Shown piece after piece: positions 1-64,000 of a DNA stretch of 64,000 nt. Numbering within the stretch: position 1 is the first letter of the stretch; each line of letters opens with the position of its first letter. The notes under the pieces are model-generated. The model was not told the origin of the DNA and searched no databases. It worked only from the letters and a program-made list of their open reading frames with translations. Source of the stretch: Candidatus Nomurabacteria bacterium (GTDB taxonomy: Bacteria > Patescibacteriota > Minisyncoccia > Phycocordibacterales > UBA9973); contig CALRDL010000001.1 in assembly GCA_943354905.1 (NCBI GenBank), positions 29,520 to 93,519 on the forward strand, read 5' to 3'. Made by a program: the position numbers and the translations under genes.

Positions 1-1679
1 TCCGGCAAGTCGAGCCCTTCACGAAGTAAATTTACTCCGACTAAAACATCAATCTCTCCTTTTCGAAACTGAGTCAAAATTTTTATTCTATCCATGGTCT
101 TAATGTCACTATGCAAATATTCAGCTTTGATTTTCTTTTCTTTTAAATAGACAGAAAGATCTTCGGCCATTTTTTTTGTAAGTGTCGTTGCTAAAACCCG
201 AAAACCTTTTTTAATTGTTTTCTCTGCCTCAGAAATAAAATCTTGGACTTGTCCCGCGTAGCCTTGGCGTAGTGGGATCTGCCCCCCTTCGCTAAAGCTT
301 CGAGAGGGCGTTACTGGTCTTACAACCAGTAACGGATCTACTAGTCCAGTCGGACGAATAATCTGCTCCACAATTTGCTCACTCGTCGTGCGTTCCATTT
401 CGCTTGGTGTCGCAGTTGTATATACCACCTGACCAATTCTTTCTTCAAATTCATTGTATGTAAGTGGTCTATTGTCCTTTGCTGAAGGCAAGCGAAAACC
501 ATATTCGACAAGTGTTTTTTTGCGTGAAGCATCCCCAGCATACATACCACTCAGCTGAGGTAGGGTGACATGTGATTCATCAACTATAGTAAGAAAATCT
601 GGTACCAGATTTTCTTTTCCACCTTGCCTCCCCCTTAATAAGGGGGAGGTGCCGAAGGCGGAGGGGGTATGCGGAAAGTAAGACATGAGTGTTTCTGGTG
701 GCTCACCTTCTTTTTTGTCTGACAAATGTCTGGAATAATTTTCAATCCCACTGCAATAACCCACCTCTTTTATCATAGCCAAATCATAATTCGTTCTTCT
801 TTTAATTCTCTCTGCTTCTAATAGTTTTCCCTCTTTCCCAAACTTTTTTAACTGGACAGCTAATTCTTTTTTAATTTCTACTAAAGCTTTTTTCTTTTTT
901 ACATCTTCAGTTATGAAATGTTTAGCTGGAAAAATAAAAATACCTGCCCGTCCTTTGGCGGGTTTTATTTCTTCAATTATATGCGAAGAAATTGGATCAA
1001 CTTTTATTATTTTTGAAATTTCTCCCCCTTCCATTTCTATCTGATACATCACTTTCTCTGATACCGGCATGAATTCGACTCGCGTGCCAATGGAACGGAA
1101 AGTTCCGGGGTTTAGATCAGCATTTGTTCTTTCAAAATGTATAGCAATCAATTTTTTCATCAAAGTCATCCTATCCATCTTCATACCTATTTCGAGTTTT
1201 AAATTTACTTTTTCATATTCTAGAGGAGAACCTAAACCGTAAATACAAGAAACAGAAGCCACAATAATAACATCCGGCCTAGAGAGCAAAGCTTGAGTAC
1301 TCGCATGCCTAAGCATATCTATCTCTTTGTTTATAGACGCATCTTTTTCAATATAAGTATCCGACGCCGGCATATAGGCCTCTGGTTGATAATAGTCATA
1401 ATAAGAAACAAAATAATGCACTGCGGAATCAGGAAAAAATAATTTAAATTCTTGAGCCAATTGAGCAGCCAGAGTTTTATTGTGAGCTATCACCAGGGTC
1501 GGCTTATTATATTGAGCTATCACGTTAGCCATAGTAAAAGTCTTCCCCGTGCCTGTAGCCCCGAGTAAAGTTTGCTTCTTCATCCCACTCTCGAGCCCTT
1601 GCACGAGCTTAGAAATAGCCTCTGGTTGATCTCCAGCAGGTTCAAATGGGCTATGTAATTTAAATATAGGTTTAGGCAT
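1..1679 (-). CDS. uvrB: Excinuclease ABC subunit B, N-terminal ~560 aa; the C-terminus lies beyond the window edge. Carries an in-frame 63-nt palindromic insert.
   Basis: Reverse-strand translation from the ATG at 1679 gives MPKPIFKLHSPFEPAGDQPEAI..., a Walker A motif (GATGTGKTFTMA) and ...DFLTIVDESHVTLPQ. No stop codon occurs before position 1. Confidence 0.85.
   Translation of the reverse strand, partial: MPKPIFKLHSPFEPAGDQPEAISKLVQGLESGMKKQTLLGATGTGKTFTMANVIAQYNKPTLVIAHNKTLAAQLAQEFKLFFPDSAVHYFVSYYDYYQPEAYMPASDTYIEKDASINKEIDMLRHASTQALLSRPDVIIVASVSCIYGLGSPLEYEKVNLKLEIGMKMDRMTLMKKLIAIHFERTNADLNPGTFRSIGTRVEFMPVSEKVMYQIEMEGGEISKIIKVDPISSHIIEEIKPAKGRAGIFIFPAKHFITEDVKKKKALVEIKKELAVQLKKFGKEGKLLEAERIKRRTNYDLAMIKEVGYCSGIENYSRHLSDKKEGEPPETLMSYFPHTPSAFGTSPLLRGRQGGKENLVPDFLTIVDESHVTLPQLSGMYAGDASRKKTLVEYGFRLPSAKDNRPLTYNEFEERIGQVVYTTATPSEMERTTSEQIVEQIIRPTGLVDPLLVVRPVTPSRSFSEGGQIPLRQGYAGQVQDFISEAEKTIKKGFRVLATTLTKKMAEDLSVYLKEKKIKAEYLHSDIKTMDRIKILTQFRKGEIDVLVGVNLLREGLDLP
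619..669. repeat. Family B GC-rich palindromic element, in frame inside uvrB
   Basis: Sequence ccaccttgcctcccccttaataagggggaggtgccgaaggcggagggggta. It is translated as ...YFPHTPSAFGTSPLLRGRQGGKEN..., between the conserved YFP and DFL(T)IDESH motifs. Confidence 0.7.
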
Positions 1680-1843
1680 AAGTTGCAACCCGCACAAAAT
1701 TGTACTTGTGGTCAGGAATAATTTTTTAGTCGTCACTAAAAAATTTTCACGACCCTGCCTCAGTTGTTTTGTTTACTAACAAAACATACTTCCGGCTCAC
1801 ACAAGCTGGAAAAAATCTAAAGCAGTTTAAATTTTTTCGCTTG

Positions 1844-1916
1844 TGCGCCCAGTTGGAATCGAACCAACGACCTTATCCTTAAAAGGGATCTGCTCTACCA
1901 GCTGAGCTATAGGCGC
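1844..1916 (-). tRNA. tRNA-Lys (anticodon UUU)
   Basis: The reverse complement is GCGCCTATAGCTCAGCTGGTAGAGCAGATCC-CTTTTAA-GGATAAGGTCGTTGGTTCGATTCCAACTGGGCGCA. It folds as a cloverleaf with anticodon loop CUUUUAA. CCA is not encoded. Confidence 0.8.
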
Positions 1917-2021
1917 ATATATATTTAGTTTTTAAACAAAACTTATCTTAATAATAATCCATCGACCTACCAAAACAGCTATAGGCGCATAAGTAGCATA
2001 GTAACACATTTTTTTAAAAAT

Positions 2022-3534
2022 TCCAGTAAATAGCTCGTAACCCCTCACACCCCTAAATACTCCAAAAAGAAATTATCCTGAAATCGTTGTTTCATAGACA
2101 TTAAAACTGAAAGCAGTACCGCCAGATTATCAGCCGTTCTTTTAGTCAAAGAGCCGAAAGATATTTTGCGTTTTAAGACAAGATGTCGGAGCGATCTCTC
2201 CGCTTGATTGTTAGTCAAGGGAATTCTAAGGTCAGAAAGACAAGTCAGATATTTAGAAATGTTTTTTGCGAGGGTTGTCTTAATCCGAATCAATTTCTTT
2301 GGATCAAGTCGTTTGATTTCTGAGAGTTCATTTAGTTTCAAAGAAAATTCATCATATCGTTCAATTCTTCTATCGTTTTTCAATTCATCATAAATCAAAC
2401 ATAATCTTTGGTACTCAGCCTTGCAATGCAGTCTGGTTTTTTCATCAAGCTCGCTTGATTTGGCAAGATCTCTAAACTTTCTAATCAGATGAGCGAAGCA
2501 TAATTGATGTCTACTTAACTTTCTGTAGACTCCGTAATCATCTGACACTACAAAACCGTTAAAGTCTTCTCCAACTAAGCTTTCCATATTACCTTTACCT
2601 CTTGATTCTCCCACCAGAAAAACACTTTCTTTGGATTCTCCACCACTCATCACCCAAGAGTAACTTGTATCTCCGCCAATGAATATTTTCCAGCTTGTTT
2701 CGTCCAAATGAATGACGGGTTCTCCACGTATTTTCACTTTCAATTGTTCGTAAAAAGGTCGCAGTTTGATTGCTTCTCTTTCTAATATTTTAGCGATTTC
2801 TCCTTGGGATATGTGAATTTGGTATGTGTCTTTTAGAATTTCCTGTATTTGAGAAAAAGAAAGCCTGCACATTACAGACAAGTAGCAGGTGTATTTTTGA
2901 ATATTTGAACCAAGAATGACCTTACAAGGTGGCAGTGGAATACTCGTCTGCCATTTTTTGCAATTGGAACAGTATGATTTTTCAACTACGTGTTTTGTAA
3001 CAATTTTCTTGGCAGGAATCGGAATATCTTCTTCGTAGAAAATTATCGTTTTCTTTTTGACTGTTTTCTCTCCGCAGGAACATTAATCGAGCGGATGGTG
3101 TTTGATTTCGGTTAATTCGTTTTCTTTGGGTATCAGTCTTTTATATGAATCGTTTGTTCTTGGTATTTTTTCTTTTGGAGGTGTTAAATCCTCATCATCA
3201 ATTTCTTCTTTTTTCTTTTTCTTTCCAAAAACCATTACTCGGAGCTCTTCAATTTGAAGTTTAAAGTCCTCGATGGTTTTAGACAAAGATTCATTGGTTA
3301 AGCGAAGCAGTTGGTTTTCTTCTTTTAGTAACTTGATTTCTTCTTCTAAAAATCCGACTCTTCTTTTTTGTTGCGTATGCAACCTTTCTAGATTTTGCAA
3401 ACGAATTAATCGTTTTTTAATCTCTATTTTAGACAATCCAGCCTTGGACATATCTATATATTACCATTGTTTTGTAGTGGTTTCTTTAGAGTTATCCACA
3501 TTGGGGTGTGAGGGGTTACAATAGCTCTATACAG
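2022..3534 (-). mobile_element. IS66-family insertion sequence, ~1.5 kb, with a degenerate transposase
   Basis: Terminal inverted repeats: ccagtaaatagctcgtaacccctcacacccc at 2022-2052 and ggggtgtgaggggttacaatagctctatacag at 3503-3534 share the 17-nt core ggggtgtgaggggttac in inverted orientation. The interior encodes IS66-type transposase motifs. Confidence 0.6.
2045..3451 (-). pseudogene. IS66-family transposase (TnpC-like), split into two ORFs by frame disruption
   Basis: ORF 3083-3451 is a coiled-coil leucine-zipper N-terminus. The 2882-3082 gap carries a CxxC zinc finger in another frame. ORF 2045-2881 contains HLDETSWK (the DET motif), YSWVMSG, a DDYGVY region and CFAHLIRKF (the CwAHxRRKF signature). 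Confidence 0.6.
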
Positions 3535-4054
3535 CAACAGGAGGTCTCTCTTTTTTTGACTTCGGATTTGTATGCCAATCCGGCTCCTCTACAGGTCTCG
3601 GGGCTTTTACTTTATTAATTTCAAAAATTTCTTCTGCAATTTTTATATTTCTTTTTAAAACTTCAATGAATAATTTATCTACATTATTTACTTTTCTTAT
3701 CACAAACAAGACCTCGATTTCTTGTTTATGATATGCTTGAATTGGTTTATTTCTCTCAATAGGTTTTGATTCGAGTCCGATTAAAAGACTTGAAATATCC
3801 TCGTCTGTTAGATTTATATCTAGTATATTATTAATATAATTTGTGATTTTATCTTTAATTTCTTCAGTGATTTCTATTTGCACATATCCTGCATCTTTTT
3901 TCTCATCGTATTTTATAGTCGCGAGACTACCTACTGCCGCAACAACACCCTCAACAAGCAAGGCTTCCTTTAAAAAATCTCTCCTACTTGGTTGTTTTGG
4001 TGGACTAATTTTTTTATTACCCAAACCAATTACATTTAAATTATTGTCCTCCAT
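3527..4054 (-). CDS. Hypothetical protein; its 3' end overlaps the IS66 right inverted repeat
   Basis: Complete 175-aa ORF. The stop codon and last codons lie inside the IS terminal repeat. No family recognised. Confidence 0.4.
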   Translation of the reverse strand: MEDNNLNVIGLGNKKISPPKQPSRRDFLKEALLVEGVVAAVGSLATIKYDEKKDAGYVQIEITEEIKDKITNYINNILDINLTDEDISSLLIGLESKPIERNKPIQAYHKQEIEVLFVIRKVNNVDKLFIEVLKRNIKIAEEIFEINKVKAPRPVEEPDWHTNPKSKKERPPVAV

Positions 4055-4069
4055 ATATAAACATATACT

Positions 4070-4762
4070 CTAAAAAACTTTTAATAAAAATCTCTCGAAA
4101 GCACTCTCAGCATCAAGTCCAACACTGCGAGCTTCGGGTAAAAGATAACTCAGTTTTTTAGAGATATCTATAAGTTCTTTTTTAGAAAACTTATGAAAAT
4201 CTCCCGCCCGAACGGCCGAACTCATTCGGTCGGGCGGGTTTTTCAAGATCATATCTTTTATTTTCCAGAACAGTATCCCTATCAGCTCTTCCATCACCAC
4301 CCCTTTATCCACTGCTTGCCTAAAATAAATCCAAAGATTTATCTTGTCTTTTTGTCCAAAAGCATCGGCCAGTAAAAAATTGTTGAATTTCTCTTTTTTT
4401 TCTTTTGATAATGCGAACATATTTATCTCCGCCCGAGCTTTTTTAAAAGCATCCAGTATTGGCTTATTTAATTTCCCTTCCAAAAAGATGAAAGAATTTT
4501 TTGATTCACCCATGAATGTCAATTTTTCTAAAATAAATTCCTCACTATCTTCACTGATTTCATTGGCTAAAACGTTTTCTAAAATTATATTTGAAAGAGG
4601 AGAAAACATACTGTAACCAGAATACAGGCTTTCTATCTCCATTTTATTAAAATTATTTCTATTTACAAAAAAAGTTTGAGCCTCACTTTCTATAGACTTT
4701 AGAAATTTCTCATAACTCGTCCGTTTAGCTTTGGCATCATCTCCAGTAAAAAGATATATCAT
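4070..4762 (-). CDS. holA: DNA polymerase III delta subunit-like (short form)
   Basis: The MIYLFTGDD... N-terminus is typical of HolA. Length is 230 aa. Contains an in-frame Family A palindrome. Confidence 0.5.
   Translation of the reverse strand: MIYLFTGDDAKAKRTSYEKFLKSIESEAQTFFVNRNNFNKMEIESLYSGYSMFSPLSNIILENVLANEISEDSEEFILEKLTFMGESKNSFIFLEGKLNKPILDAFKKARAEINMFALSKEKKEKFNNFLLADAFGQKDKINLWIYFRQAVDKGVVMEELIGILFWKIKDMILKNPPDRMSSAVRAGDFHKFSKKELIDISKKLSYLLPEARSVGLDAESAFERFLLKVF
4203..4238. repeat. Family A palindromic element (CCCGCCCGAAC...TCGGGCGGG), in frame in holA
   Basis: Sequence cccgcccgaacggccgaactcattcggtcgggcggg, translated as ...MSSAVRAGDF... Confidence 0.65.
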
Positions 4763-4777
4763 AGTTTAATTTATGGT

Positions 4778-5245
4778 CTAAAATTTAACTCGATGTATAT
4801 ATTCGATATAGGCACTGCCATATTTTTCAGCTAGAATTCTCTGATGTTTGCCCATAAATACGAATTTGGAAATAAAAAAAGCGAGAACAGTAAAAATAAT
4901 TACAAAAAATGAGTTGGTAATTATTCCAAAACCAAGTAAGAGAATAAAGAGTCCCAATTGGGTAGGTATCTGAGTATAGTAATACGGTCCACGACAAAAA
5001 TGTTCAGCTTTTAATTCTTGCCTGATTTCTCTAAAATCTCTTCCAGTTTTCTGGGCCCAGATGATCAAAATAGTCGCTAGCATCAAGAAAACAAACCCGA
5101 CTGGAACCATCACAAAATAATTAAAAATCTTAAAATCAAAAATAATATCGAGTATTATCCCAACCAGAAGCAAAATGAAATAAACCAAATAAGAATGGGC
5201 CAGCGTATGGTGTACAGTGTGCTTTTTTAGCTCTTGATCTTCCAT
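4778..5245 (-). CDS. Isoprenylcysteine carboxyl methyltransferase / phospholipid methyltransferase family membrane protein
   Basis: Multi-transmembrane protein with RGPYYYTQIPTQLG and EKYGSAYIEYIHRVKF at the C-terminus, characteristic of the ICMT/PEMT family. Confidence 0.5.
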   Translation of the reverse strand: MEDQELKKHTVHHTLAHSYLVYFILLLVGIILDIIFDFKIFNYFVMVPVGFVFLMLATILIIWAQKTGRDFREIRQELKAEHFCRGPYYYTQIPTQLGLFILLLGFGIITNSFFVIIFTVLAFFISKFVFMGKHQRILAEKYGSAYIEYIHRVKF

Positions 5246-5305
5246 TGCTAGAGTATAACATAATATTTATAATTTCTTTCCTAAAGAGACGAGAATATGA
5301 CTTTT

Positions 5306-7858
5306 TTACGAAGTATTGGAATTCGATGAATTTAATTTCAAGACAATAACTTCATTAATAAGTTCTAAATCATCCATCATAGTTTGAGTAGCTCCCACTC
5401 TAGCACAAAGCATATAATCTTGCATAGATTTTACTACCCAAACTTGTGATTGAAGTCCTTTTTTGTTCAACTCATATACAATTTTACGAAATGATTCCTC
5501 GCCCCATTTATTCATTGCAAATTGCATCAAAGAAACAACTTTGGCATTGATCTGTGGTGCATAGTGGTTAATATATTCTAAAAATATATCTGGCATTAAA
5601 TCTGTATCCATCAATCCATAAGCCATTAAATAATTTACAGTTTCGACAGTGTTGAGCTCAAAAGGTAATGTGGGTTCTAGTTTATGAATACGTTCAACAA
5701 CATCACCTGATCCGGAGGTCATTAAAATATTATTAATAGGTGTCTGGCTATTGCGTATTATATCAACAAGTTCCTTTTCCCCCACCCCAATAGAATATTT
5801 TACATCAATCTTAATTGTAGTTTGATAATTATCTTTCTTGTGATATTTCCCTATTAAATCTAAAGCTTCTTCTAAAGACAAAAGGCTCTCGCCTGTGAGA
5901 TCTCCATCGACTGTACGAATGTATACATTTTTTAAATCTTCCCAAGTTTTCTCAATCGTTAGCCCGGTTGCATTTGTTGTGAGGTCTAATTTTATATCAT
6001 GAGAAACCACCCACTTACCATCCTTGGTGGGAACAACATCTATTTCAATAGTGTTTATATTTCTTTCGAGAGCTGCGAGAAAACTTGCTCGAGAATTTTC
6101 AGGGAAGCCACCAACAGTTTCGTGTATAGATATTCCACCGTGAGCGACGATGTCTGGTAGTTTTCCTTCACGTGATTCATTCTCTACTTCATTTTTATCA
6201 ACAAAAGGATCCTCTTGGTTTTTAAAAGGTTTATTAGTAAAACTCACCCATACTTTTCGCATTTGTTTAATAATTTCTTCCTTACAAATTTGCTTATTTT
6301 GTTCGTCAGCGTGATAATATTCTTCCATTAATATCTTGACGGAAATTGCAATATTGTGTTGAAATTTATCATATGCATACAAACGTTTTGCAAAGGGTTT
6401 ATCTTGGACATCTGGTTTTATAATAAAATTACATTGATTTGGTAAAGGTCGCCAATAAATATCTTCAAATTTTATTTGATCAAAATATGAACCAGTGTGT
6501 AAATCAAAACATCTAAGAGATCCGTTGGATAGCTTGACCATATTTATAGTCTGAAGTGGTAAATCAGGTTTATTATATTGCACTGGCATAATTTTAACTT
6601 CAAGCCCCAATAATTTTCCAAAAATAAAAGGAATAATGTAGTTGAGGTAACTTCTATCACCATCAAAATTAGCTCTAATATGAGTTAGAACTTCCATAAA
6701 TTCGCCTAGAATCTGGCATTCGATTTTTGTCATTTCCTCAACAGATAATTCAAAACGACTCTCAAGCATTTTTTTCCATCCCAACAGCTTAGATGACTCC
6801 TTGTCCCATTTTATAATTGCTTTCAACATATCAGAAGACTTTTTTCTCACTAATTCAGGAAAACCTAAAAATTCCTTGCTGAGTTTATTGAGTTGTATTG
6901 GTTTTGTTCTATTTCGGTCAATAATTCCTGTAGATGACATCCATTCAGGAGCTAGATCGTGTCTAATAGCTGGCAAAACTTTTGTCTCTCCACCTTTTTC
7001 AACTACCTTACTCATTTCTTCTTTCACACTAACACTGTCGACATCCTTTTCCGTTTTTACATACACAATAGCTGGTAATTGTTCTAATATAGATAGAATA
7101 TTATCGGTATTAAATGCAGAAACATGGTCAACTATATTCAGACTAGCTAACACTTGCAACCTTTCAACTAATGGGTGTATTGGACGATCTCCATTCTTGT
7201 TTTTATTTTGTAAAGATACTGAATAATCACTATTTACTAAAATTATAATAATGTCGCCTACTTTTTTAGCTTGCTCAATAAAATTTATATGTCCTTCGTG
7301 AACCACATCAAAAACACCCCCTATTACAACAACTTTTTTTCCACTAGTTTGATATTGTTGAACAAGATCTGGTAAATCTATTTCTGGTATAAATTTATCA
7401 TTAGAAATACTGTCTTGTTCATATCTATTTAAATATGGAGATTTTTTCTCTCTTCTTATTCTTTCCACAGTCACTTTATCTATTCCTTCATTTACAAAAT
7501 AGGTATTGCTATAAAGAGAAAAGGGGTTGTTTTTTAGCGTAAAATCTTCTTCTCCACTACTGTTAGTTCTAATAATACCAGAAATACATTCTATGTGAGA
7601 AATAAAATGATCCACTCTTTGGCTTTCTCTAAAATCATTCAGAGAGTTAGGATCGTGAACATTAATATAGACAGGTAGATTTTTATCAGCTAGTTTGTGT
7701 AAAAAAGTTATGAGACGCATATCTAGTTGATCCATCTTTTCTATTTCTAGATATGTTATTTCTCCTCTTTCTATTTTCAACAACGCTTCAGCTGGAGACA
7801 AATATCTTTCAGGGTTATGCCTCATAAATTCATAAATATTGTTTTGTGGATTTTCCAT
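5306..7858 (-). CDS. Multidomain protein: N-terminal cytidylyltransferase-like domain (HxGH), uncharacterised middle region, C-terminal glycerophosphodiester phosphodiesterase (GDPD) domain
   Basis: KKVVVIGGVFDVVHEGHINFIEQAKKVGD matches the GxFDxxHxGH nucleotidyltransferase motif. VAHGGISIHETVGGFPENSRASFLAALERNINTIEIDVVPTKDGKWVVSHD matches the GDPD signature. Confidence 0.6.
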   Translation of the reverse strand: MENPQNNIYEFMRHNPERYLSPAEALLKIERGEITYLEIEKMDQLDMRLITFLHKLADKNLPVYINVHDPNSLNDFRESQRVDHFISHIECISGIIRTNSSGEEDFTLKNNPFSLYSNTYFVNEGIDKVTVERIRREKKSPYLNRYEQDSISNDKFIPEIDLPDLVQQYQTSGKKVVVIGGVFDVVHEGHINFIEQAKKVGDIIIILVNSDYSVSLQNKNKNGDRPIHPLVERLQVLASLNIVDHVSAFNTDNILSILEQLPAIVYVKTEKDVDSVSVKEEMSKVVEKGGETKVLPAIRHDLAPEWMSSTGIIDRNRTKPIQLNKLSKEFLGFPELVRKKSSDMLKAIIKWDKESSKLLGWKKMLESRFELSVEEMTKIECQILGEFMEVLTHIRANFDGDRSYLNYIIPFIFGKLLGLEVKIMPVQYNKPDLPLQTINMVKLSNGSLRCFDLHTGSYFDQIKFEDIYWRPLPNQCNFIIKPDVQDKPFAKRLYAYDKFQHNIAISVKILMEEYYHADEQNKQICKEEIIKQMRKVWVSFTNKPFKNQEDPFVDKNEVENESREGKLPDIVAHGGISIHETVGGFPENSRASFLAALERNINTIEIDVVPTKDGKWVVSHDIKLDLTTNATGLTIEKTWEDLKNVYIRTVDGDLTGESLLSLEEALDLIGKYHKKDNYQTTIKIDVKYSIGVGEKELVDIIRNSQTPINNILMTSGSGDVVERIHKLEPTLPFELNTVETVNYLMAYGLMDTDLMPDIFLEYINHYAPQINAKVVSLMQFAMNKWGEESFRKIVYELNKKGLQSQVWVVKSMQDYMLCARVGATQTMMDDLELINEVIVLKLNSSNSNTS

Positions 7859-8015
7859 AGATCTTTATATTATTTATTGTATCCAATACAACCCCAACTA
7901 GAAGCAAAATAAAATAAACCGAGTAAGAATGGGCTAGCAGGTGGTGTACAGTATGCTTTTTTGTACTTTCGTCCTTCATGGCTTGATTATAACATAATAA
8001 ATTATTTGATTTCAT
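7830..8015 (-). pseudogene. Duplicated 5' fragment of the ICMT-like gene (pseudo-N-terminus)
   Basis: ...KKHTVHHLLAHSYSVYFILLLVGVVLD is about 80% identical to residues 8-40 of ORF 4778-5245. The DNA at 7880-8000 matches 5130-5250. Confidence 0.5.
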
Positions 8016-8016
8016 A

Positions 8017-8047
8017 CACGGGTGAGGGCTTTAGACTCTCACTGAGG
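8017..8047. repeat. REP-like palindrome overlapping the RAYT stop codon
   Basis: Sequence cacgggtgagggctttagactctcactgagg. Its reverse complement matches the CTCAGTGAGAG-TCTAAAGC-CTCTCACTGAG consensus. Confidence 0.6.
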
Positions 8048-8713
8048 CAATTCATCTGGCTCTTGCAATGAAGTACAGCCTCGTTCTTCTCGAATAATAG
8101 ATATTATTTCTTTGCAATGTTCTTTTAAATTATTTTTTCCTTGAAAAACTTCCAACATGCTCTGCCCTTCTTTTTTAGAAACAAAGTTAAAAAGTCCACT
8201 ATCATATTCCTTATCACTAGAAAATATAAAATGAAGCTTACTTTTCGGCATATCATGTACTAAATAATTTTGATTGACATACCCAAATGTTTTTCTAAAA
8301 TAATTATCGTTTTTAATTAATTTAGATTTAAATGTTCCTTGAAATAAAGAACCTGAACGCTTATTTTTTTCATTAAAGTAAGAAGTATACCCGCCTTGGA
8401 ATTTTTGCATAAATTTTGATATCCCACCATCTACTAATTGTTTTAAAAGAAAATGAAAATGATTTGGATTAATACAAAAAGCAACAATAGCAACAAGTGG
8501 TTCTTTCTTGATTCGCGGGTGAGGTTCTAAAGCCCTCTCTGAGATAGACTTGTAGTACATTTCTAAACTTCCTATCGCCTCAACTTGATTAAACTGTTTT
8601 ATACTTTCCTTAAAGCGTTCCAGATCTTTCAGATCACCGAAAATATCACGCTTATCTACACCTCTATTATATATATGATAATACTCCCCTGTTACGAGTG
8701 GCTCTTTTCTCAT
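8039..8713 (-). CDS. REP-associated tyrosine transposase (RAYT, IS200/IS605 Y1-transposase-like)
   Basis: YHIYNRGVDKRDIF is near the N-terminus. The HuH motif NPNHFHFLL is present, followed by the region GGYTSYFNEKNKRSGSLFQGTFKSKLIKNDNYF, which resembles the catalytic-Tyr segment of the RayT family. Confidence 0.7.
   Translation of the reverse strand: MRKEPLVTGEYYHIYNRGVDKRDIFGDLKDLERFKESIKQFNQVEAIGSLEMYYKSISERALEPHPRIKKEPLVAIVAFCINPNHFHFLLKQLVDGGISKFMQKFQGGYTSYFNEKNKRSGSLFQGTFKSKLIKNDNYFRKTFGYVNQNYLVHDMPKSKLHFIFSSDKEYDSGLFNFVSKKEGQSMLEVFQGKNNLKEHCKEIISIIREERGCTSLQEPDELPQ
8515..8552. repeat. REP-like copy inside the RAYT coding sequence
   Basis: Sequence cgcgggtgaggttctaaagccctctctgagata. 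Confidence 0.5.
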
Positions 8714-8727
8714 ATATTTAGTATATC

Positions 8728-8758
8728 ACAATGAGAGTCTAAAGCTCTCACTGAGATA
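8728..8758. repeat. REP-like palindrome upstream of the RAYT start
   Basis: Sequence acaatgagagtctaaagctctcactgagata. Confidence 0.6.
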
Positions 8759-8760
8759 CA

Positions 8761-9297
8761 TTAGATCTTTGTTATCTCATAAAAATACCTCCAAGGCTTA
8801 TTTGGTAGAGGATGTTTTGACACTTTTAATGATTCATTTTTTTGCAATGTTTGTAAAAACGGTTCGTATTCTTCATTTATGTTACCTACGCTTTCAATAA
8901 TTAATATTTTCCCATCTATTTTAATAACTCTCAATGCTTCATTCATAAAATCCTGAGTTCTTCCCTCTACCCTATCGGCATTCAAAATATTTGTAAAAGC
9001 TAATTCATCAACTGATCCATCAGGAAAGGGAAGACTTCCTGCATCTGCCCTTATAACTATAGCCTGATAATCCCCCTTCGAACTTTCAATTCCTTTCTTA
9101 ACAGTATAAGTTTTATGCCGCTCCAACTCAACAGCATAGTATTTGTCTCCTGTTTGTGGAAGTTTTCCAGCAGGTGAATTTTCATGAATACTAGGATTCT
9201 CCCCAACACCAATTTCTACAACCACTCTTTTTGGTTGTGTCTCGAGTTTATCTACTGGACCCTGCACTGATATTTTAGTTGGGCCTGATTCGTCCAT
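8761..9297 (-). CDS. Putative class I SAM-dependent methyltransferase
   Basis: VVVEIGVGENP resembles methyltransferase motif I. Length is 178 aa. No stronger signature. Confidence 0.4.
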   Translation of the reverse strand: MDESGPTKISVQGPVDKLETQPKRVVVEIGVGENPSIHENSPAGKLPQTGDKYYAVELERHKTYTVKKGIESSKGDYQAIVIRADAGSLPFPDGSVDELAFTNILNADRVEGRTQDFMNEALRVIKIDGKILIIESVGNINEEYEPFLQTLQKNESLKVSKHPLPNKPWRYFYEITKI

Positions 9298-9333
9298 ACT
9301 TCAATGCTATCATTTTATCCTTCTTGTGTAAAT

Positions 9334-9364
9334 CTAGTGAGGGTCTAAAGCGCTCACTGAAATA
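9334..9364. repeat. REP-like palindrome
   Basis: Sequence ctagtgagggtctaaagcgctcactgaaata. Confidence 0.6.
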
Positions 9365-9367
9365 TCT

Positions 9368-11977
9368 TTATTTCACTTCCCCAAAATTGTCTCCGGAGCC
9401 TGAGTGGACTATGAGCGGGATGTCGGTCTTGTATTCTAAATACGATCTCGAAAGAACCGTTTGCATAGCATTTTTAATTATCTTTTCTGCTTGGTCTAAA
9501 ACTCCTTCTTCGACTTCGTACACGAGTTCATCATGAATCTGCAAAACTAGATGCACTCTATCAAGTAGGCCAGCACTTTTCAAATCTTCATGAGAATATC
9601 TGATGGCTAGTTTAATAATGTCGGCGGTGGCTGTGCCCTGGATGGGTGCATTTGTGGCTGTACGCTCGGCCATGTTTTTCAAAAATGGAATCCTAGAATT
9701 TATATTTGGAAAATATCTCCGCCGTCCAAACAAAGTTTCCGTAAAACCATTTTTAGTGACATCAACTTTTACTTTTTCTAAATAATCTCGCACCCCAGAG
9801 AATTGATTGAAATAATTATCATAAAACTTTTGGGCTTCTTCTCTAGTTCCACCCAAATTTTTCCGCAGAGAGGAAACTCCCATACCATAAATAATTCCGA
9901 AGTTTATTACCTTAGCCTTGCGACGCATTTCGTGGTCAACTTTGTCGATAGGCACTCCAAAAACAAAAGACGCCACTCCAGAATGAATATCTTTCCCCTC
10001 TTTGAAAATCTCAGTCATTTTTTTATCTCCAGAAAGCATCGCTGCGACACGCAACTCTATCTGACTATAATCAAAAGTACAAAGCTTGTAACCCTTTTGG
10101 GCTATAAAACCTGCTCGAATCCTCTTGCCGAGCTCGGATTTTATTGGAAGATTTTGTAAGTTTGGATCGATAGAAGAAAACCTACCGGTGGTAGTAGCAT
10201 TTTGTAAAAATTTAGAATGAAGTCTATTATCTACTCCGACCATTTTTGGAATCACATCGATATATGTCGAAAGCAATTTTTGAAGTTCTCGATAAGAAAG
10301 TATTTCTGTAATAATCGGATTTTCTTCTTCAAGTTCTTCAAGAACTGAAACTTTAGTAGATAAATTTCCACTGGCTCCTTTTTTCTTGGACTTCATCCCC
10401 ATCTTCTCAAAGAGAACAACGCCTAATTGCTTCGGGGAATTAATGTTAAATTCCGTACCAGCCATTTCATATATTTTTTTGGTTAAAATATCTAGTTCAA
10501 TATGATATTCTTTTGAGAGTTTTTCAAAATATTTTTGATCGAGCATTATGCCGTGATCTTCCATCTCTTTGACTATAGGAATTATTGGATGCTCGATCTC
10601 TTCATAAACTTTTTCAAGTTTTTTTTCACTCAATTTCTTAAAAACATATTCGCGAGCTTTTTCGAAATCACTTGTATTGGCCTGCCCGACTGAATAGTCG
10701 TTCGGGCGGGAGAAATTTAAAATATCCTCCAAGCTTGGATTGGAGATATCAGAGTTCACTAGCCAGAGAGCTATGCTGGTTTCTTGAAGCTTAAGAGGAT
10801 CCGCAGGAAGACGCTCGGGAATAGCAGAATACGAATTTAGCAGAATTTTCTCGGGTCCTCGGGTCGCCCCTAGGATTCTCCGTCGGGGCTCAACCAGACC
10901 AGCTCGAAAATTCTCTAAATTCGTATTCTGCTGACTTGAAAAAAAACTTTTCAATCTTGAAAACAAAGACCTAAATTCAAAGAAATTAAATATTTGTTCA
11001 ATTTTTTTAAAATCTGCATTTTCCCAAAAAGTTTTTTCTGGAATTTTAAAATTGATCGGTGCATCTCTGCGTATTGTCGCTAAAGTTTTCGAAAAAAGTG
11101 CTTCTTCTTCGTTGTTTTTTAAAAGCTCAATCATCCGTGGACTAATACCCGCTTTTAAAAAATCTTCATCCCCGCCCGAACGACCGTCCGGTCGGGCGGG
11201 TTTTTTTAATTTTTTATAAATATCTTCGATGGTTCCAAATTTACTGATTAAAATTTCTGCAGTTTTTTCGCCTATGCCTTTGATGCCGATGATATTGTCT
11301 GACGGATCTCCGCGAAGTCCCTTGTAGTCTGGCAAAAAAACCGGTTTAAAATTAAAACGTTCTACGACTTTTTCTTCATCATACAAAATAGTGTCGTTAA
11401 TACCTTTTTTAAGAGTGTAGACTTGAACCTTTTTATCATCGATGAGTTGCATCGTATCCATATCTCCGGAAGCAATGATGATATTTATACCCCCTCCGCC
11501 CTTCGTCAAGCTCAGGGTACCTCCCCTATTTTTGGAGGGGACATAGGGGGAGGTCAAGTGGGGGCGCAATTGCGCCACTATAGTACCAAGCACATCATCC
11601 GCCTCGAAACCCGGTGCATCATAAATCGGAATATTAAAAGCTTCGAAGATTTGGCGAGAATTTTTTAGTTGCGTTATGAGAGCTTCATCGGTCTTGGCTC
11701 TCCCTTTTTTATATCCATCATAAGCCTCATGCCGAAAAGTTTTTTGTGGTAGATCATAACAAGCCACGATATAGTCTGGCTTCAAATCTACAATGATCTT
11801 CATCAACATTGTAGACAACCCATACAAAGCCCCAGTCGGCTCACCTTTAGAAGATAGAAAGTCGGGAAGGGCATGATAGGCTCGATGAATTATCGCGTGC
11901 GAATCCAAAAGGACTAAAGTTTTGGGCTGTTTACTATTTTGCTCATTTTCTTTAATTTCTTTAGTTTCTTTGGACAT
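9368..11977 (-). CDS. polA: DNA polymerase I (5'-3' exonuclease plus polymerase domains)
   Basis: 869 aa. The N-terminus LVLLDSHAIIHRAYHAL and the C-terminus ...RVHLVLQIHDELVYEV with YGMG and IIKLAI motifs fit PolA. It hosts three in-frame palindromic inserts. Confidence 0.9.
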   Translation of the reverse strand: MSKETKEIKENEQNSKQPKTLVLLDSHAIIHRAYHALPDFLSSKGEPTGALYGLSTMLMKIIVDLKPDYIVACYDLPQKTFRHEAYDGYKKGRAKTDEALITQLKNSRQIFEAFNIPIYDAPGFEADDVLGTIVAQLRPHLTSPYVPSKNRGGTLSLTKGGGGINIIIASGDMDTMQLIDDKKVQVYTLKKGINDTILYDEEKVVERFNFKPVFLPDYKGLRGDPSDNIIGIKGIGEKTAEILISKFGTIEDIYKKLKKPARPDGRSGGDEDFLKAGISPRMIELLKNNEEEALFSKTLATIRRDAPINFKIPEKTFWENADFKKIEQIFNFFEFRSLFSRLKSFFSSQQNTNLENFRAGLVEPRRRILGATRGPEKILLNSYSAIPERLPADPLKLQETSIALWLVNSDISNPSLEDILNFSRPNDYSVGQANTSDFEKAREYVFKKLSEKKLEKVYEEIEHPIIPIVKEMEDHGIMLDQKYFEKLSKEYHIELDILTKKIYEMAGTEFNINSPKQLGVVLFEKMGMKSKKKGASGNLSTKVSVLEELEEENPIITEILSYRELQKLLSTYIDVIPKMVGVDNRLHSKFLQNATTTGRFSSIDPNLQNLPIKSELGKRIRAGFIAQKGYKLCTFDYSQIELRVAAMLSGDKKMTEIFKEGKDIHSGVASFVFGVPIDKVDHEMRRKAKVINFGIIYGMGVSSLRKNLGGTREEAQKFYDNYFNQFSGVRDYLEKVKVDVTKNGFTETLFGRRRYFPNINSRIPFLKNMAERTATNAPIQGTATADIIKLAIRYSHEDLKSAGLLDRVHLVLQIHDELVYEVEEGVLDQAEKIIKNAMQTVLSRSYLEYKTDIPLIVHSGSGDNFGEVK
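10681..10710. repeat. Family A palindromic element, in frame in polA
   Basis: Sequence cctgcccgactgaatagtcgttcgggcggg. Confidence 0.6.
11171..11200. repeat. Family A palindromic element, in frame in polA
   Basis: Sequence cccgcccgaacgaccgtccggtcgggcggg, translated as KKPARPDGRSGGDE. Confidence 0.65.
11491..11577. repeat. Family B compound palindromic element, in frame in polA
   Basis: Sequence ccccctccgcccttcgtcaagctcagggtacctcccctatttttggaggggacatagggggaggtcaagtgggggcgcaattgcgcc, translated as ...PYVPSKNRGGTLSLTKGGGG... Confidence 0.65.
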
Positions 11978-12014
11978 TATGTAAATTATAGCACTTACGT
12001 TATAATTACCTCTA

Positions 12015-13712
12015 ATGTCTACATTTGACGAGGAAAAACAAAATAAACAACTTGATGATATTCATCGACAACAAGAAGAAGAACTCATATTGAGTCTAGC
12101 CGAGTCTAAATACCACATACCTTATGCTGACTTATATCATTTAGAAATAGACAACGAATCTCTGCGAATGGTTTCTGAAAAAGAAGCTTTAGAAATGAAA
12201 ATCGCTCCATTTAAACTTTTTGGAAAGAATATTTTCATTGCTCTGCGTACTCCGACTCCCGAGATAATGGAAAATTTGAAAGAAAAAATGCTCCGATACA
12301 ATCTAGAACCTGTTTTTTATATGGCATCAGAAGCAAGTTTAAAAAAAGTCTGGAGTAGATATCAAGAAATTTCAATGTCTCAAAATGTACAAGTCGGTGG
12401 TATAGAAATCTCTGGCGAAGTTTTAACTGAAACCAAGAAAAAAGTAAATCACATAGAAGACATAGAAAAATTGGTAACCGAAGTTTTAGAAGGAAACAAG
12501 ACTCACAAGATATCTCACCTACTCGAGATCATCTTAGCTGGAGCGATAGCCATCAAAGCTTCCGATATACACATCGAACCAGAAAAAGATCGGAGCAAAC
12601 TTCGTCTCCGACTCGATGGAATTCTGCAAGATATAAATTTCTTTGGACTCGATATATACCGACTTTTAAATTCCCGAATCAAGCTCCTCTCTGGCATGAA
12701 ACTAACCTCCAAAATAGCTCAGGACGGACGATTCAGTATCATGGAAAGTGACTCAGAGATAAATATCCGTACTTCGCTCATCCCTGGATCATATGGCGAG
12801 TCTATTGTCATGCGTATTCTCGATCCAAAATCCATCCGAGTGGGATTTGAAAAGTTGGGAATCGAACCATACCTCTTGAGTATAGTCGAAGAAGCCATCA
12901 AGAAACCAAACGGACTCATCTTGATCACAGGACCGACAGGTTCGGGCAAGACGACGACTCTGTATGCATTTTTGCAAAAAATATATTCAGATGAAATAAA
13001 AATAATTACTATCGAAGACCCTGTCGAATACCATCTAATAGGAGTAACTCAAACTCAGGTGAATATAAAGAGAGGTTATACTTTTGTAGAAGGACTGCGT
13101 TCTGCTTTGCGCCAAGATCCAGACGTGATCATGGTCGGAGAAATTCGTGATGACGACACCGCAGGTACTGCTGTCCAATCCTCCCTCACAGGACATATGG
13201 TTTTCTCTACTTTACATACCAATAATGCGGCTGGAGTCATTCCTCGTCTAATAGATCTTAAAGTCAATCCAAAGATTCTCGTGTCAGCTTTGTCACTCTC
13301 TATCGCTCAACGTCTAGTGCGAATCTTGTGCGACAACTGCAAAATAAAAAAGGAACTTTCAGAAACAGAAAATAAAATAGTGCAATCCATAATAGATGGA
13401 ATGAAATTAGAGGGGAAAGATTTAGCAAAATATAACATCAGTATTGATGTCCCTTTCAAATTCTTCTCCCCTGTTGGTTGTAATAGTTGCAACAAGACTG
13501 GCTTCAAGGGGCGAATCGGAATTTTTGAAGCCATCAAAACAGATGAGTTTATTGAAAAAATTATTTTAGAAAACCCAAGCGAAAGAGAAATAAAAAAAGT
13601 AGCCAAAAATCAAGGCACCCTCTCTATGCGTCAAGACGGACTAGTCAAAATGTTTCAGGGGGTTACTTCTTACGAAGAAGTCTTGAGCGTGGTGGATTTG
13701 ACGGAAGAATAA
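12015..13712 (+). CDS. pilB: Type IV pilus / type II secretion assembly ATPase (PilB/GspE family)
   Basis: Walker A LITGPTGSGKTTTLYAFL, Asp box, His box FSTLHTNNAAG and a tetracysteine motif CDNCK...CNSCNKTG. Confidence 0.85.
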   Translation: MSTFDEEKQNKQLDDIHRQQEEELILSLAESKYHIPYADLYHLEIDNESLRMVSEKEALEMKIAPFKLFGKNIFIALRTPTPEIMENLKEKMLRYNLEPVFYMASEASLKKVWSRYQEISMSQNVQVGGIEISGEVLTETKKKVNHIEDIEKLVTEVLEGNKTHKISHLLEIILAGAIAIKASDIHIEPEKDRSKLRLRLDGILQDINFFGLDIYRLLNSRIKLLSGMKLTSKIAQDGRFSIMESDSEINIRTSLIPGSYGESIVMRILDPKSIRVGFEKLGIEPYLLSIVEEAIKKPNGLILITGPTGSGKTTTLYAFLQKIYSDEIKIITIEDPVEYHLIGVTQTQVNIKRGYTFVEGLRSALRQDPDVIMVGEIRDDDTAGTAVQSSLTGHMVFSTLHTNNAAGVIPRLIDLKVNPKILVSALSLSIAQRLVRILCDNCKIKKELSETENKIVQSIIDGMKLEGKDLAKYNISIDVPFKFFSPVGCNSCNKTGFKGRIGIFEAIKTDEFIEKIILENPSEREIKKVAKNQGTLSMRQDGLVKMFQGVTSYEEVLSVVDLTEE

Positions 13713-13744
13713 ATAAGTTTGTGAGGTCTTTCCTCATAAACAAA

Positions 13745-13905
13745 AAAACACTAATCTCTAAACAATCCTTTCAGGGCTGGGCCCCAAGAGTAACAAATTA
13801 TTATAGGATAGATCCAGTGAACTAATAAAAGTACCAGAACGTCCTACGCAAACCCGTATAACCGGTGGCTGATTGCTTAGAGATTAGTATTTTCTTTTAA
13901 CCTTT
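13745..13905. ncRNA. Candidate structured RNA, unassigned. An 18-bp closing stem (cactaatctctaaacaatc / gattgcttagagattagt) encloses ~120 nt.
   Basis: Long-range complementarity seen directly. Lies between the pilB terminator hairpin and the ruvB promoter. Identity (6S-like or other) not established. Confidence 0.25.
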
Positions 13906-14040
13906 TCTCTAAAAAAACTAAATACATTTTACTACATACAAAATAGTGTAAATGCTATACTGTGGATAGTAATGTTTATAGTGTGTTGATAGGATGTGTA
14001 TAACCTATCACATATACGAATATAGCATAATTTAATCACA

Positions 14041-15060
14041 ATGTCAAGTACTAAACCAAAGGAAACAAACAAAAAGACAGACGAAAGTCATTTAGACCAA
14101 ACTCTCCGTCCGAGAGCTTGGGATGAATATATTGGTCAAAAACACATCAAAGACAATCTAAAAATCCTTCTCGAAGCGGCTGAGGGTCGTGGACACATTC
14201 CTGAACATATTTTATTCTATGGACCTCCAGGTCTCGGCAAGACTACCTTGGCACACTTGATAGCCAAGGAAACCGGACGACAAATGAAAATCACTTCTGG
14301 TCCGGCTATTGAAAAAATCGGTGACCTGGCTTCGATACTGACCAACCTTTCTGTCGGAGATATTCTCTTCATCGACGAGATTCATAGATTAAATAAAATG
14401 GTGGAAGAGATTCTCTATCCAGCTATGGAGTCTGGAGTGCTCGACATCATCATAGGCAAAGGTCCTTCGGCACGGACAATCCAGCTTGACCTACCACCAT
14501 TTACACTGATCGCCGCGACGACGCGTGTAGCCATGGTATCTTCTCCCCTTCGTTCTCGTTTTTCGGGTGGAGTTTTTCGACTGGAGTTTTATTCCAACGA
14601 AGAGATTGCTCGCATAGTAGATAGATCTAGTAAACTTTTGGAAATAAGTTTTGAAAAAGATGCCCTAGAAGAAATAGCCAAGAGAAGCCGATTTACTCCG
14701 CGCACGGCAAATTATTTTTTAAAAAGAGTACGAGACTTTGCGCAAGTAAACCAAAAATCTAGCGTTAGGCAAGACCTAACGCAAAAGACAGTCAAAGATG
14801 CGCTAAATATGCTAGCCATAGATGAGATAGGACTGAATTCTTCAGATCGAAAATTTTTAGAAATACTTATTGAAAAATTTAATGGTGGACCAGTCGGACT
14901 CAAGACCATCGGCGCAGCTATGAGTGAAGAAGAAGCTACAGTGGAAGAAGTCATCGAGCCGTACCTGATCCAGCTCGGACTCCTCGAACGCACCGCTCGT
15001 GGACGGGTAGCAACAAAAAAAGCATATGAGCATCTGGGTTTTAATTTCCCCTCTCCTTAA
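14041..15060 (+). CDS. ruvB: Holliday junction branch migration ATPase RuvB
   Basis: GPPGLGKTTLAHLIA Walker A, sensor motifs, 339 aa. Confidence 0.95.
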   Translation: MSSTKPKETNKKTDESHLDQTLRPRAWDEYIGQKHIKDNLKILLEAAEGRGHIPEHILFYGPPGLGKTTLAHLIAKETGRQMKITSGPAIEKIGDLASILTNLSVGDILFIDEIHRLNKMVEEILYPAMESGVLDIIIGKGPSARTIQLDLPPFTLIAATTRVAMVSSPLRSRFSGGVFRLEFYSNEEIARIVDRSSKLLEISFEKDALEEIAKRSRFTPRTANYFLKRVRDFAQVNQKSSVRQDLTQKTVKDALNMLAIDEIGLNSSDRKFLEILIEKFNGGPVGLKTIGAAMSEEEATVEEVIEPYLIQLGLLERTARGRVATKKAYEHLGFNFPSP

Positions 15061-15075
15061 ACCCAATAATAATGG

Positions 15076-15108
15076 GAGACCTGCCTGCGCAGGCAGGTCT
15101 GGAGGTGT
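15076..15108 (+). terminator. GC-rich hairpin after ruvB
   Basis: gacctgcctgcgcaggcaggtc, a perfect 9-bp stem. Confidence 0.5.
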
Positions 15109-15136
15109 TGTGTTCTAAACATGCTAAAATAAAATT

Positions 15137-15652
15137 ATGCGAATTTTGGGAATCGATCCGGGTTTTGAACGACTTGGGATTGCTATATTAGAAAAGCCTA
15201 GCATAGGAGTTTCCTATGACTCCATAGGAAACTCCTATGCGAAACATAAAGAGAAAGTTATTTTTTCTACTTGCTTCAAAACTTCAGCTAAGTTGGAATT
15301 TTCAGAACGTTTGAAATTGATCGGTGAAGAAGTGAAAAAAGTAATTCAAGAATACAAACCAGATGTACTCTCCATCGAAACTTTATTTTTAAATACAAAT
15401 CAAAAGACAGTGATGCGGGTCGCCGAAGCACGGGGTGTATGTATTTATGAAGCCAAACTTGCAAATTTGCAAATCTTTGAGGCCACCCCACTCCAGATCA
15501 AGGTAGCCATCACTGGCTATGGACGATCTGACAAAAATCAAATAAATAAAATGGTACATATGCTCGTCGATATCGACAAAAAAACAAAATCAGACGACGA
15601 ACTAGATGCTATCGCTATCGCATTAACAGCTTTTGCACACCTAAAGTATTGA
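15137..15652 (+). CDS. ruvC: Crossover junction endodeoxyribonuclease RuvC, with an in-frame palindromic insert
   Basis: MRILGIDPGFERLGIAIL... and DAIAIALT motifs. Confidence 0.85.
   Translation: MRILGIDPGFERLGIAILEKPSIGVSYDSIGNSYAKHKEKVIFSTCFKTSAKLEFSERLKLIGEEVKKVIQEYKPDVLSIETLFLNTNQKTVMRVAEARGVCIYEAKLANLQIFEATPLQIKVAITGYGRSDKNQINKMVHMLVDIDKKTKSDDELDAIAIALTAFAHLKY
15201..15240. repeat. Family C perfect palindrome (CATAGGAGTTTCCTATG-N-CATAGGAAACTCCTATG), in frame in ruvC
   Basis: Sequence gcataggagtttcctatgactccataggaaactcctatgc, translated as SIGVSYDSIGNSYA. Confidence 0.75.
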
Positions 15653-15824
15653 CAAGTATTTTTTATTTTGTTACAAAGTAATAAATTATAAGTAATCAAA
15701 AAAAATTTTATGGATGAAGAAGAAACAAAAGAAGAAGATGCTGATTTAGATATGGGTATTGGTGATGATCCTACTCCTCCGATGGATATACCTAGTGACG
15801 ACGACGAAGACCCAGAAAATAGAT

Positions 15825-17036
15825 TTAGCTAAGAGTTATTTTAATAAACTTTTTCTTACCTATTTTAAGTATTAGATTTTTCTCTATTTTAAAATTCACA
15901 TTTAGAATTTTGACTTTATTTTCTAGATCATGAATAGCATTTTCGAGTACCAGTCTACGCCATTCACTCTTTGAAGAAAGAATTTTATTTTTTACTAAAA
16001 CTTCGCTCAAGAGTTCACCAATTTTTGTTTTGATTTCTTCCATCTCGAGAGGAATTTCTTTTTTTTGGAAAGTGTTTATGAAATTATCTTGCGCTTCTTT
16101 GGCTAAAACTTCATCGTGTAATTGAGTGACTATAATCGAAGCCACCTTTTTCTTTAAACTCATGGCATCTTTTTTAATATTGAAAGTTTCTATCTCGCTC
16201 ATCGGGATATCGGTCAATAATGTAAACATGGGGATGATAGCTTCGTCACCGAGAGACATGATCTTACCAAAAAGATCATCTGGCTCATCAGTGAGTCCAA
16301 TAACATTGCCTTCACTCTTGCCTATCTTTACTCCTTTTGAATCTGAAAGAAGTGGAGTCGTCATGACAAATTTTTCTTTTTGCACCATCTCACGCATAAG
16401 CATTCGTCCAGCGAGCATGTTGAAAGTCTGATCGCTTCCCCCAAGCTCCAAATCGACATCCATAGCCACAGAATCGTAACCTTGAAGAAGCGGATATAAA
16501 AATTCACGTAGGTTTATCGGCTCACCCTTCTTGAGCCGTTCTTGAAACATATCACGTTCGATGAGCTGTTGCACAGTAAAATGCTCAGCAATGTTTAAAA
16601 TTTCAGTTTTGGTAAGTTTGTTCAACCAATCCCCGTTGTGCATGATCTTGATAGCATTCGGACCATCAAAACGCACAACCTTGGAAGCTTGTTCTAAATA
16701 ACCTCGAGCATTTTCTCGCAATTCTGCACTAGTGAAAAATCTTTCGCGAGTTTTCTTTTTACCTGTCGGGTCACCAGCTTCTCCAGTACCATCACCAATC
16801 AAGAAAATAACTTCATGACCCAAGTCCTGCCACTGTCGGTGCTTTTTTAAACCCACCATGTGTCCTATGTGCAGTCTATCTCCAGTCGGATCAAAGCCTT
16901 GATAGAGACGAAGCTTCTTACCAGAACGCAACACTTCTTCGAGTTTTTCTTTGGATGGGTAAATTTTATCTACTCCCCGAGTTAAGAGTTCTTGTATTTT
17001 ATTCTCTAGCTTATCCTCATCTTTGGTAGCTTTCAT
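15825..17036 (-). CDS. tyrS: Tyrosyl-tRNA synthetase
   Basis: GFDPTGDRLHIGHMVG (HIGH motif), a KIGKSEGN KMSKS-like motif, and a C-terminal S4-like domain. Confidence 0.85.
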   Translation of the reverse strand: MKATKDEDKLENKIQELLTRGVDKIYPSKEKLEEVLRSGKKLRLYQGFDPTGDRLHIGHMVGLKKHRQWQDLGHEVIFLIGDGTGEAGDPTGKKKTRERFFTSAELRENARGYLEQASKVVRFDGPNAIKIMHNGDWLNKLTKTEILNIAEHFTVQQLIERDMFQERLKKGEPINLREFLYPLLQGYDSVAMDVDLELGGSDQTFNMLAGRMLMREMVQKEKFVMTTPLLSDSKGVKIGKSEGNVIGLTDEPDDLFGKIMSLGDEAIIPMFTLLTDIPMSEIETFNIKKDAMSLKKKVASIIVTQLHDEVLAKEAQDNFINTFQKKEIPLEMEEIKTKIGELLSEVLVKNKILSSKSEWRRLVLENAIHDLENKVKILNVNFKIEKNLILKIGKKKFIKITLS

Positions 17037-17074
17037 CCTCGAATAATAACATATTTTCTGTTATTATTGTAGTA

Positions 17075-19606
17075 ATGAGAAAATTATTTAATTTATACAA
17101 GAAACACAAAAAAAACCACATATTGAGAAATACACTTTTTGTTTGCCTCAGTCTTGGAATCATTTTTATTGGAATAATCCTCATCTGGATATCATCATTC
17201 AAAATCCCAGATCTTAACTCCTTTGAGGAACGTAGAGTAGAGAATTCGACCAAGATATATGACCGCACTGGAGAGATTATTTTGTATGATATCCATAAAA
17301 ATGCCAAAAGAACTGATATTCGTTTTAACGAGATGGGAGTAAATATAAAAAACGCTACGGTCGCTATCGAAGATGCTGAATTTTACAATCACAATGGTAT
17401 TCGGATCACCTCTATCATTCGAGCTATCTTGGCCAACCTGCTCGGCACAAGTCGAACTCAAGGTGGATCGACTATAACTCAACAATTGATAAAAAATACT
17501 CTACTGACTCAAGAAAAATCTTATACTCGTAAAATAAAAGAATGGGTACTAGCAGTCAAACTAGATAAAGCTATGTCGAAAGAAAAAATTCTAGAATATT
17601 ATTTAAATGAAGCGCCATACGGGGGAAATGTTTACGGTATTCAAGAAGCCAGCCGAACATATTTTAATAAAGATGCTATCAATCTCTCTTTGGCCGAAGC
17701 TGGATATCTGGCAGCTATACCGCAGTCCCCTACTAGTTTGTCTCCTTTTCGAAAAAATAGAGATAAACTCGAAGCTAGGAAAAATTTAGTATTTTCTAGA
17801 ATGTTTGAACTCGGTTTTATAACCGAAGAAGAATATAATATAGCAAAAAGTGAAGTAGTAACATTTATTCCACAAAATACTCAAGGTATAAAAGCTCCTC
17901 ACTTTGTATTTTTTATTAAAGAATATTTAGAAGAAAAATATGGGACCGAAATCGTCGAAAAAGGTGGACTAAAAGTTACCACAACCTTGGATTACACCCT
18001 CCAAGAAAAAGGAGAACAAATAGTAAAAAACGGTGCATTAAAAAATGCTAAGGATTGGAATGGAGAAAACGCTGCCCTTGTCGCCATAGACCCAAAAACT
18101 GGACAGATAATCACAATGATAGGTTCGAGAGATTATTTTGATAAAGAAATCGATGGAAATTTTAACGTAACTACTGCAAGTAGACAACCAGGGTCTTCTT
18201 TTAAGCCTTTTATTTACGCTACAGCTTTCAACAAAGGTTTTACTTCCGACACTGTACTCTTTGACCTAGCTACAGAATTTCAAACCACCTGTGACGCATA
18301 TGGCAAAGCCTTCCCTGATAAAAGCCAAGCTGATTGTTATATGCCTCAAAATTACGATGGAAAGTTTCGTGGCCCAATGACTCTCCGTGATGCCCTCGGA
18401 CAATCCATAAACGTTATCGCTGTAAAACTTCTATATTTAGCTGGATTAAAAGATTCATTAAAAACAGCAGAGGATATGGGAATAAATACTTTGACTGATC
18501 CTGGAAGATATGGACTCACTTTGGTTATCGGTGGTGGCGAAGTTACACTTCTCGAGATAACTTCTGCTTACAGTGTCTTTGCAAATGACGGAAATAGAAA
18601 TCCTTATACAGGAATTTTAAAAGTTGAAGATCCAAGTGGAAATATTCTGGAAGAATTTACAGCAAAACCACAAAATATCTTGCCAAAAAACACAGCTTTG
18701 ACTATTTCCAATATTTTAAATGATGAGAAGGCTCGTATACCAACTTTTGGAATACGCTCTGTACTCTATATACCAAACAGAGATGTAGCTGTAAAAACTG
18801 GAACTACAAACAACAACAAAGATGCTTGGACTATAGGATACACTCCATCTATCTCAGTCGGAGTATGGGCTGGAAACAACGACAATACACCAATGAAAAA
18901 AGGAGGTGTCTCTATGGCCGGACCTATTTGGAATAAATTTATAAATGAGGCTTTAAAAACTCTACCAAATGAAAAATTTGAAAATCCTGATCTAGGAGTA
19001 GACCCTGTAACTACAAAACCAGTTTTGCGTGGGAGCTGGCTTGGTAATGACAATTTTTTCATAGATAAAATTTCTGGAAAATTAGCGACTGAATTTACTC
19101 CGAGAGAAACTTTAGAAGAAAAAATAATAACTAATGTGCATTCTATATTATATTGGGTAGATAAAAATAATATCACCGGCCCAGCACCAAAAAATGATAA
19201 CGATAGACAATTTTCTCATTTTGATATTCCTATCCAAAATTGGTGGGCACAAAATAGATATAAATATAAGGTAGTCACTGAAAATGAAAAACCAAGTATG
19301 TCTGATGACGTCCATACCGAATCAAACAAGCCAGTAGTCAAGATCATTGAACCAAATCAAGAAACAACCTACCTAGCCAGCCAAAAAATAAATATAAAGT
19401 TAACTAGTGCTGGAAATTACCCTCTTTTAAAAGCTGATATATTTATAAACGATGTTTATGTGGGAGAAAATGATCTCAGGTATGGATTTTCTTTCACTCC
19501 AAAAGATTTGGAAAATATCCAAGAAAAAAATGAGTTAAAAATCATAGTTTATGATACTGTCTACAATAGCACCATAGTAACTACTACTTTCTCGGTGAAA
19601 GACTAA
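17075..19606 (+). CDS. Class A penicillin-binding protein (bifunctional glycosyltransferase/transpeptidase) with a C-terminal extension
   Basis: GT51 motifs AIEDAEFYNHNGI and GGSTITQQ. Transpeptidase motifs SRQPGSSFKP (SxxK), SIN and KTGTT. Confidence 0.85.
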   Translation: MRKLFNLYKKHKKNHILRNTLFVCLSLGIIFIGIILIWISSFKIPDLNSFEERRVENSTKIYDRTGEIILYDIHKNAKRTDIRFNEMGVNIKNATVAIEDAEFYNHNGIRITSIIRAILANLLGTSRTQGGSTITQQLIKNTLLTQEKSYTRKIKEWVLAVKLDKAMSKEKILEYYLNEAPYGGNVYGIQEASRTYFNKDAINLSLAEAGYLAAIPQSPTSLSPFRKNRDKLEARKNLVFSRMFELGFITEEEYNIAKSEVVTFIPQNTQGIKAPHFVFFIKEYLEEKYGTEIVEKGGLKVTTTLDYTLQEKGEQIVKNGALKNAKDWNGENAALVAIDPKTGQIITMIGSRDYFDKEIDGNFNVTTASRQPGSSFKPFIYATAFNKGFTSDTVLFDLATEFQTTCDAYGKAFPDKSQADCYMPQNYDGKFRGPMTLRDALGQSINVIAVKLLYLAGLKDSLKTAEDMGINTLTDPGRYGLTLVIGGGEVTLLEITSAYSVFANDGNRNPYTGILKVEDPSGNILEEFTAKPQNILPKNTALTISNILNDEKARIPTFGIRSVLYIPNRDVAVKTGTTNNNKDAWTIGYTPSISVGVWAGNNDNTPMKKGGVSMAGPIWNKFINEALKTLPNEKFENPDLGVDPVTTKPVLRGSWLGNDNFFIDKISGKLATEFTPRETLEEKIITNVHSILYWVDKNNITGPAPKNDNDRQFSHFDIPIQNWWAQNRYKYKVVTENEKPSMSDDVHTESNKPVVKIIEPNQETTYLASQKINIKLTSAGNYPLLKADIFINDVYVGENDLRYGFSFTPKDLENIQEKNELKIIVYDTVYNSTIVTTTFSVKD

Positions 19607-19649
19607 ATCATAACACTATTCGCGATCACGATAGTGTGTTATTACTTTA

Positions 19650-19907
19650 TCATCTAAAGTTTTCTGGAGTTTTTTTACCTAGAAATTCTTGCAATCTGTA
19701 AAAAATCTCTTCTTTCTTTAAAAATATTTCATTTTTATAAATAGGCTTAATATCTAAATAAATAATATTATTTTTTATTTTTATATTTTCGAGTTTTATT
19801 TCAACTCCAATAACTTTAGAAATAATCTTTCCGACTGAATCTCTCTTGCCCTCTTCAGATAAGAGAATATTTTGAAATCTAGCTAATAAGTCTTTAATCT
19901 CTATCAC
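19650..19907 (-). CDS. Small hypothetical protein next to dnaN
   Basis: 85-aa ORF. Its position beside dnaN resembles that of DUF721-type proteins, but no motif was confirmed. Confidence 0.3.
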   Translation of the reverse strand: MIEIKDLLARFQNILLSEEGKRDSVGKIISKVIGVEIKLENIKIKNNIIYLDIKPIYKNEIFLKKEEIFYRLQEFLGKKTPENFR

Positions 19908-19935
19908 GTTTTACTTTATAACTTTATAACTACTC

Positions 19936-21033
19936 CTACCTATTCATCGGCATTATAAGATAAGTAAAAGATGGATCATTCACAGGAGAAACCACTATCG
20001 GCCCAGAGGCTAGAGAAAACTTAATAGACATACTATCTGTGGTAATGGATGGAAAACAATCCAAAAAATATTTATAATTAAAACCAAGCTCTATATTGTC
20101 TCCAGTAAGTGAAGCATCTAAATGTGTCTTATTTTCTCCAACATCGTTGTTGGCGGAAGAAAGTTCAAAAACTTTTTCTTGCGGAGAAATTTTTAAATTA
20201 ACTTGATTAAACTTATTAGAAAATATATTTGAGATTTTTAGAGCATTTAATAAATCTTGTTTCAAAACAACAGCATTTGTACCTGGATTTTTAGGTATTA
20301 TTTGACGATAATCTGGAAAAACCCCATCTATAATTCTAGAAGTCAAATAAAGATTGTCGGAAGAAAATGAAATTTGATTTTTATTAAAACACACCTTCAA
20401 AATTCCATTAAAATCTCCAAATATCCTCATAATTTCAGGAATATTTTTAAAAGGAATGAGTATACCTGAGATTTCAGGAAGATTTTTGATTTTTATTTTT
20501 TTCTCTGCCAGTCTAAAAGAATCTGTGGAAACAAAAACTAAATTTTCTTCATTTGTATAAATAAAAACACTAGATGTCTCTGGTTTTATATCTGAAACTG
20601 AGGCACTATAATATACTGATTTTATACCCTCGATTAATTTCTTAGAATCCATTTCAAAACTAACTCCTTCTACCCTAGGTATGGTAGGAAAATCATCGTG
20701 TGGTTGACCTTTTAATTTTATTTTACTTTTTTTAGCTGTAACCAAAAGATTGCCATCCACACTCTCAAGAAAAATATTTTCATTTTGGATAACGTTTGAA
20801 AATATACCTCCTAAAACTGATCCAGATATAGCTACGATCCCTTCTTTTTCTACTTTAGCTGGTATCTCAACTTCAATACCTAGACTTAGGTTAGTAGATC
20901 TTAGTTTTAAAGATTTATCAGAAGCAATGAGAAGTATAGAACTCAAAACAGGCAAAGTTAGATTCTTCCCAGTAATTCTCTCAACTTGAGAAATCTTATT
21001 TTTTAATTCTTCAATTTTACATTCGAGTTTCAT
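19936..21033 (-). CDS. dnaN: DNA polymerase III beta sliding clamp
   Basis: 365 aa. The N-terminus MKLECKIEELKNKISQVERITGKNLTLPVLSSILL is typical of the beta clamp. Confidence 0.85.
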   Translation of the reverse strand: MKLECKIEELKNKISQVERITGKNLTLPVLSSILLIASDKSLKLRSTNLSLGIEVEIPAKVEKEGIVAISGSVLGGIFSNVIQNENIFLESVDGNLLVTAKKSKIKLKGQPHDDFPTIPRVEGVSFEMDSKKLIEGIKSVYYSASVSDIKPETSSVFIYTNEENLVFVSTDSFRLAEKKIKIKNLPEISGILIPFKNIPEIMRIFGDFNGILKVCFNKNQISFSSDNLYLTSRIIDGVFPDYRQIIPKNPGTNAVVLKQDLLNALKISNIFSNKFNQVNLKISPQEKVFELSSANNDVGENKTHLDASLTGDNIELGFNYKYFLDCFPSITTDSMSIKFSLASGPIVVSPVNDPSFTYLIMPMNR

Positions 21034-21292
21034 ATGTTTATATATTATATATTTAAATTTATTAATACTATTAGTAACCTTGATAAGTGGATAAGTGGAT
21101 TTTATGTTTATTAAATAAGATTATTTTTAATATTTTTTATTTAATTAAAATCTAATAAGTTTGGGTATGAAATTATTTTTTGTTTATTATTTTATTTCTT
21201 TGGTTTTTTATTAGATTTAATTAACATTTTTTCTAACACTTTTCCACATTTTTTCTGCACTTATCTCTGAGTTTTCAGATAGTTGTAAACGT
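21034..21292. promoter_or_regulatory. AT-rich dnaA-dnaN spacer with DnaA-box-like repeats (oriC candidate)
   Basis: gataagtggataagtggat contains two TTATCCACT boxes in tandem. ttttccaca is a further box. Long AT runs are present. Confidence 0.4.
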
Positions 21293-22642
21293 TTATTTAA
21301 ACATAATTCTGATTTGTTCTAATTCTTGTAATAATTGCGGGTCATCTTTTAAGTCGTTTTTTATTTTTAAACATGAATGAATGACTGTGGTGTGGTCTTT
21401 CCCCCCTAGTTTTTGTCCAATGAGTGGATAAGAAACATTGAAATCTTCTCGTAGAAGATACATAACCACTTGTCTAGCTTTGACTATCTCCTTTTTTCTA
21501 GTTTTTTCATAAACAGACTCTTCTTCTAGTTTATAATACTCACTAACCATCTTTACAACATCTTTGATAGCTATGTTTTTCTTTGGTCGCATATTGTTCT
21601 TTAGAAGATTTTTTACTTCAGCCAGTGTGAGAGGTTTATTTCTAAGACGATATTGGCAGACTATTGTATTTAAACTCCCTTCAAGTTCTCGAATACTGCC
21701 ATCTATTGTAGAAGCTATGTATTCTAGGATTTCTTGATCTAGCTCGATGTTAAATTCCCTTAACTTAACTTTCAAAATGGCCAAACGAGGCTCGTATTCT
21801 GGTGGAGATATGTCTACTATCATTCCTGCAGAAAAACGCGTTTTCAAGCGATCTGCGAGCTCTGGGATGTAGTTTGGGTGCTTGTCTGAAGAAAATATAA
21901 TTTGTTTATTGTTTTCATGGAAAGTATTAAAAGTATGAAACAATTCTTCTTGAATTTTTTCCATTTTTCCAATAAATTGTATATCGTCAATAATAAGAAG
22001 ATCATATTTTCTATATTTTTCTTTGAAAGAGTTCGCTTTATTATTTTGGAGAGAGTTTATAAAATCTGTAGCGAACTTCTCTAAAGTCATATAATGAACT
22101 TTTTTATTTGGGTGTTTTTCTTTAATTCCGTTCCCCACAGCTTGAATAAGGTGGGTTTTACCGAGTCCAGTCGGACCATAAATGAAAAAAGGGTTATATT
22201 TGGTACCCGGGTTTTCTATTATGGCTTGGGCGGCGGCATATGCTAATTCATTAAAAGAACCAACAATGAAAGAATTGAAGTGATATCTAGGGTTTAGGTT
22301 GTCGTCTGGATTGATATATAAGTCTTTTAGTGGTAATTCTTTATTTACATAAGGTTCGTTTGTTGTTGGAAGCATTTCTTCTTCTTTATTATTTTCTATT
22401 TTTATAATGATGTATTCCACCGCTCGCATATTCTCATAAGCATCAGCGATGGTCTTGGTGATAAGTTTGTGGTATTTGTTTATAAGCCAGTCGCGAACAA
22501 ATTCATTTGGTACTCCAATATAAATAATACCCACATCTTCTCTTACGATTGATGTGTTTTTAAACCAAGTGCTAAAGTTGGCTTTTGACATACCAGCCTC
22601 AATCTCTACTAGACAGTTTTTCCAAAGCTGTTTTATATTCAT
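21293..22642 (-). CDS. dnaA: Chromosomal replication initiator DnaA
   Basis: GPTGLGKTHL Walker A, AAA+ domains and the C-terminal DNA-binding domain. Confidence 0.95.
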   Translation of the reverse strand: MNIKQLWKNCLVEIEAGMSKANFSTWFKNTSIVREDVGIIYIGVPNEFVRDWLINKYHKLITKTIADAYENMRAVEYIIIKIENNKEEEMLPTTNEPYVNKELPLKDLYINPDDNLNPRYHFNSFIVGSFNELAYAAAQAIIENPGTKYNPFFIYGPTGLGKTHLIQAVGNGIKEKHPNKKVHYMTLEKFATDFINSLQNNKANSFKEKYRKYDLLIIDDIQFIGKMEKIQEELFHTFNTFHENNKQIIFSSDKHPNYIPELADRLKTRFSAGMIVDISPPEYEPRLAILKVKLREFNIELDQEILEYIASTIDGSIRELEGSLNTIVCQYRLRNKPLTLAEVKNLLKNNMRPKKNIAIKDVVKMVSEYYKLEEESVYEKTRKKEIVKARQVVMYLLREDFNVSYPLIGQKLGGKDHTTVIHSCLKIKNDLKDDPQLLQELEQIRIMFK

Positions 22643-22717
22643 GATTCAATATTATACTATTTGTGTCATAAATAAAACTAACTAAAACCTTATTAACTCT
22701 GTTGATAATCTGTGCAT

Positions 22718-22788
22718 AAACCTCACCCCCAGCCCCTCTCCTTGAAAAGGAGAGGGTGGCCCAGATTCTTCTGGGTCGGGTGAGGTTT
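22718..22788. repeat. Compound GC-rich palindromic element in the dnaA-rpmH intergenic region
   Basis: aaacctcacccccagcccctctccttgaaaaggagagggtggcccagattcttctgggtcgggtgaggttt shows nested inverted repeats. Confidence 0.55.
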
Positions 22789-22825
22789 ATTTGCTTAAAG
22801 TGTAATTTTATTATAGACTAACTAT

Positions 22826-22960
22826 ATGTCATTTACATACCAACCTAAAAAAAGAAAGAGAGCCAGATCTCATGGATTTCTGGTTCGATCTCGCATCAAG
22901 ACAGGAAAAAAGGTCATAAAAAGAAGACGCCAGAAAGGTAGAAAGAAACTGGCTGTTTAA
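22826..22960 (+). CDS. rpmH: Ribosomal protein L34
   Basis: [44 protein letters not shown]. Confidence 0.85.
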
Positions 22961-22972
22961 TCTCGCCCTTAA

Positions 22973-23293
22973 ATGCTTTCAAAGAAAAATAGAGTGAGTT
23001 CGAAGGACGTAGACTTGATTTTTAAGTCGGGGAAGTTTATATCTTCTCCAACTTTCAATTTTAAATTTATTAAAACCCCTTCAAATCAGTGGAAGATATC
23101 TTTTATCGCACCCAAAAGTGTGGCTAAGTCAGCAGTACGGAGGAATCTTCTCCGTAGACTTGGGTATTCTGTTTTAAAAAAGATAAATCAATCCCCTTTT
23201 GGTATTATCGGTGTATTTCTTTTTAAGAAAAATGAAGATGATGTCGTAGTTATAGAAAATGAAATTAAAAACATTTTTAGTAAAATTTATTAG
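22973..23293 (+). CDS. rnpA: RNase P protein component
   Basis: Follows rpmH. Basic 106-aa protein with an RRNLLRR motif. Confidence 0.75.
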   Translation: MLSKKNRVSSKDVDLIFKSGKFISSPTFNFKFIKTPSNQWKISFIAPKSVAKSAVRRNLLRRLGYSVLKKINQSPFGIIGVFLFKKNEDDVVVIENEIKNIFSKIY

Positions 23294-23504
23294 TTTATAT
23301 CAGAGATTTCTCTCACCTATCAATAAATATTTTGTTTATTTGGGTTTTTTTAATTTTTCTGGTTGTGTTTTTTATCCGACTTGTTCTGAGTATACGAAAA
23401 CAGCAATTCATAAATATGGGCTACTAAAAGGTGTTTATCTAGGTTTTCTTCGTATTTTGCGTTGTCATCCGTGGCAAAAGAATCATATTGACCCATTAAG
23501 CTAA
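23259..23504 (+). CDS. yidD: Membrane protein insertion efficiency factor YidD
   Basis: LISLYQRFLSP...CVFYPTCSEYT...ILRCHPW. Confidence 0.8.
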   Translation: MKLKTFLVKFISLYQRFLSPINKYFVYLGFFNFSGCVFYPTCSEYTKTAIHKYGLLKGVYLGFLRILRCHPWQKNHIDPLS

Positions 23505-23582
23505 AATCTGCAAGGCAAACCATTGCAGGTTTTAAAAACGATGAGATTTTGCTAAAAATCTCACTTCAAGGTAAGATAGAGA

Positions 23583-24335
23583 ATGCTTTCAAATATATGG
23601 AACACTGTTTTATATGGACCACTACTAAATGCTTTAGCCTTTTTAGTCTCTGTTGTGCCTGGAGGAGATGTCGGTTTAGCCGTGATAATCTTGACTATTT
23701 TAGTTAAATTACTAATCTTTCCTCTTTCTCAGAAATCTATTGAAAGTCAGGTGGCCATGAATTTACTTGCTCCAGAGATCAATAAAATCAAAGAAAGTGG
23801 AGCCAGTAAAGAAGAACAAGCCAAGATGACTTTTGAACTTTATAAAAGACACAAAACTAATCCTTTTTCTGGATGTCTGCTCATCCTAATTCAACTACCT
23901 ATTATCTTTGCTTTATACTATGTCTTTTTTAAGGGTATAAATTTTGACAGTGAACTATTATATTCTTTTATTAAGGTTCCAGAAAAAATGAATATGCTTT
24001 TCTTGGGATTTTTAGAGATAAGTGGAAAGAGTTTATTTTTAGCTCTCTTGGCTGGAGTTTCGCAATACCTGCAAGCATATTTTATGCCGAAACCTCCGGC
24101 AATAAAAAACTCCTCCTCCCCTACTTTCGCTGAGAGCTTTGGGAAAAGTATGAATATGCAAATGAAATATGTTTTTCCTTTCGTGGTAGCTTTTATTGCT
24201 TATACTATTTCTGGAGCCGTAGCGCTTTACTGGATTACCAGCAACCTTTTTGCTGTAGGTCAGCAAATATATGTGAACAAAAATGAGAAGAGTGTTTTAG
24301 ATGAAGAAGTAAAAGTTCTTATTTCTAAAAAGTAA
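23583..24335 (+). CDS. yidC: Membrane protein insertase YidC (short form)
   Basis: 250 aa, five predicted transmembrane segments, in the rnpA-yidD-yidC context. Confidence 0.8.
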   Translation: MLSNIWNTVLYGPLLNALAFLVSVVPGGDVGLAVIILTILVKLLIFPLSQKSIESQVAMNLLAPEINKIKESGASKEEQAKMTFELYKRHKTNPFSGCLLILIQLPIIFALYYVFFKGINFDSELLYSFIKVPEKMNMLFLGFLEISGKSLFLALLAGVSQYLQAYFMPKPPAIKNSSSPTFAESFGKSMNMQMKYVFPFVVAFIAYTISGAVALYWITSNLFAVGQQIYVNKNEKSVLDEEVKVLISKK

Positions 24336-24342
24336 AAAGTAT

Positions 24343-24843
24343 ATGAATGATCAAGATATTCAAAATTTAATAAAAGAATTACTTGAAAAAATAAAAGTGA
24401 ATGTAGAAAGTATTTCTTTAGAAGAAAAAGACGGTTTAAATAAATGGTTTTCTATTGAAGTAAAAGAACCACATTTTTTTATTTCAAATGATGCTGAAGC
24501 TCTTTATGCACTCAATCATCTTGTGCGTAGGATGGTGGAAAAGAATCTCTCAGGAAATCCTCTCCAAGACTCGGAGAGAGGCGAAGGGGTGAGGCCAGAG
24601 GGTTCGATCTTAATCGATATAAATGGTTTTCAAAAAAAACGGGTAGAAAATACTCAAGCTATTGCTCATATGATGTCGGAGCGAGCTAGATATTTCAAGG
24701 CTAATGTCGAAGTCGACCCTATGTCAGCTTTTGAGCGAAGAATAGTCCATGAATTTTTATCTAATGCTACAGATCTAAAAACTGAATCTATGGGTTTTGG
24801 CCCATCTCGTCGGGTGGTTATAAAGTACGTTGGAACAATTTAG
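24343..24843 (+). CDS. jag: Jag/KhpB-like KH plus R3H RNA-binding protein
   Basis: C-terminal R3H motif FERRIVHEFL. Follows yidC. Confidence 0.65.
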   Translation: MNDQDIQNLIKELLEKIKVNVESISLEEKDGLNKWFSIEVKEPHFFISNDAEALYALNHLVRRMVEKNLSGNPLQDSERGEGVRPEGSILIDINGFQKKRVENTQAIAHMMSERARYFKANVEVDPMSAFERRIVHEFLSNATDLKTESMGFGPSRRVVIKYVGTI

Positions 24844-24887
24844 AATTACGAATGATCAATTACGATTTAAATTCGTAATCCGTAATT
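24844..24887. terminator. Palindrome built from ATTACGA/TCGTAAT heptads between convergent genes
   Basis: Sequence aattacgaatgatcaattacgatttaaattcgtaatccgtaatt. Confidence 0.4.
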
Positions 24888-24899
24888 TCTAATTTTTAA

Positions 24900-26330
24900 T
24901 TATTTAAGATCCAATTTCCACAAATAAGAATCTTTTTTGTTTACAAAAAGTAAATAATTTTCATTTTCATCTATTGCGAGTTTAATACCATCAATCTCTT
25001 CTCCTGCCAATATCGGATCTGCTAGTATGGTTGCATTCCCAGTTTTAATATTAATTTTCCATAATTCATCACTAAAAGATACTTCTCCTTGATACCAAGT
25101 CTCTGGATATTGACCAGATGGTATGACTTTTGGTACAGCACAATAGATATTATCCCCTATTTTATTCCAAACACACTTTTCTGGGAGAGTTCTAACTCCG
25201 AGCAAAATAGAATTTCTTGTGTCGGTCTGATATGCATTTAAAGCTAGGTCAGTACCACTAAAAAGGATTATTTTCCCATCAGGACCACTGAGAGTCGTGA
25301 GTCCATTTATGTCACCCAAAGCTCTGGTTGGATTTTTTTTGTTTGGATCCATTGTATACACGTGTCCTGTGGCTCTAGAATCAGCTTTAGTAGTCAAGGT
25401 GATGAGTTTATCATTTGGCCAGAGAGATAACCATTCAGTAAAATCAGAATCAAATATTTGAACTTTTTTATTGTCTACTAAGTTTAAAATCGTACCTATT
25501 ATATTTTCTCCAGAAGTATTTCCGTTTGTGAATAGATAAAAAGCTTTTAAAGTATCAGGTGAAATACTTATATCTTGCACATTGTCTGGTAAGAATGTTC
25601 CTTTTATTTCTTTATCCCCTGTTTCTGTTTCACTTACTATTTCTTTGGGTAAATTACCAACAAAAGTTGATATGGTGTCACCATATATTTTTAGATAACG
25701 CAAAATGACTGTTTGTCCATGATTGCCAAAATACGCTTCGTATACTTTCGGTATTGTTGGTAAAGAAAATTTTCGTTCAGAGATTTTGTCTAGAAAAGTT
25801 TGATAAATCGAACCATCTGATCGAGCTACGTATCGGACAGCTTCTGTAAATTCTGTTGGTTTTGGAGTTGGAGGCATTGGAGGAGTTAGTGAAGCTGGTG
25901 TTTTCTTTTTTTCTGTAGTCGTATTTTCTGGAGGTGCTGGAGGAGTCGCGGTTTTTCCCTCTCCTTTGGGGAGGGTTGGGGAGGGGTTATTTTGATCTAG
26001 GGTTAATTCTATTATTGGTATCTCTTTAAATCTTTCCTTAGAAAAAATTCCATAACCAGCTATCGGCATAGTGGAAATTTTTCTTAATTTTGGAATTGGA
26101 CTATCTGGTATAATTACCTCGCCATCTATATTTATTGGTGGAAGGTCTTTATCAGGATTTGAAGGAGGTGTATTATCTTTTCTAAATGGATTAAATCTTG
26201 AAAGAAAATTTGTGCCACCACTGTCAGGAACCCCAGATGTGTCCCCTCTCGGTTGCATATACAAGAACAAAACGACTAGGGCTATCACTAGACTCAAGAT
26301 TATTATTAAAAGTATAAAATTTCTTTTTGA
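24900..26330 (-). CDS. Membrane-anchored hypothetical protein with a Pro/Thr-rich linker and a C-terminal repeat-like domain
   Basis: Probable start at MSKRNFILLIIILSLVIALVVLF (signal anchor). The ORF table extends it to 26435 through an alternative upstream start. Confidence 0.4.
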   Translation of the reverse strand, partial: SKRNFILLIIILSLVIALVVLFLYMQPRGDTSGVPDSGGTNFLSRFNPFRKDNTPPSNPDKDLPPINIDGEVIIPDSPIPKLRKISTMPIAGYGIFSKERFKEIPIIELTLDQNNPSPTLPKGEGKTATPPAPPENTTTEKKKTPASLTPPMPPTPKPTEFTEAVRYVARSDGSIYQTFLDKISERKFSLPTIPKVYEAYFGNHGQTVILRYLKIYGDTISTFVGNLPKEIVSETETGDKEIKGTFLPDNVQDISISPDTLKAFYLFTNGNTSGENIIGTILNLVDNKKVQIFDSDFTEWLSLWPNDKLITLTTKADSRATGHVYTMDPNKKNPTRALGDINGLTTLSGPDGKIILFSGTDLALNAYQTDTRNSILLGVRTLPEKCVWNKIGDNIYCAVPKVIPSGQYPETWYQGEVSFSDELWKINIKTGNATILADPILAGEEIDGIKLAIDENENYLLFVNKKDSYLWKLDLK

Positions 26331-26337
26331 CATAGAA

Positions 26338-27624
26338 TTAACTTCTAGAACTACCACTAGCATGCCAATGATTCCCTTCATCCAAATACCACATACCATC
26401 TTTTTGACACCACTTATCAGTACTACACTGCCCACTTCGTATATAGCTATTTAATGCAGGGTTTGTTATTCCAAGATCCACTGTCGGACTACCAATTTGG
26501 TGTGTGGTACCCCTAGGGCTTCCACCATGCAACCAGAATTCTGTGGCACCTTGAATTGATAGTGTTCTACAATCTCGGCAGTTGGTTAATATGTGGTTTA
26601 TTACAGCAAGACTGAATCCCCTAATAGAGGTACAACTTGGTTGCCCAACTTTAATACATTTAGAAGGATTTAATACAGTTACTCCAGCTGGTAGAGGTGT
26701 TTCTTGTCCTGCTCTTGCTACCCAATCAATACTATTGGCATTTGCAGTATCATAAACTTGACCACCTCTGTCAGTGTACTTACCATTTACTGGTGTTTGT
26801 GGTGTACTATCAGCACTCAAATCTGCATATATTGTAACATCTTGTATTTCAACATCCGAATTTAGTAAGTCTGGATTTATGGTATACAGAAGAGCGTATG
26901 ACCCGAGAACTATGATTAAACCCAGAATTGCATTAGTCATTCTATTTTTTCCGTCTTCTTTACTACTCATGAGTTCACTCGTCATATACTGTATTCCACC
27001 GATTACTATCATAGCCACAGCTGCTACCGCAGACAAACCAATAATTATTCTTATCATTATATTTAAATATTTACCTAAATTTGTATTGGCTTCACCTTTT
27101 TTACTTTCAGGGTCAAAAGTTATGAGTTTTCCACTCACACAACCAGGCATGCCATCTTCGCAAGGTAGTGGAGCTAAAAAATTATATTTAAAATCATCTA
27201 AAGATGAAGCCCAAGTCCCAGAGCTTAAATCACAAGCCATTTTTGACCAGCCCGAGTTCCTGATGGGATTGTCTGGAAGGACGCAGACACCCTTCGGCAT
27301 ATCTGATGGTTCCCATTTCGCACTAGAGTTATTATTTTTACAACTTTGTTCCTCCCAGCCATAATATGTAACTGATTTTCCACTCGCGTCTTTGCTATAG
27401 CAAGTTCCACGTATTACTGGCGCTGTTGGCGTTATTACTGGCGCTGTTGGTTTCCAATAAACTCTGTTAAACGAACACCTATTTTGATCAGTAATCGTGG
27501 AGTGCTCTGTGTTGGTTAGTTTCCAATAACATTTTCCAGTTGCTTGTGCATTTGCGTATTCAGTCGTTCCAAATACTCCGACAAGAGCTATGATTATTAA
27601 AATATATTTGAATAATTTTTTCAT
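26338..27624 (-). CDS. Secreted Cys-rich protein with an internal transmembrane hairpin (possible type IV secretion-associated)
   Basis: Signal peptide MKKLFKYILIIIALVGVFG...ANA. Two transmembrane helices (IIIGLSAVAAVAMIVIGGIQYM and AILGLIIVLGSYALLY). Cys-rich ectodomains. Confidence 0.4.
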   Translation of the reverse strand: MKKLFKYILIIIALVGVFGTTEYANAQATGKCYWKLTNTEHSTITDQNRCSFNRVYWKPTAPVITPTAPVIRGTCYSKDASGKSVTYYGWEEQSCKNNNSSAKWEPSDMPKGVCVLPDNPIRNSGWSKMACDLSSGTWASSLDDFKYNFLAPLPCEDGMPGCVSGKLITFDPESKKGEANTNLGKYLNIMIRIIIGLSAVAAVAMIVIGGIQYMTSELMSSKEDGKNRMTNAILGLIIVLGSYALLYTINPDLLNSDVEIQDVTIYADLSADSTPQTPVNGKYTDRGGQVYDTANANSIDWVARAGQETPLPAGVTVLNPSKCIKVGQPSCTSIRGFSLAVINHILTNCRDCRTLSIQGATEFWLHGGSPRGTTHQIGSPTVDLGITNPALNSYIRSGQCSTDKWCQKDGMWYLDEGNHWHASGSSRS

Positions 27625-27634
27625 TTTCTATGAT

Positions 27635-28603
27635 TTAAAATTCTATACTCAATTCTTTACTATCTGTTTGGAAAATTCTGTCCATATTTTCTATGGTTAA
27701 TTTTAATCTGGAAGTTCCTGAAGTTCCAGACTGGATTTGTAGGGGCATCTCATTTGGTTTGAAAGATAGAACATCGACAGAATTATCATTGATTGACCAA
27801 TTCCAGATAAGGCTCGGGTGATTTATTTGTTTTGGAGAAATAAAATAAGGTACAGCTATTATTATTTCTTTCTCTGTGATTCGATATGGAGTTACAATTT
27901 CTTTTTCAAAAATGGTCCCTAGTTTTGGATCGTTTTTGTAAAACAATATTTTTGAATCGATCGTTCCGACGTCGATATTTGCTTCGGAAGAATATTTTTG
28001 GTCTATTGTTGACGCTACTACCGAGACATTGTTGTAATCTTCTAAATAATCATTTACATAAAGATAAGAATTCTTACCATAACCCGAAGCGTCTTGGTCA
28101 TTTGTATAATCTTTCTTCCAAAAATAAGTCATATTTTTAGGGTTGCCTATCTCAGGCATAGCCACTATCTTTATCTCACTGTCTAAAGTCGGCATAGCCT
28201 TGCCTTTATAAAATGGTGGGACATATGAATCCGTAGCTTGCCAAAATAAAGTCATCACAGATGGTCGTATTGTTATATTTTTTTCTATCACACCTTCTGG
28301 TAGAGAGATGGTAATTGTAACCCTATTTTGACTCCCAACTCCTCCAGCTTTTAACATAAAAGATTTTTTACCTATTCCTGAGGCTTTGGTGTTGCCATCG
28401 ACAGACCAATTTATACCTACACTATCCAAGTTGTTCGCATAGCTATTTATAGTGATAGTCACGTCTTCGTATGGCTTTGGGTTTGTAGGAATTACATCAA
28501 CCAAAATACTACTCGGAGAAGCAGCATATACATTTGAAGCTGAAATTATAAAAAGTATTCCAAGAAAAAGAAATAGCTTTAGGGAAAAATTTCTGAAACT
28601 CAT
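27635..28603 (-). CDS. Secreted hypothetical protein
   Basis: Signal peptide FLFLGILFIISASNVYAAS. Confidence 0.4.
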   Translation of the reverse strand: MSFRNFSLKLFLFLGILFIISASNVYAASPSSILVDVIPTNPKPYEDVTITINSYANNLDSVGINWSVDGNTKASGIGKKSFMLKAGGVGSQNRVTITISLPEGVIEKNITIRPSVMTLFWQATDSYVPPFYKGKAMPTLDSEIKIVAMPEIGNPKNMTYFWKKDYTNDQDASGYGKNSYLYVNDYLEDYNNVSVVASTIDQKYSSEANIDVGTIDSKILFYKNDPKLGTIFEKEIVTPYRITEKEIIIAVPYFISPKQINHPSLIWNWSINDNSVDVLSFKPNEMPLQIQSGTSGTSRLKLTIENMDRIFQTDSKELSIEF

Positions 28604-28640
28604 ATTTTAATTATAGCATTTTATTTACTAAAGCCTATGT

Positions 28641-30500
28641 CTAAAACCTAGAGCCTGTGCTATTCATTTCTGCTTCTTCGTGTTCCTCCTTGGCTTTTCT
28701 GTTTATAAGTATTTGTGAAGGATCGGAGGTTATGATCTGGTCTTCGGTATATGAAGATATGATCTTGATAGCCACATGTTTTAATCCAGCAAAGAATATA
28801 CCCTCCCCCACATCTGATTCTAGGAGTAGATATTTTTCTTCGTCTGTTAGGTTAAAAGTTTTTTGCAATATATCTATCGTAGTCGGCGATTGTTTCAAGA
28901 GTATCTGGATAGAAGAGTTTGTAATTATGGGTACTCCATAAGGAGATTTCATAAAGTCCGCAGCGTCCTGAGTGATGGTCGCTAGTCCGAGATAATATTT
29001 TCTACCTCTTTTGGCAATAGAGTATAAGAAAGAAGCTGTGTCTTCAGATTTCATCATCCACCAGGCCTCGTCTACTACGAGTAATCTTTTTTTGAGGTTT
29101 TTGCGTATAGTATTCCAGATATAGTGCATGATGATATACATAGCTATAGGTTTTAATTCATCTTCCATATCACGTATTGAAAAGACCACAAACTTTTTGT
29201 TTATATCTACATTGCTTGGCCTATTTAAAAATGTAGACCAAGATCCCCTAGTGTATTTTGCTAGACGTTGGACTACAGAGTCGCTGTTGTCCATACCTGC
29301 CAATACCATCTCAAAATCTGAGAGAAGTGGAGGCTCAATGTTTGAAAAATCTGATTCGGGTGTGATATCTTTCATGGCGTAAGTTTCAGATATAGCCCGA
29401 TCCACCATAGAATCTTCTTCTGGGGTAAGTCCACCCAACATCAATCTGAAAAGTCCTACTAGATTTATGATATTTGATCGCAAAACATCTTCAGCTGTCT
29501 CGTCTTCACGAGGGATAGGCAGGTCAAAAGGATTCATATGGTGGTCGGAAGAAAGTGAAATATTAAAATATCTACCACCCACAGCTTCTGATAAAAATTC
29601 ATATTCTTTTTCTGGGTCAATGACGATGACATCAATGTCAAACATCAGAGATCTCAATATTTCGAGTTTTGTGGCGTAAGATTTTCCTGATCCGGATTTA
29701 GCAAAAGTTACTGAATTGTAATTTTCTAGACTGAATCTGTCGAAGATAACGAGGGACGAATTATGTCTATTTATACCATACAAAATTCCTTTATCAGAAG
29801 TGAGGTCAAAAGAAATAAATGGGAAAACACTAGAGAGTGGTTGTGAATTTAATTTTTGATGAATATTTAATAGGTCAGTATTTATAGGTATGACACTTTT
29901 AAAACCGTCTTCTTGTTGGAAAAGAGCTGGTTTGATATAGATCAATTTAGATTCCAGCATGGATTTTATCTCATTTTCTATCTTAAAGAGTTCCATCTCA
30001 TTGTCTGCATAGATGGTGATATATATTCCCACATCAAACATTTTTTCTTGAGCTTGGATCAAGTTGTCGCGAAGTTCTTCTAGATTTTGATAAGCTGTAT
30101 CGAGCATAGGATCACGCACCATGCCTTTAGCCTGGCGTACATTTATTTGACTTTGCACTTCGGCAACTTTTTTTTGAAATTGTCGCAATATGATCGCTGT
30201 ATCTATCGGATGGACAAAAATTGAAATATCAAAAATTTTGTCTAAGTTTATTATCGGAGAAAACCAATTGTCGGTCAAATATCTCGGATAGGATATTATA
30301 AAAAATGTGCGGGCTATTTTATCCCCCAAATTTATTGACTTAGATTCTATTTTTAAAGCTGATGGAGCGATGACATCTTGAAGTTCCAAGCTTGCTTTTT
30401 CATAGATCTGTTCTGGTAGAACTGGAGGAATAGAAACATTCATACTACCTCCTCCAAAACCACTTTCTTTTTTTTTAAATAATGTGTCTAAGATTCCCAT
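28641..30500 (-). CDS. VirB4/TrbE-family type IV secretion ATPase
   Basis: Walker A VTFAKSGSGKSYATK. The C-terminal RLLVVDEAWWMM...LGLATITQDAADF matches the VirB4 (CagE/TrbE) family. The N-terminus FFIISYPRYL resembles Gram-positive VirB4 homologues. Confidence 0.8.
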   Translation of the reverse strand: MGILDTLFKKKESGFGGGSMNVSIPPVLPEQIYEKASLELQDVIAPSALKIESKSINLGDKIARTFFIISYPRYLTDNWFSPIINLDKIFDISIFVHPIDTAIILRQFQKKVAEVQSQINVRQAKGMVRDPMLDTAYQNLEELRDNLIQAQEKMFDVGIYITIYADNEMELFKIENEIKSMLESKLIYIKPALFQQEDGFKSVIPINTDLLNIHQKLNSQPLSSVFPFISFDLTSDKGILYGINRHNSSLVIFDRFSLENYNSVTFAKSGSGKSYATKLEILRSLMFDIDVIVIDPEKEYEFLSEAVGGRYFNISLSSDHHMNPFDLPIPREDETAEDVLRSNIINLVGLFRLMLGGLTPEEDSMVDRAISETYAMKDITPESDFSNIEPPLLSDFEMVLAGMDNSDSVVQRLAKYTRGSWSTFLNRPSNVDINKKFVVFSIRDMEDELKPIAMYIIMHYIWNTIRKNLKKRLLVVDEAWWMMKSEDTASFLYSIAKRGRKYYLGLATITQDAADFMKSPYGVPIITNSSIQILLKQSPTTIDILQKTFNLTDEEKYLLLESDVGEGIFFAGLKHVAIKIISSYTEDQIITSDPSQILINRKAKEEHEEAEMNSTGSRF

Positions 30501-30515
30501 AAATTTAGTATAACA

Positions 30516-31172
30516 CTACTCCATCTGTATCTTCCCCTCTACCTCGCCGGGATTGAAAACTTTATAAAAAACTTCTACGATTTCTTCACTACCCAATTGA
30601 GCTGACTTTATCCCACATCTACTCAAACCTTGGCGAATAACCCCCACTCTTTGTTCTAGCTGTGATCTTTTTTCTTCAAAATCTTCTTGCTTTTCCACTC
30701 TTGCTTCTTCTTTATTTTTTCCACTAAATATACCAGATATTTTTGCAAATATTCCAGAATCTGATTTTAATATGGTGTCCGTGTAAGGTACAACTACAAA
30801 AAAGTTCTTTGTCATTATGCTGACTGTTTCAGTGAAATTCCTGATAAAGTCTATGTATTCTTTGGTTTGTAGTTTGAGTAAAGACTCACTTTGTAGTTTC
30901 ATTCGTTCTTCCAAAGTAAGTAGATATGGTCTAATGTCTAACTTTCTGGACTGGACGGATATTTGGATTGGGAAATCAAGAGTATTCAAGAAATCTTGGA
31001 ATTGGATTATGGTAGCCTTTTGTTCATCACTTGATTTCAAAGATAAATTCACAGAAGTTGCCAATACTATCCCTCGGAGCTCACCATTTTTGAGTATGAT
31101 AATACCATCACGGACTTCCTTGATCGGTACAAACTCTTGAGTTGCTTTTGCGTTTAAGGCCATATAAATCAA
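30516..31172 (-). CDS. Hypothetical protein immediately upstream of the VirB4-like gene (type IV secretion-associated by context)
   Basis: 218 aa. Only a 15-nt gap separates it from the VirB4-like ORF. Confidence 0.4.
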   Translation of the reverse strand: MIYMALNAKATQEFVPIKEVRDGIIILKNGELRGIVLATSVNLSLKSSDEQKATIIQFQDFLNTLDFPIQISVQSRKLDIRPYLLTLEERMKLQSESLLKLQTKEYIDFIRNFTETVSIMTKNFFVVVPYTDTILKSDSGIFAKISGIFSGKNKEEARVEKQEDFEEKRSQLEQRVGVIRQGLSRCGIKSAQLGSEEIVEVFYKVFNPGEVEGKIQME

Positions 31173-31177
31173 TTTAA

Positions 31178-31243
31178 AATTACGAATTACGAATTACGAA
31201 TTTTTGTTCAAATATTTTATTATTAATTGTTAATTCGTAATTG
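31178..31243. repeat. Heptad array (ATTACGA)3 followed by an inverted TCGTAAT copy
   Basis: aattacgaattacgaattacgaattttt ... taattcgtaattg. Confidence 0.6.
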
Positions 31244-31250
31244 TTCATTC

Positions 31251-31682
31251 TTAATTATTGTTGTGTTTGTTTAAGTCTAGTATATCCAGACTCCAAGCCA
31301 AATCTCGCAATCTGTTTCCCCCGAATTTTACTTTATTTTCTAACATTTGTTTACTTTTTTCTTCCTCATTCGTAATTCGTAATTGATCATTTTTAATTAA
31401 ATTCTCTCTCCTTTTCCAAATATAAAGTTTATCGCGTAAAAAATAATAGAATCCAGATTCTATCATATTTATGAAGGGCTTGTTATTTGGTCGGTAAAAA
31501 ATAAGTGAGGCAGAAAATCCTCCGATCAAAAGTATTGGTATTGCCCCTAGAGTGAGTCCAAGCAATTTATAGAGAACAAAACACAAGCCCCCTCCTCCAG
31601 CTAGATATATGAATTCTCTAAAGGTGAATGGCCCAAATATTTTGTCTTCTATATCTAAAAATTGTGGAACTTTAAATTGCAT
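31251..31682 (-). CDS. Small two-transmembrane protein, possibly VirB3-like
   Basis: 143 aa with FGPFTFREFIYLAGGGGLCFVLYKLLGL...LLIGGFSASLIFY. Contains an in-frame heptad repeat (NDQLRITNEE). Confidence 0.35.
   Translation of the reverse strand: MQFKVPQFLDIEDKIFGPFTFREFIYLAGGGGLCFVLYKLLGLTLGAIPILLIGGFSASLIFYRPNNKPFINMIESGFYYFLRDKLYIWKRRENLIKNDQLRITNEEEKSKQMLENKVKFGGNRLRDLAWSLDILDLNKHNNN
31367..31398. repeat. TTCGTAA heptad repeat inside a CDS
   Basis: Sequence cattcgtaattcgtaattgatcatttttaatt. Confidence 0.55.
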
Positions 31683-31687
31683 TGAGT

Positions 31688-31720
31688 CAATTACGAATTA
31701 ACAATTACGAATTTCGAATT
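31688..31720. repeat. ATTACGA heptad repeats (intergenic)
   Basis: Sequence caattacgaattaacaattacgaatttcgaatt. Confidence 0.55.
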
Positions 31721-31771
31721 ATTAACTCATAAATTATAAATTATCAATCGACTATTTTATTATAACATTAA

Positions 31772-32134
31772 TTACTCATTTGCCATTCTTGATTTTACGG
31801 TTTTCTGTATTTTTCCTATTATTTTTAGTATTTCTTCGCAGTCATTAAAAACAGGAGAAAGTTCTTCTTGAGTCATGTATTTCGCTTCTCTTAATAGAGA
31901 AAGCCAATATTTTGTTTCTCGAGCTTCTTTGTAGGCTATGGATAATTTTGAGATGAAGTCTTTTTTCGATTGACCACCTAGTGCTTCTTCTATGTTTGCA
32001 CCGATTGATGTTCCACTTCTTAAAAGCTGTTTAGATAAAATAAATTCTTTTTTTATTCCAATTAAATATTTATATAATTCAATAATTCTTACTGCAAATT
32101 TATAGCTTTTTTGTTGTATTATGTTTTCTTTCAA
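31772..32134 (-). CDS. Four-helix-bundle protein (23S rRNA intervening-sequence protein family)
   Basis: QLLRSGTSIGANIEEA...AYKEARETKYWLSLL. Apparent TTG start lying within the heptad repeat. Confidence 0.55.
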   Translation of the reverse strand: MKENIIQQKSYKFAVRIIELYKYLIGIKKEFILSKQLLRSGTSIGANIEEALGGQSKKDFISKLSIAYKEARETKYWLSLLREAKYMTQEELSPVFNDCEEILKIIGKIQKTVKSRMANE

Positions 32135-32165
32135 TTCGTAATTCGTAATTATTAATTCGTAATTT
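32132..32165. repeat. TTCGTAA heptad repeats
   Basis: Sequence caattcgtaattcgtaattattaattcgtaattt. Confidence 0.55.
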
Positions 32166-32175
32166 AGAATCTTTC

Positions 32176-33045
32176 CTATTCAGGTATTTCCCTATAGGGG
32201 TCTATGTAAGGCACCGTGTTTGTTTTCGTTGCTGTACTTTCTTTTGTGCTAGAGGAAAGATTCTTCAAGGTGTGTTCTGTTTCTACCGTTTTGTTGTGCA
32301 TTATTCCAGATAATTTTTGGATGAGTATCGGTTGGGCTGGCTGTTCAAGCAACATTGTCTTCTCTCTGATTTTTTTGAAAATTTCTTCGTTGACATCGCC
32401 CACCATACCTTTCAATTTCTCTCTAGATATATCCAAGTGGTCATTTAAATAATCTTCCAATCTCTCAGGGCTGATGGAGCCAATGATCAAATTCGTAACT
32501 GCTTTTTCAAAAACTCCCATTTGAGATACATTTAAATTGTACTTTTTGGATATATTGTAAACTGTAGCTTGATAATTTGAATCCGAAACGACTTTCAATA
32601 TTTCTTTTGGAAGTTTGGAAAATCTTTCGTTTTTCTCTTCATCTATGTTTATATTTGTTTCGTTCACATTTTCTTCTGAAATATCTTCTCCTCCACTTTC
32701 CTCTACTACATCAGCCAAGTTTGCGTTATAACTTTTAACCAAATCACCACGAACATTTTTTATTACTAAGTCATTTATTTCGAAAAGCATTTGGTCTAGT
32801 TTTTCGCTAGAGATAGAAATTTCTTTTTTTAAGACTTCTTGATATTCATCCGGATGAATGATGCCCAAGAGAACCAAAGTTGTATTAGAACCCAAAATTC
32901 CAATTTGTTCCTCATTCAAAGAATATTTCGCACTGATTGTCTTTAAACTTTCCAACCAAATCATACTGGAAAAAACTTCTTGCACGTTTGGTGGAAGTTT
33001 TGAGTAATATAGGGCTATTTTTTGTTGTAATTCTTGTTTATCCAT
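32176..33045 (-). CDS. Hypothetical protein with an internal duplication
   Basis: Two related ~90-aa halves. No family recognised. Confidence 0.4.
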   Translation of the reverse strand: MDKQELQQKIALYYSKLPPNVQEVFSSMIWLESLKTISAKYSLNEEQIGILGSNTTLVLLGIIHPDEYQEVLKKEISISSEKLDQMLFEINDLVIKNVRGDLVKSYNANLADVVEESGGEDISEENVNETNINIDEEKNERFSKLPKEILKVVSDSNYQATVYNISKKYNLNVSQMGVFEKAVTNLIIGSISPERLEDYLNDHLDISREKLKGMVGDVNEEIFKKIREKTMLLEQPAQPILIQKLSGIMHNKTVETEHTLKNLSSSTKESTATKTNTVPYIDPYREIPE

Positions 33046-33158
33046 CCCGTTAGAAATAGGACGCGTACGCTTGCACTACGTTCCTGTTAATTTTATTAAT
33101 AATATTTATTCTGATTTTCATAATATTTTTATTATATGCGTTCGCGATTTCTAACGGG
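33046..33158. repeat. ~113-bp AT-rich segment bounded by perfect 12-bp inverted repeats (CCCGTTAGAAAT / ATTTCTAACGGG)
   Basis: Seen directly in the sequence. The left repeat abuts the start codon of ORF 32176-33045. Confidence 0.5.
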
Positions 33159-33211
33159 ATCCATTTATTTTTTAACTTTAAGAACTTGATAACTTTAAAA
33201 ACTTTTCACTA

Positions 33212-35806
33212 CTAATGATGCGCACCTCCGCCTCCGTGAGAAGTATCTTTTTTGACTTCTGTTGCGCTAGATAGATCTACATTAATTTTAACACCCTTTA
33301 AGGACTCAGTAATCAAACTACCAATATCTTTTAAAGCATTTCCTTCACCTTTTCCATAGTTTACATTTAGTTGTTTAAATCCAGCACGCAAACCTATCGC
33401 AAGCCCTGCAGTCATCATTGTAGCAACTTTAGCCAATGTTTTGCTATTTGTTTTAGCTACCAGTTCCGCAATATTTCGTATATCGTAATTTCCACCTGTT
33501 GAAGCTGCAGTTACTCTTTCTCTTATACCTACCTTTTCTTTTGCTTCGTTTGCTATGTGACCAAACCTATTTTTAGCTATTACTTCAGACAATTGTCTTA
33601 ATCTTTCATTCCATTTATCGTTTAATGTTTCTAAAACTATAGATTCTCCTTGTTTAGTCAAGTCAAGAGTTATAGGGTCTACCATACCTGGCATAGCCCT
33701 TACACTTGTTTCAACAGCTGTACGTTTATTTGTTCTAAACTGGCTCTCAGTTTCCATTGGTATTCCTGTTCTTGGGTCAATCAGTACCCTACCTTTTTCA
33801 TCAGAACCTCTCTTTACATCTTTTTCTATTTGAGGACGATTTTCTTTAGCAAAGGTTTCTAGCATTTTACTATCTTGCATACCACTGAGTCTATCATTGC
33901 TTACTCCTTCTGCTCCTACTTTTTTCTTTAGTTCATCCCACTCAGTTGTAGCATGAGCAGTTTCCTCTCTTTTTAATTGAGCGGCATTTATTCTTCCACC
34001 TATTCGGTCTTTTAAATTGGTAGGAGCAGTAATTGTTGATGTATAAGTTTCTAATTTTGGTTTAGCGCCTCGTCCAGCTCTTGGAGTACTCTTCCAGCTA
34101 TTCAAGTCTTTGCTGAAGTTTCCAGATGCGGTACGATATTCTTTACCATATTTTAAGGCCTCAGTACTTCTTGAAAAACCAGCTACAGTAGATCCGATAC
34201 CTTTTCTCATGCCTGCTGCAGCTAAAAGACTAGCACCACCTAGGGCTAATCCTCCAACTACTCCAACTGCTTTCATCGCACCCATAGCCACTTCTGCAAA
34301 TTTTCCTCCTCCCTTTTTTGCGAAATCAGTTGCTTTCATTAGAAGTATTAAAATGAAAAGTGCTGGAATTATGATAAACAAAACTGTTTCCATAGTGGAA
34401 GCTTCGGCAGGATTTCGCATCAATCCACTAAATATATTTGCATTTATCAATCTAAATATAAAATATAAAAAGAACATAAATATCGGGGCCATAAAGGATA
34501 CCTCGATCAATCTTTTTAACCAAGAATCCCATCCTACATACTCTATTCCAGCTAATTTAGGCAAGGATAAAGACATAAACGCAAAAGGAGAAAATATTAT
34601 TAAAAGCCAGAGTTCTATGAGTCTTCCGAGGAAACTTATCCCAGCAATAAAAAATGCGTATGTGGCAAAAAGCATTATCGCTCCAGAGATTACGATCATA
34701 CCAAACAGTAATGCTATCGGTACTTCCTTACTCGGTATAAAATAATATACAAGACCCCCCACCGCACCAATCACCGCACCAGGTACCGCACCAATCCCAG
34801 CAAATGGTGAACCAGCAGCTGCACCAGCAGCTGCACCAGTCCCAGCACTAGCTAACACACCAGCTGTAGTTGCCTCAGCTATCGTATCTGTTCTTTTTTT
34901 TGCATTCTCAAAGAATTCGTTCGACAATAATTTCCCCGGATTAAAAGCATTTACCATACCACCCGATATATCTTTTTCTGTTCCGGTATTTGTGGCTGGT
35001 AAATATGCTTTCTTTACTCCATCTACGGTCGTCTCGGTGTTTATTTTATTATAGAAAATTAGGGCAAGAACATTTGAAGTGTCTATGACAATTTTCGTAA
35101 AGAACATTGAAAAGTTGATGAGTAATGCCATGATTATAACTTGAACCACCATCTTTTTTGCGTGGTCACTTATACCAAGTATAGTTTGAATACCTACATA
35201 TAATAAGATAAGAATAAAAAATATATTGGAAAGATCTCGGACTACGGCCCAAGCTGTGGGTATAAAAGTAGAACCACTAATCATTTTACCACTTAAGGTT
35301 AATGCCACAATAGCATTAAAAAACATCGCCGAATAAGTGAGCAAAAAAGATGGTAAGACATTCAGAAGAAAATAAGATATTTTGACTAAACATCCTGCAA
35401 TATTTGGAATAGGAAATATACAATCTGGTAGGTTGTTTCCTATACCAGTGTCGTCTGGGGGTTTGTCTGCCACTTTCTCACCCCCTCCTTCAATTGCATT
35501 TCCAATAGTACCAGGTGTCAAAAACCTTACAGTGGACGAACCAGGTATGTTTCCTGAGGTACATTCACCTCGCTTTCTTTGATCTTCCATGGGGTCTCCC
35601 CTGCTATTGGTCCAAGCACATCTTCCCATTTGATTAGGATCTGCTGGTGCTGGTGTCTGTGCCTGTGTTTTAGAAAAATACCCAACCCCCCCAGCTAAAA
35701 CCAGAATCAAGAGTAGATATGGAATTATCCTAGTAGTAGAAAATAGCCACATTTTTTTGGATGGTATTTTCACTACGGGGATTGTTTTTCTAAAATTTGA
35801 ATTCAT
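33212..35806 (-). CDS. VirB6/TrbL-like polytopic membrane protein of the type IV secretion system
   Basis: 864 aa. Signal anchor, at least eight predicted transmembrane helices, a Gly/Ala-rich segment and a long charged C-terminal domain. Assigned by architecture and context, not by a motif. Confidence 0.5.
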   Translation of the reverse strand: MNSNFRKTIPVVKIPSKKMWLFSTTRIIPYLLLILVLAGGVGYFSKTQAQTPAPADPNQMGRCAWTNSRGDPMEDQRKRGECTSGNIPGSSTVRFLTPGTIGNAIEGGGEKVADKPPDDTGIGNNLPDCIFPIPNIAGCLVKISYFLLNVLPSFLLTYSAMFFNAIVALTLSGKMISGSTFIPTAWAVVRDLSNIFFILILLYVGIQTILGISDHAKKMVVQVIIMALLINFSMFFTKIVIDTSNVLALIFYNKINTETTVDGVKKAYLPATNTGTEKDISGGMVNAFNPGKLLSNEFFENAKKRTDTIAEATTAGVLASAGTGAAAGAAAGSPFAGIGAVPGAVIGAVGGLVYYFIPSKEVPIALLFGMIVISGAIMLFATYAFFIAGISFLGRLIELWLLIIFSPFAFMSLSLPKLAGIEYVGWDSWLKRLIEVSFMAPIFMFFLYFIFRLINANIFSGLMRNPAEASTMETVLFIIIPALFILILLMKATDFAKKGGGKFAEVAMGAMKAVGVVGGLALGGASLLAAAGMRKGIGSTVAGFSRSTEALKYGKEYRTASGNFSKDLNSWKSTPRAGRGAKPKLETYTSTITAPTNLKDRIGGRINAAQLKREETAHATTEWDELKKKVGAEGVSNDRLSGMQDSKMLETFAKENRPQIEKDVKRGSDEKGRVLIDPRTGIPMETESQFRTNKRTAVETSVRAMPGMVDPITLDLTKQGESIVLETLNDKWNERLRQLSEVIAKNRFGHIANEAKEKVGIRERVTAASTGGNYDIRNIAELVAKTNSKTLAKVATMMTAGLAIGLRAGFKQLNVNYGKGEGNALKDIGSLITESLKGVKINVDLSSATEVKKDTSHGGGGAHH

Positions 35807-35839
35807 TATGTTTTTTTAACTTGACATTTCTTTTCCATT

Positions 35840-35885
35840 TGTTAGTATGTATATATTCAGACGAAAAGGGATCCGAACGGCTAAC
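35840..35885 (-). terminator. Hairpin plus T-tract downstream of the NYN gene
   Basis: On the minus strand: aagggctccttaggtagttagccgttcggatccctttt. Confidence 0.4.
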
Positions 35886-35888
35886 TAC

Positions 35889-36425
35889 CTAAGGAGCCCT
35901 TTTCTTTTTTAGCTCGATCTTTTCTTTTATATGATTGTTTTCTAAATAATCAAAATATTCGGATCCTAATTTTTGATATAAAGAAGAAGCAAATTTTCTA
36001 TCAGGAAATAATATTTTTTCAAATTTATTTTCTTCAATCAAAAAATCCACCAACATTTTATAATCTCCATCACCTGAAACCAAAATAATCTTTCCAAAAT
36101 CCTCTTTTTTATACAAACGCTTCATTGCAGAAAAAATAATATCAGAATCAACATTTCCCTTTTTTAGTCCAACCATAGCTTCACTATGTTGTTTGAATAC
36201 TATAATAAAACCAGCTTTTTGTATTTTTTCATATAAATCTTGGTATTTTTTATCTGTATATCCGAGATGGTAGTATGCTCTATCAACATTATACTTTTTT
36301 TCTAAATAAATTCTAAAACGACCCAGTTCAATTTTCCACGGATCAATATCTTTTTTTGCTGTATTCATATACAGATTCTGTCCATCTACAAAGGCAATAT
36401 TTTTATTTTCTTTTTCAATCATCAT
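35889..36425 (-). CDS. NYN-domain (LabA/PIN-like) ribonuclease family protein
   Basis: IAFVDGQNLY...DVDSDIIFSAM...ILVSGDGDYKMLV, the acidic residues typical of NYN domains. Confidence 0.6.
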   Translation of the reverse strand: MMIEKENKNIAFVDGQNLYMNTAKKDIDPWKIELGRFRIYLEKKYNVDRAYYHLGYTDKKYQDLYEKIQKAGFIIVFKQHSEAMVGLKKGNVDSDIIFSAMKRLYKKEDFGKIILVSGDGDYKMLVDFLIEENKFEKILFPDRKFASSLYQKLGSEYFDYLENNHIKEKIELKKKRAP

Positions 36426-36429
36426 AAGA

Positions 36430-36572
36430 TATTATATCACAACCTCATCCCAAAAATCCCAGCCAAAACCAGAATCAAGAGTAGATATGGGATTATCCTA
36501 GTAGTAGAAAATGACCACATTTTTTTTATTGATGTTTTCACTACGGGACTAGTTTTTCTAAAATTATTTTGC
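36430..36572 (-). repeat. Copy 2 of the VirB6-like 5' leader module (45-codon pseudo-N-terminus plus upstream region)
   Basis: Encodes MQNNFRKTSPVVKTSIKKMWSFSTTRIIPYLLLILVLAGIFGMRL, to be compared with the VirB6-like start MNSNFRKTIPVVKIPSKKMWLFSTTRIIPYLLLILVLAGG. Confidence 0.7.
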
Positions 36573-36665
36573 ATTTTATCTTTTTTACCTCATTTTTTGA
36601 ATACTTATTTTATTTTAACATTATATTGACAAAAAATCTTCTTAATATATACTTTATTAGTCATT

Positions 36666-36695
36666 AGAAAACGCCGGCCTGTACGGCGTTTTCCT
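36666..36695 (-). terminator. Rho-independent terminator-like hairpin
   Basis: aaacgccggcctgtacggcgtttt followed by a T-tract. Confidence 0.5.
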
Positions 36696-36699
36696 TTTT

Positions 36700-37305
36700 C
36701 TAGACATCACTCTTGATTTGCATCTTCCAGTCATTTATATCAATAAAAAATACTTGATTTCTTTTTTCTGCTACTAAATTTCGCAACTTTAAAGAAAGTC
36801 TCGAAGTAAAGTATCTAGGAGCAGTTCTTATTTTCTTGGCACTTGAAATTATATAAACTTTTACACCTTTCTCGACTACATTGCGAGCCAGATATTCAAA
36901 ATCTCCATCGCCAGTAAAAAACAAATACCCCACATTTTTTTCTATTTGATTTATTACATCAACAGCAAATTCTACATCACAATTTGATTTCCACTTTACT
37001 CCCCTACTTACTTTATGAGTTATTCCTGTGTTGCAATTAGGGCATAAAATTTTAATAATCTGATCTTGATTTTTGTAAATAAAATATGGTTTTGCGTGTA
37101 CGGTATATCCTAACTTGGACAATTCTTCGTATTCTGAAGCTTTAACATTATCACCATTTTGAATACCAGAATAAAAAAATATCTTTTCACAGTTCCATTT
37201 TTCTCTTAAATATTTAAACATTTTTTTCCAATCAATCACAAAACCAAGAAGCTGATTAGTAGTGCTTTCTGTGTTCTGTACATCAATAAATGCGTATCGT
37301 TTCAT
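36700..37305 (-). CDS. NYN-domain protein with an inserted zinc ribbon
   Basis: YAFIDVQN...CPNCNTG...WKSNCDVEFAVDVI...FFTGDGDFEYL. Confidence 0.55.
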   Translation of the reverse strand: MKRYAFIDVQNTESTTNQLLGFVIDWKKMFKYLREKWNCEKIFFYSGIQNGDNVKASEYEELSKLGYTVHAKPYFIYKNQDQIIKILCPNCNTGITHKVSRGVKWKSNCDVEFAVDVINQIEKNVGYLFFTGDGDFEYLARNVVEKGVKVYIISSAKKIRTAPRYFTSRLSLKLRNLVAEKRNQVFFIDINDWKMQIKSDV

Positions 37306-37344
37306 AATTTTAATTTTATATCTATACGTTCTCCCTTTATATAA

Positions 37345-37500
37345 ATCCCCCAGCTAAAACTAGAAATAAGAGTAGATATGGGATTATTCTAGTAGAAGAA
37401 AATAACCATATTTTTTTTATTGGTGTTTTCACTACGGGGATTGTTTTGCTAAAATTTGAATTCATTTATTTTCTTCGTTTTATTATAGCATTAGTTATAT
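37345..37500 (-). repeat. Copy 3 of the VirB6-like leader module with a consensus -10 box
   Basis: Encodes MNSNFSKTIPVVKTPIKKIWLFSSTRIIPYLLLFLVLAGGFI. Preceded on the minus strand by gctataataaaacgaagaaaataaATG. Confidence 0.7.
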
Positions 37501-37527
37501 GAATTTAGCTGTGTATTTTATTTTTGT

Positions 37528-37556
37528 TTGACATTGTTTTTAATTTCTACTATACT
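37528..37556 (+). promoter_or_regulatory. Consensus sigma70-type promoter: TTGACA, 17-nt spacer, TATACT
   Basis: ttgaca at 37528-37533, then a 17-nt spacer, then tatact at 37551-37556. Confidence 0.5.
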
Positions 37557-37562
37557 ATGCGT

Positions 37563-37647
37563 AGGTGTTTGTAGGGTTCGCCCTCTTACGGCACTAAGCT
37601 GTTAACAAACACTCACAAAGAACCCACCTTTTTGGTGGATTTTTTGT
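37563..37647 (+). ncRNA. Candidate ~85-nt small RNA with its own promoter and an intrinsic terminator
   Basis: An internal stem (gtgtttgt...acaaacac), then the terminator cccacc-tttt-ggtgg followed by ATTTTTTG. Lies in the 3' flank of ORF 37650-38126. Confidence 0.35.
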
Positions 37648-37649
37648 TT

Positions 37650-38126
37650 CTAATCTTCTTCCGGGTTGCCATCATGAAATATTCTAGTCATTGTTTCTCT
37701 ATTCATTCCCCAAAATGGAATAATACTCCAGAAAATTCTTTTACCATCTTCTATTTGTTTTATAATAATTTTAACCCTATTTCTTTTAATTATCGCTATA
37801 AATTCATAGTACGTGACATTTTTTAGGATTTTGTCCAGCCTACTATGAACTTTTATGTGTTCAAATTTTTTCGTTTCCCATATTCCTTGTAAGCTAGATG
37901 ATATTTTTATGACTTCGGGTGCTAAATTTATGAGTTTGAAACGCATATATTGATCTTGTTCCAATCGTGATTTTCCTCGATATTTATATTTTAAATGTTC
38001 AAGCCCTTGAGCATTAAATGCTATTTTTTCCTTAAAATATGGACAATAAACTTCCGTAATGGATTTATAAAAGGATTCTCCATTTATTTTAATTTTTTCA
38101 AATTCTTCATTACTAAATTTTAGCAT
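37650..38126 (-). CDS. Hypothetical protein (158 aa) preceded by a truncated leader copy
   Basis: No family recognised. Confidence 0.35.
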   Translation of the reverse strand: MLKFSNEEFEKIKINGESFYKSITEVYCPYFKEKIAFNAQGLEHLKYKYRGKSRLEQDQYMRFKLINLAPEVIKISSSLQGIWETKKFEHIKVHSRLDKILKNVTYYEFIAIIKRNRVKIIIKQIEDGKRIFWSIIPFWGMNRETMTRIFHDGNPEED

Positions 38127-38215
38127 ATTTTTTTTATTGGTATTTTCATTACGAGACTAGTTTTTCTAAATTCTAAGCTCATTTATTTTCTTCGTTTTAT
38201 TATAGCATTAGTTTT
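38127..38215 (-). repeat. Copy 4 (truncated) of the VirB6-like leader module
   Basis: Encodes MSLEFRKTSLVMKIPIKK. Shares the promoter gctataataaaacgaagaaaataaATG. Confidence 0.6.
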
Positions 38216-38218
38216 TAA

Positions 38219-39376
38219 CTAACTTCCAAGAAAGTCTGTGTAATTCTCTACTGTAATAACCTTAAAATTGATCTGGAGATTCTTGTTGGTCTCGATAAAT
38301 ACTTTCGGAGTTTTTTTCTTCTGCATATTATTAAGAGTAAATTCATAAACATCAGCATTTTGATTCCACTTTTCAATATAATCAATCTCTTTACCCTCGA
38401 TATTTCTCCAGAAGAACGTTTGATACAATTTTCCATTGTACGCGTTACTTTTAAGTTTCTCTATGATGGCAAAGTTTTCAAACAAGTTGCCGAGATCTCT
38501 GCGCATTAAACCATTTTTATTAATGTTTGTTTCTGTAAAATCATTGATTATGGCATTACGAATACCGAGGTCGTAGAAATACAGCTTGTTCTTTTTACGT
38601 ATTTCGGTGCGGAGATTGTTGTTATAACTTTTCAGTCTAAATACAACAAATGATTGTTCTAATAGATAAATATATCTTTGTATTGTCTTACTACTCGTTC
38701 CCAATTCTTTACTTATTTTATTTATACTAATTTCATTACCTATTTGATAAGCGAGTGTGCGGAGTAAATTTAGCAATATTTCTGGTTTTTTTAGATTTTC
38801 AAATTTAAGAATATCTTTGAGTAGAAATGATTCAGCTAGATTTTTAACTTTGGCTATTTTCTCTTCGATGGTGCCCTGCAGGATGACTTCTGGATAGCTA
38901 CCAAAACGGAGTATGTAATCGAGATGTGTTGTGGGGTTGAAGTATTCAGAATTCCTGATTTCATAGTCGGTGAGTGGGTACATATTAAGTAAAATATTTC
39001 TACCCATTAACGGCTCTCCGATTTGACCAGCAAGTTCGAAAGAGGATGACCCTGTTACTACAATTTTGAGGTTTGGGTAGGCATCGATAATGATTTTGAG
39101 ATTTATTCCGATATTTTTTATATTCTGTGCTTCATCGATAAACAAGAGGTCGAGGTCCTCGACATGTTCTTTTAGTTTTTCTAGTCTTTGAGATGAAAAT
39201 ATTTCTTGGGTAGTTATACTATCACCAGCATAGACTCTATACTTGTCTTTGAATTGCTCAAGGAAACTATTTATTATAGTTGTTTTACCTACCTGTCGTG
39301 GACCATAGATGATCAAAACCTTACCGTTTTGGACAAAGCTTCCGATGTCTATTTGTCTTTTAACTAAATTCTTCAC
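38219..39376 (-). CDS. AAA-family ATPase (COG1373-like, ATPase domain plus DUF4143-type C-terminus)
   Basis: Walker A GPRQVGKTT, Walker B LLFIDEAQ, and a C-terminal winged-helix-like region. Confidence 0.65.
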   Translation of the reverse strand: MKNLVKRQIDIGSFVQNGKVLIIYGPRQVGKTTIINSFLEQFKDKYRVYAGDSITTQEIFSSQRLEKLKEHVEDLDLLFIDEAQNIKNIGINLKIIIDAYPNLKIVVTGSSSFELAGQIGEPLMGRNILLNMYPLTDYEIRNSEYFNPTTHLDYILRFGSYPEVILQGTIEEKIAKVKNLAESFLLKDILKFENLKKPEILLNLLRTLAYQIGNEISINKISKELGTSSKTIQRYIYLLEQSFVVFRLKSYNNNLRTEIRKKNKLYFYDLGIRNAIINDFTETNINKNGLMRRDLGNLFENFAIIEKLKSNAYNGKLYQTFFWRNIEGKEIDYIEKWNQNADVYEFTLNNMQKKKTPKVFIETNKNLQINFKVITVENYTDFLGS

Positions 39377-39495
39377 AATATAATTATATACTAAGGTAAA
39401 AAATAAGTCAATATAATTTACCTTTAAGTCATAATTTATGGAATAAAAGGTCAGGTTTTGTATTTTTTCACTCCATAAAACACGAAAATTAATTA

Positions 39496-42400
39496 CTAAT
39501 TTTCATTATTTGTTGTTGGTTCTGTCTGACTTTGTATCCACGTACTACCATTTACTGAATCACAATCTTCCTTTGATACTTCCGATTCGGTGAATTTTTG
39601 TTCAGGAGTGACTGGATTAGAAAGAGTACAAGTACCTAATCTTATTCCAATGTCAGTATCGTTTACGATGATTGGTGCTTCGATGACTGGTGTTAATCCA
39701 GGGAGGTCTTTTTTGTAGTCCACTATCTGTGTATTATAAATAAGATCACAACTTAGTTTCATAGTAGCAGAATGTCCAAATACCCCAAGGGATCCACGCC
39801 ATTTCAATACATCTTTGGCATTTACATAAGGAACATCAGGGTGTGTTACAATTCCATCTGGTTTGTTGCCCAATGCTCTACCTATAAGTATTCCTGGAAT
39901 TATGCCTATTCCTCCGGTGATGGCACCTAAATATCCACCCAGTATTGCACCAAAAGCACCACTACTTCCGTCGTTTTCATGTGTAAAAGATTTATGGTTA
40001 TATCCACCTTTGATCGGTGCATCACAGAATATGTCTTGTTCTGTGCCAGATGTGGTAGGAAATTTATCTGCAATACCAGAAGCAGTAAGGTTGCTATTTG
40101 GTCCACCCTTTTCTTCCCATCCTTTAGCTTTTCTTTCTTGTCTACATTTTGTGACCAAGGCTATAGTTTTTTCGTATTTATTTTTTGCCATACTCAATTC
40201 GTTTAGAGTATTTTCTATAGTTGAACTATTTGAGATAGATATCTTGATCGGGTTGTACTTTTTTCGCAGGTCTACCAGATATTTTTCTTCGTTTGAACCG
40301 ACTTCTGGTTGATCTGTCAATTTATCCAAGTCGGCTTTTATTGACAGCAATCTAGCCAGTGCCTGATTTTTTATTCTCTTACTATCAATAATCTCCTTTG
40401 ATTGTTGATAGAGTGTGTCGATTTCGTCTATGGCGTCCATATAAATTTGGGAATCTCCTAGGGACATTAGCATTTTATTATCGATCCAATCCTTGAAAGA
40501 TTTTACGGCAAATTCTAATTCATTATAGACGAGTCGAGCAGCAGCAGCTTTTTCTCCATTTTGCTCGTTCATTCTTCCCTGTAACTTGCTACTGTTTCTA
40601 TCCATTTCTTCTGTTAATCTATCCTTCCATCCCATGTTTGGTCCTGGCATACACATATCGAGTTCACGTATCTCTGGCCAAGTTTTACTGATCATTTGAA
40701 TGATGCCGGGATCGTTTATAGCGCGATTGTCTATAAGTGCGATTTCTCTTTGGGTGTTTACAATATCTCCGGGGATGTATTTTTTACCATTTCCATCGGT
40801 CCATTCTCCTGGTGGGTAGATTTCATCATTTGCATCTTTTAAGTTTCTACTCACATTGTCACAATCAGCTTTACTGACTTGCACTGTTTTTTCTCGAGTG
40901 CTACATGAACCAAGTCCAATAGTGTTTCTGGTGTCTCCTACTTCAATTACTATTTGTCCTGCAACTGAAACATTTCTTTCTGAACCATCTTCATCTTTTT
41001 CTATTATGCTCCCTACACGTACCCTCTGTGTATATCCATCCAGTTGTTTTTTGAAAACATCCAAAGAGATTTCTTCATCTGGACCAGTGCTCCAAGGCTT
41101 ATTTACGTCATCGTCTGCGACTCCGAGTCTCTGTCCTTCATATTCAAAGTCTTCTTCTACAGGTTTCCGATTTGTCTTAGTAGCCAGAGCATTTAATCCT
41201 TCACCCAAGAATTTATTAAATAAAGCATCAAAAATAGCGGACAATCCAGTAATGCTGTCACCTACTACACTACCAAGTACGGTTTGATCCGCTCTTGCTC
41301 CCATAGCTTTTGCTATCTGATTTGCTATTACAGAACCCGGAGTGGTAGCGACGAGTCCACCTGGACAATTGTTGTTTACATCCCACATTATTTTTTCTAC
41401 TGCACGAGCGTTATTAAATCTTATGGTTTCTGCACGATATCCTGCTTCTCTTTCTGGATCTCTAGTTCCACCACCAGCAAATGTATCATCATCAAAATTA
41501 TACCCTCTAGGGAGAGTTGTTCTATTTCTTTGTGAAGGTGTTGTAGTGGGAGGTAAAGGTAGTCCTGAAGGTAATGTTAAAGGTGGTAATGGAGGTATAA
41601 TATTAGGAGCAGGAGGGCGAGGAGCGACTGCAAGAAGTAAGCCATCAAGAGCAGATGCAGATCCAGTACCTCGTGGTGGTGGTGGAAATGGTGATGGTGG
41701 TAGGTTTACGGGTGGTAATCCTCTCGGTGGGGGTGTTGTTAGATCTGGTGGGGGTGGTAACTCAGGGACTGCAACACTGGAATAATTTTCATTAAACTTT
41801 GTTTTAGGTTGGAAACTTGGCTTCTGAAATTCATTTTTACCATTATTATAATTAGGATTTGAAGGACAAGTTTGCGGAGACAAAAATCCCATACCTTGAT
41901 CTAGGACTTTTTTTACTTTATTTGCACTAGTTTCGACCACACCTTCTAGTTTTCTGGCGAGCCGTTCGGTGGCTAGCATCTGATAACCGATATAATTATT
42001 TTGGGGATACATAGTATTGGTCAAAAATCCATTCCATCCCCCGACGTTAAAATCAGTCCTGTATCTTTGCAATAGTGCTGGGTCGTTTATGACTTTACTG
42101 AGGGTGTATTGTGCGTTGTCTTCAAATTTTTGTTTATAAGATCCTATAATATTTAATGCAAAACCTTTTCCAAAAGGAAAACGATTTGAGTCGTAGCCTG
42201 TCATTGTAATGAAATTCTTGATCTCATATTTTCCTACATCTCGAAAGAAAGATGTTGGATTTTCCAAGAAAAGTGGCGCACCGTGAAATCCAGCGTTGAT
42301 CCAGTTTATTGTACTTTTTGTCATTTCAGCCATGAGCCTTTTATTTACAGTTATAACCATTTGTTTCAATATTGCTATACTTGTCTCTTTAATTTTAAAG

Positions 42401-42600
42401 CCCAGACTTGTTGCATTTACTTTTGCATTTACCTTCCCCGCCACCGCCCCCACCACCGCCGCCTTCGTTGCACCAGGATCACTTACAACTGCTTGAGCAT
42501 GGGATTTTTCAGGTTTTAAAAATAAAAAACTCGGCATTAGTATTGCAATAATTAAAAAAGATGAGATGAGTTTTATAATTTTATTATTTTTAGTTTGCAT
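39496..42600 (-). CDS. Large secreted protein (1034 aa) with a Pro-rich low-complexity segment and a C-terminal Gly-zipper transmembrane region
   Basis: Signal peptide. PPPP..LPP runs at about 41500-41800. C-terminal GAILGGYLGAITGGIGIIPGILIG. Confidence 0.45.
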   Translation of the reverse strand: MQTKNNKIIKLISSFLIIAILMPSFLFLKPEKSHAQAVVSDPGATKAAVVGAVAGKVNAKVNATSLGFKIKETSIAILKQMVITVNKRLMAEMTKSTINWINAGFHGAPLFLENPTSFFRDVGKYEIKNFITMTGYDSNRFPFGKGFALNIIGSYKQKFEDNAQYTLSKVINDPALLQRYRTDFNVGGWNGFLTNTMYPQNNYIGYQMLATERLARKLEGVVETSANKVKKVLDQGMGFLSPQTCPSNPNYNNGKNEFQKPSFQPKTKFNENYSSVAVPELPPPPDLTTPPPRGLPPVNLPPSPFPPPPRGTGSASALDGLLLAVAPRPPAPNIIPPLPPLTLPSGLPLPPTTTPSQRNRTTLPRGYNFDDDTFAGGGTRDPEREAGYRAETIRFNNARAVEKIMWDVNNNCPGGLVATTPGSVIANQIAKAMGARADQTVLGSVVGDSITGLSAIFDALFNKFLGEGLNALATKTNRKPVEEDFEYEGQRLGVADDDVNKPWSTGPDEEISLDVFKKQLDGYTQRVRVGSIIEKDEDGSERNVSVAGQIVIEVGDTRNTIGLGSCSTREKTVQVSKADCDNVSRNLKDANDEIYPPGEWTDGNGKKYIPGDIVNTQREIALIDNRAINDPGIIQMISKTWPEIRELDMCMPGPNMGWKDRLTEEMDRNSSKLQGRMNEQNGEKAAAARLVYNELEFAVKSFKDWIDNKMLMSLGDSQIYMDAIDEIDTLYQQSKEIIDSKRIKNQALARLLSIKADLDKLTDQPEVGSNEEKYLVDLRKKYNPIKISISNSSTIENTLNELSMAKNKYEKTIALVTKCRQERKAKGWEEKGGPNSNLTASGIADKFPTTSGTEQDIFCDAPIKGGYNHKSFTHENDGSSGAFGAILGGYLGAITGGIGIIPGILIGRALGNKPDGIVTHPDVPYVNAKDVLKWRGSLGVFGHSATMKLSCDLIYNTQIVDYKKDLPGLTPVIEAPIIVNDTDIGIRLGTCTLSNPVTPEQKFTESEVSKEDCDSVNGSTWIQSQTEPTTNNEN

Positions 42601-42626
42601 TTTCTTTATATTATATAGTTTTTTCT

Positions 42627-43526
42627 TTAGTTATTCAATTTTTGTATCATTGCATTCCCTAGATTCTTAGTAGCCATATCTAACATCTCAATATTTTTTT
42701 CGTATTGGCTTATTCCACTTAATGCCATGATTGCGTCACTGTCATAAAGCTTTATGTTAATTATATTTTCTAATATTTGTTGGATAGAATTTATAAAATT
42801 TAAGTGAAGTACAGATAAAGATTGTGGTGTATTTATTTCGATTAGTCCTCCTATTACATTTTGTGTTTGCAATATTATTGGGTCAAGTTCGAGTAATATT
42901 GTCGGATCAATATTATTTTGATCAGCCAGGAATTCTTCTAGGATATCAATAGCCGTACGTTTTGTTTGGTGTTTATTGATAGTGCTGCTCATTATATTTT
43001 TGTAACTCTGCACAGCTCGTACACTCTCATCTTTTATGATTTTTAAATCAGAAAGTTTGTAAACTTTTTCTACTGGCATATTTTTGACTTGTTCTGCCAG
43101 AGAAATGCCTATCTTATCGATGGTTTCTTGGTCTACCCCACCATTTTGGCTGAGGGTGGCTACGGTGGCTATGAGTTCTCGAGAGAATTTATCCGTCTTT
43201 GTCAGATTCGCTTCATCCCAGACTAGAGAAGACTCACCTTTGGCACTTAAATTCTGTTCAGCTTTTAGTCTGGCTATTTCTTTACCATCTTCTATCCCGT
43301 CATCGTTCGTGTCCTTTTTATTTGGGTTCGTTCCCCAGAGATTTTCTTCCCAGTCTACTATGCCGTCACCATCTGCATCTTTGGATATCAGATTTGCGAG
43401 CGGTTCCGTGTCGTATACTAGCCCATCACCACCCTCTTGCAAACTTTCGGTGATTATATTTTTTATAGATGTTTTATTCTTTACGAAAAAAAGTACAGAT
43501 AAAAAAACTACTGCAAAAGCAATCAA
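42627..43526 (-). CDS. Secreted protein with thrombospondin-type-3-like Ca-binding motifs
   Basis: DADGDGIVDWEENLWGTNPNKKDTNDDGIEDGKE. Confidence 0.4.
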   Translation of the reverse strand: MIAFAVVFLSVLFFVKNKTSIKNIITESLQEGGDGLVYDTEPLANLISKDADGDGIVDWEENLWGTNPNKKDTNDDGIEDGKEIARLKAEQNLSAKGESSLVWDEANLTKTDKFSRELIATVATLSQNGGVDQETIDKIGISLAEQVKNMPVEKVYKLSDLKIIKDESVRAVQSYKNIMSSTINKHQTKRTAIDILEEFLADQNNIDPTILLELDPIILQTQNVIGGLIEINTPQSLSVLHLNFINSIQQILENIINIKLYDSDAIMALSGISQYEKNIEMLDMATKNLGNAMIQKLNN

Positions 43527-43640
43527 AAGAATCCTCTTTTTATATTTGAACCAAATTAATTTATTTATGATTGAATTATAACAAATATAAAGTATAATAC
43601 TAGTATTAGTACGGTGTTAACTTACTTTAAATAATTCTTT

Positions 43641-46181
43641 ATGAAAAAAATAATATTTAGATACTTTTTTTTAGTTATATTTGCCCTAGTTCCGGTTTTA
43701 TCTGCTAACGCTGTGTTTTCTACTTGCACTTATACAGGTACTTGTAATTTACCTCAGAGTTCAGGTTGTCCGAGTGGTCAATATTGGAATTCCTCACTAA
43801 ACAGTTGTGCCATTAATCCAGTTGCTGTTTCTAGCAATACTCCCCCTGCTACCCCTACTCCCCCTGCTACTCCTCCTACCCCTACCCCAGCAAGCGATGT
43901 TTGTACTGGTGAAATTCGTACAGATATGGTTGCCGCTCAAAAATGTGCTGATTTAGCGATTACTAAAGGAAAAGCATTGGGATATGAAATAGATTGCAAG
44001 GTTATACAGTCTGGTTTGGCAGGATTTAGAGATCCAACATCAGGTCAAGGTTATGTTTTAAGTACTGATTGTACAGTCAATGGATCACCAGGTCACGGCG
44101 CGTATCTGCTTGCAGGATTTAAAGCAGCTCCAGCTTGTACTCCTGCACAAATGCAACGCATCGTTGCTTCAGGTTCTTCTAATACTGCTACAACTGAGGG
44201 GTGTAGCAATGCGATCGTTTCAAATGTTAATCCAGGATGGAATATCTTAGCAACAGAGCTTAGATATAGAGGTGCGGTTACTGATCCAAATCCTACACGT
44301 ACTCCCGCTACCATCCCTAACTGCACGACTAATTTTAGTGTGATTACAGGGAGTCCTTGCAGGGGAAATGTTGGAAGTGCAGGTAATACTACAGGTGGTA
44401 CGAGCGGAGACAGGATACTAGGTTGTGCCAGTACTTCTGGGGTCAGCACTATCACAGGTCAATCTTGTTCTGGGACTGTCTATTCTCTCGATAAAGACAA
44501 TGATGGTATTCCAGACGAGATAGATGACGAAGTGGATTTCATAGACAATGGCATAACAGCTCGCCCTCCTATATTTAGAACCACGAGAACAAATCCCCAA
44601 TGTTATGTTTTTACTCAGACATTACAAAATAACAGTACGGGTATTGAAGTATTTGCACTCACCTATGCTCTCAAACAAGAGGGATTTTTGTCCCAAACAA
44701 GTAGAGTGTTTGACACGACTGTAATGGTAGCTGTCAAAAGATTACAAGAAGCAAATAAAACTGAAATATTGAGTTTTCTCGGTCTTACCCAAGGAACAGG
44801 TGTAGTAGCAGAAAAGACTCGTGCATATTTGAATTCAAAATGTATCGTGCCTATGTCAGTGGTAACTGCAGAACAACAAGGTGGTTCCACTTCATGTGTA
44901 GCTCCTAAATCTGCTATTAAAAATGGCAAATATCAGTACACATTTACTAAAAATGTTGGAGGAAATTGGGTAGTTACACTCAATAACCCAGCATACAGTA
45001 CACCAAGTGATCCATATTATGTTCCAGCAAATATTTCTTTCACTGCGACCAATGCTCTTGATTTAAACAGACAAAATCAAGGTAAATTTAATTATCTACA
45101 AACATTACCAGGTACAGCTGTCGGAAACACTGAGTACCAAAATATCTTCGGCTCCTTCAATAATGCATATTATGACTGGGGCACGATGACAAAAGATGTG
45201 GTATGTACTACAACAGTAGCAATCGTAGTATTACCTGTTATTCCTCTCTCTCGATATGTAAAAGTTTCTATCGCAGATTGGGATACACTTCCTCTTGGAA
45301 TTCGTGAGATCACAGTATTAGGAGCAAATAACACTAAAGTTAGCCCTATATCTGTGAATATAACAAATATGGATGAATCGGGGTACCAAACCCCCTCCAA
45401 TCTAACCGACCGCAATGAAAATACTTACTGGAGGGCTATAAAGCATGTCTCCACCTGTGCTGTAAATACAGACTCGACAGCAGGTCGAGGTGCTGATACG
45501 AGCCCAGGTCGTGCCTGTGAAGTGTTAGGAGATTTACAAGTTATCACTCTCGATCTTGGTCAACTTGTAGCATTGGATCGAATAGCAGTAATGAATTACG
45601 GTCTCACTAATACACGAGTATTTGTGATTGAAGTAAGTAAAGATGGAAATTCATATACTCAGATTGCCGAAGTGCGTGCGCAAGTAAATGCACCAATTGC
45701 AGACAAAGGAATGGTCATTGGATTTATGAAGGACGCTGGCACTGTAGGTCCTCTTCCTTCCCTCCGCACTCTCACATCCATAAACGGTACTGCAGGAATT
45801 ATTGGTAATACCGTCACACTTACAGGTACAGGATTTACTCCTACTGGAAATAAAATTAAGTTTGGTAATTTAGGAAGTGAAAATAATCCTCAATATTCTG
45901 TACGGTCTACTGATGGAAAAACCTTGACATTTGCTGTTCCGGTTAGCAATTACGAGTCTTGTTGGAGACCTGTGATTGGAGCTGCTTGCGCGTTACCTAT
46001 CATACCTACTCAAACAGGTATTTACGATGTGTCCATAACAAATATTAATGGAACCAGTAATACACTACCGTTTGATGTTATTCCTGAGTGTCGTTATGGT
46101 GGTGCACAACGATTTGGTGAGAGTGAACTGATTTGCGGAAGGAGTGATAGAGCAATAGATGATAGATTCAGGCCCCAATAG
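43641..46181 (+). CDS. Secreted surface protein with a Pro/Thr-rich linker, a peptidoglycan-binding-like domain, an F5/8-type-C (discoidin)-like domain and an IPT/TIG-like domain
   Basis: Signal peptide. ALTYALKQEGFLSQ...VKRLQEAN resembles PG-binding domain 1. NENTYWRA...ITLDLGQLVALDRIAV resembles a discoidin domain. Confidence 0.45.
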   Translation: MKKIIFRYFFLVIFALVPVLSANAVFSTCTYTGTCNLPQSSGCPSGQYWNSSLNSCAINPVAVSSNTPPATPTPPATPPTPTPASDVCTGEIRTDMVAAQKCADLAITKGKALGYEIDCKVIQSGLAGFRDPTSGQGYVLSTDCTVNGSPGHGAYLLAGFKAAPACTPAQMQRIVASGSSNTATTEGCSNAIVSNVNPGWNILATELRYRGAVTDPNPTRTPATIPNCTTNFSVITGSPCRGNVGSAGNTTGGTSGDRILGCASTSGVSTITGQSCSGTVYSLDKDNDGIPDEIDDEVDFIDNGITARPPIFRTTRTNPQCYVFTQTLQNNSTGIEVFALTYALKQEGFLSQTSRVFDTTVMVAVKRLQEANKTEILSFLGLTQGTGVVAEKTRAYLNSKCIVPMSVVTAEQQGGSTSCVAPKSAIKNGKYQYTFTKNVGGNWVVTLNNPAYSTPSDPYYVPANISFTATNALDLNRQNQGKFNYLQTLPGTAVGNTEYQNIFGSFNNAYYDWGTMTKDVVCTTTVAIVVLPVIPLSRYVKVSIADWDTLPLGIREITVLGANNTKVSPISVNITNMDESGYQTPSNLTDRNENTYWRAIKHVSTCAVNTDSTAGRGADTSPGRACEVLGDLQVITLDLGQLVALDRIAVMNYGLTNTRVFVIEVSKDGNSYTQIAEVRAQVNAPIADKGMVIGFMKDAGTVGPLPSLRTLTSINGTAGIIGNTVTLTGTGFTPTGNKIKFGNLGSENNPQYSVRSTDGKTLTFAVPVSNYESCWRPVIGAACALPIIPTQTGIYDVSITNINGTSNTLPFDVIPECRYGGAQRFGESELICGRSDRAIDDRFRPQ

Positions 46182-46258
46182 ACAGTGTTTTTGGAAATAA
46201 TGTCTGGTTTGTGTCTACTAATGGAAGTTATATTTGGTCCGGGGGTACGAGAAAAGTT

Positions 46259-47122
46259 TCACCTTAAAGTTTTTACAAATTCTATCCAATCTTTGAGAGT
46301 TAATTCTTCCGCTCTTTTGTTCCCTAATAACACATAGGAGTTTCCTATGCCATAGGAAACTCCTATGTGTTTGAGGTTGCCAGACAGTTTTTTGCGCTTG
46401 TGAGCGAAGCCAGCTTTGACTATTTCCCAAAATTTTTGCTCAAATTCCAGACTGTTCAAAGCTTTATTTTGAACTTCGCTCCGTCCTCCCCCTTGCGAAG
46501 GGGGAGGTGTCCTGAGTTCATCGAAGGGCGGAGGGGGTAAAGTAATGAAATTTTTTCTTGAAATATTATTTATACTGATGACTGCCGAGTCTACCTTTGG
46601 TGCAGGAGAGAAATATCTGGCTGGAACTTTCATAATAAGTTTCGGATCACCATAAGCTTTTACAGAAATAGAAAGAATACTTTCCTTGCCATCGCGAGCC
46701 ACTATTCTTTTTGCCACTTCATTTTGGACCATCAGCACCATGCTAGTAGGCTGATGTTTGTCTGTTAAAAACTTTTTCAAAATCGCTCCAGTTATATTAT
46801 ACGGAATGTTGGCGATGATTTTATATTGCGTTAGGTCTTGCCTAACGCAATCAAAGTCGAGAATATCTTCATGTACTAGTACGAGAGAACGAGACTCTAT
46901 TTCTTTTGCAAATTTATCTTTCAAAAATTCAAAAAGATCATTATCTTTTTCTACGGCTATAACTTTTGCTCCTGTTTGTAAAAGTTTCTCAGTGAGTGCG
47001 CCCTTACCAGGACCTATTTCCAAGATTACATCATCTTTTTTTATCTCTCCTGCTTTGACTATATTATTCAAGGCTGGAACCGATTTTAAGAAATTTTGTC
47101 CCAATGATTTTTTTATTTTCAT
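46259..47122 (-). CDS. rsmA: 16S rRNA (adenine1518/1519-N6)-dimethyltransferase, with two in-frame palindromic inserts near the C-terminus
   Basis: LGQNFLKS and LEIGPGKGALT motifs. Confidence 0.85.
   Translation of the reverse strand: MKIKKSLGQNFLKSVPALNNIVKAGEIKKDDVILEIGPGKGALTEKLLQTGAKVIAVEKDNDLFEFLKDKFAKEIESRSLVLVHEDILDFDCVRQDLTQYKIIANIPYNITGAILKKFLTDKHQPTSMVLMVQNEVAKRIVARDGKESILSISVKAYGDPKLIMKVPARYFSPAPKVDSAVISINNISRKNFITLPPPPFDELRTPPPSQGGGRSEVQNKALNSLEFEQKFWEIVKAGFAHKRKKLSGNLKHIGVSYGIGNSYVLLGNKRAEELTLKDWIEFVKTLR
46332..46368. repeat. Family C palindrome, in frame in rsmA
   Basis: Sequence acataggagtttcctatgccataggaaactcctatgt, translated as HIGVSYGIGNSYV. Confidence 0.7.
46482..46539. 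repeat. Family B palindromic element, in frame in rsmA
   Basis: Sequence cgtcctcccccttgcgaagggggaggtgtcctgagttcatcgaagggcggagggggta. Confidence 0.7.
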
Positions 47123-47141
47123 TGTTTGTATATTAGCATAA

Positions 47142-47308
47142 AAAACTTGTTGCAGGCGTGTTTTTTAGATTTTAAATTACAAAACTTGTCGTAGGCGCAC
47201 TTTTCAAAGGGTCTTTCGCAGGACGTCGGTCCGAGAAGGAGCAAAAAATCAACAGATTTTTATGCGACCCTTTGAAAAGTTGGGTCAAGAAAGAGTTTTG
47301 TAATTTAA
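47142..47308. repeat. Nested direct- and inverted-repeat structured element between rsmA and pcrA
   Basis: Direct repeats aaaacttgttgcaggcgtg and aaaacttgtcgtaggcgcac. Inverted repeats ttttcaaagggtc / gaccctttgaaaag and ttaaattacaaaac / gttttgtaatttaa. Inner palindrome ggacgtcggtcc. Confidence 0.5.
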
Positions 47309-47311
47309 ATT

Positions 47312-49462
47312 CTATATATAAATTGTTTTTATTCCACCTTTCTCCCCTTCTTTTTCGAGTAGGTCTGCTGGAATGTCAGAAATAAATTCTGAAGGAGCAT
47401 TTATATTTCTTGATCCAAATATTGTACGGAAATTCGCAAAAGAAAGGAATAATTTTTCTTTGGCTCGAGTGACAGCGACGTAGAAGAGCCGGCGTTCTTC
47501 CTCCCTGTCTGCGCCAGCTTCCTCATTGCGTCTTTCATGTGGGAAGAGTCCATTTTCAAGACCGGTAACAAAAACATATTTGAATTCGAGACCTTTGGAG
47601 GCATGCACAGTCATGAGTTTCACCCCCTCTTTTTTTTCTTTTTTATTTTCTTCATTCATCAAAGAATCTTGATCGGAAGCGAGTGAAGCATCTTCGAGAA
47701 GTTTCTCTACCCCTTTTCCATCTTCTAAATTGTCATATTTGAGTGCCAGAGTTGCAAGCTCTTTTATGTTTTCTAGTCTTTCCAAGTCTTCATCAGTGCC
47801 ATTTTTTAATTCCGACTCTATACCAGACTTTCTGATGACGAATTTTATGATGTCACTTGCTTTGGATTTTCCTATCTCTGTTTTTATTTCATCTAAGATG
47901 TCATAAAAACTATTTAATTTTATTTGCATTTTTATCGGCAAGTTTCCTGTCTCTCCAGCGAAAATTTTTACCAAAGTAACTTTACCTATACCTCTCGCTG
48001 GGAAATTTATAATTCTTTTTATATCTGACAAACTATCTCTATTTAAAGCTACTCGCAGATAAGCCAAAGTGTCTTTGATTTCTTTTCTTTCAAAGAATTT
48101 CACACCTAAAACTTGGTATGGGATATTGTAACGAAGCATAGCCTCCTCGAGTACGCGAGATTGAAAGTTTGCTCGATATAGTATTGCAATTTCAGAAAAG
48201 GCAGGCAGAAGTGTCTCCGAGGGAACCCTTGGTAGGAGCGACGGCGACGGACAGAGAAAATTTTCAGCAGAAAATTTTCGTGGTGAGTCCGGAGACACTT
48301 CTGCCGAACTGTCTTGCAATTCTAAAATCTTCGTCGCCACAAAATCCGCCTCCTCTGTTTCATCAAGAGCTTCATACAGACCTATCTTCTCCCCTACTGC
48401 GTTATTTGTAAATAAATTTTTGTCGGGACGATATTTATTTTTCTTGATTATTTCATTCGCAGCCTCGAGGATATTTTTTGTAGATCGATAATTTTGTTCA
48501 AGCATCACTATTTTTGCATTTGGATAATCCTTTTCAAAACTCAAAATGTTTTTCAAGTTTGCTCCTCTCCAACTATAGATCAATTGATCGCTGTCCCCGA
48601 CTACGGCTATATTTTTATGATTCTCGGCGAGCATTTTCGACATCAAATATTGCACCTCATTCGTGTCTTGATACTCATCTATGTGAATATGGGACCAACG
48701 TTCTTGGTATATTTTTCTAATTTCCTCGTTATCTTTTAATAGTTTAGTTGCTTTCAATAAAAGATCGTCAAAATCTAGAGAATTTTCTTTATTTTTTTTC
48801 TCTTCATATATTCGCCAGACATTTGCCACCAATTCTTGAAAAGAGTTTGTAATATTTTCTCGATATTTTTCTAAAGTATTAAATTTTCCTTTTTCAATAC
48901 TGATAATATTTTTGATTTTCGCTGGAGGGTGTTCCTTCGGGTCAAAGTTGAGTTCTTTTAAAGCGTCTTTGATTAAGCTTTTCGCGTCGGGTTCATCCAT
49001 GATGGTAAAATATTTTGTCAGTCCGAGCAGGCGTGCATTTTCTTTGATGATATATACTCCGAGTGAGTGAAATGTAGAAACAAAAGGAGTGGGGCCGAGA
49101 TGTTGGGCTCTGTCACCACGAAAATTTTCTGCTGAAAATTTTCTCTGTCCGTCGTCGTTCAGAAATGTACCTCCGGGTACATTTCTGCTCCCAAGGGTTC
49201 CATATCCCAACATCTCGGCCCCACCGACGAAATTCTCCTGTATGGCTCCAAGTATTCTCTCTCGCATTTCTTTGGCCGCTTTGTTGGTAAATGTTACAGC
49301 CAAAATTCTTTCTGGGGCGATGCCGTTTTTGATCAAGTTTACTATGCGGTGAGTGATAGTCTTCGTCTTCCCCGCTCCCGCGCCAGCAATTATCAAAAGC
49401 GGCCCATCCATATGCATAGCCGCTTCCTTTTGTTCTTTATTTAGACCTTCTAGGTGTTTCAC
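47312..49462 (-). CDS. pcrA: UvrD/PcrA-family ATP-dependent DNA helicase, with two in-frame TIR-bounded inserts
   Basis: GAGAGKTKTITHRI Walker A, TFTNKAAKEMRERI, and the motifs VSTFHSLG, VGDSDQ, YRST and VHASKGLEF. Confidence 0.9.
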   Translation of the reverse strand: MKHLEGLNKEQKEAAMHMDGPLLIIAGAGAGKTKTITHRIVNLIKNGIAPERILAVTFTNKAAKEMRERILGAIQENFVGGAEMLGYGTLGSRNVPGGTFLNDDGQRKFSAENFRGDRAQHLGPTPFVSTFHSLGVYIIKENARLLGLTKYFTIMDEPDAKSLIKDALKELNFDPKEHPPAKIKNIISIEKGKFNTLEKYRENITNSFQELVANVWRIYEEKKNKENSLDFDDLLLKATKLLKDNEEIRKIYQERWSHIHIDEYQDTNEVQYLMSKMLAENHKNIAVVGDSDQLIYSWRGANLKNILSFEKDYPNAKIVMLEQNYRSTKNILEAANEIIKKNKYRPDKNLFTNNAVGEKIGLYEALDETEEADFVATKILELQDSSAEVSPDSPRKFSAENFLCPSPSLLPRVPSETLLPAFSEIAILYRANFQSRVLEEAMLRYNIPYQVLGVKFFERKEIKDTLAYLRVALNRDSLSDIKRIINFPARGIGKVTLVKIFAGETGNLPIKMQIKLNSFYDILDEIKTEIGKSKASDIIKFVIRKSGIESELKNGTDEDLERLENIKELATLALKYDNLEDGKGVEKLLEDASLASDQDSLMNEENKKEKKEGVKLMTVHASKGLEFKYVFVTGLENGLFPHERRNEEAGADREEERRLFYVAVTRAKEKLFLSFANFRTIFGSRNINAPSEFISDIPADLLEKEGEKGGIKTIYI
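48203..48305. repeat. Family D element, in frame in pcrA
   Basis: TIRs ggcagaagtgtctccg and cggagacacttctgcc. Core gaaaattttcagcagaaaattttc. Confidence 0.65.
49091..49222. repeat. Family D element, in frame in pcrA between the ERIL and VSTFHS motifs
   Basis: TIRs ggggccgagatgttggg and cccaacatctcggcccc. Core gaaaattttctgctgaaaattttc plus the palindrome cagaaatgtacctccgggtacatttctg. Confidence 0.7.
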
Positions 49463-49496
49463 TTTTCTAGTCTAACATATTCTTTTAAATAAGAGC

Positions 49497-49910
49497 CTAT
49501 TCTAAACTAAAATCAATTAATTTTTGTTTTACCAAATCATCTGGAACTTCAAAACCCGGCATATATTCCACCTTTTCTGTGTAGTTGATATCATCAAAGT
49601 AGGCTAATTGATTACGAAAAATTTTCGCATTAAATTCCCCAGCAAAAAGCTCTTCAGCTTTTTGAGATATTTCTTTCACAGTAAAATGATCTTTTAGTAT
49701 AAAATATAAATCAACATAATCTTTCCATTTATTGCGTCTGCTCAAGGCAAATGCCTTCATCGCAGCTAGTGTCAAAAGAGTAGGGAGCTTTAAATAATAT
49801 CCAAATTTTTCTGGATAAGAAATCTCGTAATTAAATTCTTTCAATAAAGATAATAGATTTGATTGTTCTTCAGTTAAAATTTCTTTATGTGATGCTTGAA
49901 TATTTATCAA
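49497..49910 (-). CDS. Hypothetical protein, possibly the C-terminal part of a nucleotidyltransferase-like (AbiEii-like) protein
   Basis: SRRNKWKDYVDLYFIL motif. Overlaps the upstream ORF by 26 nt, suggesting a split gene. Confidence 0.3.
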   Translation of the reverse strand: MINIQASHKEILTEEQSNLLSLLKEFNYEISYPEKFGYYLKLPTLLTLAAMKAFALSRRNKWKDYVDLYFILKDHFTVKEISQKAEELFAGEFNAKIFRNQLAYFDDINYTEKVEYMPGFEVPDDLVKQKLIDFSLE

Positions 49911-50190
49911 AATATAGTTGAAAATAATTCCTAACTTGTTTATCGTAATTCTGTCGATTAAATTTATCAGGTTTAGATTTTTCGCGAAAAATTGAAGCTA
50001 CCTTCGACATACTTAGGATTTGAATCATTTTCTGGACATCATCCCAATTGCCATAATTGAGGACATGTTCTACGATCGATGCTTCATCGAGCTTGTCCAA
50101 ATTTTCTTTGCTAACATACCAAATCAAATATGGCCTTTGTTTTATAAATTCGTGTATGGTCATAACACATACATTATACCATTTTTCCAC
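49885..50190 (-). CDS. Hypothetical protein (101 aa), possibly the N-terminal part of a frameshifted gene
   Basis: Overlaps the downstream ORF. No family recognised. Confidence 0.3.
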   Translation of the reverse strand: MEKWYNVCVMTIHEFIKQRPYLIWYVSKENLDKLDEASIVEHVLNYGNWDDVQKMIQILSMSKVASIFREKSKPDKFNRQNYDKQVRNYFQLYFDKYSSIT

Positions 50191-50204
50191 TAAAAATCCA
50201 AAGT

Positions 50205-50255
50205 AAATATCAAGGTGAAACCTTAAGAATTCAAAAAGGTTTCACCTTGATATTT
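50205..50255. repeat. Perfect 20-bp inverted repeat with an 11-nt loop
   Basis: aaatatcaaggtgaaacctt-aagaattcaaa-aaggtttcaccttgatattt. Confidence 0.6.
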
Positions 50256-50270
50256 ATTAACACAAAAAAC

Positions 50271-50298
50271 AAAAAGTCCCCTTCGGGACTTTTTTTAG
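50271..50298. terminator. Bidirectional rho-independent terminator
   Basis: aaaaagtcccc-ttcg-ggggacttttttt. Confidence 0.6.
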
Positions 50299-50313
50299 CT
50301 ACGTTAAGTTTTA

Positions 50314-53300
50314 TTAGAATACATCTTCTGCTCTTCCTCGTAGAATTTTTGTTGTCACTGTGTCATCAAAAAGTATTCCTTTCTCTGCTAATTCAGCATG
50401 GTGTGCTACAAACCAAGTAGATAGTTCTTTATTATTATTTATAATCGAAGTTATTTCTGAAGACGATAAATGTTCCGAATTTGAGAGAGCTTGTAACATT
50501 ATTGTAGGATTGTTAAATACACTAGATAGATGTATCACATCCCCGGGATTAAGAATTCTAATATCTCCACTTGCCCACCCCAAATTTTTCAGTTCTGTGG
50601 GTGTCATTTTTGCATAAATGTCTTTTATTGCATCAATAACATGAGTTCTCTTTCCTTCATCCATCCCTTCCAATAAATGTTCTGCGTCCAATTGATTTTC
50701 AATGATTTTCCAAGTACTGTCGCCATAGGCAACAGTATGATCAATGAGAGTTGGCGTTGGGGCAAATACAGGCAGGCCTGGATATGTTAGCGTTGGTGGT
50801 GTAATGGTGGGTGTATCAAATAATTTTCCTCCGATCAGCCACCCGACAGATCCACCAGCCAAGGCAGCTGTCGTTTTTCTAAACATTTTCTTTATTCTTT
50901 CTTTATCTACTTCTGATTCCACTGTCTCATTCATACCATTTATTTCTGTGGCTAATCTGTTCGATAGACGATTTGAAAATCTCAGTGTTGGGTTGTCTAA
51001 ACGCGCCCCAGCCACAACTTCTCTGGCTGTTAAAGCATTATCTCTTTCTAGGATCATCAAAGCGATTTTTCCTTCATCTCCGCGTGTATGTAAGTTTTTT
51101 ATTGCCACACCCTTTTCTACTTGGAGCATTCGTAGTCTCGCTGCTTCTTTTTTGATTTCTTCAGGGGTAATAGAATTTAAGTACATATCTCGAGCGTCAT
51201 CTGTGATGAAATTTCTGTTTTTCAATTCTTTACTCATTTTTTGTACTAGATTTCCTTTGTGTCCTAAGAGTTTTGTAAATTGTTCCAATCCAGCCTCTAC
51301 TCCCACATAAGTACCTACTCCACCCATGACTGCTCGAGCTCCTACGATACCAGCACCTACTGCAGTACCTCCAGTAAGAATACTAGCACCACCTAAAAGC
51401 AAGCCAGTGACCAAGCGAGTCTTGGTAAGCTGTCTCCATTTAGTTTTCATTTTTTCGAAAATATTTTTCTCAATACCATTTACAGATCTGTTGTCTATGT
51501 TGTCTTGCTCTTTGCTTAAAAGATCCACAATTTTTTGAGTTATTTGTTCACGGCCTTGTTCTGCTGTCATCTCTCCTTTTTTTATTTTCTGAACTATTTC
51601 ATCTTCATGTTTTCTGATTTCCAAGATTCTATATTTAGAAAGCTTTTCTTGGTATTCTTTTCTTATTTTTTCAATTTCTAAAAGACCTTCTTTTCCGCCA
51701 AAATCCATTTTCTTCCCATCGAATTCCAATTTTCTTCCAAACATTTTACCAAACAACCCTCTAAACACGTTTCCACGCATTCTCTTTGCTTTTAGATATA
51801 AGTCTCTCAGTTCATCGAGTTTTTTTAGATCCTCAGACGTAAAAATCGGCATAGGTTCTACTACTATCGGTGGTGGTGGTCCAGGAGGAGTTTCTTGTGG
51901 TGTTGTATTCGGCGTTACTTCTGTTACTTTTGATATTTCGGTTTGGTGTAGATTTATGAATATAATTAAATTTTTTATAGCTAATTCATCTCCTTGTTCT
52001 GCTGTCTCTAATAGAATTATGAGTTGAGCTTTGAGATTTTCACCCATTGGCAATATCTCATGCTTTTTCATAGTGTCTGCTCGACTATTTATCAATATAA
52101 GTAAAGTATTGATGGCCCCACTATCTCCATTTTTAATTTGCCCTAACAATAATACAACTGTTATTCTTAGAGATTCGATTTTCTTTTTTTCTTTATCGTC
52201 TGGCTTTGTTTCTGGTACAGTTTTTGTTTCAGGAGTTGTTTCTTTATTCTTTTTACTATTCTTACTATCTAATTTTTCCTCAAGTTTTGTACGTTCCTTT
52301 TTTTTTGCCTCTAGCGAGCTGTATAAGGCAGCTTGATCTTCTTTTTGTGTAGAAGATTTATATTTTTCATCCAGCTTAAGAATTTCTTCCTTAAGTTTTT
52401 TCAGTTTAGCCATATCTAATTCTTCCTCAAGTTTATCATATTTCTCTTGTTTTGCATTTATCACGCTGTATAAGGCAGCTTTTTCAATCACTTTGTCTCT
52501 GGCAAGCAATTTATATGTTTCATCCAGCTCAAGAATTTCTTCCTTAAGTTTTTTCAACTTATCCATCTTCTTTTTATTTTTTTCAGCCTCATCTTCTTCA
52601 GCTTTGACTGGAGTTGTTTCTTTTTCAGGTACAATGGATATAGGTGTTTTAGTCGCCTCACTTTTCTCAGCTTTTTCATTATTATTCTCATCTTCTAATT
52701 CTTTCTCAAGTTTATCATATTCCCCTTGTGCCAGCTTTTTCATTTCCTTGAAGGTAATTTTTGAATTCCTTCCTAAAGAATGTTTAATCAGACTATCCAG
52801 CTCAAGAATTTCTTCCTTAAGTTTTTTCAACTTATCCATCTTCTCTTTACTTTTTTCAACCTCATCTTCTTTAGCTTTGTCTGGATCTGCTTTTTTTTCA
52901 GATTCAGTGGTTGCAGGTGTTTTAGTCGCCCCACTTTCTTCATCTTCTTTTTTTTGTTCGAGTCTAGTTAGTTCAAATTTAGCAAGTGCAAGCTTTCCTT
53001 TATTTTTTGTTTTTTTGGAATGATTCCTGCCAATATTCTTTTTTTTTAATGTTTCAATTGTTGTTTTAAGATTAGAGATCTCTAAATCAATACTACTAGG
53101 AGCTTCTCTAGGAACTTCCTTTGTATTTTCAGCTGGATTTTTATTTTCCTGTTTTGTTGGTTCAGGTTCTGTTCCAACTTGTGGAGACTTTGGCAGAGTT
53201 TCTTCTTCCTCAGGCTCTGGTTTTGATTCAGCTTCTATTCCTTCTTCTGTTTGAGGTTTTGCAGGCGTTTTAGCCGCCTCACTTTCTTCAGCTTCTTTTT

Positions 53301-53523
53301 TTTGTTCGAGTCTAATTAGTTCAAATTGAGCAAGCGTAAGCTTTTGTTCATTTTCTGCTGTTGAGAAAGGATTCCCGCTAGTATTCTTTTTTTCTAATGT
53401 TTGAATTTGTGCTTTCTGAGCAGCGATCTGTGAAGCGATATTAGGAGTTTCTTTTGTTGTTGTTTCAGCTTTTGTAGACGTTGGGGTCGTCTCTTTTTTT
53501 TGTTGTTGTGGTTGTCTGTCCAT
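50314..53523 (-). CDS. Giant repetitive coiled-coil membrane protein (1069 aa) with a C-terminal LysM-like domain
   Basis: Repeated LT(L)AQFEL(I/T)RLEQKKE(A/D)EESEA(A/T)KTPA and MDKLKKLKEEILELD modules. Transmembrane segment GLLLGGASILTGGTAVGAGIVGA. HTVAYGDSTWKII...LNPGDVIHL resembles LysM. Confidence 0.5.
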   Translation of the reverse strand: MDRQPQQQKKETTPTSTKAETTTKETPNIASQIAAQKAQIQTLEKKNTSGNPFSTAENEQKLTLAQFELIRLEQKKEAEESEAAKTPAKPQTEEGIEAESKPEPEEEETLPKSPQVGTEPEPTKQENKNPAENTKEVPREAPSSIDLEISNLKTTIETLKKKNIGRNHSKKTKNKGKLALAKFELTRLEQKKEDEESGATKTPATTESEKKADPDKAKEDEVEKSKEKMDKLKKLKEEILELDSLIKHSLGRNSKITFKEMKKLAQGEYDKLEKELEDENNNEKAEKSEATKTPISIVPEKETTPVKAEEDEAEKNKKKMDKLKKLKEEILELDETYKLLARDKVIEKAALYSVINAKQEKYDKLEEELDMAKLKKLKEEILKLDEKYKSSTQKEDQAALYSSLEAKKKERTKLEEKLDSKNSKKNKETTPETKTVPETKPDDKEKKKIESLRITVVLLLGQIKNGDSGAINTLLILINSRADTMKKHEILPMGENLKAQLIILLETAEQGDELAIKNLIIFINLHQTEISKVTEVTPNTTPQETPPGPPPPIVVEPMPIFTSEDLKKLDELRDLYLKAKRMRGNVFRGLFGKMFGRKLEFDGKKMDFGGKEGLLEIEKIRKEYQEKLSKYRILEIRKHEDEIVQKIKKGEMTAEQGREQITQKIVDLLSKEQDNIDNRSVNGIEKNIFEKMKTKWRQLTKTRLVTGLLLGGASILTGGTAVGAGIVGARAVMGGVGTYVGVEAGLEQFTKLLGHKGNLVQKMSKELKNRNFITDDARDMYLNSITPEEIKKEAARLRMLQVEKGVAIKNLHTRGDEGKIALMILERDNALTAREVVAGARLDNPTLRFSNRLSNRLATEINGMNETVESEVDKERIKKMFRKTTAALAGGSVGWLIGGKLFDTPTITPPTLTYPGLPVFAPTPTLIDHTVAYGDSTWKIIENQLDAEHLLEGMDEGKRTHVIDAIKDIYAKMTPTELKNLGWASGDIRILNPGDVIHLSSVFNNPTIMLQALSNSEHLSSSEITSIINNNKELSTWFVAHHAELAEKGILFDDTVTTKILRGRAEDVF

Positions 53524-53558
53524 TTTTATAATTAATATTTAAAGTTATTAAGAATTAT

Positions 53559-53861
53559 TTAGATTGTTGTTGCTTGCTTCATTTCCAGCATTTCTTTTTT
53601 AAAATTTGCTATTGTTTCAGCTATTGTGAAATCAAAATTAGGGATTTTACTTCTTAAAAATCCAACCATATCACCATTAGAGTCCAAAACTTTGTCCAAT
53701 TCTTTTTTCTCGTCTTCTGTTAAGATAGATAGAACTTCGAGATTGATTCTATTTTCTACCACTTGTGACATTTGGTTTACTAGCATTTCTTTTTTTTCAG
53801 CTGGTAGTGAGTCCAAGCCCAATTCTTGCACTAGATTTATATTTAAAAATTCAGTTATCAT
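53559..53861 (-). CDS. Hypothetical protein
   Basis: 100-aa ORF. No family recognised. Confidence 0.35.
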   Translation of the reverse strand: MITEFLNINLVQELGLDSLPAEKKEMLVNQMSQVVENRINLEVLSILTEDEKKELDKVLDSNGDMVGFLRSKIPNFDFTIAETIANFKKEMLEMKQATTI

Positions 53862-54005
53862 ATTTTTTTATTTAAGCTAATAAATTATTGTTTATATTAT
53901 ACACCAATTAAATATGTTTTAGATATTTGTAATACCATTATACCATAAAGATGTGCATTTTGTCAAGTATTTATTTTTAGATTTTTTAAATCAAAACGCA
54001 AAAAG

Positions 54006-54050
54006 GCCGTACGCTGGAGTTGGGAATACCAACGGCGTACGGCCTTTCGA
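54006..54050. terminator. GC-rich hairpin at the left edge of the high-GC island
   Basis: aggccgtacgctggagttgggaataccaacggcgtacggcct. Confidence 0.45.
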
Positions 54051-54106
54051 TTGATTTGGTTGATGTGTGTGCCGGCCCACGATTGTAGGTCGGCAATAAA
54101 GAACAA

Positions 54107-55141
54107 TTAAAAGGCTTCGATTTTCACCTGAGCCCCGGCTTTTTTTAGCCGGTTTTCAAGGTACTTGAGCCCCTTTTCCATCAGCGCTGGTCGTGAGACC
54201 GGGAGCGGATGGAGGTGGACAGTGAGTCCTTTCAAGTTGAGTGCGCCGATGTCGGCGATCTGGTCTAACTTTGACCAGTTCGCCTCCTCAAGAAGCTCTG
54301 GGTTTTTGTAAACCGAGGCTTCAGGAAGATTTTCGAGCCCATCTGTAAAAATGTGGAGCTTAGGACGTGAGTCCTTGTTCTCCATCATTTCTTTTAGGAT
54401 GGGCATGAGGCCACGCAGGACGGAGCTCTTGGGCTTTGCTTTCCCTTCCACTAGCCAGTCTGTGCTGGCTTTTACTTCGGCTTCCATACCAAGATTTGGA
54501 CGTTGCCGTCCCCCTTGGTAAGGGTCCTCGGAAATGTGATATAGGTTAAGCGCGATTTTGTTTTTGCCGTCAGCTCCGAGCTGTACGGCTCGGGTCTCGT
54601 CAACAATCTGACGAACCCGTTTGGCTAAGTCGTCACTGACACCCTCGGTGGTGTCGAGCGCGACTCCAAACGCCCGCTTGATCGCGACCGGGCCGGTGAA
54701 GGCCTCGATCGCTTTTGCCAATTCGGGCTGGGAGCCGGTGAGCTCTTTCCTCCGATTCGGCCGGGTCGTTTGCTCGAACTTTAGCCAGCCTTTCAGCTGG
54801 AAAATGTTCGAGGATAGGATCTTGTCACCGTCCTTTGTGACGAAGGTCAGTTTCAGTCCATACCCACCCGGCTCTTCCGGCGTGGGGCGTTCGGCGCCGT
54901 AGCGTTTGAGGCTTTTGGCGCTGAACTTCTTTGATTCTTGCAAGAAGATGTCCGTTAAGCGGACACCTTCCGTGGAAACGAGGGTGCTGGCGTCGATCGC
55001 CAACCCCCCGTCCGCTTCGACTTCCCGTTCGAAAACGAGGAAGTCTTCTTTGGGGGTGTACTTCTCCCCCCAAAGGAACATCGTGAGTCCGATCGCCGCA
55101 GCCAGTATGGCTACGGACGACAGGACCAGTTTTTTGTTCAT
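54107..55141 (-). CDS. GC-rich hypothetical exported protein, possibly vWA-like
   Basis: N-terminal anchor LVLSSVAILAAAIGLTMFLW. PKLHIFTDGLEN resembles a vWA segment. Assignment weak. Confidence 0.45.
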   Translation of the reverse strand: MNKKLVLSSVAILAAAIGLTMFLWGEKYTPKEDFLVFEREVEADGGLAIDASTLVSTEGVRLTDIFLQESKKFSAKSLKRYGAERPTPEEPGGYGLKLTFVTKDGDKILSSNIFQLKGWLKFEQTTRPNRRKELTGSQPELAKAIEAFTGPVAIKRAFGVALDTTEGVSDDLAKRVRQIVDETRAVQLGADGKNKIALNLYHISEDPYQGGRQRPNLGMEAEVKASTDWLVEGKAKPKSSVLRGLMPILKEMMENKDSRPKLHIFTDGLENLPEASVYKNPELLEEANWSKLDQIADIGALNLKGLTVHLHPLPVSRPALMEKGLKYLENRLKKAGAQVKIEAF

Positions 55142-55162
55142 TGCTTCTGTTCCTTTCCGCCC

Positions 55163-56773
55163 CTAGAACTTAGGGGCCCTCCACGCTTTTACCGGCGCGG
55201 GGGCGGGTGGTGGTGGAGGTGCGGGTTTTGCAACCTCAAGGGCCGCTTTCTCCGCCTCCGCTTTTTTTCCTGCAATCAGTTCTTCCGTGATTTTTGCAAG
55301 GGTTTTTTCCGTTTCCGCTATCGTCATGACGCGGACTGAAATGTTTTCGTTTGCCGGCGTCGTCGTGACGGCTTCCATGTCGGCGATAAGGCCGGCAGGG
55401 AGATCGATCGAGAACACCGGCTTGTTGGCGTTGAAATTGGCGACGAGTTCGTCGTCGCTTTCCGTTGAGTTGCTGGTTCTTGCCACCATTTTTTCAATGG
55501 CTTCGCCGAATTCATCGACGAACCACTTGGGTGACTGGCCGAACTCATGTGCGAGCCGGCGAATCGTGGCGATGCCGTGGTTGTGGGTCTCTTTGGCTTC
55601 TTTTGCCAGCGCGAGCTGGTGCTGGAATTCTGTGTGGTAGACATTGTAAGCGCCCTGTGCGTCCGGAGACGTGACAGTCGCTTCCAATTCCACTAACTGC
55701 TTTGCCAACGCTTCCGCCTCTACCTTCTTGGCCATGGCGGACTCGGCTTGCGGGTGGGTGGTGGTTGAAAACACCGCTTCCCAAGCGTACAATACCGCGA
55801 ACACTAACACTACACCAAACGATCCGGCGATGTCGCCAGTCTGAGTCATCATAACCCAGCGGATGCCGAGGGTTCCGAGGATAGTCATGGCCATTAGCCA
55901 GAACCACATCCTGTGCTTAAACTCCGCGTCGCCAGACAGAGTGAAAACCGAGACTGACTTACCCGTCAAGGGGTCTACCCCGTTCGGAAAAGTTTCTCTC
56001 AGTTGCTGAGTAGCGTTGCAAAGGTCGAGTTCCACCTTCATGGCGGAACCAGCGAAGTAGGTGGTTATGGATCCCGCCATGCTCACTAGGAGCGAGAAGG
56101 CGAGGGCCATCGATTGGTTTCCTTGGTCTTGAAGTATTGGTGCGTTGAACACCACTTCAAAAAACAAGGATATCGCGAATGCCGCGGTCACGGGGAGCCA
56201 AGATGCTGGTCCAGTTTCCGGAGCATTGATTGCGAGGTTTGGGTTGCCGTTGATGCCGATTGCCAACCGGCGTGCCTCAAGGAAGGCATCTTTTGCCTTG
56301 ACCTGGAGGGTGTCGATGGCGGCGAGGCCCGCCTGGGCGAAGCCTTTTAGCTTGCTGGCGAAGTCCGTGGTGAGTTGGTTGGGGTTCGGTGTTGGCACAT
56401 CCTGTGCCTGACGAACCTTTTGAATCGCGTTGCCGAGCGTCTGCTCGGCAAAGGCTTTGTATCCAGCGAAGAGATCGCTGAACATCTGGGCCACTTCTTC
56501 GAACAGAACCGATATTTGACCCGGGGCATACGTGCCCCCGAGCCCCTCTACTGCCTGGACGAGTGCTGGCATGTGCGGGGTGACGACGACCTGAGGGTCG
56601 AGGGTTACCACACTTCTAACGACGGGCTGGATGTTGTTGTTTTCGGTCACTGCGGCCGGAGCCGAGGTGCCGATTTTTAAGGACGTAGTGCCCCGTCCGG
56701 GCACCAGCTGGAGCAGTCGCCTGCTCCAGCTTTTGAGTTTTTCTCTCATTTTTTTTACCTTTTCTTTTGTCAA
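55163..56773 (-). CDS. GC-rich hypothetical membrane protein with four predicted transmembrane helices and a poly-Pro C-terminus
   Basis: 536-aa ORF with transmembrane segments at ~200-330. C-terminal PAPPPPPAPAP. Confidence 0.45.
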   Translation of the reverse strand: MTKEKVKKMREKLKSWSRRLLQLVPGRGTTSLKIGTSAPAAVTENNNIQPVVRSVVTLDPQVVVTPHMPALVQAVEGLGGTYAPGQISVLFEEVAQMFSDLFAGYKAFAEQTLGNAIQKVRQAQDVPTPNPNQLTTDFASKLKGFAQAGLAAIDTLQVKAKDAFLEARRLAIGINGNPNLAINAPETGPASWLPVTAAFAISLFFEVVFNAPILQDQGNQSMALAFSLLVSMAGSITTYFAGSAMKVELDLCNATQQLRETFPNGVDPLTGKSVSVFTLSGDAEFKHRMWFWLMAMTILGTLGIRWVMMTQTGDIAGSFGVVLVFAVLYAWEAVFSTTTHPQAESAMAKKVEAEALAKQLVELEATVTSPDAQGAYNVYHTEFQHQLALAKEAKETHNHGIATIRRLAHEFGQSPKWFVDEFGEAIEKMVARTSNSTESDDELVANFNANKPVFSIDLPAGLIADMEAVTTTPANENISVRVMTIAETEKTLAKITEELIAGKKAEAEKAALEVAKPAPPPPPAPAPVKAWRAPKF

Positions 56774-57252
56774 GTTCTGCCAAAGACTGCTGGGTTCTTC
56801 TTCCAGTCACCTTTGAAGTAGTACAAGATATTAGTACTATGAATTAACCCATATTTATAGTATAGCACTTATTTATCTAAATGTCAAGCTGAATATTGCT
56901 ATGTTTTATAAAATGTAGTGTAATAAAGACCATTGAGTTATCCCCACATTCCCTCTTTTCGATTGACTTTCGACCCTCTTTTGTTATCATATAGGAGTAC
57001 CCATACACCTAAATAAATAGGTGTTCGGGTATAGTTCTGAATAGAGGAGATGGTACAAGATGGCAGATAAGCGGACCCGACAGTAACCATCGTAAGAATC
57101 TTTTTTTACAGCACAATTTCGGTCGTACTGTATTCTAGCCTTACATTAAAAGGTCAGAAAGGAAATCTTACGGTAAATTTGTTTGTTTTATAAAAAACCT
57201 ATTTAACATATACAGTGCTACGCAGACTAAATCTTTTGCCCTAAAGGGTATT

Positions 57253-58272
57253 TTGATTTGTGTACTCACTCTTTCTCCTTTGTGGCAAGCAGAAGCAGGT
57301 CTATGGTCTTCTGTGTTGGGTAGCGAGGCAAGTGCCCAGAATTTGACTATAAACTCTGTAGAGTTAAATAAAAATTCGCAAACTTTACCTATTTTACAAG
57401 CTGATGTTCCCTTTTTTACTATTACTAATGACAAAAAAGGTTTTAAAGTGTCTCCAGATCTTCAAGGTGATATCGTGGAAAACACAGCTCTCTTGCCTGC
57501 TATGGGTCCTGCGAGTGTCTTTGGTGGTCCTGAAGTAGAAGATTTTTCTTTGGAAGATACCAGTATATATGTAGTTCACAAAGGTGATACTGTGCAGATC
57601 GTCGCGGATATGTTTGGTGTTTCTGTCGATACTATCCTATCAAGTAATGGTATGAAGAAGGGAGATGCTCTTAAAGAAGGTGATGTCCTTTTGATTTTAC
57701 CTTTTTCAGGAGTGGAGCATACGGTAGCAAGTGGGGAAACTTTAAATGGTCTTGCCAATAAATATAAAGTTGATGTTGAAGATATTCTTTATGCAAATGA
57801 CTTACACGAAGATGTCAAACTCGCAATCGGTGATAAATTGATGATTCCTGGGGCTAGAATGCTCAGTGAAATAAAACCAAAGGTTTCTACGGTAGCCAAG
57901 GGCGGGTCTTTTTCTGTGCCGAGTGTGGCTGGTTATTTTAAAAATCCAGTTCCTGGAGCAATAAAAAGTAGGGGGATTAAGCCTGGTCATAAAGGCGTAG
58001 ACTTTGCCGCTCCTATCGGCACACCCATCTATTCCTCAGTTTCTGGTACAGTTTTGATAGCCAGAAATGGTTTTAATGGAGGCTTCGGAAATTATGTCGT
58101 GGTTCAACATTCAAATGGTGTGAAGACTCTATATGCTCATATGTCAAAATTAGGTACGACTTCTGGGGCTAAGGTGGCTCAGGGAGAAGTCATCGGTTAT
58201 GTCGGATCAACAGGTAAATCTACCGGACCACATTTACACTTCGAGACAATAGGTACCAAAAATCCTTTCTAA
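57253..58272 (+). CDS. LysM-domain M23-family peptidoglycan endopeptidase
   Basis: Two LysM repeats (YVVHKGDTVQIVADMFGV; HTVASGETLNGLANKY) and M23 motifs (HKGVDFAAPIGTPIY; GSTGKSTGPHLHFE). Confidence 0.8.
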   Translation: MICVLTLSPLWQAEAGLWSSVLGSEASAQNLTINSVELNKNSQTLPILQADVPFFTITNDKKGFKVSPDLQGDIVENTALLPAMGPASVFGGPEVEDFSLEDTSIYVVHKGDTVQIVADMFGVSVDTILSSNGMKKGDALKEGDVLLILPFSGVEHTVASGETLNGLANKYKVDVEDILYANDLHEDVKLAIGDKLMIPGARMLSEIKPKVSTVAKGGSFSVPSVAGYFKNPVPGAIKSRGIKPGHKGVDFAAPIGTPIYSSVSGTVLIARNGFNGGFGNYVVVQHSNGVKTLYAHMSKLGTTSGAKVAQGEVIGYVGSTGKSTGPHLHFETIGTKNPF

Positions 58273-58276
58273 TTTT

Positions 58277-59026
58277 TTATTCTAATGCCATCAGTGCAAC
58301 CATCAAGAGTATTCCTATGGTTAAAAAAACGAATTGTAAAAGTGAATATTTTATTTCTTTGGTTTTGTGTAATTCTGGAATTAAATCCGCAATTGCAATG
58401 TAAATAAACCCTCCGCTAGCTATCGGTATAAAGTATATGATGAAATTTTCCGCAATTCCTCCTAAAATAAATACAAAAATCAATCCAGCGATAGACAAAA
58501 GTCCCGATAAAAAATTTAACCATAATGCTCGAGTTTTGGTATAGCCTGCGTGCAATAAGACTGCAAAATCCCCTATTTCTTGAGGTATTTCATGCAAAAT
58601 GACGGCTATGGTGGTAGCGATACCTACTGGCACACTCACTAAAAAACTCGCTCCTATTATTATTCCGTCTATTAGATTGTGGACACCATCGCTAAAAAGA
58701 ATCAACTTCCCTACTGGATGAATATGATTTTCTTCTTTGTCTTCGCCATGGTGATGCCAGTGGAAAAATTTTTCTACAATAAAGAAAAAAAGTATTCCAG
58801 CAATTATGAGCAAGCTCACCAGCAAAGGGTTTGAAGAATTTTCTAAAGCCTCAGGTATGAGATGAATAAATGCATCTCCCAAGAGCGCACCCACAGCCAG
58901 ACTTATAAAAAGATTGATATATTTTTTTATAATTTCTTCTTTAAAAGAAAGTGAAAATACTCCGATCAAAGAAATAAGACTCACAGCTAGGACACTCACG
59001 AAACTATATAAATATATTATGGGCAT
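58277..59026 (-). CDS. ZIP-family divalent metal transporter
   Basis: A His-rich loop (HHHGEDKEENHIH) and HEIPQEIGDFAVLL. Confidence 0.75.
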   Translation of the reverse strand: MPIIYLYSFVSVLAVSLISLIGVFSLSFKEEIIKKYINLFISLAVGALLGDAFIHLIPEALENSSNPLLVSLLIIAGILFFFIVEKFFHWHHHGEDKEENHIHPVGKLILFSDGVHNLIDGIIIGASFLVSVPVGIATTIAVILHEIPQEIGDFAVLLHAGYTKTRALWLNFLSGLLSIAGLIFVFILGGIAENFIIYFIPIASGGFIYIAIADLIPELHKTKEIKYSLLQFVFLTIGILLMVALMALE

Positions 59027-59096
59027 AGATTTTTATCAAAAATTTTATTAGAGAGTAGAATATTTAAATTTTTTATGTTAAGATTATTTAGTCAAA

Positions 59097-59170
59097 CGGG
59101 CTGTAGTATATCGGTTGTACAAGTGCTTTGGGAGCATTTAGGCTGGGTTCGACTCCCAGCAGCCCGACCA
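59097..59170 (+). tRNA. tRNA-Pro (anticodon UGG), CCA encoded
   Basis: Cloverleaf: acceptor CGGGCTG/CAGCCCG, anticodon loop UUUGGGA, T-loop TTCGACT. Confidence 0.75.
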
Positions 59171-59193
59171 GAAAGTTGTTCATAATTAAATTT

Positions 59194-59264
59194 GCGGGAT
59201 TAGTTTATCGGTAAAATAACAGTTTTCCAAACTGTGGTGAAGGGTTCGACTCCCTTATCCCGCA
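59194..59264 (+). tRNA. tRNA-Gly (anticodon UCC)
   Basis: Acceptor GCGGGAT/ATCCCGC, anticodon stem ACAGT/ACTGT, loop UUUCCAA, T-arm AAGGG-TTCGACT-CCCTT. Confidence 0.65.
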
Positions 59265-59283
59265 CAGAACTAATGTGAGTATA

Positions 59284-59697
59284 TCATAGAATGATATCAC
59301 TTAGAATTCTTATTCTAGATTTTTTGTTTTTTATATCTATAAAAACCACCAGTAAATCCACCTGCCATTCTTTCTCTTCGTGTTTTCTATTGGACATCAG
59401 ATAAGTTTGGATTGTCCTTGAGAGTCTTTTAAGTTTCCACGGGTGCATATTGTCTTCTGGCCTAGAATCTTCATATGTTTCACGCGGAACGTCCTGAGTA
59501 CCCCCGAAGGAAGTAACACTCTTGACCTCAATGAAATATAGTTTATTTTCCTTCTCAGCCACAATATCTATCTCGCCCCATTTTTTTGTATAGTTTCTGT
59601 CTAAAATTGAAAAACCATGTTTCACGAGAAACTTTGTAGCGATATTTTCTCCTATTTCTCCAGTCTTTTGTGTTTCTGAAGTGAATACTTTAGGCAT
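59284..59697 (-). CDS. yraN: YraN-family (UPF0102) endonuclease with an in-frame Family E insert
   Basis: GEIDIVAEK...LYFIEVKS motifs. Confidence 0.6.
   Translation of the reverse strand: MPKVFTSETQKTGEIGENIATKFLVKHGFSILDRNYTKKWGEIDIVAEKENKLYFIEVKSVTSFGGTQDVPRETYEDSRPEDNMHPWKLKRLSRTIQTYLMSNRKHEEKEWQVDLLVVFIDIKNKKSRIRILSDIIL
59474..59528. repeat. Family E element (TGTTTCACGCGGAACGYCCTGAG...CGAAGG...GTAAC), in frame in yraN
   Basis: Translated as SVTSFGGTQDVPRETYED. Confidence 0.6.
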
Positions 59698-59709
59698 AAA
59701 AATGATTTA

Positions 59710-59777
59710 TTGTTTCACGCGGAACGCCCTGAGATACTCGAAGGGTGTAACTTTATTAAATATGTTTCACGTGTAAC
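59710..59777. repeat. Two further Family E copies (intergenic): one full copy and one collapsed derivative
   Basis: tgtttcacgcggaacgccctgagatactcgaagggtgtaac and atgtttcacgtgtaac. Confidence 0.6.
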
Positions 59778-59978
59778 TAAAAGGTTAAATTTAATGTCTT
59801 TTATTGAAATACCTTTATTTGACAACATATTTTGTCAAAATCTGCTTATAAAAGACAAGATTTTTTATGTCCTTTATAAACATAATTAACATAGTTATCC
59901 ACATCTGCTCGTCTTTCGGTGAGGTTTTGTGAATAATCCTTATTTGACAACATTTTAATAAAGGACAGAGATAGGGTG

Positions 59979-60050
59979 TGCACCCGGAGGGATTCGAACC
60001 CCCAACGACCGCTTCGAAGGCGGATATGATATCCATTTCACTACGGGTGC
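59979..60050 (-). tRNA. tRNA-Arg (anticodon UCG, tentative)
   Basis: The reverse complement GCACCCGTAGTGAAATGGATATCATATCCGCCTTCGAAGCGGTCGTTGGGGGTTCGAATCCCTCCGGGTGCA folds as a cloverleaf. The first anticodon-stem pair is mismatched. Confidence 0.6.
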
Positions 60051-60169
60051 AATAGAAATAATTATACATCATTTTTTATTATTAGTATAATATCCTTTAT
60101 GCATAAGTCCAAATATAAAATTGCAATTAAATGAATTTAATATATAATTAATTTATTAAATATAATTTA

Positions 60170-60240
60170 GCGGTTATGGTTTAGTGGTAGAACACGTCCT
60201 TGCCAAGGATGAGACGGGAGTCCGATTCTCCCTAACCGCA
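60170..60240 (+). tRNA. tRNA-Gly (anticodon GCC)
   Basis: GCGGTTATGGTTTAGTGGTAGAACACGTCCTTGCCAAGGATGAGACGGGAGTCCGATTCTCCCTAACCGCA. Confidence 0.8.
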
Positions 60241-60252
60241 CAAAATAGATTG

Positions 60253-61977
60253 AACACAATCAAAAAAAATTTAAAAATAGATCTACTGAATAAAATCCCA
60301 AAAGAAGTTTCACATGTAACAAGTACGCTCAGAAAAGCAGGTTTTGAGGTTTTTTTGGTTGGAGGTTGTGTAAGGGATTTATTTCTTGATAGAGAACCAA
60401 AGGATTGGGACGTCACTACTAATGCCAAACCAGAGCAGATCATAGCCCTCTTTGAAAAGACTGTATATGAGAATACTTTCGGTACAGTCGGCGTAGTTGT
60501 TTCCCGTGAAACGGCTACACCTTCAAATCTCCACCTTGTGGAGGGGGAGATGCCGAAGGCAGAGGGGGTAATAGTGGAAGTCACCCCATACAGAATTGAA
60601 GCAAAATATAGCGATTTTAGACATCCTGATGAAGTAAAGTTTAGTGATAATCTAACAGATGACCTTAAAAGACGTGACTTCACCATTAACGCAATGGCTA
60701 TAGATTCTAAAGGACCCGCCCAAAGTCTAAAGGACATTGAGTCTGGCTGGCATCTAACTGACCTTTATGAAGGTATAAAGGACATAGAAAATAAAACATT
60801 ACGGACAGTGGGGAGTGCGGATGAGAGATTTAATGAAGATGCATTGCGAATGCTTCGGGCTGTGCGTTTTGCTTGCCAATTAAATTTTTCTATTTCTTCT
60901 GAAACTACAGAAAGTATTTTAAAAAATTCTAATTTGATAAAAGAAATTTCTTCAGAAAGAATTCGAGATGAATTTATAAAAATAATTTTATCAGATAATC
61001 CGGCAAGTGGTTTAGTTATGTTGCAAAAATTTGGATTATTAAAAAATATTATTCCTGAGCTTGAAGAGGGGATAGGTTGCGAACAATTAGGAGAACATAT
61101 CTATGATGTTTGGGACCATTTGCTTCATGCTCTCCAGCATGCAGCGGACAAGAAATGGCCTTTAGAAATAAGGCTTTCTGCTCTTTTTCATGATATTGGG
61201 AAGCCAAAGACTCGACGAATCGCTTCGCAGGAAAATGCTTTCCGTCATTCGCACTCTGTCCTGGAAGTGCAAGATAGTTCTGTTCGTAGCGAAGATTCCT
61301 CCAAGCATATTCCTGCTACACTCTCTCCCCGTGAGTCCGAGAATATTTTGTCCCCCAAGAGTAAAAAGAAATATACATTTTATGGTCATGAAGTTGTCGG
61401 TGCAAGAATAACGAAAAAAATAATGGAGAGATTAAAATTTTCTAAAAAAGAAATTGATCTGGTGGAAAAACTTGTTCGCAACCACATGTTTTTTTCTGAT
61501 ACTGAGCTTATCACTCTCTCTGCCGTGCGAAGAGTCGTTACTAAAGTCGGAGTAGATAATATTTGGTTTCTAATGAATGTCCGTGAATGTGATCGAGTGG
61601 GAATGAAAAAGAAAGAAGCTCCTTATCGCTTGCGCAAATATTTTGCTATGATCGAAGAAGCCCTCCATGACCCTATTTCCGTAGGAGCCTTGAAAATAAA
61701 CGGTGAATTTATGATAAAGGACATGTCCATTAAACCCGGACCACGCATGGGTTGGATGTTGAACGCACTTCTTGAAGAAGTCCTTGAAGACCCGAAAAAA
61801 AATACGATAGAATATCTAAAGGACAAAATTTTGGAACTCGAAAAACTTTCTGACGCAGAATTGAAAGCCCTTGGGGATAAAGGGAAAGAAAAAAAAGAAG
61901 AACTCGAAGAAGAAGAAGTCGAAAAACTTCACGCTAAGCATGGAGTGAGATCGGGTAAAGGTGAAGCAAAGAAGTAA
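60253..61977 (+). CDS. cca: tRNA nucleotidyltransferase (CCA-adding enzyme, head domain plus HD domain) with two in-frame inserts and an acidic C-terminal tail. The start is uncertain (non-ATG).
   Basis: LVGGCVRDLFLDREPKDWDVTT, RDFTINAMA, HDIGKP. The ORF-table start at 60184 lies inside tRNA-Gly, so a downstream TTG near 60253 is assumed. Confidence 0.75.
   Translation, partial: NTIKKNLKIDLLNKIPKEVSHVTSTLRKAGFEVFLVGGCVRDLFLDREPKDWDVTTNAKPEQIIALFEKTVYENTFGTVGVVVSRETATPSNLHLVEGEMPKAEGVIVEVTPYRIEAKYSDFRHPDEVKFSDNLTDDLKRRDFTINAMAIDSKGPAQSLKDIESGWHLTDLYEGIKDIENKTLRTVGSADERFNEDALRMLRAVRFACQLNFSISSETTESILKNSNLIKEISSERIRDEFIKIILSDNPASGLVMLQKFGLLKNIIPELEEGIGCEQLGEHIYDVWDHLLHALQHAADKKWPLEIRLSALFHDIGKPKTRRIASQENAFRHSHSVLEVQDSSVRSEDSSKHIPATLSPRESENILSPKSKKKYTFYGHEVVGARITKKIMERLKFSKKEIDLVEKLVRNHMFFSDTELITLSAVRRVVTKVGVDNIWFLMNVRECDRVGMKKKEAPYRLRKYFAMIEEALHDPISVGALKINGEFMIKDMSIKPGPRMGWMLNALLEEVLEDPKKNTIEYLKDKILELEKLSDAELKALGDKGKEKKEELEEEEVEKLHAKHGVRSGKGEAKK
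60531..60570. repeat. Family B element (half-deleted form), in frame in cca
   Basis: Sequence ccaccttgtggagggggagatgccgaaggcagagggggta. Confidence 0.65.
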
Positions 61978-62013
61978 TTTGACAATTCTATACCAAAATA
62001 TATACTTTGGTAT

Positions 62014-62280
62014 ATGGATACAACAATGTTAATAAAAACAAATAAGGTTTTAAAAACTCGAGCTCAAAAACTTGCTAAAGAAATGGGGCTTCCTTTGGGC
62101 ACTTTGATCAATAATTATTTGAGAGATTTTATTATTGATAAGCAAGTAACATTCAATGCGCCAATGCCGAATAAAAAAACTCAAGCAGCAATTCTAGCTT
62201 CTAGGAGGGAATTAAAAGCAGGAAAGACAGCTGGACCTTTCAATTCAGTGGAGGGAATGATGAAAAGTTTAAATTCATAA
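62014..62280 (+). CDS. dinJ: RelB/DinJ-family antitoxin
   Basis: KTNKVLKTRAQKLAKEMGLPLGTLINNYLRDFI resembles the ribbon-helix-helix fold of DinJ. Confidence 0.55.
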   Translation: MDTTMLIKTNKVLKTRAQKLAKEMGLPLGTLINNYLRDFIIDKQVTFNAPMPNKKTQAAILASRRELKAGKTAGPFNSVEGMMKSLNS

Positions 62281-62283
62281 AAA

Positions 62284-62542
62284 ATGAAAGTTGATTATTC
62301 ACATTCTTTTAAAAAAGACTACAAAAAACTTCCTTTTATTATTGTGTAATAAATTTCGTGAACGAGTTGAACTTTTCAAGGAAAATCAATTTAGTCCAAT
62401 ATTAAATAATCATTCTGTGCATCACCCTTACGAAGGGTGCCAGAGTATAAATATAAGTGGCGATATACGAGCATTATTTGAAATGAATAAAGATAGTGTT
62501 CTTTTCGTTCGGGTGGGTTCTCATAGCGAACTTTACAAATAA
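62284..62542 (+). pseudogene. yafQ: YafQ/RelE-family toxin disrupted by a +1 frameshift near 62340-62350
   Basis: Frame A reads MKVDYSHSFKKDYKKLPFIIV then a stop. Frame B continues NKFRERVELFKENQFSPILNNHSVHHPYEGCQSINISGDIRALFEMNKDSVLFVRVGSHSELYK, which carries the YafQ C-terminal signature. Confidence 0.5.
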
Positions 62543-62546
62543 TTTT

Positions 62547-64000
62547 CTAGTACACCTCTTGCTGATAGCAAGTCTCACAGTAAACTATTTCTTTTCGGTC
62601 GGGGGAATAGGAAGTTTCGAATTCGTTTTCACAGGCATGGCCTTTGTGGGCATGTTCCCTTGTATTTTTGTAAATTCCATTTGAAGAAGTATTGCCCAAG
62701 CATTGGCAACGTCTTTTCCAAAGTTTTATCGGATTTCTTGTCGATATTCTTTCACAGTAACGGCAGTTATAGCATAGTCTAGGTATCGGAATATTTAATC
62801 TTTTATAAAAATTGAACTCTGACTGGGTTATCTTGTAAGCTTTGGTGCATTGATGGGTGCAATCTCCTGCATGTTTGCAACTGATAACTTTTTGAGTTAT
62901 GGTACTATCTATCTCATTTAGAGAGTCCGGTAAATCATTTGCTGTTAGATCACTCTTGTATTCTTTAGAAATTCTTTCTCTCCAGAAATACCCTTTTGCT
63001 TCGGCTTCTTTTTTAGTGAGGGGAAATATTTCTTGAGCTACTGTCTCATTGTATCCAAAAGGGGAGAGATCACTTGGAAAGAAATCTCCATATACATAGG
63101 AGTTTCCTATGTTGTCTTTGTATTGCATAGTGTTGATATGCTCTATCAATTTCGGGATGAGTGCCAAATATTCTTCCTTCGAATACTGCTTATTAAAGAT
63201 GCAATAATTTTTATTGCGAAGCCCTACACAACCAAAAAGATTTGAGCAATTGTGGCAGTTGTAAGAATAAGAAACATCATGAGATTCGATAATAAACCTT
63301 GAACATATAACATTATTTCCGGGATATATGGTCGAGGCTTGATAAGAATTTTCTGAATTTTTACCAAAATGATCGCAGTCATAGCAATTTAGTACACTAG
63401 AATAGGCTAGCCAGATATTCGAGCAATCTTTAGCTCCATCAAAAACATCAAAACAATCTTTACAATTTTTTGTTCCTTCTAGATTGTCGCCAGATGAATT
63501 TATAGATCGTATTATACGAGCAAATTTGTGTGGATATTTTAAAATAAATTCTTCAAATTCTTTTTTATATTTTTGTATCTGAGAAAAAGAATTCAAGTTC
63601 ATCGCTTTTATTTTCTCTTCATAAGTTTTTTTATCGAATTGTTCGTTCCATATACAATATTGCGTGTTGCGTAGATTTACGCACCCAAAACAATCAGTGC
63701 AATTTTTGCAATTAAATAAAAAGGCAGAATCTATGCATCCTTCGCATTGCCGGCTGTATAAAAGTCTTGAACAAGAGATGCAATCGACACTCTCATAACT
63801 CAAATCACTTTTGGAAACCCAATGTAAGTCTATACTGTCTTTGGTGTTAAAAGTAAAACTGGAATACATGACGTTTTCATTAAAATCTCCACCGACTACG
63901 AGATAGCAATTTTTATTGCCTTCTGTAATGCTACAATAATCACTATTTATTCCGTTTAAATTTGCTAATGCGAAGTCTGGAACTTTTCGCCAGAGTCTTT
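62547..64000 (-). CDS. Cys-rich repeat protein (repeated CxxCxDCFGCVxLRNxxYCIxN modules); its N-terminus extends beyond the window
   Basis: The ORF remains open to the window edge. Contains a half Family C element in frame (NIGNSYVYGDF). Confidence 0.45.
   Translation of the reverse strand, partial: RLWRKVPDFALANLNGINSDYCSITEGNKNCYLVVGGDFNENVMYSSFTFNTKDSIDLHWVSKSDLSYESVDCISCSRLLYSRQCEGCIDSAFLFNCKNCTDCFGCVNLRNTQYCIWNEQFDKKTYEEKIKAMNLNSFSQIQKYKKEFEEFILKYPHKFARIIRSINSSGDNLEGTKNCKDCFDVFDGAKDCSNIWLAYSSVLNCYDCDHFGKNSENSYQASTIYPGNNVICSRFIIESHDVSYSYNCHNCSNLFGCVGLRNKNYCIFNKQYSKEEYLALIPKLIEHINTMQYKDNIGNSYVYGDFFPSDLSPFGYNETVAQEIFPLTKKEAEAKGYFWRERISKEYKSDLTANDLPDSLNEIDSTITQKVISCKHAGDCTHQCTKAYKITQSEFNFYKRLNIPIPRLCYNCRYCERISTRNPIKLWKRRCQCLGNTSSNGIYKNTREHAHKGHACENEFETSYSPDRKEIVYCETCYQQEVY

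Follow-up and report, generated by a model that had tools for sequence, protein, structure and literature searches.

The window, namely the 64,000-nt stretch of Candidatus Nomurabacteria DNA analysed here, contains two conserved genes of a type IV secretion system (T4SS) cluster, coding for 1034-aa and 864-aa proteins, that enclose an ATPase gene and three compact cassettes. Four copies of the 864-aa gene's initial ~60-150 nt are present, with the cassettes situated between successive copies, and every gene of the block, from NYN-178 to the ATPase, is on the minus strand. In order from the upstream side, the features are:

39496-42600, minus strand: conserved 1034-aa T4SS-cluster gene, upstream boundary of the hotspot
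39411-39383: the ATPase's own promoter-like site
38219-39376, minus strand: inserted gene for a 385-aa ATPase with AAA_14, HTH and DUF4143 regions (PADLOC candidate PDC-S01, E = 8.5e-121)
38124-38213, minus strand: leader copy D, truncated, combining a promoter-like stretch (extended -10) with the initial ~60 nt of the 864-aa gene
37650-38126, minus strand: cassette 1 gene, 158-aa protein, distant stand-alone LPD3-like domain
37528-37650, plus strand: cassette 1 RNA, convergent promoter TTGACA-17-TATACT (37528-37556), then a ~89-nt Y-shaped RNA with terminator (37562-37650)
37337-37495, minus strand: leader copy C, 42-codon truncated copy of the 864-aa gene start, 79% identical to A over 37340-37488
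36700-37305, minus strand: cassette 2 gene, NYN-201, NYN nuclease with a Cys-rich insert (Pfam NYN PF01936, 9.9e-15)
36626-36706, plus strand: cassette 2 RNA, convergent promoter TTGACA-16-TATACT (36626-36653), then a ~48-nt hairpin RNA (36659-36706)
36437-36597, minus strand: leader copy B, 45-codon truncated copy of the 864-aa gene start, 81% identical to A over 36449-36597
35889-36425, minus strand: cassette 3 gene, NYN-178, LabA-like NYN nuclease (Pfam NYN PF01936, 1.4e-15)
35821-35912, plus strand: cassette 3 RNA, convergent promoter TTGACA-16-(TGT)TAGTAT (35821-35848), then a ~56-nt RNA (35855-35912)
35681-35829, minus strand: leader copy A, the genuine 5' end of the 864-aa gene
33212-35829, minus strand: intact T4SS-cluster gene for the 864-aa polytopic membrane protein, including copy A, downstream boundary of the hotspot

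The junction of these two conserved T4SS-operon genes is an insertion hotspot. Homologues of the 1034-aa gene lie directly upstream of that of the 864-aa gene, which occupies the VirB6 position of the cluster, in 57 of 70 related species, the flanking genes being 0-153 nt apart, with an empty junction, in 57 of the 70 resolved species loci. In 13 loci the junction is filled by 0.5-1.9 kb of varying small cargo (solo PemK/MazF, NYN, HEPN+MNT, RelB+YafQ, HicA). NYN genes are found there in only a handful of relatives, with NYN-178-type copies in L071, L078, L085, L086 and L097 and a NYN-201-type copy, 82% identical to that of the window, in L189. No allele of the same species with an empty junction was found, L165 and L166 showing the same arrangement. 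This distribution bears out the view that the NYN proteins are not housekeeping factors kept at a conserved position in all relatives, and the PemK, HEPN+MNT, RelB+YafQ and HicA cargo, together with the ATPase match to a defence-candidate model, supports the toxin- or defence-like cargo of the original prediction, the genes behaving as conflict or selfish elements. By contrast, its placement of the block beside a secretion island, on which it would ride, has to be abandoned: the block is within the T4SS operon, which is no mobile island but a chromosomal cluster that adjoins dnaA, is conserved beside oriC across Paceibacteria, and whose essentiality has been reported for one Saccharibacteria strain. 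An AbiEii fragment is also located nearby, at 49497-49910.

Copied leader modules had been anticipated, although in two copies rather than four, and shuffled sequence gave no match of this type. The segment copied codes for the N-terminal tail of the 864-aa protein together with its first membrane helix, and the copies are separate short ORFs that end before each cassette gene without fusion to the NYN proteins. In copy D, which forms an ORF of 18 codons, the stop and the ATG of the 158-aa gene overlap (ATGCTAA), and an identical 33-nt promoter-like stretch is shared with copy C, while the ACTAGTCC variant of copy B is also found in a functional homologue in L025. Partial 5' coding copies of the 864-aa gene homologue are likewise situated ahead of cassettes for PemK (L009, L080) and for NYN (L071, L085). 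Since the copies are ~20% divergent, they are not fresh target duplications, and their candidate origins are a staggered cut, a template switch or the import of donor flanks assisted by homology.

All cassettes share one design, a promoter-less gene facing a convergent near-consensus sigma-70 promoter for a predicted short structured antisense RNA at the gene 3' end. The TTGACA-N16/17-TAnnnT promoter and the hairpin are present in 3/3 window cassettes, and 18 of 21 solo genes (NYN, PemK/MazF, LPD3-like) have a convergent promoter behind them, versus 0 of 6 genes of two-protein pairs (HEPN+MNT, RelB+YafQ), a contrast that may be regarded, at the sequence level, as an internal control for an antidote role of the RNA. 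The solo PemK toxins at the hotspot leave no room for a protein antitoxin. Promoter-like matches in the window region amount to 38, versus 29 expected in shuffles, so single matches mean little; nonetheless, the -35 and -10 boxes are conserved over 61 loci, the spacer and flanks not, which indicates transcription and not merely a DNA site.

The 158-aa protein of cassette 1 gave no match to Pfam, NCBIfam or PADLOC, consistent with its earlier description as unknown, but it is no orphan: 688 close homologues and 876 clusters at 50% identity were found, with H44, R54 and Q80 invariant. The structure prediction proposed for it produced an AF2 model of pLDDT 92.7 that showed no fold match in the PDB, while its best viral fold matches (BFVD) are LPD3 proteins (probability 0.90-0.94). 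In agreement with this, PF18798 is matched weakly by 19 of 73 diverse relatives, the window protein itself being below any threshold. The likeness is to LPD3, a domain that occurs in polyvalent proteins of phages and plasmids and is one of the LPD domains listed as of elusive function (Iyer et al. 2017, PMC5512222), although here the protein stands alone with its own small RNA instead of being a domain of a giant protein. The small RNA predicted at this position was confirmed at the sequence level, as one of three convergent RNAs: its fold is stable (MFE -33 kcal/mol, z = -4.67), it contains 31 conserved pairs, 4 of them compensatory, with G-U pairs valid on the plus strand only, and it is conserved with compensatory changes in four other Patescibacteria lineages. 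No Rfam family was matched. It stops at the stop codon of the 158-aa gene, so that the overlap concerns the 3' UTR only.

Both window NYN proteins exceed the Pfam gathering score and have the catalytic motifs, and since they are only 22% identical to each other they represent two distinct lineages, as had been proposed. NYN-201 has 435 homologues and weakly matches a PADLOC NYN model; its RNA folds with z = -3.70, and hairpin and promoter are kept in L189, L190 and L191, with a compensatory G-C to A-T change. NYN-178, with 80 related loci and no match among PADLOC models, retains the D..N, D.D and GDGD motifs and aligns with the LabA-like structure 2QIP (VPA0982) at E = 3.3e-07, acidic motifs included. 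To our knowledge, toxicity is not an established property of NYN or LabA-type proteins, and we know of no RNA partner, mobility or toxin role described for the LabA-like NYN family. Our literature search returned no paper linking NYN domains with Patescibacteria.

The cassette 3 RNA, single copy within the window, overlaps the stop codon of NYN-178, and its alignment across 61 loci supports 12 pairs, 5 of them compensatory. Over 49 NYN-178 loci the RNA block and the -35 hexamer are both 84% identical, in comparison with 51% for third codon positions, 44% for the promoter spacer and 29% for the host flank, the RNA block being as conserved as second codon positions. The NYN-178 ORF ends in differing reading frames inside this block, and the constraint therefore acts on nucleic acid, not on protein. 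Considering that a cis-antisense RNA needs no conservation of its primary sequence, yet this one is nearly invariant, it would seem to be recognised by a protein, or to act at the DNA level, rather than simply to pair.

The ATPase conforms to the predicted COG1373/DUF4143 type, with Pfam AAA_14 and DUF4143 and a full-length match to PDC-S01, whose AAA_14, HTH and DUF4143 architecture it shares, although PDC-S01 is a candidate defence gene only. Among the block genes, the PADLOC check was positive for the ATPase, the others giving a weak match or none. Neither a convergent promoter nor an RNA was found at this gene, which also has no leader duplicate of its own, and it is absent from the same junction in relatives.

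The cassettes are mobile. Members of all three families are scattered over Patescibacteria as lone, highly conserved genes, and between genomes the cassette proteins resemble each other far more than their neighbours do, NYN-178 reaching 70-75% identity versus 36-53% for flanking genes, and NYN-201 82% versus 40-54%. They appear alone in unrelated contexts, for instance beside pth, between purine- and sugar-metabolism genes, or in the gap separating mreC from a 560-aa gene; they are mostly single within housekeeping operons rather than in islands, and most loci are far from T4SS genes. In NYN-178 copies with unrelated flanks, the DNA homology is confined to a stretch that starts some 20 nt ahead of the ATG and ends 70-95 nt past the stop, defining a ~640-nt unit. 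Direct repeats of host sequence, 24-89 nt long and 84-100% identical, occur in 15 of 76 NYN-178 loci, many abutting the unit, while 61 of the 76 have no detectable flanking repeat. Thus, the single multi-gene module originally envisaged resolves into an ATPase and three independent cassettes of one gene each, every one with its RNA and found alone elsewhere.

The explanation that best accommodates these observations, to which we assign a probability of roughly 0.55, is that mobile toxin and RNA-antitoxin cassettes, not T4SS effectors, have piled up at an insertion hotspot. The hotspot would have gathered in this genome the DUF4143 ATPase and three independent promoter-less cassettes of ~0.6-0.8 kb each, inserted one after another into the opening 60-150 nt of the 864-aa gene, each insertion becoming flanked by a duplicate of that 5' stretch. 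The downstream leader copy would keep the essential 864-aa gene intact, and the upstream one would provide promoter and translation-start signals for the cassette gene. The cassette protein would be an RNase-type nuclease with toxic activity, and the antisense RNA, presumably abundant, its putative antidote, which may pair with the mRNA 3' end (type I-like), bind the protein (type III-like), or both.

A possible, if unlikely, alternative that overlaps with the former is an anti-phage defence islet, in which the ATPase, the two NYNs and the LPD3-like protein gather at a permissive site and are silenced by the antisense RNAs until infection, host benefit being placed before selfish addiction. 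The PDC-S01 match, the weak PADLOC similarity of NYN-201, the AbiEii fragment, the toxin-antitoxin genes, HEPN/MNT among them, that relatives have at the junction, and a DUF4143 ATPase two genes away from the 158-aa gene in Tagabacteria loci are in line with it; the candidate status of PDC-S01, the lack of PADLOC matches for NYN-178 and the 158-aa protein, and the mostly single occurrence of cassettes inside housekeeping operons are not. It appears improbable that the cassettes are autonomous transposable elements, with the PIN-like, structure-specific NYN nuclease as mobilising enzyme, the 3' hairpin as cis-acting end and the direct repeats as target-site duplications. Their discrete ~640-nt boundaries, the abutting host-derived repeats and a near-invariant 45-nt block at one end, beyond what antisense pairing requires, would fit, but the same layout and leader duplications accompany an unrelated PemK/MazF RNase and the LPD3-like protein, implausible as transposases, the other end has no conserved sequence, the repeats measure anything between 24 and ~150 nt, and the conserved -35/-10 boxes indicate transcription.

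It is equally hard to credit that these are ordinary accessory RNA-processing genes, that is, non-toxic NYN RNases with bidirectional terminators, incidental promoter-like sites in AT-rich DNA and leaders left as neutral tandem-duplication scars. LabA/NYN proteins do have regulatory roles in other bacteria, and the small excess of promoter-like matches over shuffles agrees with incidental sites; against this, promoter boxes are conserved where spacer and flanks are not, the RNAs show compensatory changes, occurrence is patchy with identity far above that of neighbouring genes, and, with three mutually unrelated cargo genes lying between the repeats, this is no simple tandem duplication. Finally, despite the location inside the T4SS operon and the copying of an N-terminal tail and membrane helix, the effector-like cargo of the original prediction, here taken as genes secreted by or regulating the T4SS with the leader as targeting or co-regulation module, is very improbable and largely refuted by distribution, the leaders being unfused, truncated duplicates of the neighbour gene 5' end, the same genes being far from T4SS genes in most loci, and the junction being empty in most relatives.

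The proposed toxin and RNA-antitoxin cassettes resemble type I systems such as Bacillus subtilis TxpA/RatA and BsrG/SR4 in their 3'-overlapping cis RNA from a much stronger convergent promoter, without protein antitoxin, and in being compact, horizontally mobile loci, sometimes in tandem repeats. Among known type I toxins small membrane peptides predominate, whereas the putative toxins here are 158-201-aa NYN, LPD3-like or PemK-type proteins, and the RNA sequence is conserved (84%) beyond the needs of simple antisense pairing. Nuclease toxins with RNA antitoxins are represented by E. coli SymE/SymR and RalR/RalA (RalR/RalA, PMC4041452), and, among the papers found, PMC12390103 describes type I systems as reported mainly from Proteobacteria, Firmicutes and Tenericutes. 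In type III systems (ToxIN, CptIN, TenpIN), with a role in abortive infection, an endoribonuclease of Kid/MazF-like fold is neutralised by a protein-binding structured RNA, a concept close to the solo PemK/MazF and RNA cassettes at the same hotspot; however, that RNA consists of tandem repeats placed upstream on the same strand, while the RNA here is a single unit, downstream and convergent. Integron gene cassettes, too, are units of ~0.6 kb with one ORF, no promoter and an imperfect 3' hairpin, stacked head-to-tail at a single site behind upstream host expression signals, but the units here have no shared attC core, are flanked by long target-gene 5' duplicates and carry an inward-facing promoter, and the window ORFs scanned included no integrase.

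In all, the cassettes look like toxin and RNA-antidote modules of a kind so far undescribed for these nucleases. Such modules would persist through addiction and may abort phage infection, and they would spread between naturally DNA-importing Patescibacteria, their entry at the hotspot being probably aided by homology in the flanking leader.

All genes of the locus are encoded on the minus strand and follow one another as listed here.

39496-42600, minus strand: gene of 1034 aa, first in transcription order
38219-39376, minus strand: 385-aa ATPase with Pfam domains AAA_14 and DUF4143, second in transcription order
37650-38126, minus strand: ORF of 158 aa without a Pfam match, third in transcription order
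36700-37305, minus strand: NYN-201, Pfam NYN (PF01936), fourth in transcription order
35889-36425, minus strand: NYN-178, Pfam NYN (PF01936), fifth in transcription order
33212-35806, minus strand: polytopic membrane protein gene of 864 aa, last in transcription order

[quoted passage not shown] Both NYN proteins score well over the gathering cut-off of PF01936 (58.6 bits for NYN-178 and 55.7 bits for NYN-201, against 24.2) and share an identity of only 22%, in line with the original prediction that they are distinct. Alignment to the LabA-like structure 2QIP shows the acidic motifs vDGQN, NVDSD and SGDGD to be kept in NYN-178, and pairwise alignment of the two proteins places IDVQN, NCDVE and TGDGD in NYN-201; both putative nucleases retain the conserved acidic active-site motifs (D..N, a central D and GDGD). 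The Pfam domains likewise confirm the COG1373/DUF4143-type AAA ATPase, which also matches the PADLOC candidate PDC-S01 model PDLC04789 over residues 10-383 (E = 8.5e-121). NCBIfam provided no name for any cassette protein.

The window also contains dnaN, dnaA, yidC, an R3H-domain gene, a pilin-like gene, VirB4, PrgI, a 289-aa gene, ksgA and uvrD, and relatives have the same synteny in this T4SS/dnaA region. According to a survey (PMC12102498), the T4SS genes of Patescibacteria form a conserved cluster on the chromosome, close to the origin of replication, and in the only Saccharibacteria strain put to the test these genes, virB6 among them, proved essential for growth as an epibiont. The window belongs to a Paceibacteria/Nomurabacteria-type member of the Patescibacteria, and its 864-aa protein is ~45% identical to the best homologues. 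An exact look-up of this protein returned no match, and no VirB6 model matched it, so that it is designated here by its VirB6 position only. Other features of the region include a long stretch of low complexity, rich in proline and with PPPP/LPP repeats, encoded at 40400-41700 within the conserved 1034-aa gene, and an 846-aa gene on the opposite strand (43641-46181, plus strand) with a weak galactose-binding-like domain, which breaks the co-directional synteny of ksgA, a ~290-aa gene and the 1034-aa gene found in relatives.

The gap between the 1034-aa and 864-aa genes is an insertion hotspot inside a conserved operon. Among 80 species-representative loci, 70 of them resolvable, the flanking genes lie 0-153 nt apart in 57 of the 70, and the remaining 13 hold 0.5-1.9 kb of small genes. 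Solo PemK/MazF-like toxins occupy the junction in 7 loci, and NYN genes do so in two of the compared loci, L071 and L078, as well as in L044, where the upstream gene is off the contig; other cargo comprises HEPN+MNT (2 loci), RelB+YafQ, HicA, GIY-YIG, ORF6N and a 23S-rRNA-intervening-sequence (IVS) protein. Further occupied junctions were found in metagenomes, with genes of the NYN-178 type in L085, L086 and L097 and of the NYN-201 type in L189. Effector cargo linked to the T4SS, one of the functions originally proposed for these genes, would be expected to accompany it, and the junction is devoid of them in 57 of the 70 species; most members of the cassette families are, moreover, located away from T4SS genes. 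At the hotspot of L009 (1916-2764), a 282-aa chimera joins an ORF6N domain to the C-terminal two thirds of a NYN domain and keeps the convergent promoter, apparently one cassette inserted into another. The T4SS operon of the window carries a second small insertion, a 120-aa 23S-rRNA-IVS protein gene (31772-32134, minus strand; PF05635, E = 1e-29) that separates the 289-aa gene from PrgI, these two being adjacent in the three relatives inspected. The same family is also hotspot cargo in L073, and no convergent promoter follows the window gene.

The 5' end of the 864-aa gene is present four times in the window, with a single cargo gene between each successive pair of copies.

35681-35829, minus strand: leader A, the real start of the 864-aa gene
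36449-36597, minus strand: leader B, 81% identical to A, with an ORF of 45 codons
37340-37488, minus strand: leader C, 79% identical to A, with an ORF of 42 codons
38124-38213, minus strand: leader D, shortened to ~60 nt from the start of the coding sequence

The copied leader modules predicted to precede the NYN genes are therefore real, and one more lies before the 158-aa gene. Leaders C and D have in common an identical 33-nt extended -10 promoter-like stretch. The 18-codon remnant in D terminates in ATGCTAA, its stop overlapping the start of the 158-aa gene, an arrangement of the translational-coupling type. The hotspot of the window thus holds three independent single-gene cassettes plus the ATPase gene, and the long host duplications keep the downstream gene intact while putting host start signals before promoter-less cargo. 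Simple tandem duplication in situ was discarded on two grounds: the cargo genes show no relationship to one another, and the copies are mosaic, the variant ACTAGTC of leaders B and D being that of a functional allele in another species, the 864-aa homologue of locus L025. Coding fragments from the 5' end of the 864-aa homologue also precede PemK cassettes (L009, L080) and NYN cassettes (L071, L085).

Each of the three cassette families consists of a mobile and highly conserved gene that occurs by itself. NYN-178 has relatives at 80 metagenome loci (56-76% identical), most of them unrelated to T4SS genes, and where T4SS flanks are present the NYN-178-type protein is 70-75% identical against 36-53% for its neighbours. 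In copies with unrelated flanks, homologous DNA is confined to ~640 nt, beginning at about -20 relative to the ATG and ending at +70..+95 past the stop. Direct repeats of host sequence (24-89 nt, 84-100% identical) were found at 15 of 76 NYN-178 loci; they come from the 5' ends of genes or from terminator/promoter regions, and in many cases lie immediately next to the ~640-nt unit. For NYN-201, 435 homologues of ~200 aa were recovered; besides the hotspot of L189, the gene occurs next to pth in L191 and in the NYN array of L190 described below. The 158-aa gene had been taken for an orphan, a description that does not hold: its product has 688 close homologues (64-100% identical, almost invariant in length), from sources named as Nomura-, Taga-, Yonath-, Gracili- and Peregrinibacteria, and the family forms 876 clusters at 50% identity. 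Its members stand alone in various contexts, among them a position between mreC and a 560-aa gene and another flanked by genes of purine and sugar metabolism. In L155 (955-2700; also in L157) two divergent paralogues follow one another ~2.4 kb upstream of a NYN-178-type gene; their identity to the window protein is 32-45%, and each has its own convergent RNA. A second example of stacked cassettes is L190 (1-4400), where four NYN genes of two lineages and a SocA_Panacea gene form a tandem array in which a terminator/promoter segment recurs between the genes, in copies of 67 nt or less.

Regarding the way in which such units move, an integrative element of the attP/attB type was rejected because the repeats differ between loci and are host sequence. 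DNA transposons and insertion sequences differ in having target-site duplications of fixed length, the repeats here varying from 24 to ~150 nt, and neither transposase domains nor terminal inverted repeats were found in the cassettes. Integron cassettes come closer in design; nonetheless, the 3' hairpins of the three cassettes lack a common core, whereas attC sites share core motifs, and no tyrosine recombinase was detected among the ~45 window ORFs scanned. The ~20% divergence of the leaders, together with the occurrence of the B/D allele in another species, favours homology-assisted import of donor flanks at the hotspot. At new sites, replication or template switching is suggested by the near-identical repeats of other loci and by the right junction of the NYN-178-type insertion in L149 (2137-2290), where the host terminator hairpin occurs once inverted, with its loop flipped, and once direct, which looks like a fold-back or template-switch signature. 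No empty-site allele of the same species was found.

The window also encodes an IS200-like Y1 transposase-domain protein of 224 aa (8039-8713, minus strand), a fragment of an IS66-family DDE transposase (2045-2881, minus strand) and an AbiEii toxin fragment (49497-49910, minus strand). It is conceivable that a hairpin-recognising Y1 enzyme works in trans on the cassette hairpins as putative targets. At 54000-57000 the G+C content rises abruptly to 0.51-0.56 over a background of ~0.35; the ORFs of this stretch, possibly foreign DNA, have no Pfam or NCBIfam match (54107-55141, 55163-56773). A large share of the cassette-family members lie on contigs of 1-2 kb, and the ENA contig L165 ends within ~100 nt after its NYN-178 gene, where the next leader copy starts; in Patescibacteria, these repeats and cassettes are a probable cause of fragmentation in short-read assemblies.

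After each of the three cargo genes, a near-consensus sigma-70 promoter on the opposite strand faces the 3' end of the gene and is followed by a stable predicted hairpin RNA ending in a T-run.

37528-37556, plus strand: promoter of the RNA of the 158-aa gene, TTGACA-17-TATACT
36626-36653, plus strand: promoter of the NYN-201 RNA, TTGACA-16-TATACT
35821-35848, plus strand: promoter of the NYN-178 RNA, TTGACA-16-TAGTAT with TG before the -10 box

The strongly signalled small RNA of the original prediction is thus present, not as a single one, since every cargo gene has its own convergent promoter and hairpin. Predicted RNA starts lie near 37562 for the 158-aa gene, 36659 for NYN-201 and 35855 for NYN-178. 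Fold z-scores were -4.67 for the RNA of the 158-aa gene, -3.70 for that of NYN-201 and -2.70 for that of NYN-178. None of the three has an Rfam match: gathering thresholds returned tRNAs only, and permissive ones chance-level matches. These predicted convergent RNA genes are conserved. Alignment of the NYN-178 RNA module from 61 distinct loci shows conservation of the -35 box, of the -10 box with its TG extension and of a ~47-nt block, AGACGAAAAGGGRYCCRAACGGYTAAYTRCCTAAGGNNCCCTTTTC, but not of the promoter spacer or the host flanks. Over 49 loci, pairwise identity averages 84% for the RNA block, 84% for the -35 hexamer, 67% for the protein, 51% for third codon positions, 44% for the promoter spacer and 29% for the host flank. 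The NYN-178-type ORFs end within this block in different frames (..KKKRAP* in the window, ..KKEKGALGN* in L071), indicating that the constraint is not on the protein. RNAalifold gave 12 pairs for the NYN-178 RNA, 5 of them with compensatory changes. The RNA of the 158-aa gene folds as a Y-shaped domain plus terminator, with 31 pairs, 4 of which are compensatory. Read from the opposite strand, several of its G-U pairs would turn into A-C mismatches, which establishes that transcription runs convergently to the gene. L189, L190 and L191 likewise have the NYN-201 promoter and hairpin, with a compensatory change from G-C to A-T in L190. Scans of viral contigs with two RNA core motifs yielded five loci, none coding for a homologue of the window query proteins; four lack the surrounding module, and L187 has a hairpin-like remnant without a NYN gene.

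Solo genes and two-protein pairs provide an internal control. The solo PemK/MazF genes at the hotspot leave no space for a protein antitoxin and carry a convergent TTGACA-N17-TGCTATACT promoter with a UUCG-hairpin RNA. A peptide-coding function of this RNA was discarded, as the ORFs starting at its ATG have no consistent length and GGCUUCGGCC, which is conserved, is the UUCG hairpin. When the 170 nt downstream of 32 cargo genes were scanned for convergent TTGAC[AT]-N16-18-TAnnnT, the promoter was present after 18 of the 21 solo NYN, PemK and LPD3-like genes and after none of the 6 genes of two-protein pairs (HEPN+MNT twice, RelB+YafQ), nor was it detected after the ATPase, IVS-protein, HicA and GIY-YIG genes. 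The misses among solo genes are L167 and L181, with TTGATT at the aligned -35 position, and L177, whose TTGACT falls outside the scan pattern. That the RNA partner is present where a protein antitoxin is missing constitutes the strongest indirect argument for an antidote role.

The 158-aa protein was modelled by AF2 from a diverse alignment with high confidence (pLDDT 92.7, pTM 0.86), and residues H44, R54 and Q80 are invariant in its family. Identity as an IS200/IS605-type Y1 transposase was dropped for want of a PF01797 match, and Foldseek searches of the PDB with both AF2 models gave nothing below E = 0.1. The best viral fold matches are LPD3-domain proteins (probability 0.90-0.94, with TM of only 0.39-0.46). 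The window protein itself has no LPD3 (PF18798) HMM match; weak matches occur in 19 of 73 family members at E < 0.01 (best 1.7e-06), and the three relatives with listed scores reach 20.3-23.3 bits, below the 27-bit cut-off. We treat it as a distant stand-alone LPD3-like domain, possibly a putative RNase. The paper that defined the LPD domains (PMC5512222) counts LPD3 among those of elusive function, and notes it in polyvalent phage proteins that also have predicted RNase domains (PBECR).

Among known toxin-antitoxin designs, type II systems differ from the cassettes, which lack an adjacent co-transcribed protein antitoxin gene and contain, within their limits, no further ORF except truncated leader ORFs. 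In type III systems, a tandem-repeat RNA antitoxin lies upstream of the endoRNase toxin on the same strand, whereas the cassette RNA is single-copy, downstream and convergent; the invariance of its sequence nonetheless makes a type III-like recognition by the protein possible besides type I-like action. Closest in design, along with type III systems and integron cassettes, are type I loci whose antisense RNAs overlap at the 3' end and the nuclease-toxin type I pairs SymE/SymR and RalR/RalA. As in type I systems, each of the three cassettes is predicted to encode in cis an antisense RNA that overlaps the cargo mRNA and has a promoter and a terminator of its own, a predicted feature conserved over the 61 NYN-178 loci and in the other cassette families. 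Type I toxins are typically, not universally, small hydrophobic peptides, and the window proteins differ in being soluble-looking, of 158-201 aa and with NYN or LPD3-like folds.

We infer that the cassette proteins act as toxins and the RNAs as type I-like antidotes, and that the cassettes would persist through addiction, perhaps also providing abortive infection, as the toxin/immunity or defence-like module originally proposed might. A defence islet, a transposon driven by its NYN protein, ordinary RNases and T4SS effectors are less probable readings. Tentatively, with a probability of about one in three (0.35), they would represent an undescribed kind of promoter-less mobile cassette of Patescibacteria, of ~0.6 kb, which pairs a nuclease toxin (NYN, LPD3-like, solo MazF/PemK) with a conserved convergent small-RNA antitoxin and duplicates its target on insertion. 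Such a cassette would insert at a terminator/promoter junction or in a host gene within its first ~100 nt; the duplication of 24-150 nt of target would leave the host gene intact and lend its expression signals to the cassette. RNA-antidoted toxin modules are of a kind already known, and there is a substantial chance that the mode of mobility is new. In the literature searched, neither a description of this cassette design nor a paper linking NYN domains with Patescibacteria was found.

If this reading is true, RNA-antidoted toxins gain new families in the NYN and LPD3-like proteins, and the short list of RNA-controlled enzymatic toxins would be extended by two NYN lineages, solo MazF/PemK and a stand-alone LPD3-like domain. 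For LPD3 this offers a role open to testing and a model of high confidence in which three residues are invariant, and at least three unannotated conserved RNA families become candidates for Rfam. RNA-antitoxin systems would also be carried into the Candidate Phyla Radiation, for which, to our knowledge, almost nothing has been reported on small RNAs or addiction modules. The origin-adjacent T4SS operon is a recurrent landing site, which bears on annotation and assembly. Patescibacteria genomes contain few recognisable transposases; long variable duplication would be the mark of a new insertion mechanism, and these host duplications pose the question of how DNA enters such genomes.

Follow-up and report, generated by a model that had tools for sequence, protein, structure and literature searches.

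Two hairpin-forming inserts, 136 and 102 nt long, are carried in frame by the gene for a PcrA/UvrD-type helicase in the window analyzed here (the whole 64,000-nt stretch of contig CALRDL010000001.1, assembly GCA_943354905.1, positions 29,520 to 93,519). They are probably copies of a selfish, nonautonomous hairpin repeat of ∼100 to 136 bp that is specific to Patescibacteria (Paceibacteria/Nomurabacteria), is similar to the palindromic elements of Rickettsia (RPEs), and would be translated as tolerated loops of the host protein. The inserts apparently belong to a widespread repeat family in housekeeping genes that has so far remained undescribed; a literature search found no account of such elements for Patescibacteria or the candidate phyla radiation. 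In the proposed mechanism, the element would spread as selfish DNA, and the copies that happen to land, in a stop-free frame, at surface loops where a housekeeping protein permits insertion would persist. These persisting copies would then be transcribed and translated within the host protein, giving rise to a disordered loop of 30 to 45 aa in which Gly, Ser, Asp, and Arg are abundant.

The helicase gene and the location of its inserts

The host gene, the two inserts with their parts, and a probable third relative are listed below in the coordinates of the window.

47312..49462, minus strand: host gene, an intact PcrA/UvrD-type superfamily-1 helicase of 716 aa with a GTG start (ORF, Pfam, and 1pjr match)
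49089..49224, plus strand: copy A, 136 nt, adding ∼41 aa compared to insert-free orthologs (covariance model R1, 63 bits, E = 9e-15)
49089..49107, plus strand: 5' arm of the copy A outer stem, GTGGGGCCGAGATGTTGGG, forming 19 perfect bp with its partner at 49206-49224
49206..49224, plus strand: 3' arm of the copy A outer stem, CCCAACATCTCGGCCCCAC, complement of 49089-49107
49120..49143, plus strand: core hairpin of copy A, GAAAATTTTC-TGCT-GAAAATTTTC, with two self-complementary 10-nt halves (pattern match and fold)
49160..49187, plus strand: extra 12-bp hairpin of copy A, CAGAAATGTACC-TCCG-GGTACATTTCTG, in the loop of internal helix 4
48204..48305, minus strand: copy B, 102 nt (34 codons), the canonical "class a" form (model R1, 126 bits, E = 4e-32)
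48204..48219, plus strand: outer-stem arm of copy B, GGCAGAAGTGTCTCCG, forming 16 perfect bp with its partner at 48290-48305
48290..48305, plus strand: outer-stem arm of copy B, CGGAGACACTTCTGCC, complement of 48204-48219
48256..48279, plus strand: core hairpin of copy B, GAAAATTTTC-AGCA-GAAAATTTTC (pattern match)
47198..47281, minus strand: probable diverged third relative, intergenic, between the stop codon of PcrA and the start codon of rsmA (a weak match to model R1, 22.5 bits, E ∼1e-3)

The 716-aa ORF contains full-length N- and C-terminal helicase domains (Pfam UvrD-helicase and UvrD_C, with E values of 1e-84 and 1e-64, respectively) and aligns end to end with the PcrA protein of the 1pjr structure (E = 9e-147). 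The Walker A and DEYQD columns are invariant among 113 PcrA orthologs that share 70 to 79% identity. The full-length alignment with 1pjr, together with the intact ORF, the complete Pfam domains, and the invariant columns, rules out the possibility, raised in a preliminary description of this DNA, that the gene is a pseudogene; the statement in the same description that the inserts lie in frame in pcrA is borne out, and the gene, judging from its sequence, is evidently functional. Its host is a tiny-genome bacterium of the candidate phyla radiation.

Both inserts are located in loops that are short in the solved PcrA structure: residues 73 to 126 of the query correspond to 9 residues in 1pjr and residues 383 to 421 to 7 residues. 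The loop with copy A lies between motif Ia and the TFHS strand, and the loop with copy B lies just before the LYRAN motif. Whether the inserts form surface loops, a question that the preliminary description had left to structural modeling, was addressed with an AlphaFold2 model of the helicase. Although the overall quality of this model is no more than moderate (mean pLDDT of 66.6), its pLDDT values fall to 24 to 31 over residues 79 to 122 and 387 to 419 (below 50 throughout), with confident flanks on either side, and both inserts are predicted to be disordered loops, which would lie at the protein surface. Copy A had previously been placed within motif Ia, and essential helicase motifs had been said to tolerate such insertions. 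Neither statement survives, as both inserts are outside every helicase motif; given their position in two loops that are short in PcrA, catalysis is presumably unaffected.

A conserved core closed by a covarying stem

The element consists of an outer stem of 9 to 25 bp, which is variable in sequence yet always paired, and a conserved core of ∼70 nt that it closes. The core is composed of a short helix (ACC/GGT), an invariant GAAAATTTTC-NNNN-GAAAATTTTC hairpin, and a small GC hairpin; the subterminal sequences are CTCGGACTCACCAC ... CCAAGGGTTCGCTCGAG. The core pattern GAAAATTTTCNGCNGAAAATTTTC has exactly two matches in the window, at 48256-48279 and 49120-49143, and none in shuffled sequence with up to 3 mismatches allowed. 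The plus strand of copy A carries CAC-GAAAATTTTC-TGCT-GAAAATTTTC-TCTGTCCG, so that the gene reads the reverse complement (..GTLGSRNVPGGTFLNDDGQRKFSAENFRGDRAQHLG..), whereas in copy B the family reference strand is the minus strand, which the gene reads directly (..AEVSPDSPRKFSAENFLCPSPSLLPRVPSETLLP..). The 46-nt core common to the two copies (48241-48286 and 49113-49158) is 98% reverse-complementary. Thus, the two copies and their shared core are as first described, and the octapeptide RKFSAENF is found in the ORF translation of each, but the copies are in opposite orientations; the octapeptide is the same in both because the core itself is palindromic. Likewise, the terminal inverted repeats reported to differ between the copies do exist, as the 19-bp and 16-bp arms, but they represent one covarying outer stem rather than two unrelated kinds of ends. 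The extra hairpin of copy A corresponds to a 25-nt insertion at positions 67-68 of model R1 and is a subfamily marker that is also present at two other loci (L023 and L050).

Both inserts are far more stably folded than shuffled sequence, with z scores of −9.8 (copy A) and −6.7 (copy B) for RNA and −12.2 and −5.6, respectively, for DNA; stem stability ranges from −47 to −76 kcal/mol, and the GC content of the inserts is 52 to 54%, compared to 36% for the genome. The architecture of the weak third relative resembles that of copies A and B: its outer stem has 15 bp, and its hairpins are AAAAATC-TGTT-GATTTTT and GGAC..GTCC. Its DNA fold has a z score of −6.4, and it was also detected as an inverted repeat.

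In a gap-free alignment of 28 class a copies, RNAalifold predicts a three-way junction with double changes at 18 of the 32 pairs, including 15 of the 17 pairs of the outer stem, as well as covariation in two internal helices, although many copies are orthologous and nonindependent and such counts are inflated by their shared descent. In the same alignment, 95.8% of the cells are observed to pair (83.6% after shuffling) and 120 cells show double changes (32 after shuffling). The observed values were not attained in any of 500 shuffles, and pairing in slid controls was 36 to 58%. That the stems stay paired while varying in sequence suggests that the element is recognized or maintained as a folded single strand. 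Constraint at the nucleotide level is also seen within codons: where 8 orthologous copies at PcrA site B encode identical residues, the third codon positions are 84% identical in the core, counted outside the search pattern, versus 50% in the adjacent host gene. The ratio of A.C to G.T mismatches is 34:7 in reverse-coding copies, 4:1 in the small sample of forward-coding copies, and 13:2 in noncoding copies, with shared descent again inflating the asymmetry. As this asymmetry tracks the orientation of the element in all three groups, a mutation bias linked to transcription, or selection on the mRNA, was rejected as its sole cause. An Rfam scan of positions 46000 to 50500 by E value found no ribozyme, intron, or known structured RNA on the elements, and a scan of the whole window at the gathering thresholds returned only tRNAs. 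The GC-rich region at 54 to 56.8 kb, considered as a potential rRNA locus, was rejected as such because Rfam finds no rRNA there; it contains two ORFs that have no Pfam match.

Family members, insertion sites, and turnover

The 20-base core, when searched against a single genome from each species, matched at least 119 loci. Further copies, which the preliminary description had proposed to look for, do exist: at least about 72 of the matches listed are true copies that share CAC-core-TCTGTCCGTCGCCGTCGCTCCTNCCAAGG. Among the matches listed, all copies come from Patescibacteria genomes assembled from metagenomes; a single 813-kb contig carries at least 5 of them. A scan of viral contigs with the extended core gave 0 matches and therefore no evidence for a phage vector.

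Most members of the family are genic, with 51 of 73 copies among the matches listed located in frame in long ORFs and the other 22 in intergenic regions. The recurrent host genes in this set are those for PcrA (both sites), RsmA, and Fmt, and further genes are represented as well. None of the 51 genic copies among these matches contains a stop codon, and all 51 keep the host frame. Normally, four of the six frames of the element are stop free, and yet the frame usage among the matches listed is 45:5:1:0 in favor of a hydrophilic peptide (..TLGRSDGDGQRKFSAENFRGE..), a bias that is inflated by the shared descent of orthologous copies. Such a skew despite four open frames implies that the inserts would be translated and filtered at the protein level.

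Both PcrA loops are occupied in most orthologs, and their occupants belong to at least five unrelated palindromic families, sometimes arranged in tandem (the other families are marked by the sequences GVSQADGPRGSAPRARGDSDP; FSQVLGSPGPYPGQTIRKSI; CCTCCCCC..GGGGGAGG; and CCCGCCCGAAC..GGGCGGG). Even where PcrA orthologs share 93 to 96% identity outside the two sites, a site may be filled in one and empty in another or may hold different families, and at the RsmA site the resident family has been swapped in one pair of close relatives. The preliminary description allowed for a lineage-conserved insertion domain of PcrA. The same loops are indeed filled in most orthologs, but the occupants are unrelated DNA repeat families that occur in both orientations and also in RsmA, Fmt, other genes, and intergenic DNA, and hence do not constitute a protein domain.

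Filled and empty alleles are 88 to 96% identical, and the local sequence is too rearranged for exact insertion boundaries or a duplication to be assigned. In some comparisons, the net gain (63 to 78 nt) is smaller than the palindrome (96 to 108 nt), and there is extra partial complementarity in the flanks; both observations would fit an outer stem that is host sequence, whether it arose as an inverted copy made during insertion or through templated correction that lengthened a near-palindrome. By contrast, the gain at PcrA site B and at locus L120 equals the whole element, about 102 nt, which argues against such an origin. The flanks have the consensus TTC-element-TTC. Among the matches listed, C is found at position −1 in 43 of 72 copies, T is found at position +1 in 53 of 72, and TNC is found on both sides in 24 of 72, whereas identical flanking 3-mers are found in only 9 of 72. 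This 3-nt direct-repeat consensus could be a candidate target-site duplication; TCGCTC repeats border some of the intergenic copies. In the window, neither an autonomous partner nor a transposase was detected apart from a fragment of the IS66 family, whose usual 8-bp duplication does not fit.

Relationship to known elements and alternative explanations

The Rickettsia palindromic elements RPE-1 to RPE-10 (Ogata et al. 2000, 2002), as far as they are summarized in PMC10969869 and PMC1458961, are similar to the present element in being palindromic repeats of 100 to 150 bp, many of which lie in frame within housekeeping genes that are unrelated to one another and remain unbroken, in encoding a conserved peptide per element at insertion sites that fit the protein fold, in forming several families within a reduced, AT-rich genome, and in lacking a known mobilizing enzyme. 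Copies A and B share these traits, as palindromes of this size range that leave the ORF intact and occupy fold-compatible sites, i.e., loops that are short in 1pjr and have low pLDDT. The likeness is one of description, and the hosts belong to another phylum, Patescibacteria, so the present element is treated as an analog of RPEs rather than a member. The two also differ in that ∼70% of the copies recovered here are genic, compared to about 10% (53 of 526) of the palindromic copies in R. bellii (PMC1458961), in that several families here reuse two loops of one protein, in that the outer stems here vary and covary, and in that the palindromic core here gives the same octapeptide in both orientations.

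Bacterial miniature elements (MITEs) with intragenic, ORF-fusing copies, such as ERIC, Correia/NEMIS, BOX, Nezha, and QMITE1 (reviewed in PMC10969869), are likewise small, nonautonomous, and multicopy, with terminal inverted repeats, the potential to form folded RNA, occasional in-frame fusions, and a possible short flanking direct repeat. The original label "MITE-like" is apt as far as it denotes small, multicopy inserts bounded by inverted repeats (102 to 136 nt, no transposase encoded, two copies and one weak relative in the window). The terminal repeats are atypical, though: those of classical MITEs are conserved within a family as transposase-binding sites, match a parent insertion sequence, and are accompanied by a clear target-site duplication, whereas here every copy has inverted repeats that differ from those of other copies through compensated changes, the interior is the conserved part, a parent insertion sequence is not known, and the flanks show only the TTC-like consensus. 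REP/BIME (RAYT, Y1/HUH) and palindrome derivatives of IS200/IS605 are also hairpin-defined repeats in which pairing outweighs sequence, and the strand asymmetry of the present element would fit a single-strand intermediate. However, REPs are extragenic, 20 to 40 nt long, and have a GTAG or CGTC head (PMC3733652), while the elements described here are at least 100 nt long and mostly genic, and their stem ends, read off the listed sequences, mostly start with runs of G, A, or C (GG.CA..) instead of GTAG or CGTC.

Synonymous conservation and stem covariation could equally mean an RNA or DNA function beneficial to the host or pure selfishness. A structured module that serves the host and is kept for a function in cis (mRNA stability, RNase III processing, ribosome pausing, or a DNA signal) would account for covariation in the outer stem and two internal helices, for the excess of synonymous-site identity in the core, and for the persistence of the element at the same sites across orthologs that are only 70 to 79% identical. 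It is nonetheless unlikely, because close relatives (93 to 96% identical) lack the element or have an unrelated family at the site, both orientations occur in one gene, some copies are intergenic, the mismatch asymmetry follows the strand of the element and not the host transcript, and Rfam has no match. Protein-level selection for a functional peptide, e.g., a binding loop containing RKFSAENF, with the DNA palindrome being incidental, appears improbable. The two orientations are read as different peptides outside the octamer, 22 of the 73 copies among the matches listed are noncoding, synonymous sites are conserved and stems covary, the segments are predicted to be disordered, and unrelated families replace each other at the same sites; these observations outweigh the strong preference for one reading frame, the conservation of its peptide, and the repeated occurrence in the same loops of DNA- or RNA-acting enzymes.

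That the helicase is made without the inserts, be it through intron-like excision, RNase III cleavage and ligation, or translational bypassing, is highly improbable. Their very stable stems would bring both flanks together, and some yeast mitochondria offer a precedent by analogy: GC clusters and "byp" elements are GC-rich, palindromic mobile inserts in the genes of an AT-rich genome, much like the present ones, and are bypassed or located outside reading frames. However, a preserved frame, the absence of stop codons (in all 51 genic copies among the matches listed), and a frame usage skewed to one benign peptide would be needless in an element that is removed. No ribozyme or intron model matches it either, and its in-frame, stop-free state, the point of difference from the yeast elements, implies read-through.

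Beyond the selfish, RPE-like repeat favored here, a bolder proposal, which we regard as conceivable if doubtful, is that Paceibacteria harbor a distinct, structure-defined class of mobile elements specialized for ORFs, whose several unrelated families home repeatedly to the same few codon positions of housekeeping genes in a cassette-like manner by a new mechanism. Homing might then target preexisting hairpins or hairpin remnants, and insertion would proceed differently from that by a conventional transposase, for which conserved inverted-repeat ends are the substrate. Recognition or maintenance of the element as a folded single strand of one polarity, either DNA or RNA, would explain why the stems pair in every copy in spite of their variation and why the mismatch asymmetry is intrinsic to the element.

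If the selfish-repeat explanation is correct, such elements would have a major and continuing part in shaping the proteins of one of the largest bacterial radiations and would be the source of many lineage-specific insertions and length differences in the housekeeping proteins of these bacteria, which would call for caution in annotating such insertions, or interpreting them in structure prediction, as functional domains. The thousands of assembled genomes, in which close relatives can have the same site filled, empty, or swapped, would represent a natural experiment that could address the mode of movement and the tolerance by proteins, two questions that were never settled in the case of the Rickettsia elements. 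Model R1, which captures the conserved core and the covarying stems, provides a concrete handle for genome-wide counting.

Inserts in two loops of an intact PcrA

The palindromic inserts lie within the helicase gene pcrA:

47312-49462, minus strand: PcrA/UvrD helicase ORF, 716 aa, GTG start
49089-49224: copy A, occupying site A
48204-48305: copy B, occupying site B
49160-49187: 12-bp extra hairpin of copy A, which lengthens the loop of a small GC helix and marks a subfamily

The preliminary description of two inverted-repeat-bounded copies, both translated as RKFSAENF, was borne out: the ends of copy A pair over 19 perfect bp (49089-49107 with 49206-49224) and those of copy B over 16 (48204-48219 with 48290-48305), and the core pattern GAAAATTTTCNGCNGAAAATTTTC has exactly two matches in the 64 kb (48256-48279 and 49120-49143) and none in shuffled sequence, even with 3 mismatches allowed. 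The copies are mutually inverted (48241-48286 versus 49113-49158, 98% reverse-complementary over 46 nt), and RKFSAENF is read from both orientations only because the core consists of the self-complementary decamer GAAAATTTTC twice. Both inserts are GC-rich (52-54%, compared to 36% for the window) and, relative to shuffled sequence, fold strongly as RNA (-75.7 and -47.1 kcal/mol, z = -9.8 and -6.7 for copies A and B, respectively) and as DNA (z = -12.2 and -5.6). The 12-bp hairpin variant is also found in other genes and genomes (loci L023 and L050). On the plus strand, antisense ORFs at 48169-48411 (80 aa) and 49089-49352 (87 aa) owe their existence solely to the lack of stop codons on either strand of the palindromic elements, and they are likely to be miscalled as genes.

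The UvrD N- and C-terminal helicase domains are both full length (Pfam), the protein aligns end to end with the solved PcrA structure 1pjr (E 9e-147), and alignment with 112 orthologues shows no variation in the catalytic columns, among them Walker A GAGAGKT and DEYQD. The gene must thus be regarded as intact and not, as had been considered, as a pseudogene. Query residues 73-126 align with a 9-residue loop of 1pjr and residues 383-421 with a 7-residue loop. In the motif nomenclature of superfamily-1 helicases, the site A loop lies past the helix after motif Ia (TFTNKAAKEM), ahead of the PFVSTFHS strand, and the site B loop runs from a helix to the AILYRAN strand. The AlphaFold2 model, for which 113 sequences were used, is of moderate overall quality (mean pLDDT 66.6); its pLDDT values are 24-31 at residues 79-122 and 387-419, both of which are flanked by confident secondary structure. 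The inserts are thus expanded loops that interrupt no motif, instead of lying inside the motif Ia region as originally proposed.

The nearest PcrA proteins are encoded by metagenome-assembled genomes of Candidatus Nomurabacteria, Paceibacterota, and Patescibacteria. Orthologues range from 645 to 774 aa, with almost all of the variation at sites A and B. The suggestion that the inserts might be lineage-conserved insertion domains holds for the sites, which are filled in most orthologues, but not for their occupants, which belong to several unrelated peptide families. Some orthologues lack an insert (site A reads ..EIEKNAKGQDKIPFVSTFHS.., and the site B equivalent spans just 26-31 aa). Site B of some proteins carries 2 or 3 families in tandem.

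Peptide families occupying the PcrA sites
..GQNVLERTLGRSDGDGQRKFSAENFRGESENILSE..; reverse-strand reading SDSPRKFSAENFLCPSPSLLPRV
GVSQADGPRGSAPRARGDSDP; judging by back-translation by hand, GSLSPRARGALPLGSSACETP seems to be its DNA read from the other strand
FSQVLGSPGPYPGQTIRKSI; FENGLAGGGTQESEDLSKSI may be the reverse-strand reading of its DNA
FSSxRPSRDTERDPxDKKIE
HSPLAGGEE..PAKGG

A structured repeat family of Patescibacteria

A scan for GAAAATTTTCNNNNGAAAATTTTC in one genome per species yielded at least 119 loci. Among the matches listed, ∼72 are true copies of the RKFSAENF element (family 1), all in Patescibacteria assemblies and with CAC-[hairpin]-TCTGTCCGTCGCCGTCGCTCCTNCCAAGG(G/C)TT as their common flanking core; the other loci are unrelated chance matches in other phyla. 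With the two copies of the window counted in, 51 of the 73 copies among the matches listed are in frame in long ORFs, and 22 lie between genes or at gene ends. Within this set, the element recurs at both PcrA sites (at site B in both orientations), in RsmA directly ahead of YKIIANIPYN, and in Fmt directly ahead of PDFFLVVAYGKIIP; about a dozen further hosts are single cases. Although 4 of the 6 reading frames are normally stop-free, the genic copies among the matches listed use them at 45:5:1:0 (about 15:2:1:0 over at least 18 distinct sites in a rough hand count thinned for orthologous copies), mostly in the frame that yields the hydrophilic peptide TLGRSDGDGQRKFSAENFRGE. This skew points to elements that are read through by the ribosome and filtered at the protein level.

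The 28 copies of the canonical ∼102-nt form (class a) align without gaps over 106 columns, and the fold predicted for them by RNAalifold comprises a 16-17-bp outer stem, a 3-bp ACC/GGT helix, a 10-bp core hairpin, and a 2-bp GC hairpin. Both sides have changed at 15 of the 17 outer-stem pairs, and two internal helices covary as well; the invariance of the core hairpin reflects ascertainment by an exact search pattern and is uninformative either way. Over the whole structure, 95.8% of cells are paired (83.6% when shuffled) and 120 carry double changes (32 when shuffled); none of 500 shuffles matched the observed value of any measure, and pairing falls to 36-58% once the 3' partners are shifted by 1-3 columns. 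The outer stem is thus free in sequence yet constrained in pairing, which explains the differing terminal repeats noted earlier: the difference is real, but covariation identifies them as one stem. Stem subfamilies exist and partly follow host sites. A covariance model (R1) built on the 28 copies and searched over the window recovered copies B and A (126 and 63 bits) plus one weak diverged relative:

47198-47281: PcrA-rsmA spacer, 22.5 bits, same three-way fold

Among 8 orthologous site B copies, third-codon-position identity at identical residues is 84% in the core, a figure that excludes the searched pattern, versus 50% in the adjoining host sequence, which is itself highly conserved; therefore, either the constraint acts on nucleotides or the copies are homogenized. 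Stem mismatches on the reference strand (minus for copy B) comprise 51 A.C versus 10 G.T, i.e., G.T wobbles of the opposite strand, counts that are inflated by shared ancestry. The ratio is similar in reverse-coding (34:7), forward-coding (4:1, a small sample), and non-coding (13:2) contexts, so that the asymmetry is tied to the element itself instead of to the transcript of its host. This suggests a life cycle of the element in which one specific strand folds.

Turnover and nature of the elements

Even PcrA orthologues with 93-96% identity outside sites A and B differ in occupancy:

P0014 versus P0041: site A, family 2 versus empty
P0005 versus P0096: site A, family 1 versus empty
P0061 versus P0115: sites A and B both differ

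The P0005/P0096 DNAs differ by a net 102 nt, one whole class a element, with the directly upstream sequence rearranged and in part complementary to the downstream flank; in the P0014/P0041 pair, the gain is just 78 nt, versus a ∼108-nt palindrome at that place. At the RsmA hot spot of the P0005 and P0096 genomes, one has a family 1 element and the other an unrelated palindrome with a 23-bp stem, whose left arm persists in the former. The "empty" hot spot in rsmA of a related genome (L123, 2567-2640) reads AGCTATAAGCTA-TTAGCTAAA-AGCTATAAGCTA (SYKLLAKSYKL), in which a 12-nt direct repeat encloses a small perfect palindrome, possibly the footprint of a lost element. The flank consensus is TTC|element|TTC, resembling a short target-site duplication, but identical flanking 3-mers occur in only 9 of 72 copies; TCGCTC repeats flank several intergenic copies.

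Taken together, these properties are probably best accounted for by a family of selfish, non-autonomous palindromic elements that act like the Rickettsia palindromic elements, which are inserted in frame into unrelated housekeeping genes at fold-compatible sites and encode conserved peptides (PMC10969869; PMC1458961). The Patescibacteria elements likewise lie in frame in unrelated housekeeping genes at fold-compatible sites; however, they occur in a different phylum and are likened by their properties, and are thus treated as analogues instead of members of that group. Of the MITE-like label, the multicopy, inverted-repeat-bounded character stands, but the elements depart from classical MITEs in that their terminal repeats vary from copy to copy and that no insertion sequence is known as their parent. 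An RNA or DNA structure that serves the host is unlikely but stays a live rival because the nucleotide-level constraint is real. Somewhat less probable is a functional peptide module, and removal of the inserts before translation appears very improbable. For the selfish elements favored here, a structure-targeted insertion process would be compatible with the way in which different families recolonize the same two loops, with the arrangement of copies in tandem or nested, and with wobbles that are specific to one strand. In-frame palindromic repeats of Patescibacteria turned up in none of the full-text literature searches.

Other palindromes and features of the window

Further GC-rich palindromes abound within ORFs of the window, with 4 in DNA polymerase I, 3 in RsmA, and a single one in each of RuvB, the CCA-adding enzyme, and an ORF without assignment, so that the PcrA inserts are one instance of a genome-wide habit.

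9368-11977, minus strand: polA, DNA polymerase I, with 4 separate GC-rich palindromic in-frame inserts
∼10669-10719: polA short hairpin, CCTGCCCGAC..GGGCGGG
∼11156-11213: polA short hairpin, CCCGCCCGAAC..GGGCGGG
10823-10932: polA 110-nt element, 18-bp perfect terminal repeats AGCAGAATACGAATTTAG / CTAAATTCGTATTCTGCT
11484-11592: polA double hairpin
4193-4249: short hairpin CCCGCCCGAAC...GGGCGGG, the third of its family, in frame in ORF 4070-4762 (minus strand, 230 aa)
46259-47122, minus strand: rsmA, rRNA dimethylase, 287 aa, with 3 palindromic inserts
46329-46371: rsmA insert 1, 21-bp perfect palindrome, second occurrence at 15201-15240
46465-46544: rsmA insert 2, CCTCCCCCTT..AAGGGGGAGG..GGCGGAGGGGGTA, relatives at 614-692, 11488-11526, and 60520-60592
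46816-46848: rsmA insert 3, GCGTTAGGTCTTGCCTAACGC, also in ruvB (14762-14794)

One polA insert sits at a Pfam gap in the 5'-3' exonuclease domain, and rsmA insert 3, directly ahead of YKIIANIPYN, occupies the position of the RKFSAENF element in other genomes. ORF 4070-4762 had no Pfam match.

Directly upstream of pcrA (49497-50190, minus strand) lies a truncated AbiEii-like nucleotidyltransferase toxin ORF (49497-49910), overlapped by a small ORF (49885-50190) past which is a 21-bp perfect intergenic palindrome (50204-50256, TAAATATCAAGGTGAAACCTT / AAGGTTTCACCTTGATATTTA). A very stable intergenic double hairpin at 22717-22790 (-50 kcal/mol over 74 nt; stems CCCTCTCCTT..AAGGAGAGGG and CCCAGA..TCTGGG) directly precedes dnaA (21293-22642, minus strand) and may belong to the region of the replication origin. 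An IS66-family DDE transposase ORF (2045-2881, minus strand, 278 aa, probably truncated) adjoins a tRNA (1844-1916); no other transposase was seen within the window, and the 8-bp duplication typical of the IS66 family is at odds with the sequences that flank the palindromic elements. A 2.7-kb island at 54000-56800 (57% GC versus 36% for the genome), in which Rfam found no rRNA, may have been horizontally acquired; neither of its ORFs had a Pfam match:

54107-55141, minus strand: 344 aa
55163-56773, minus strand: 536 aa, predicted membrane segments, Pro/Ala-rich tail

Finally, AT-rich AATTACGAATT / AATTCGTAATT units recur as direct and inverted repeats over 24800-32200 (e.g., 24836-24910, 31156-31413, 31687-31725, and 32123-32176), flanking a conjugation or type IV secretion-like gene block that includes a TraG P-loop ORF (28641-30500) and a pilin-like ORF (26338-27624).
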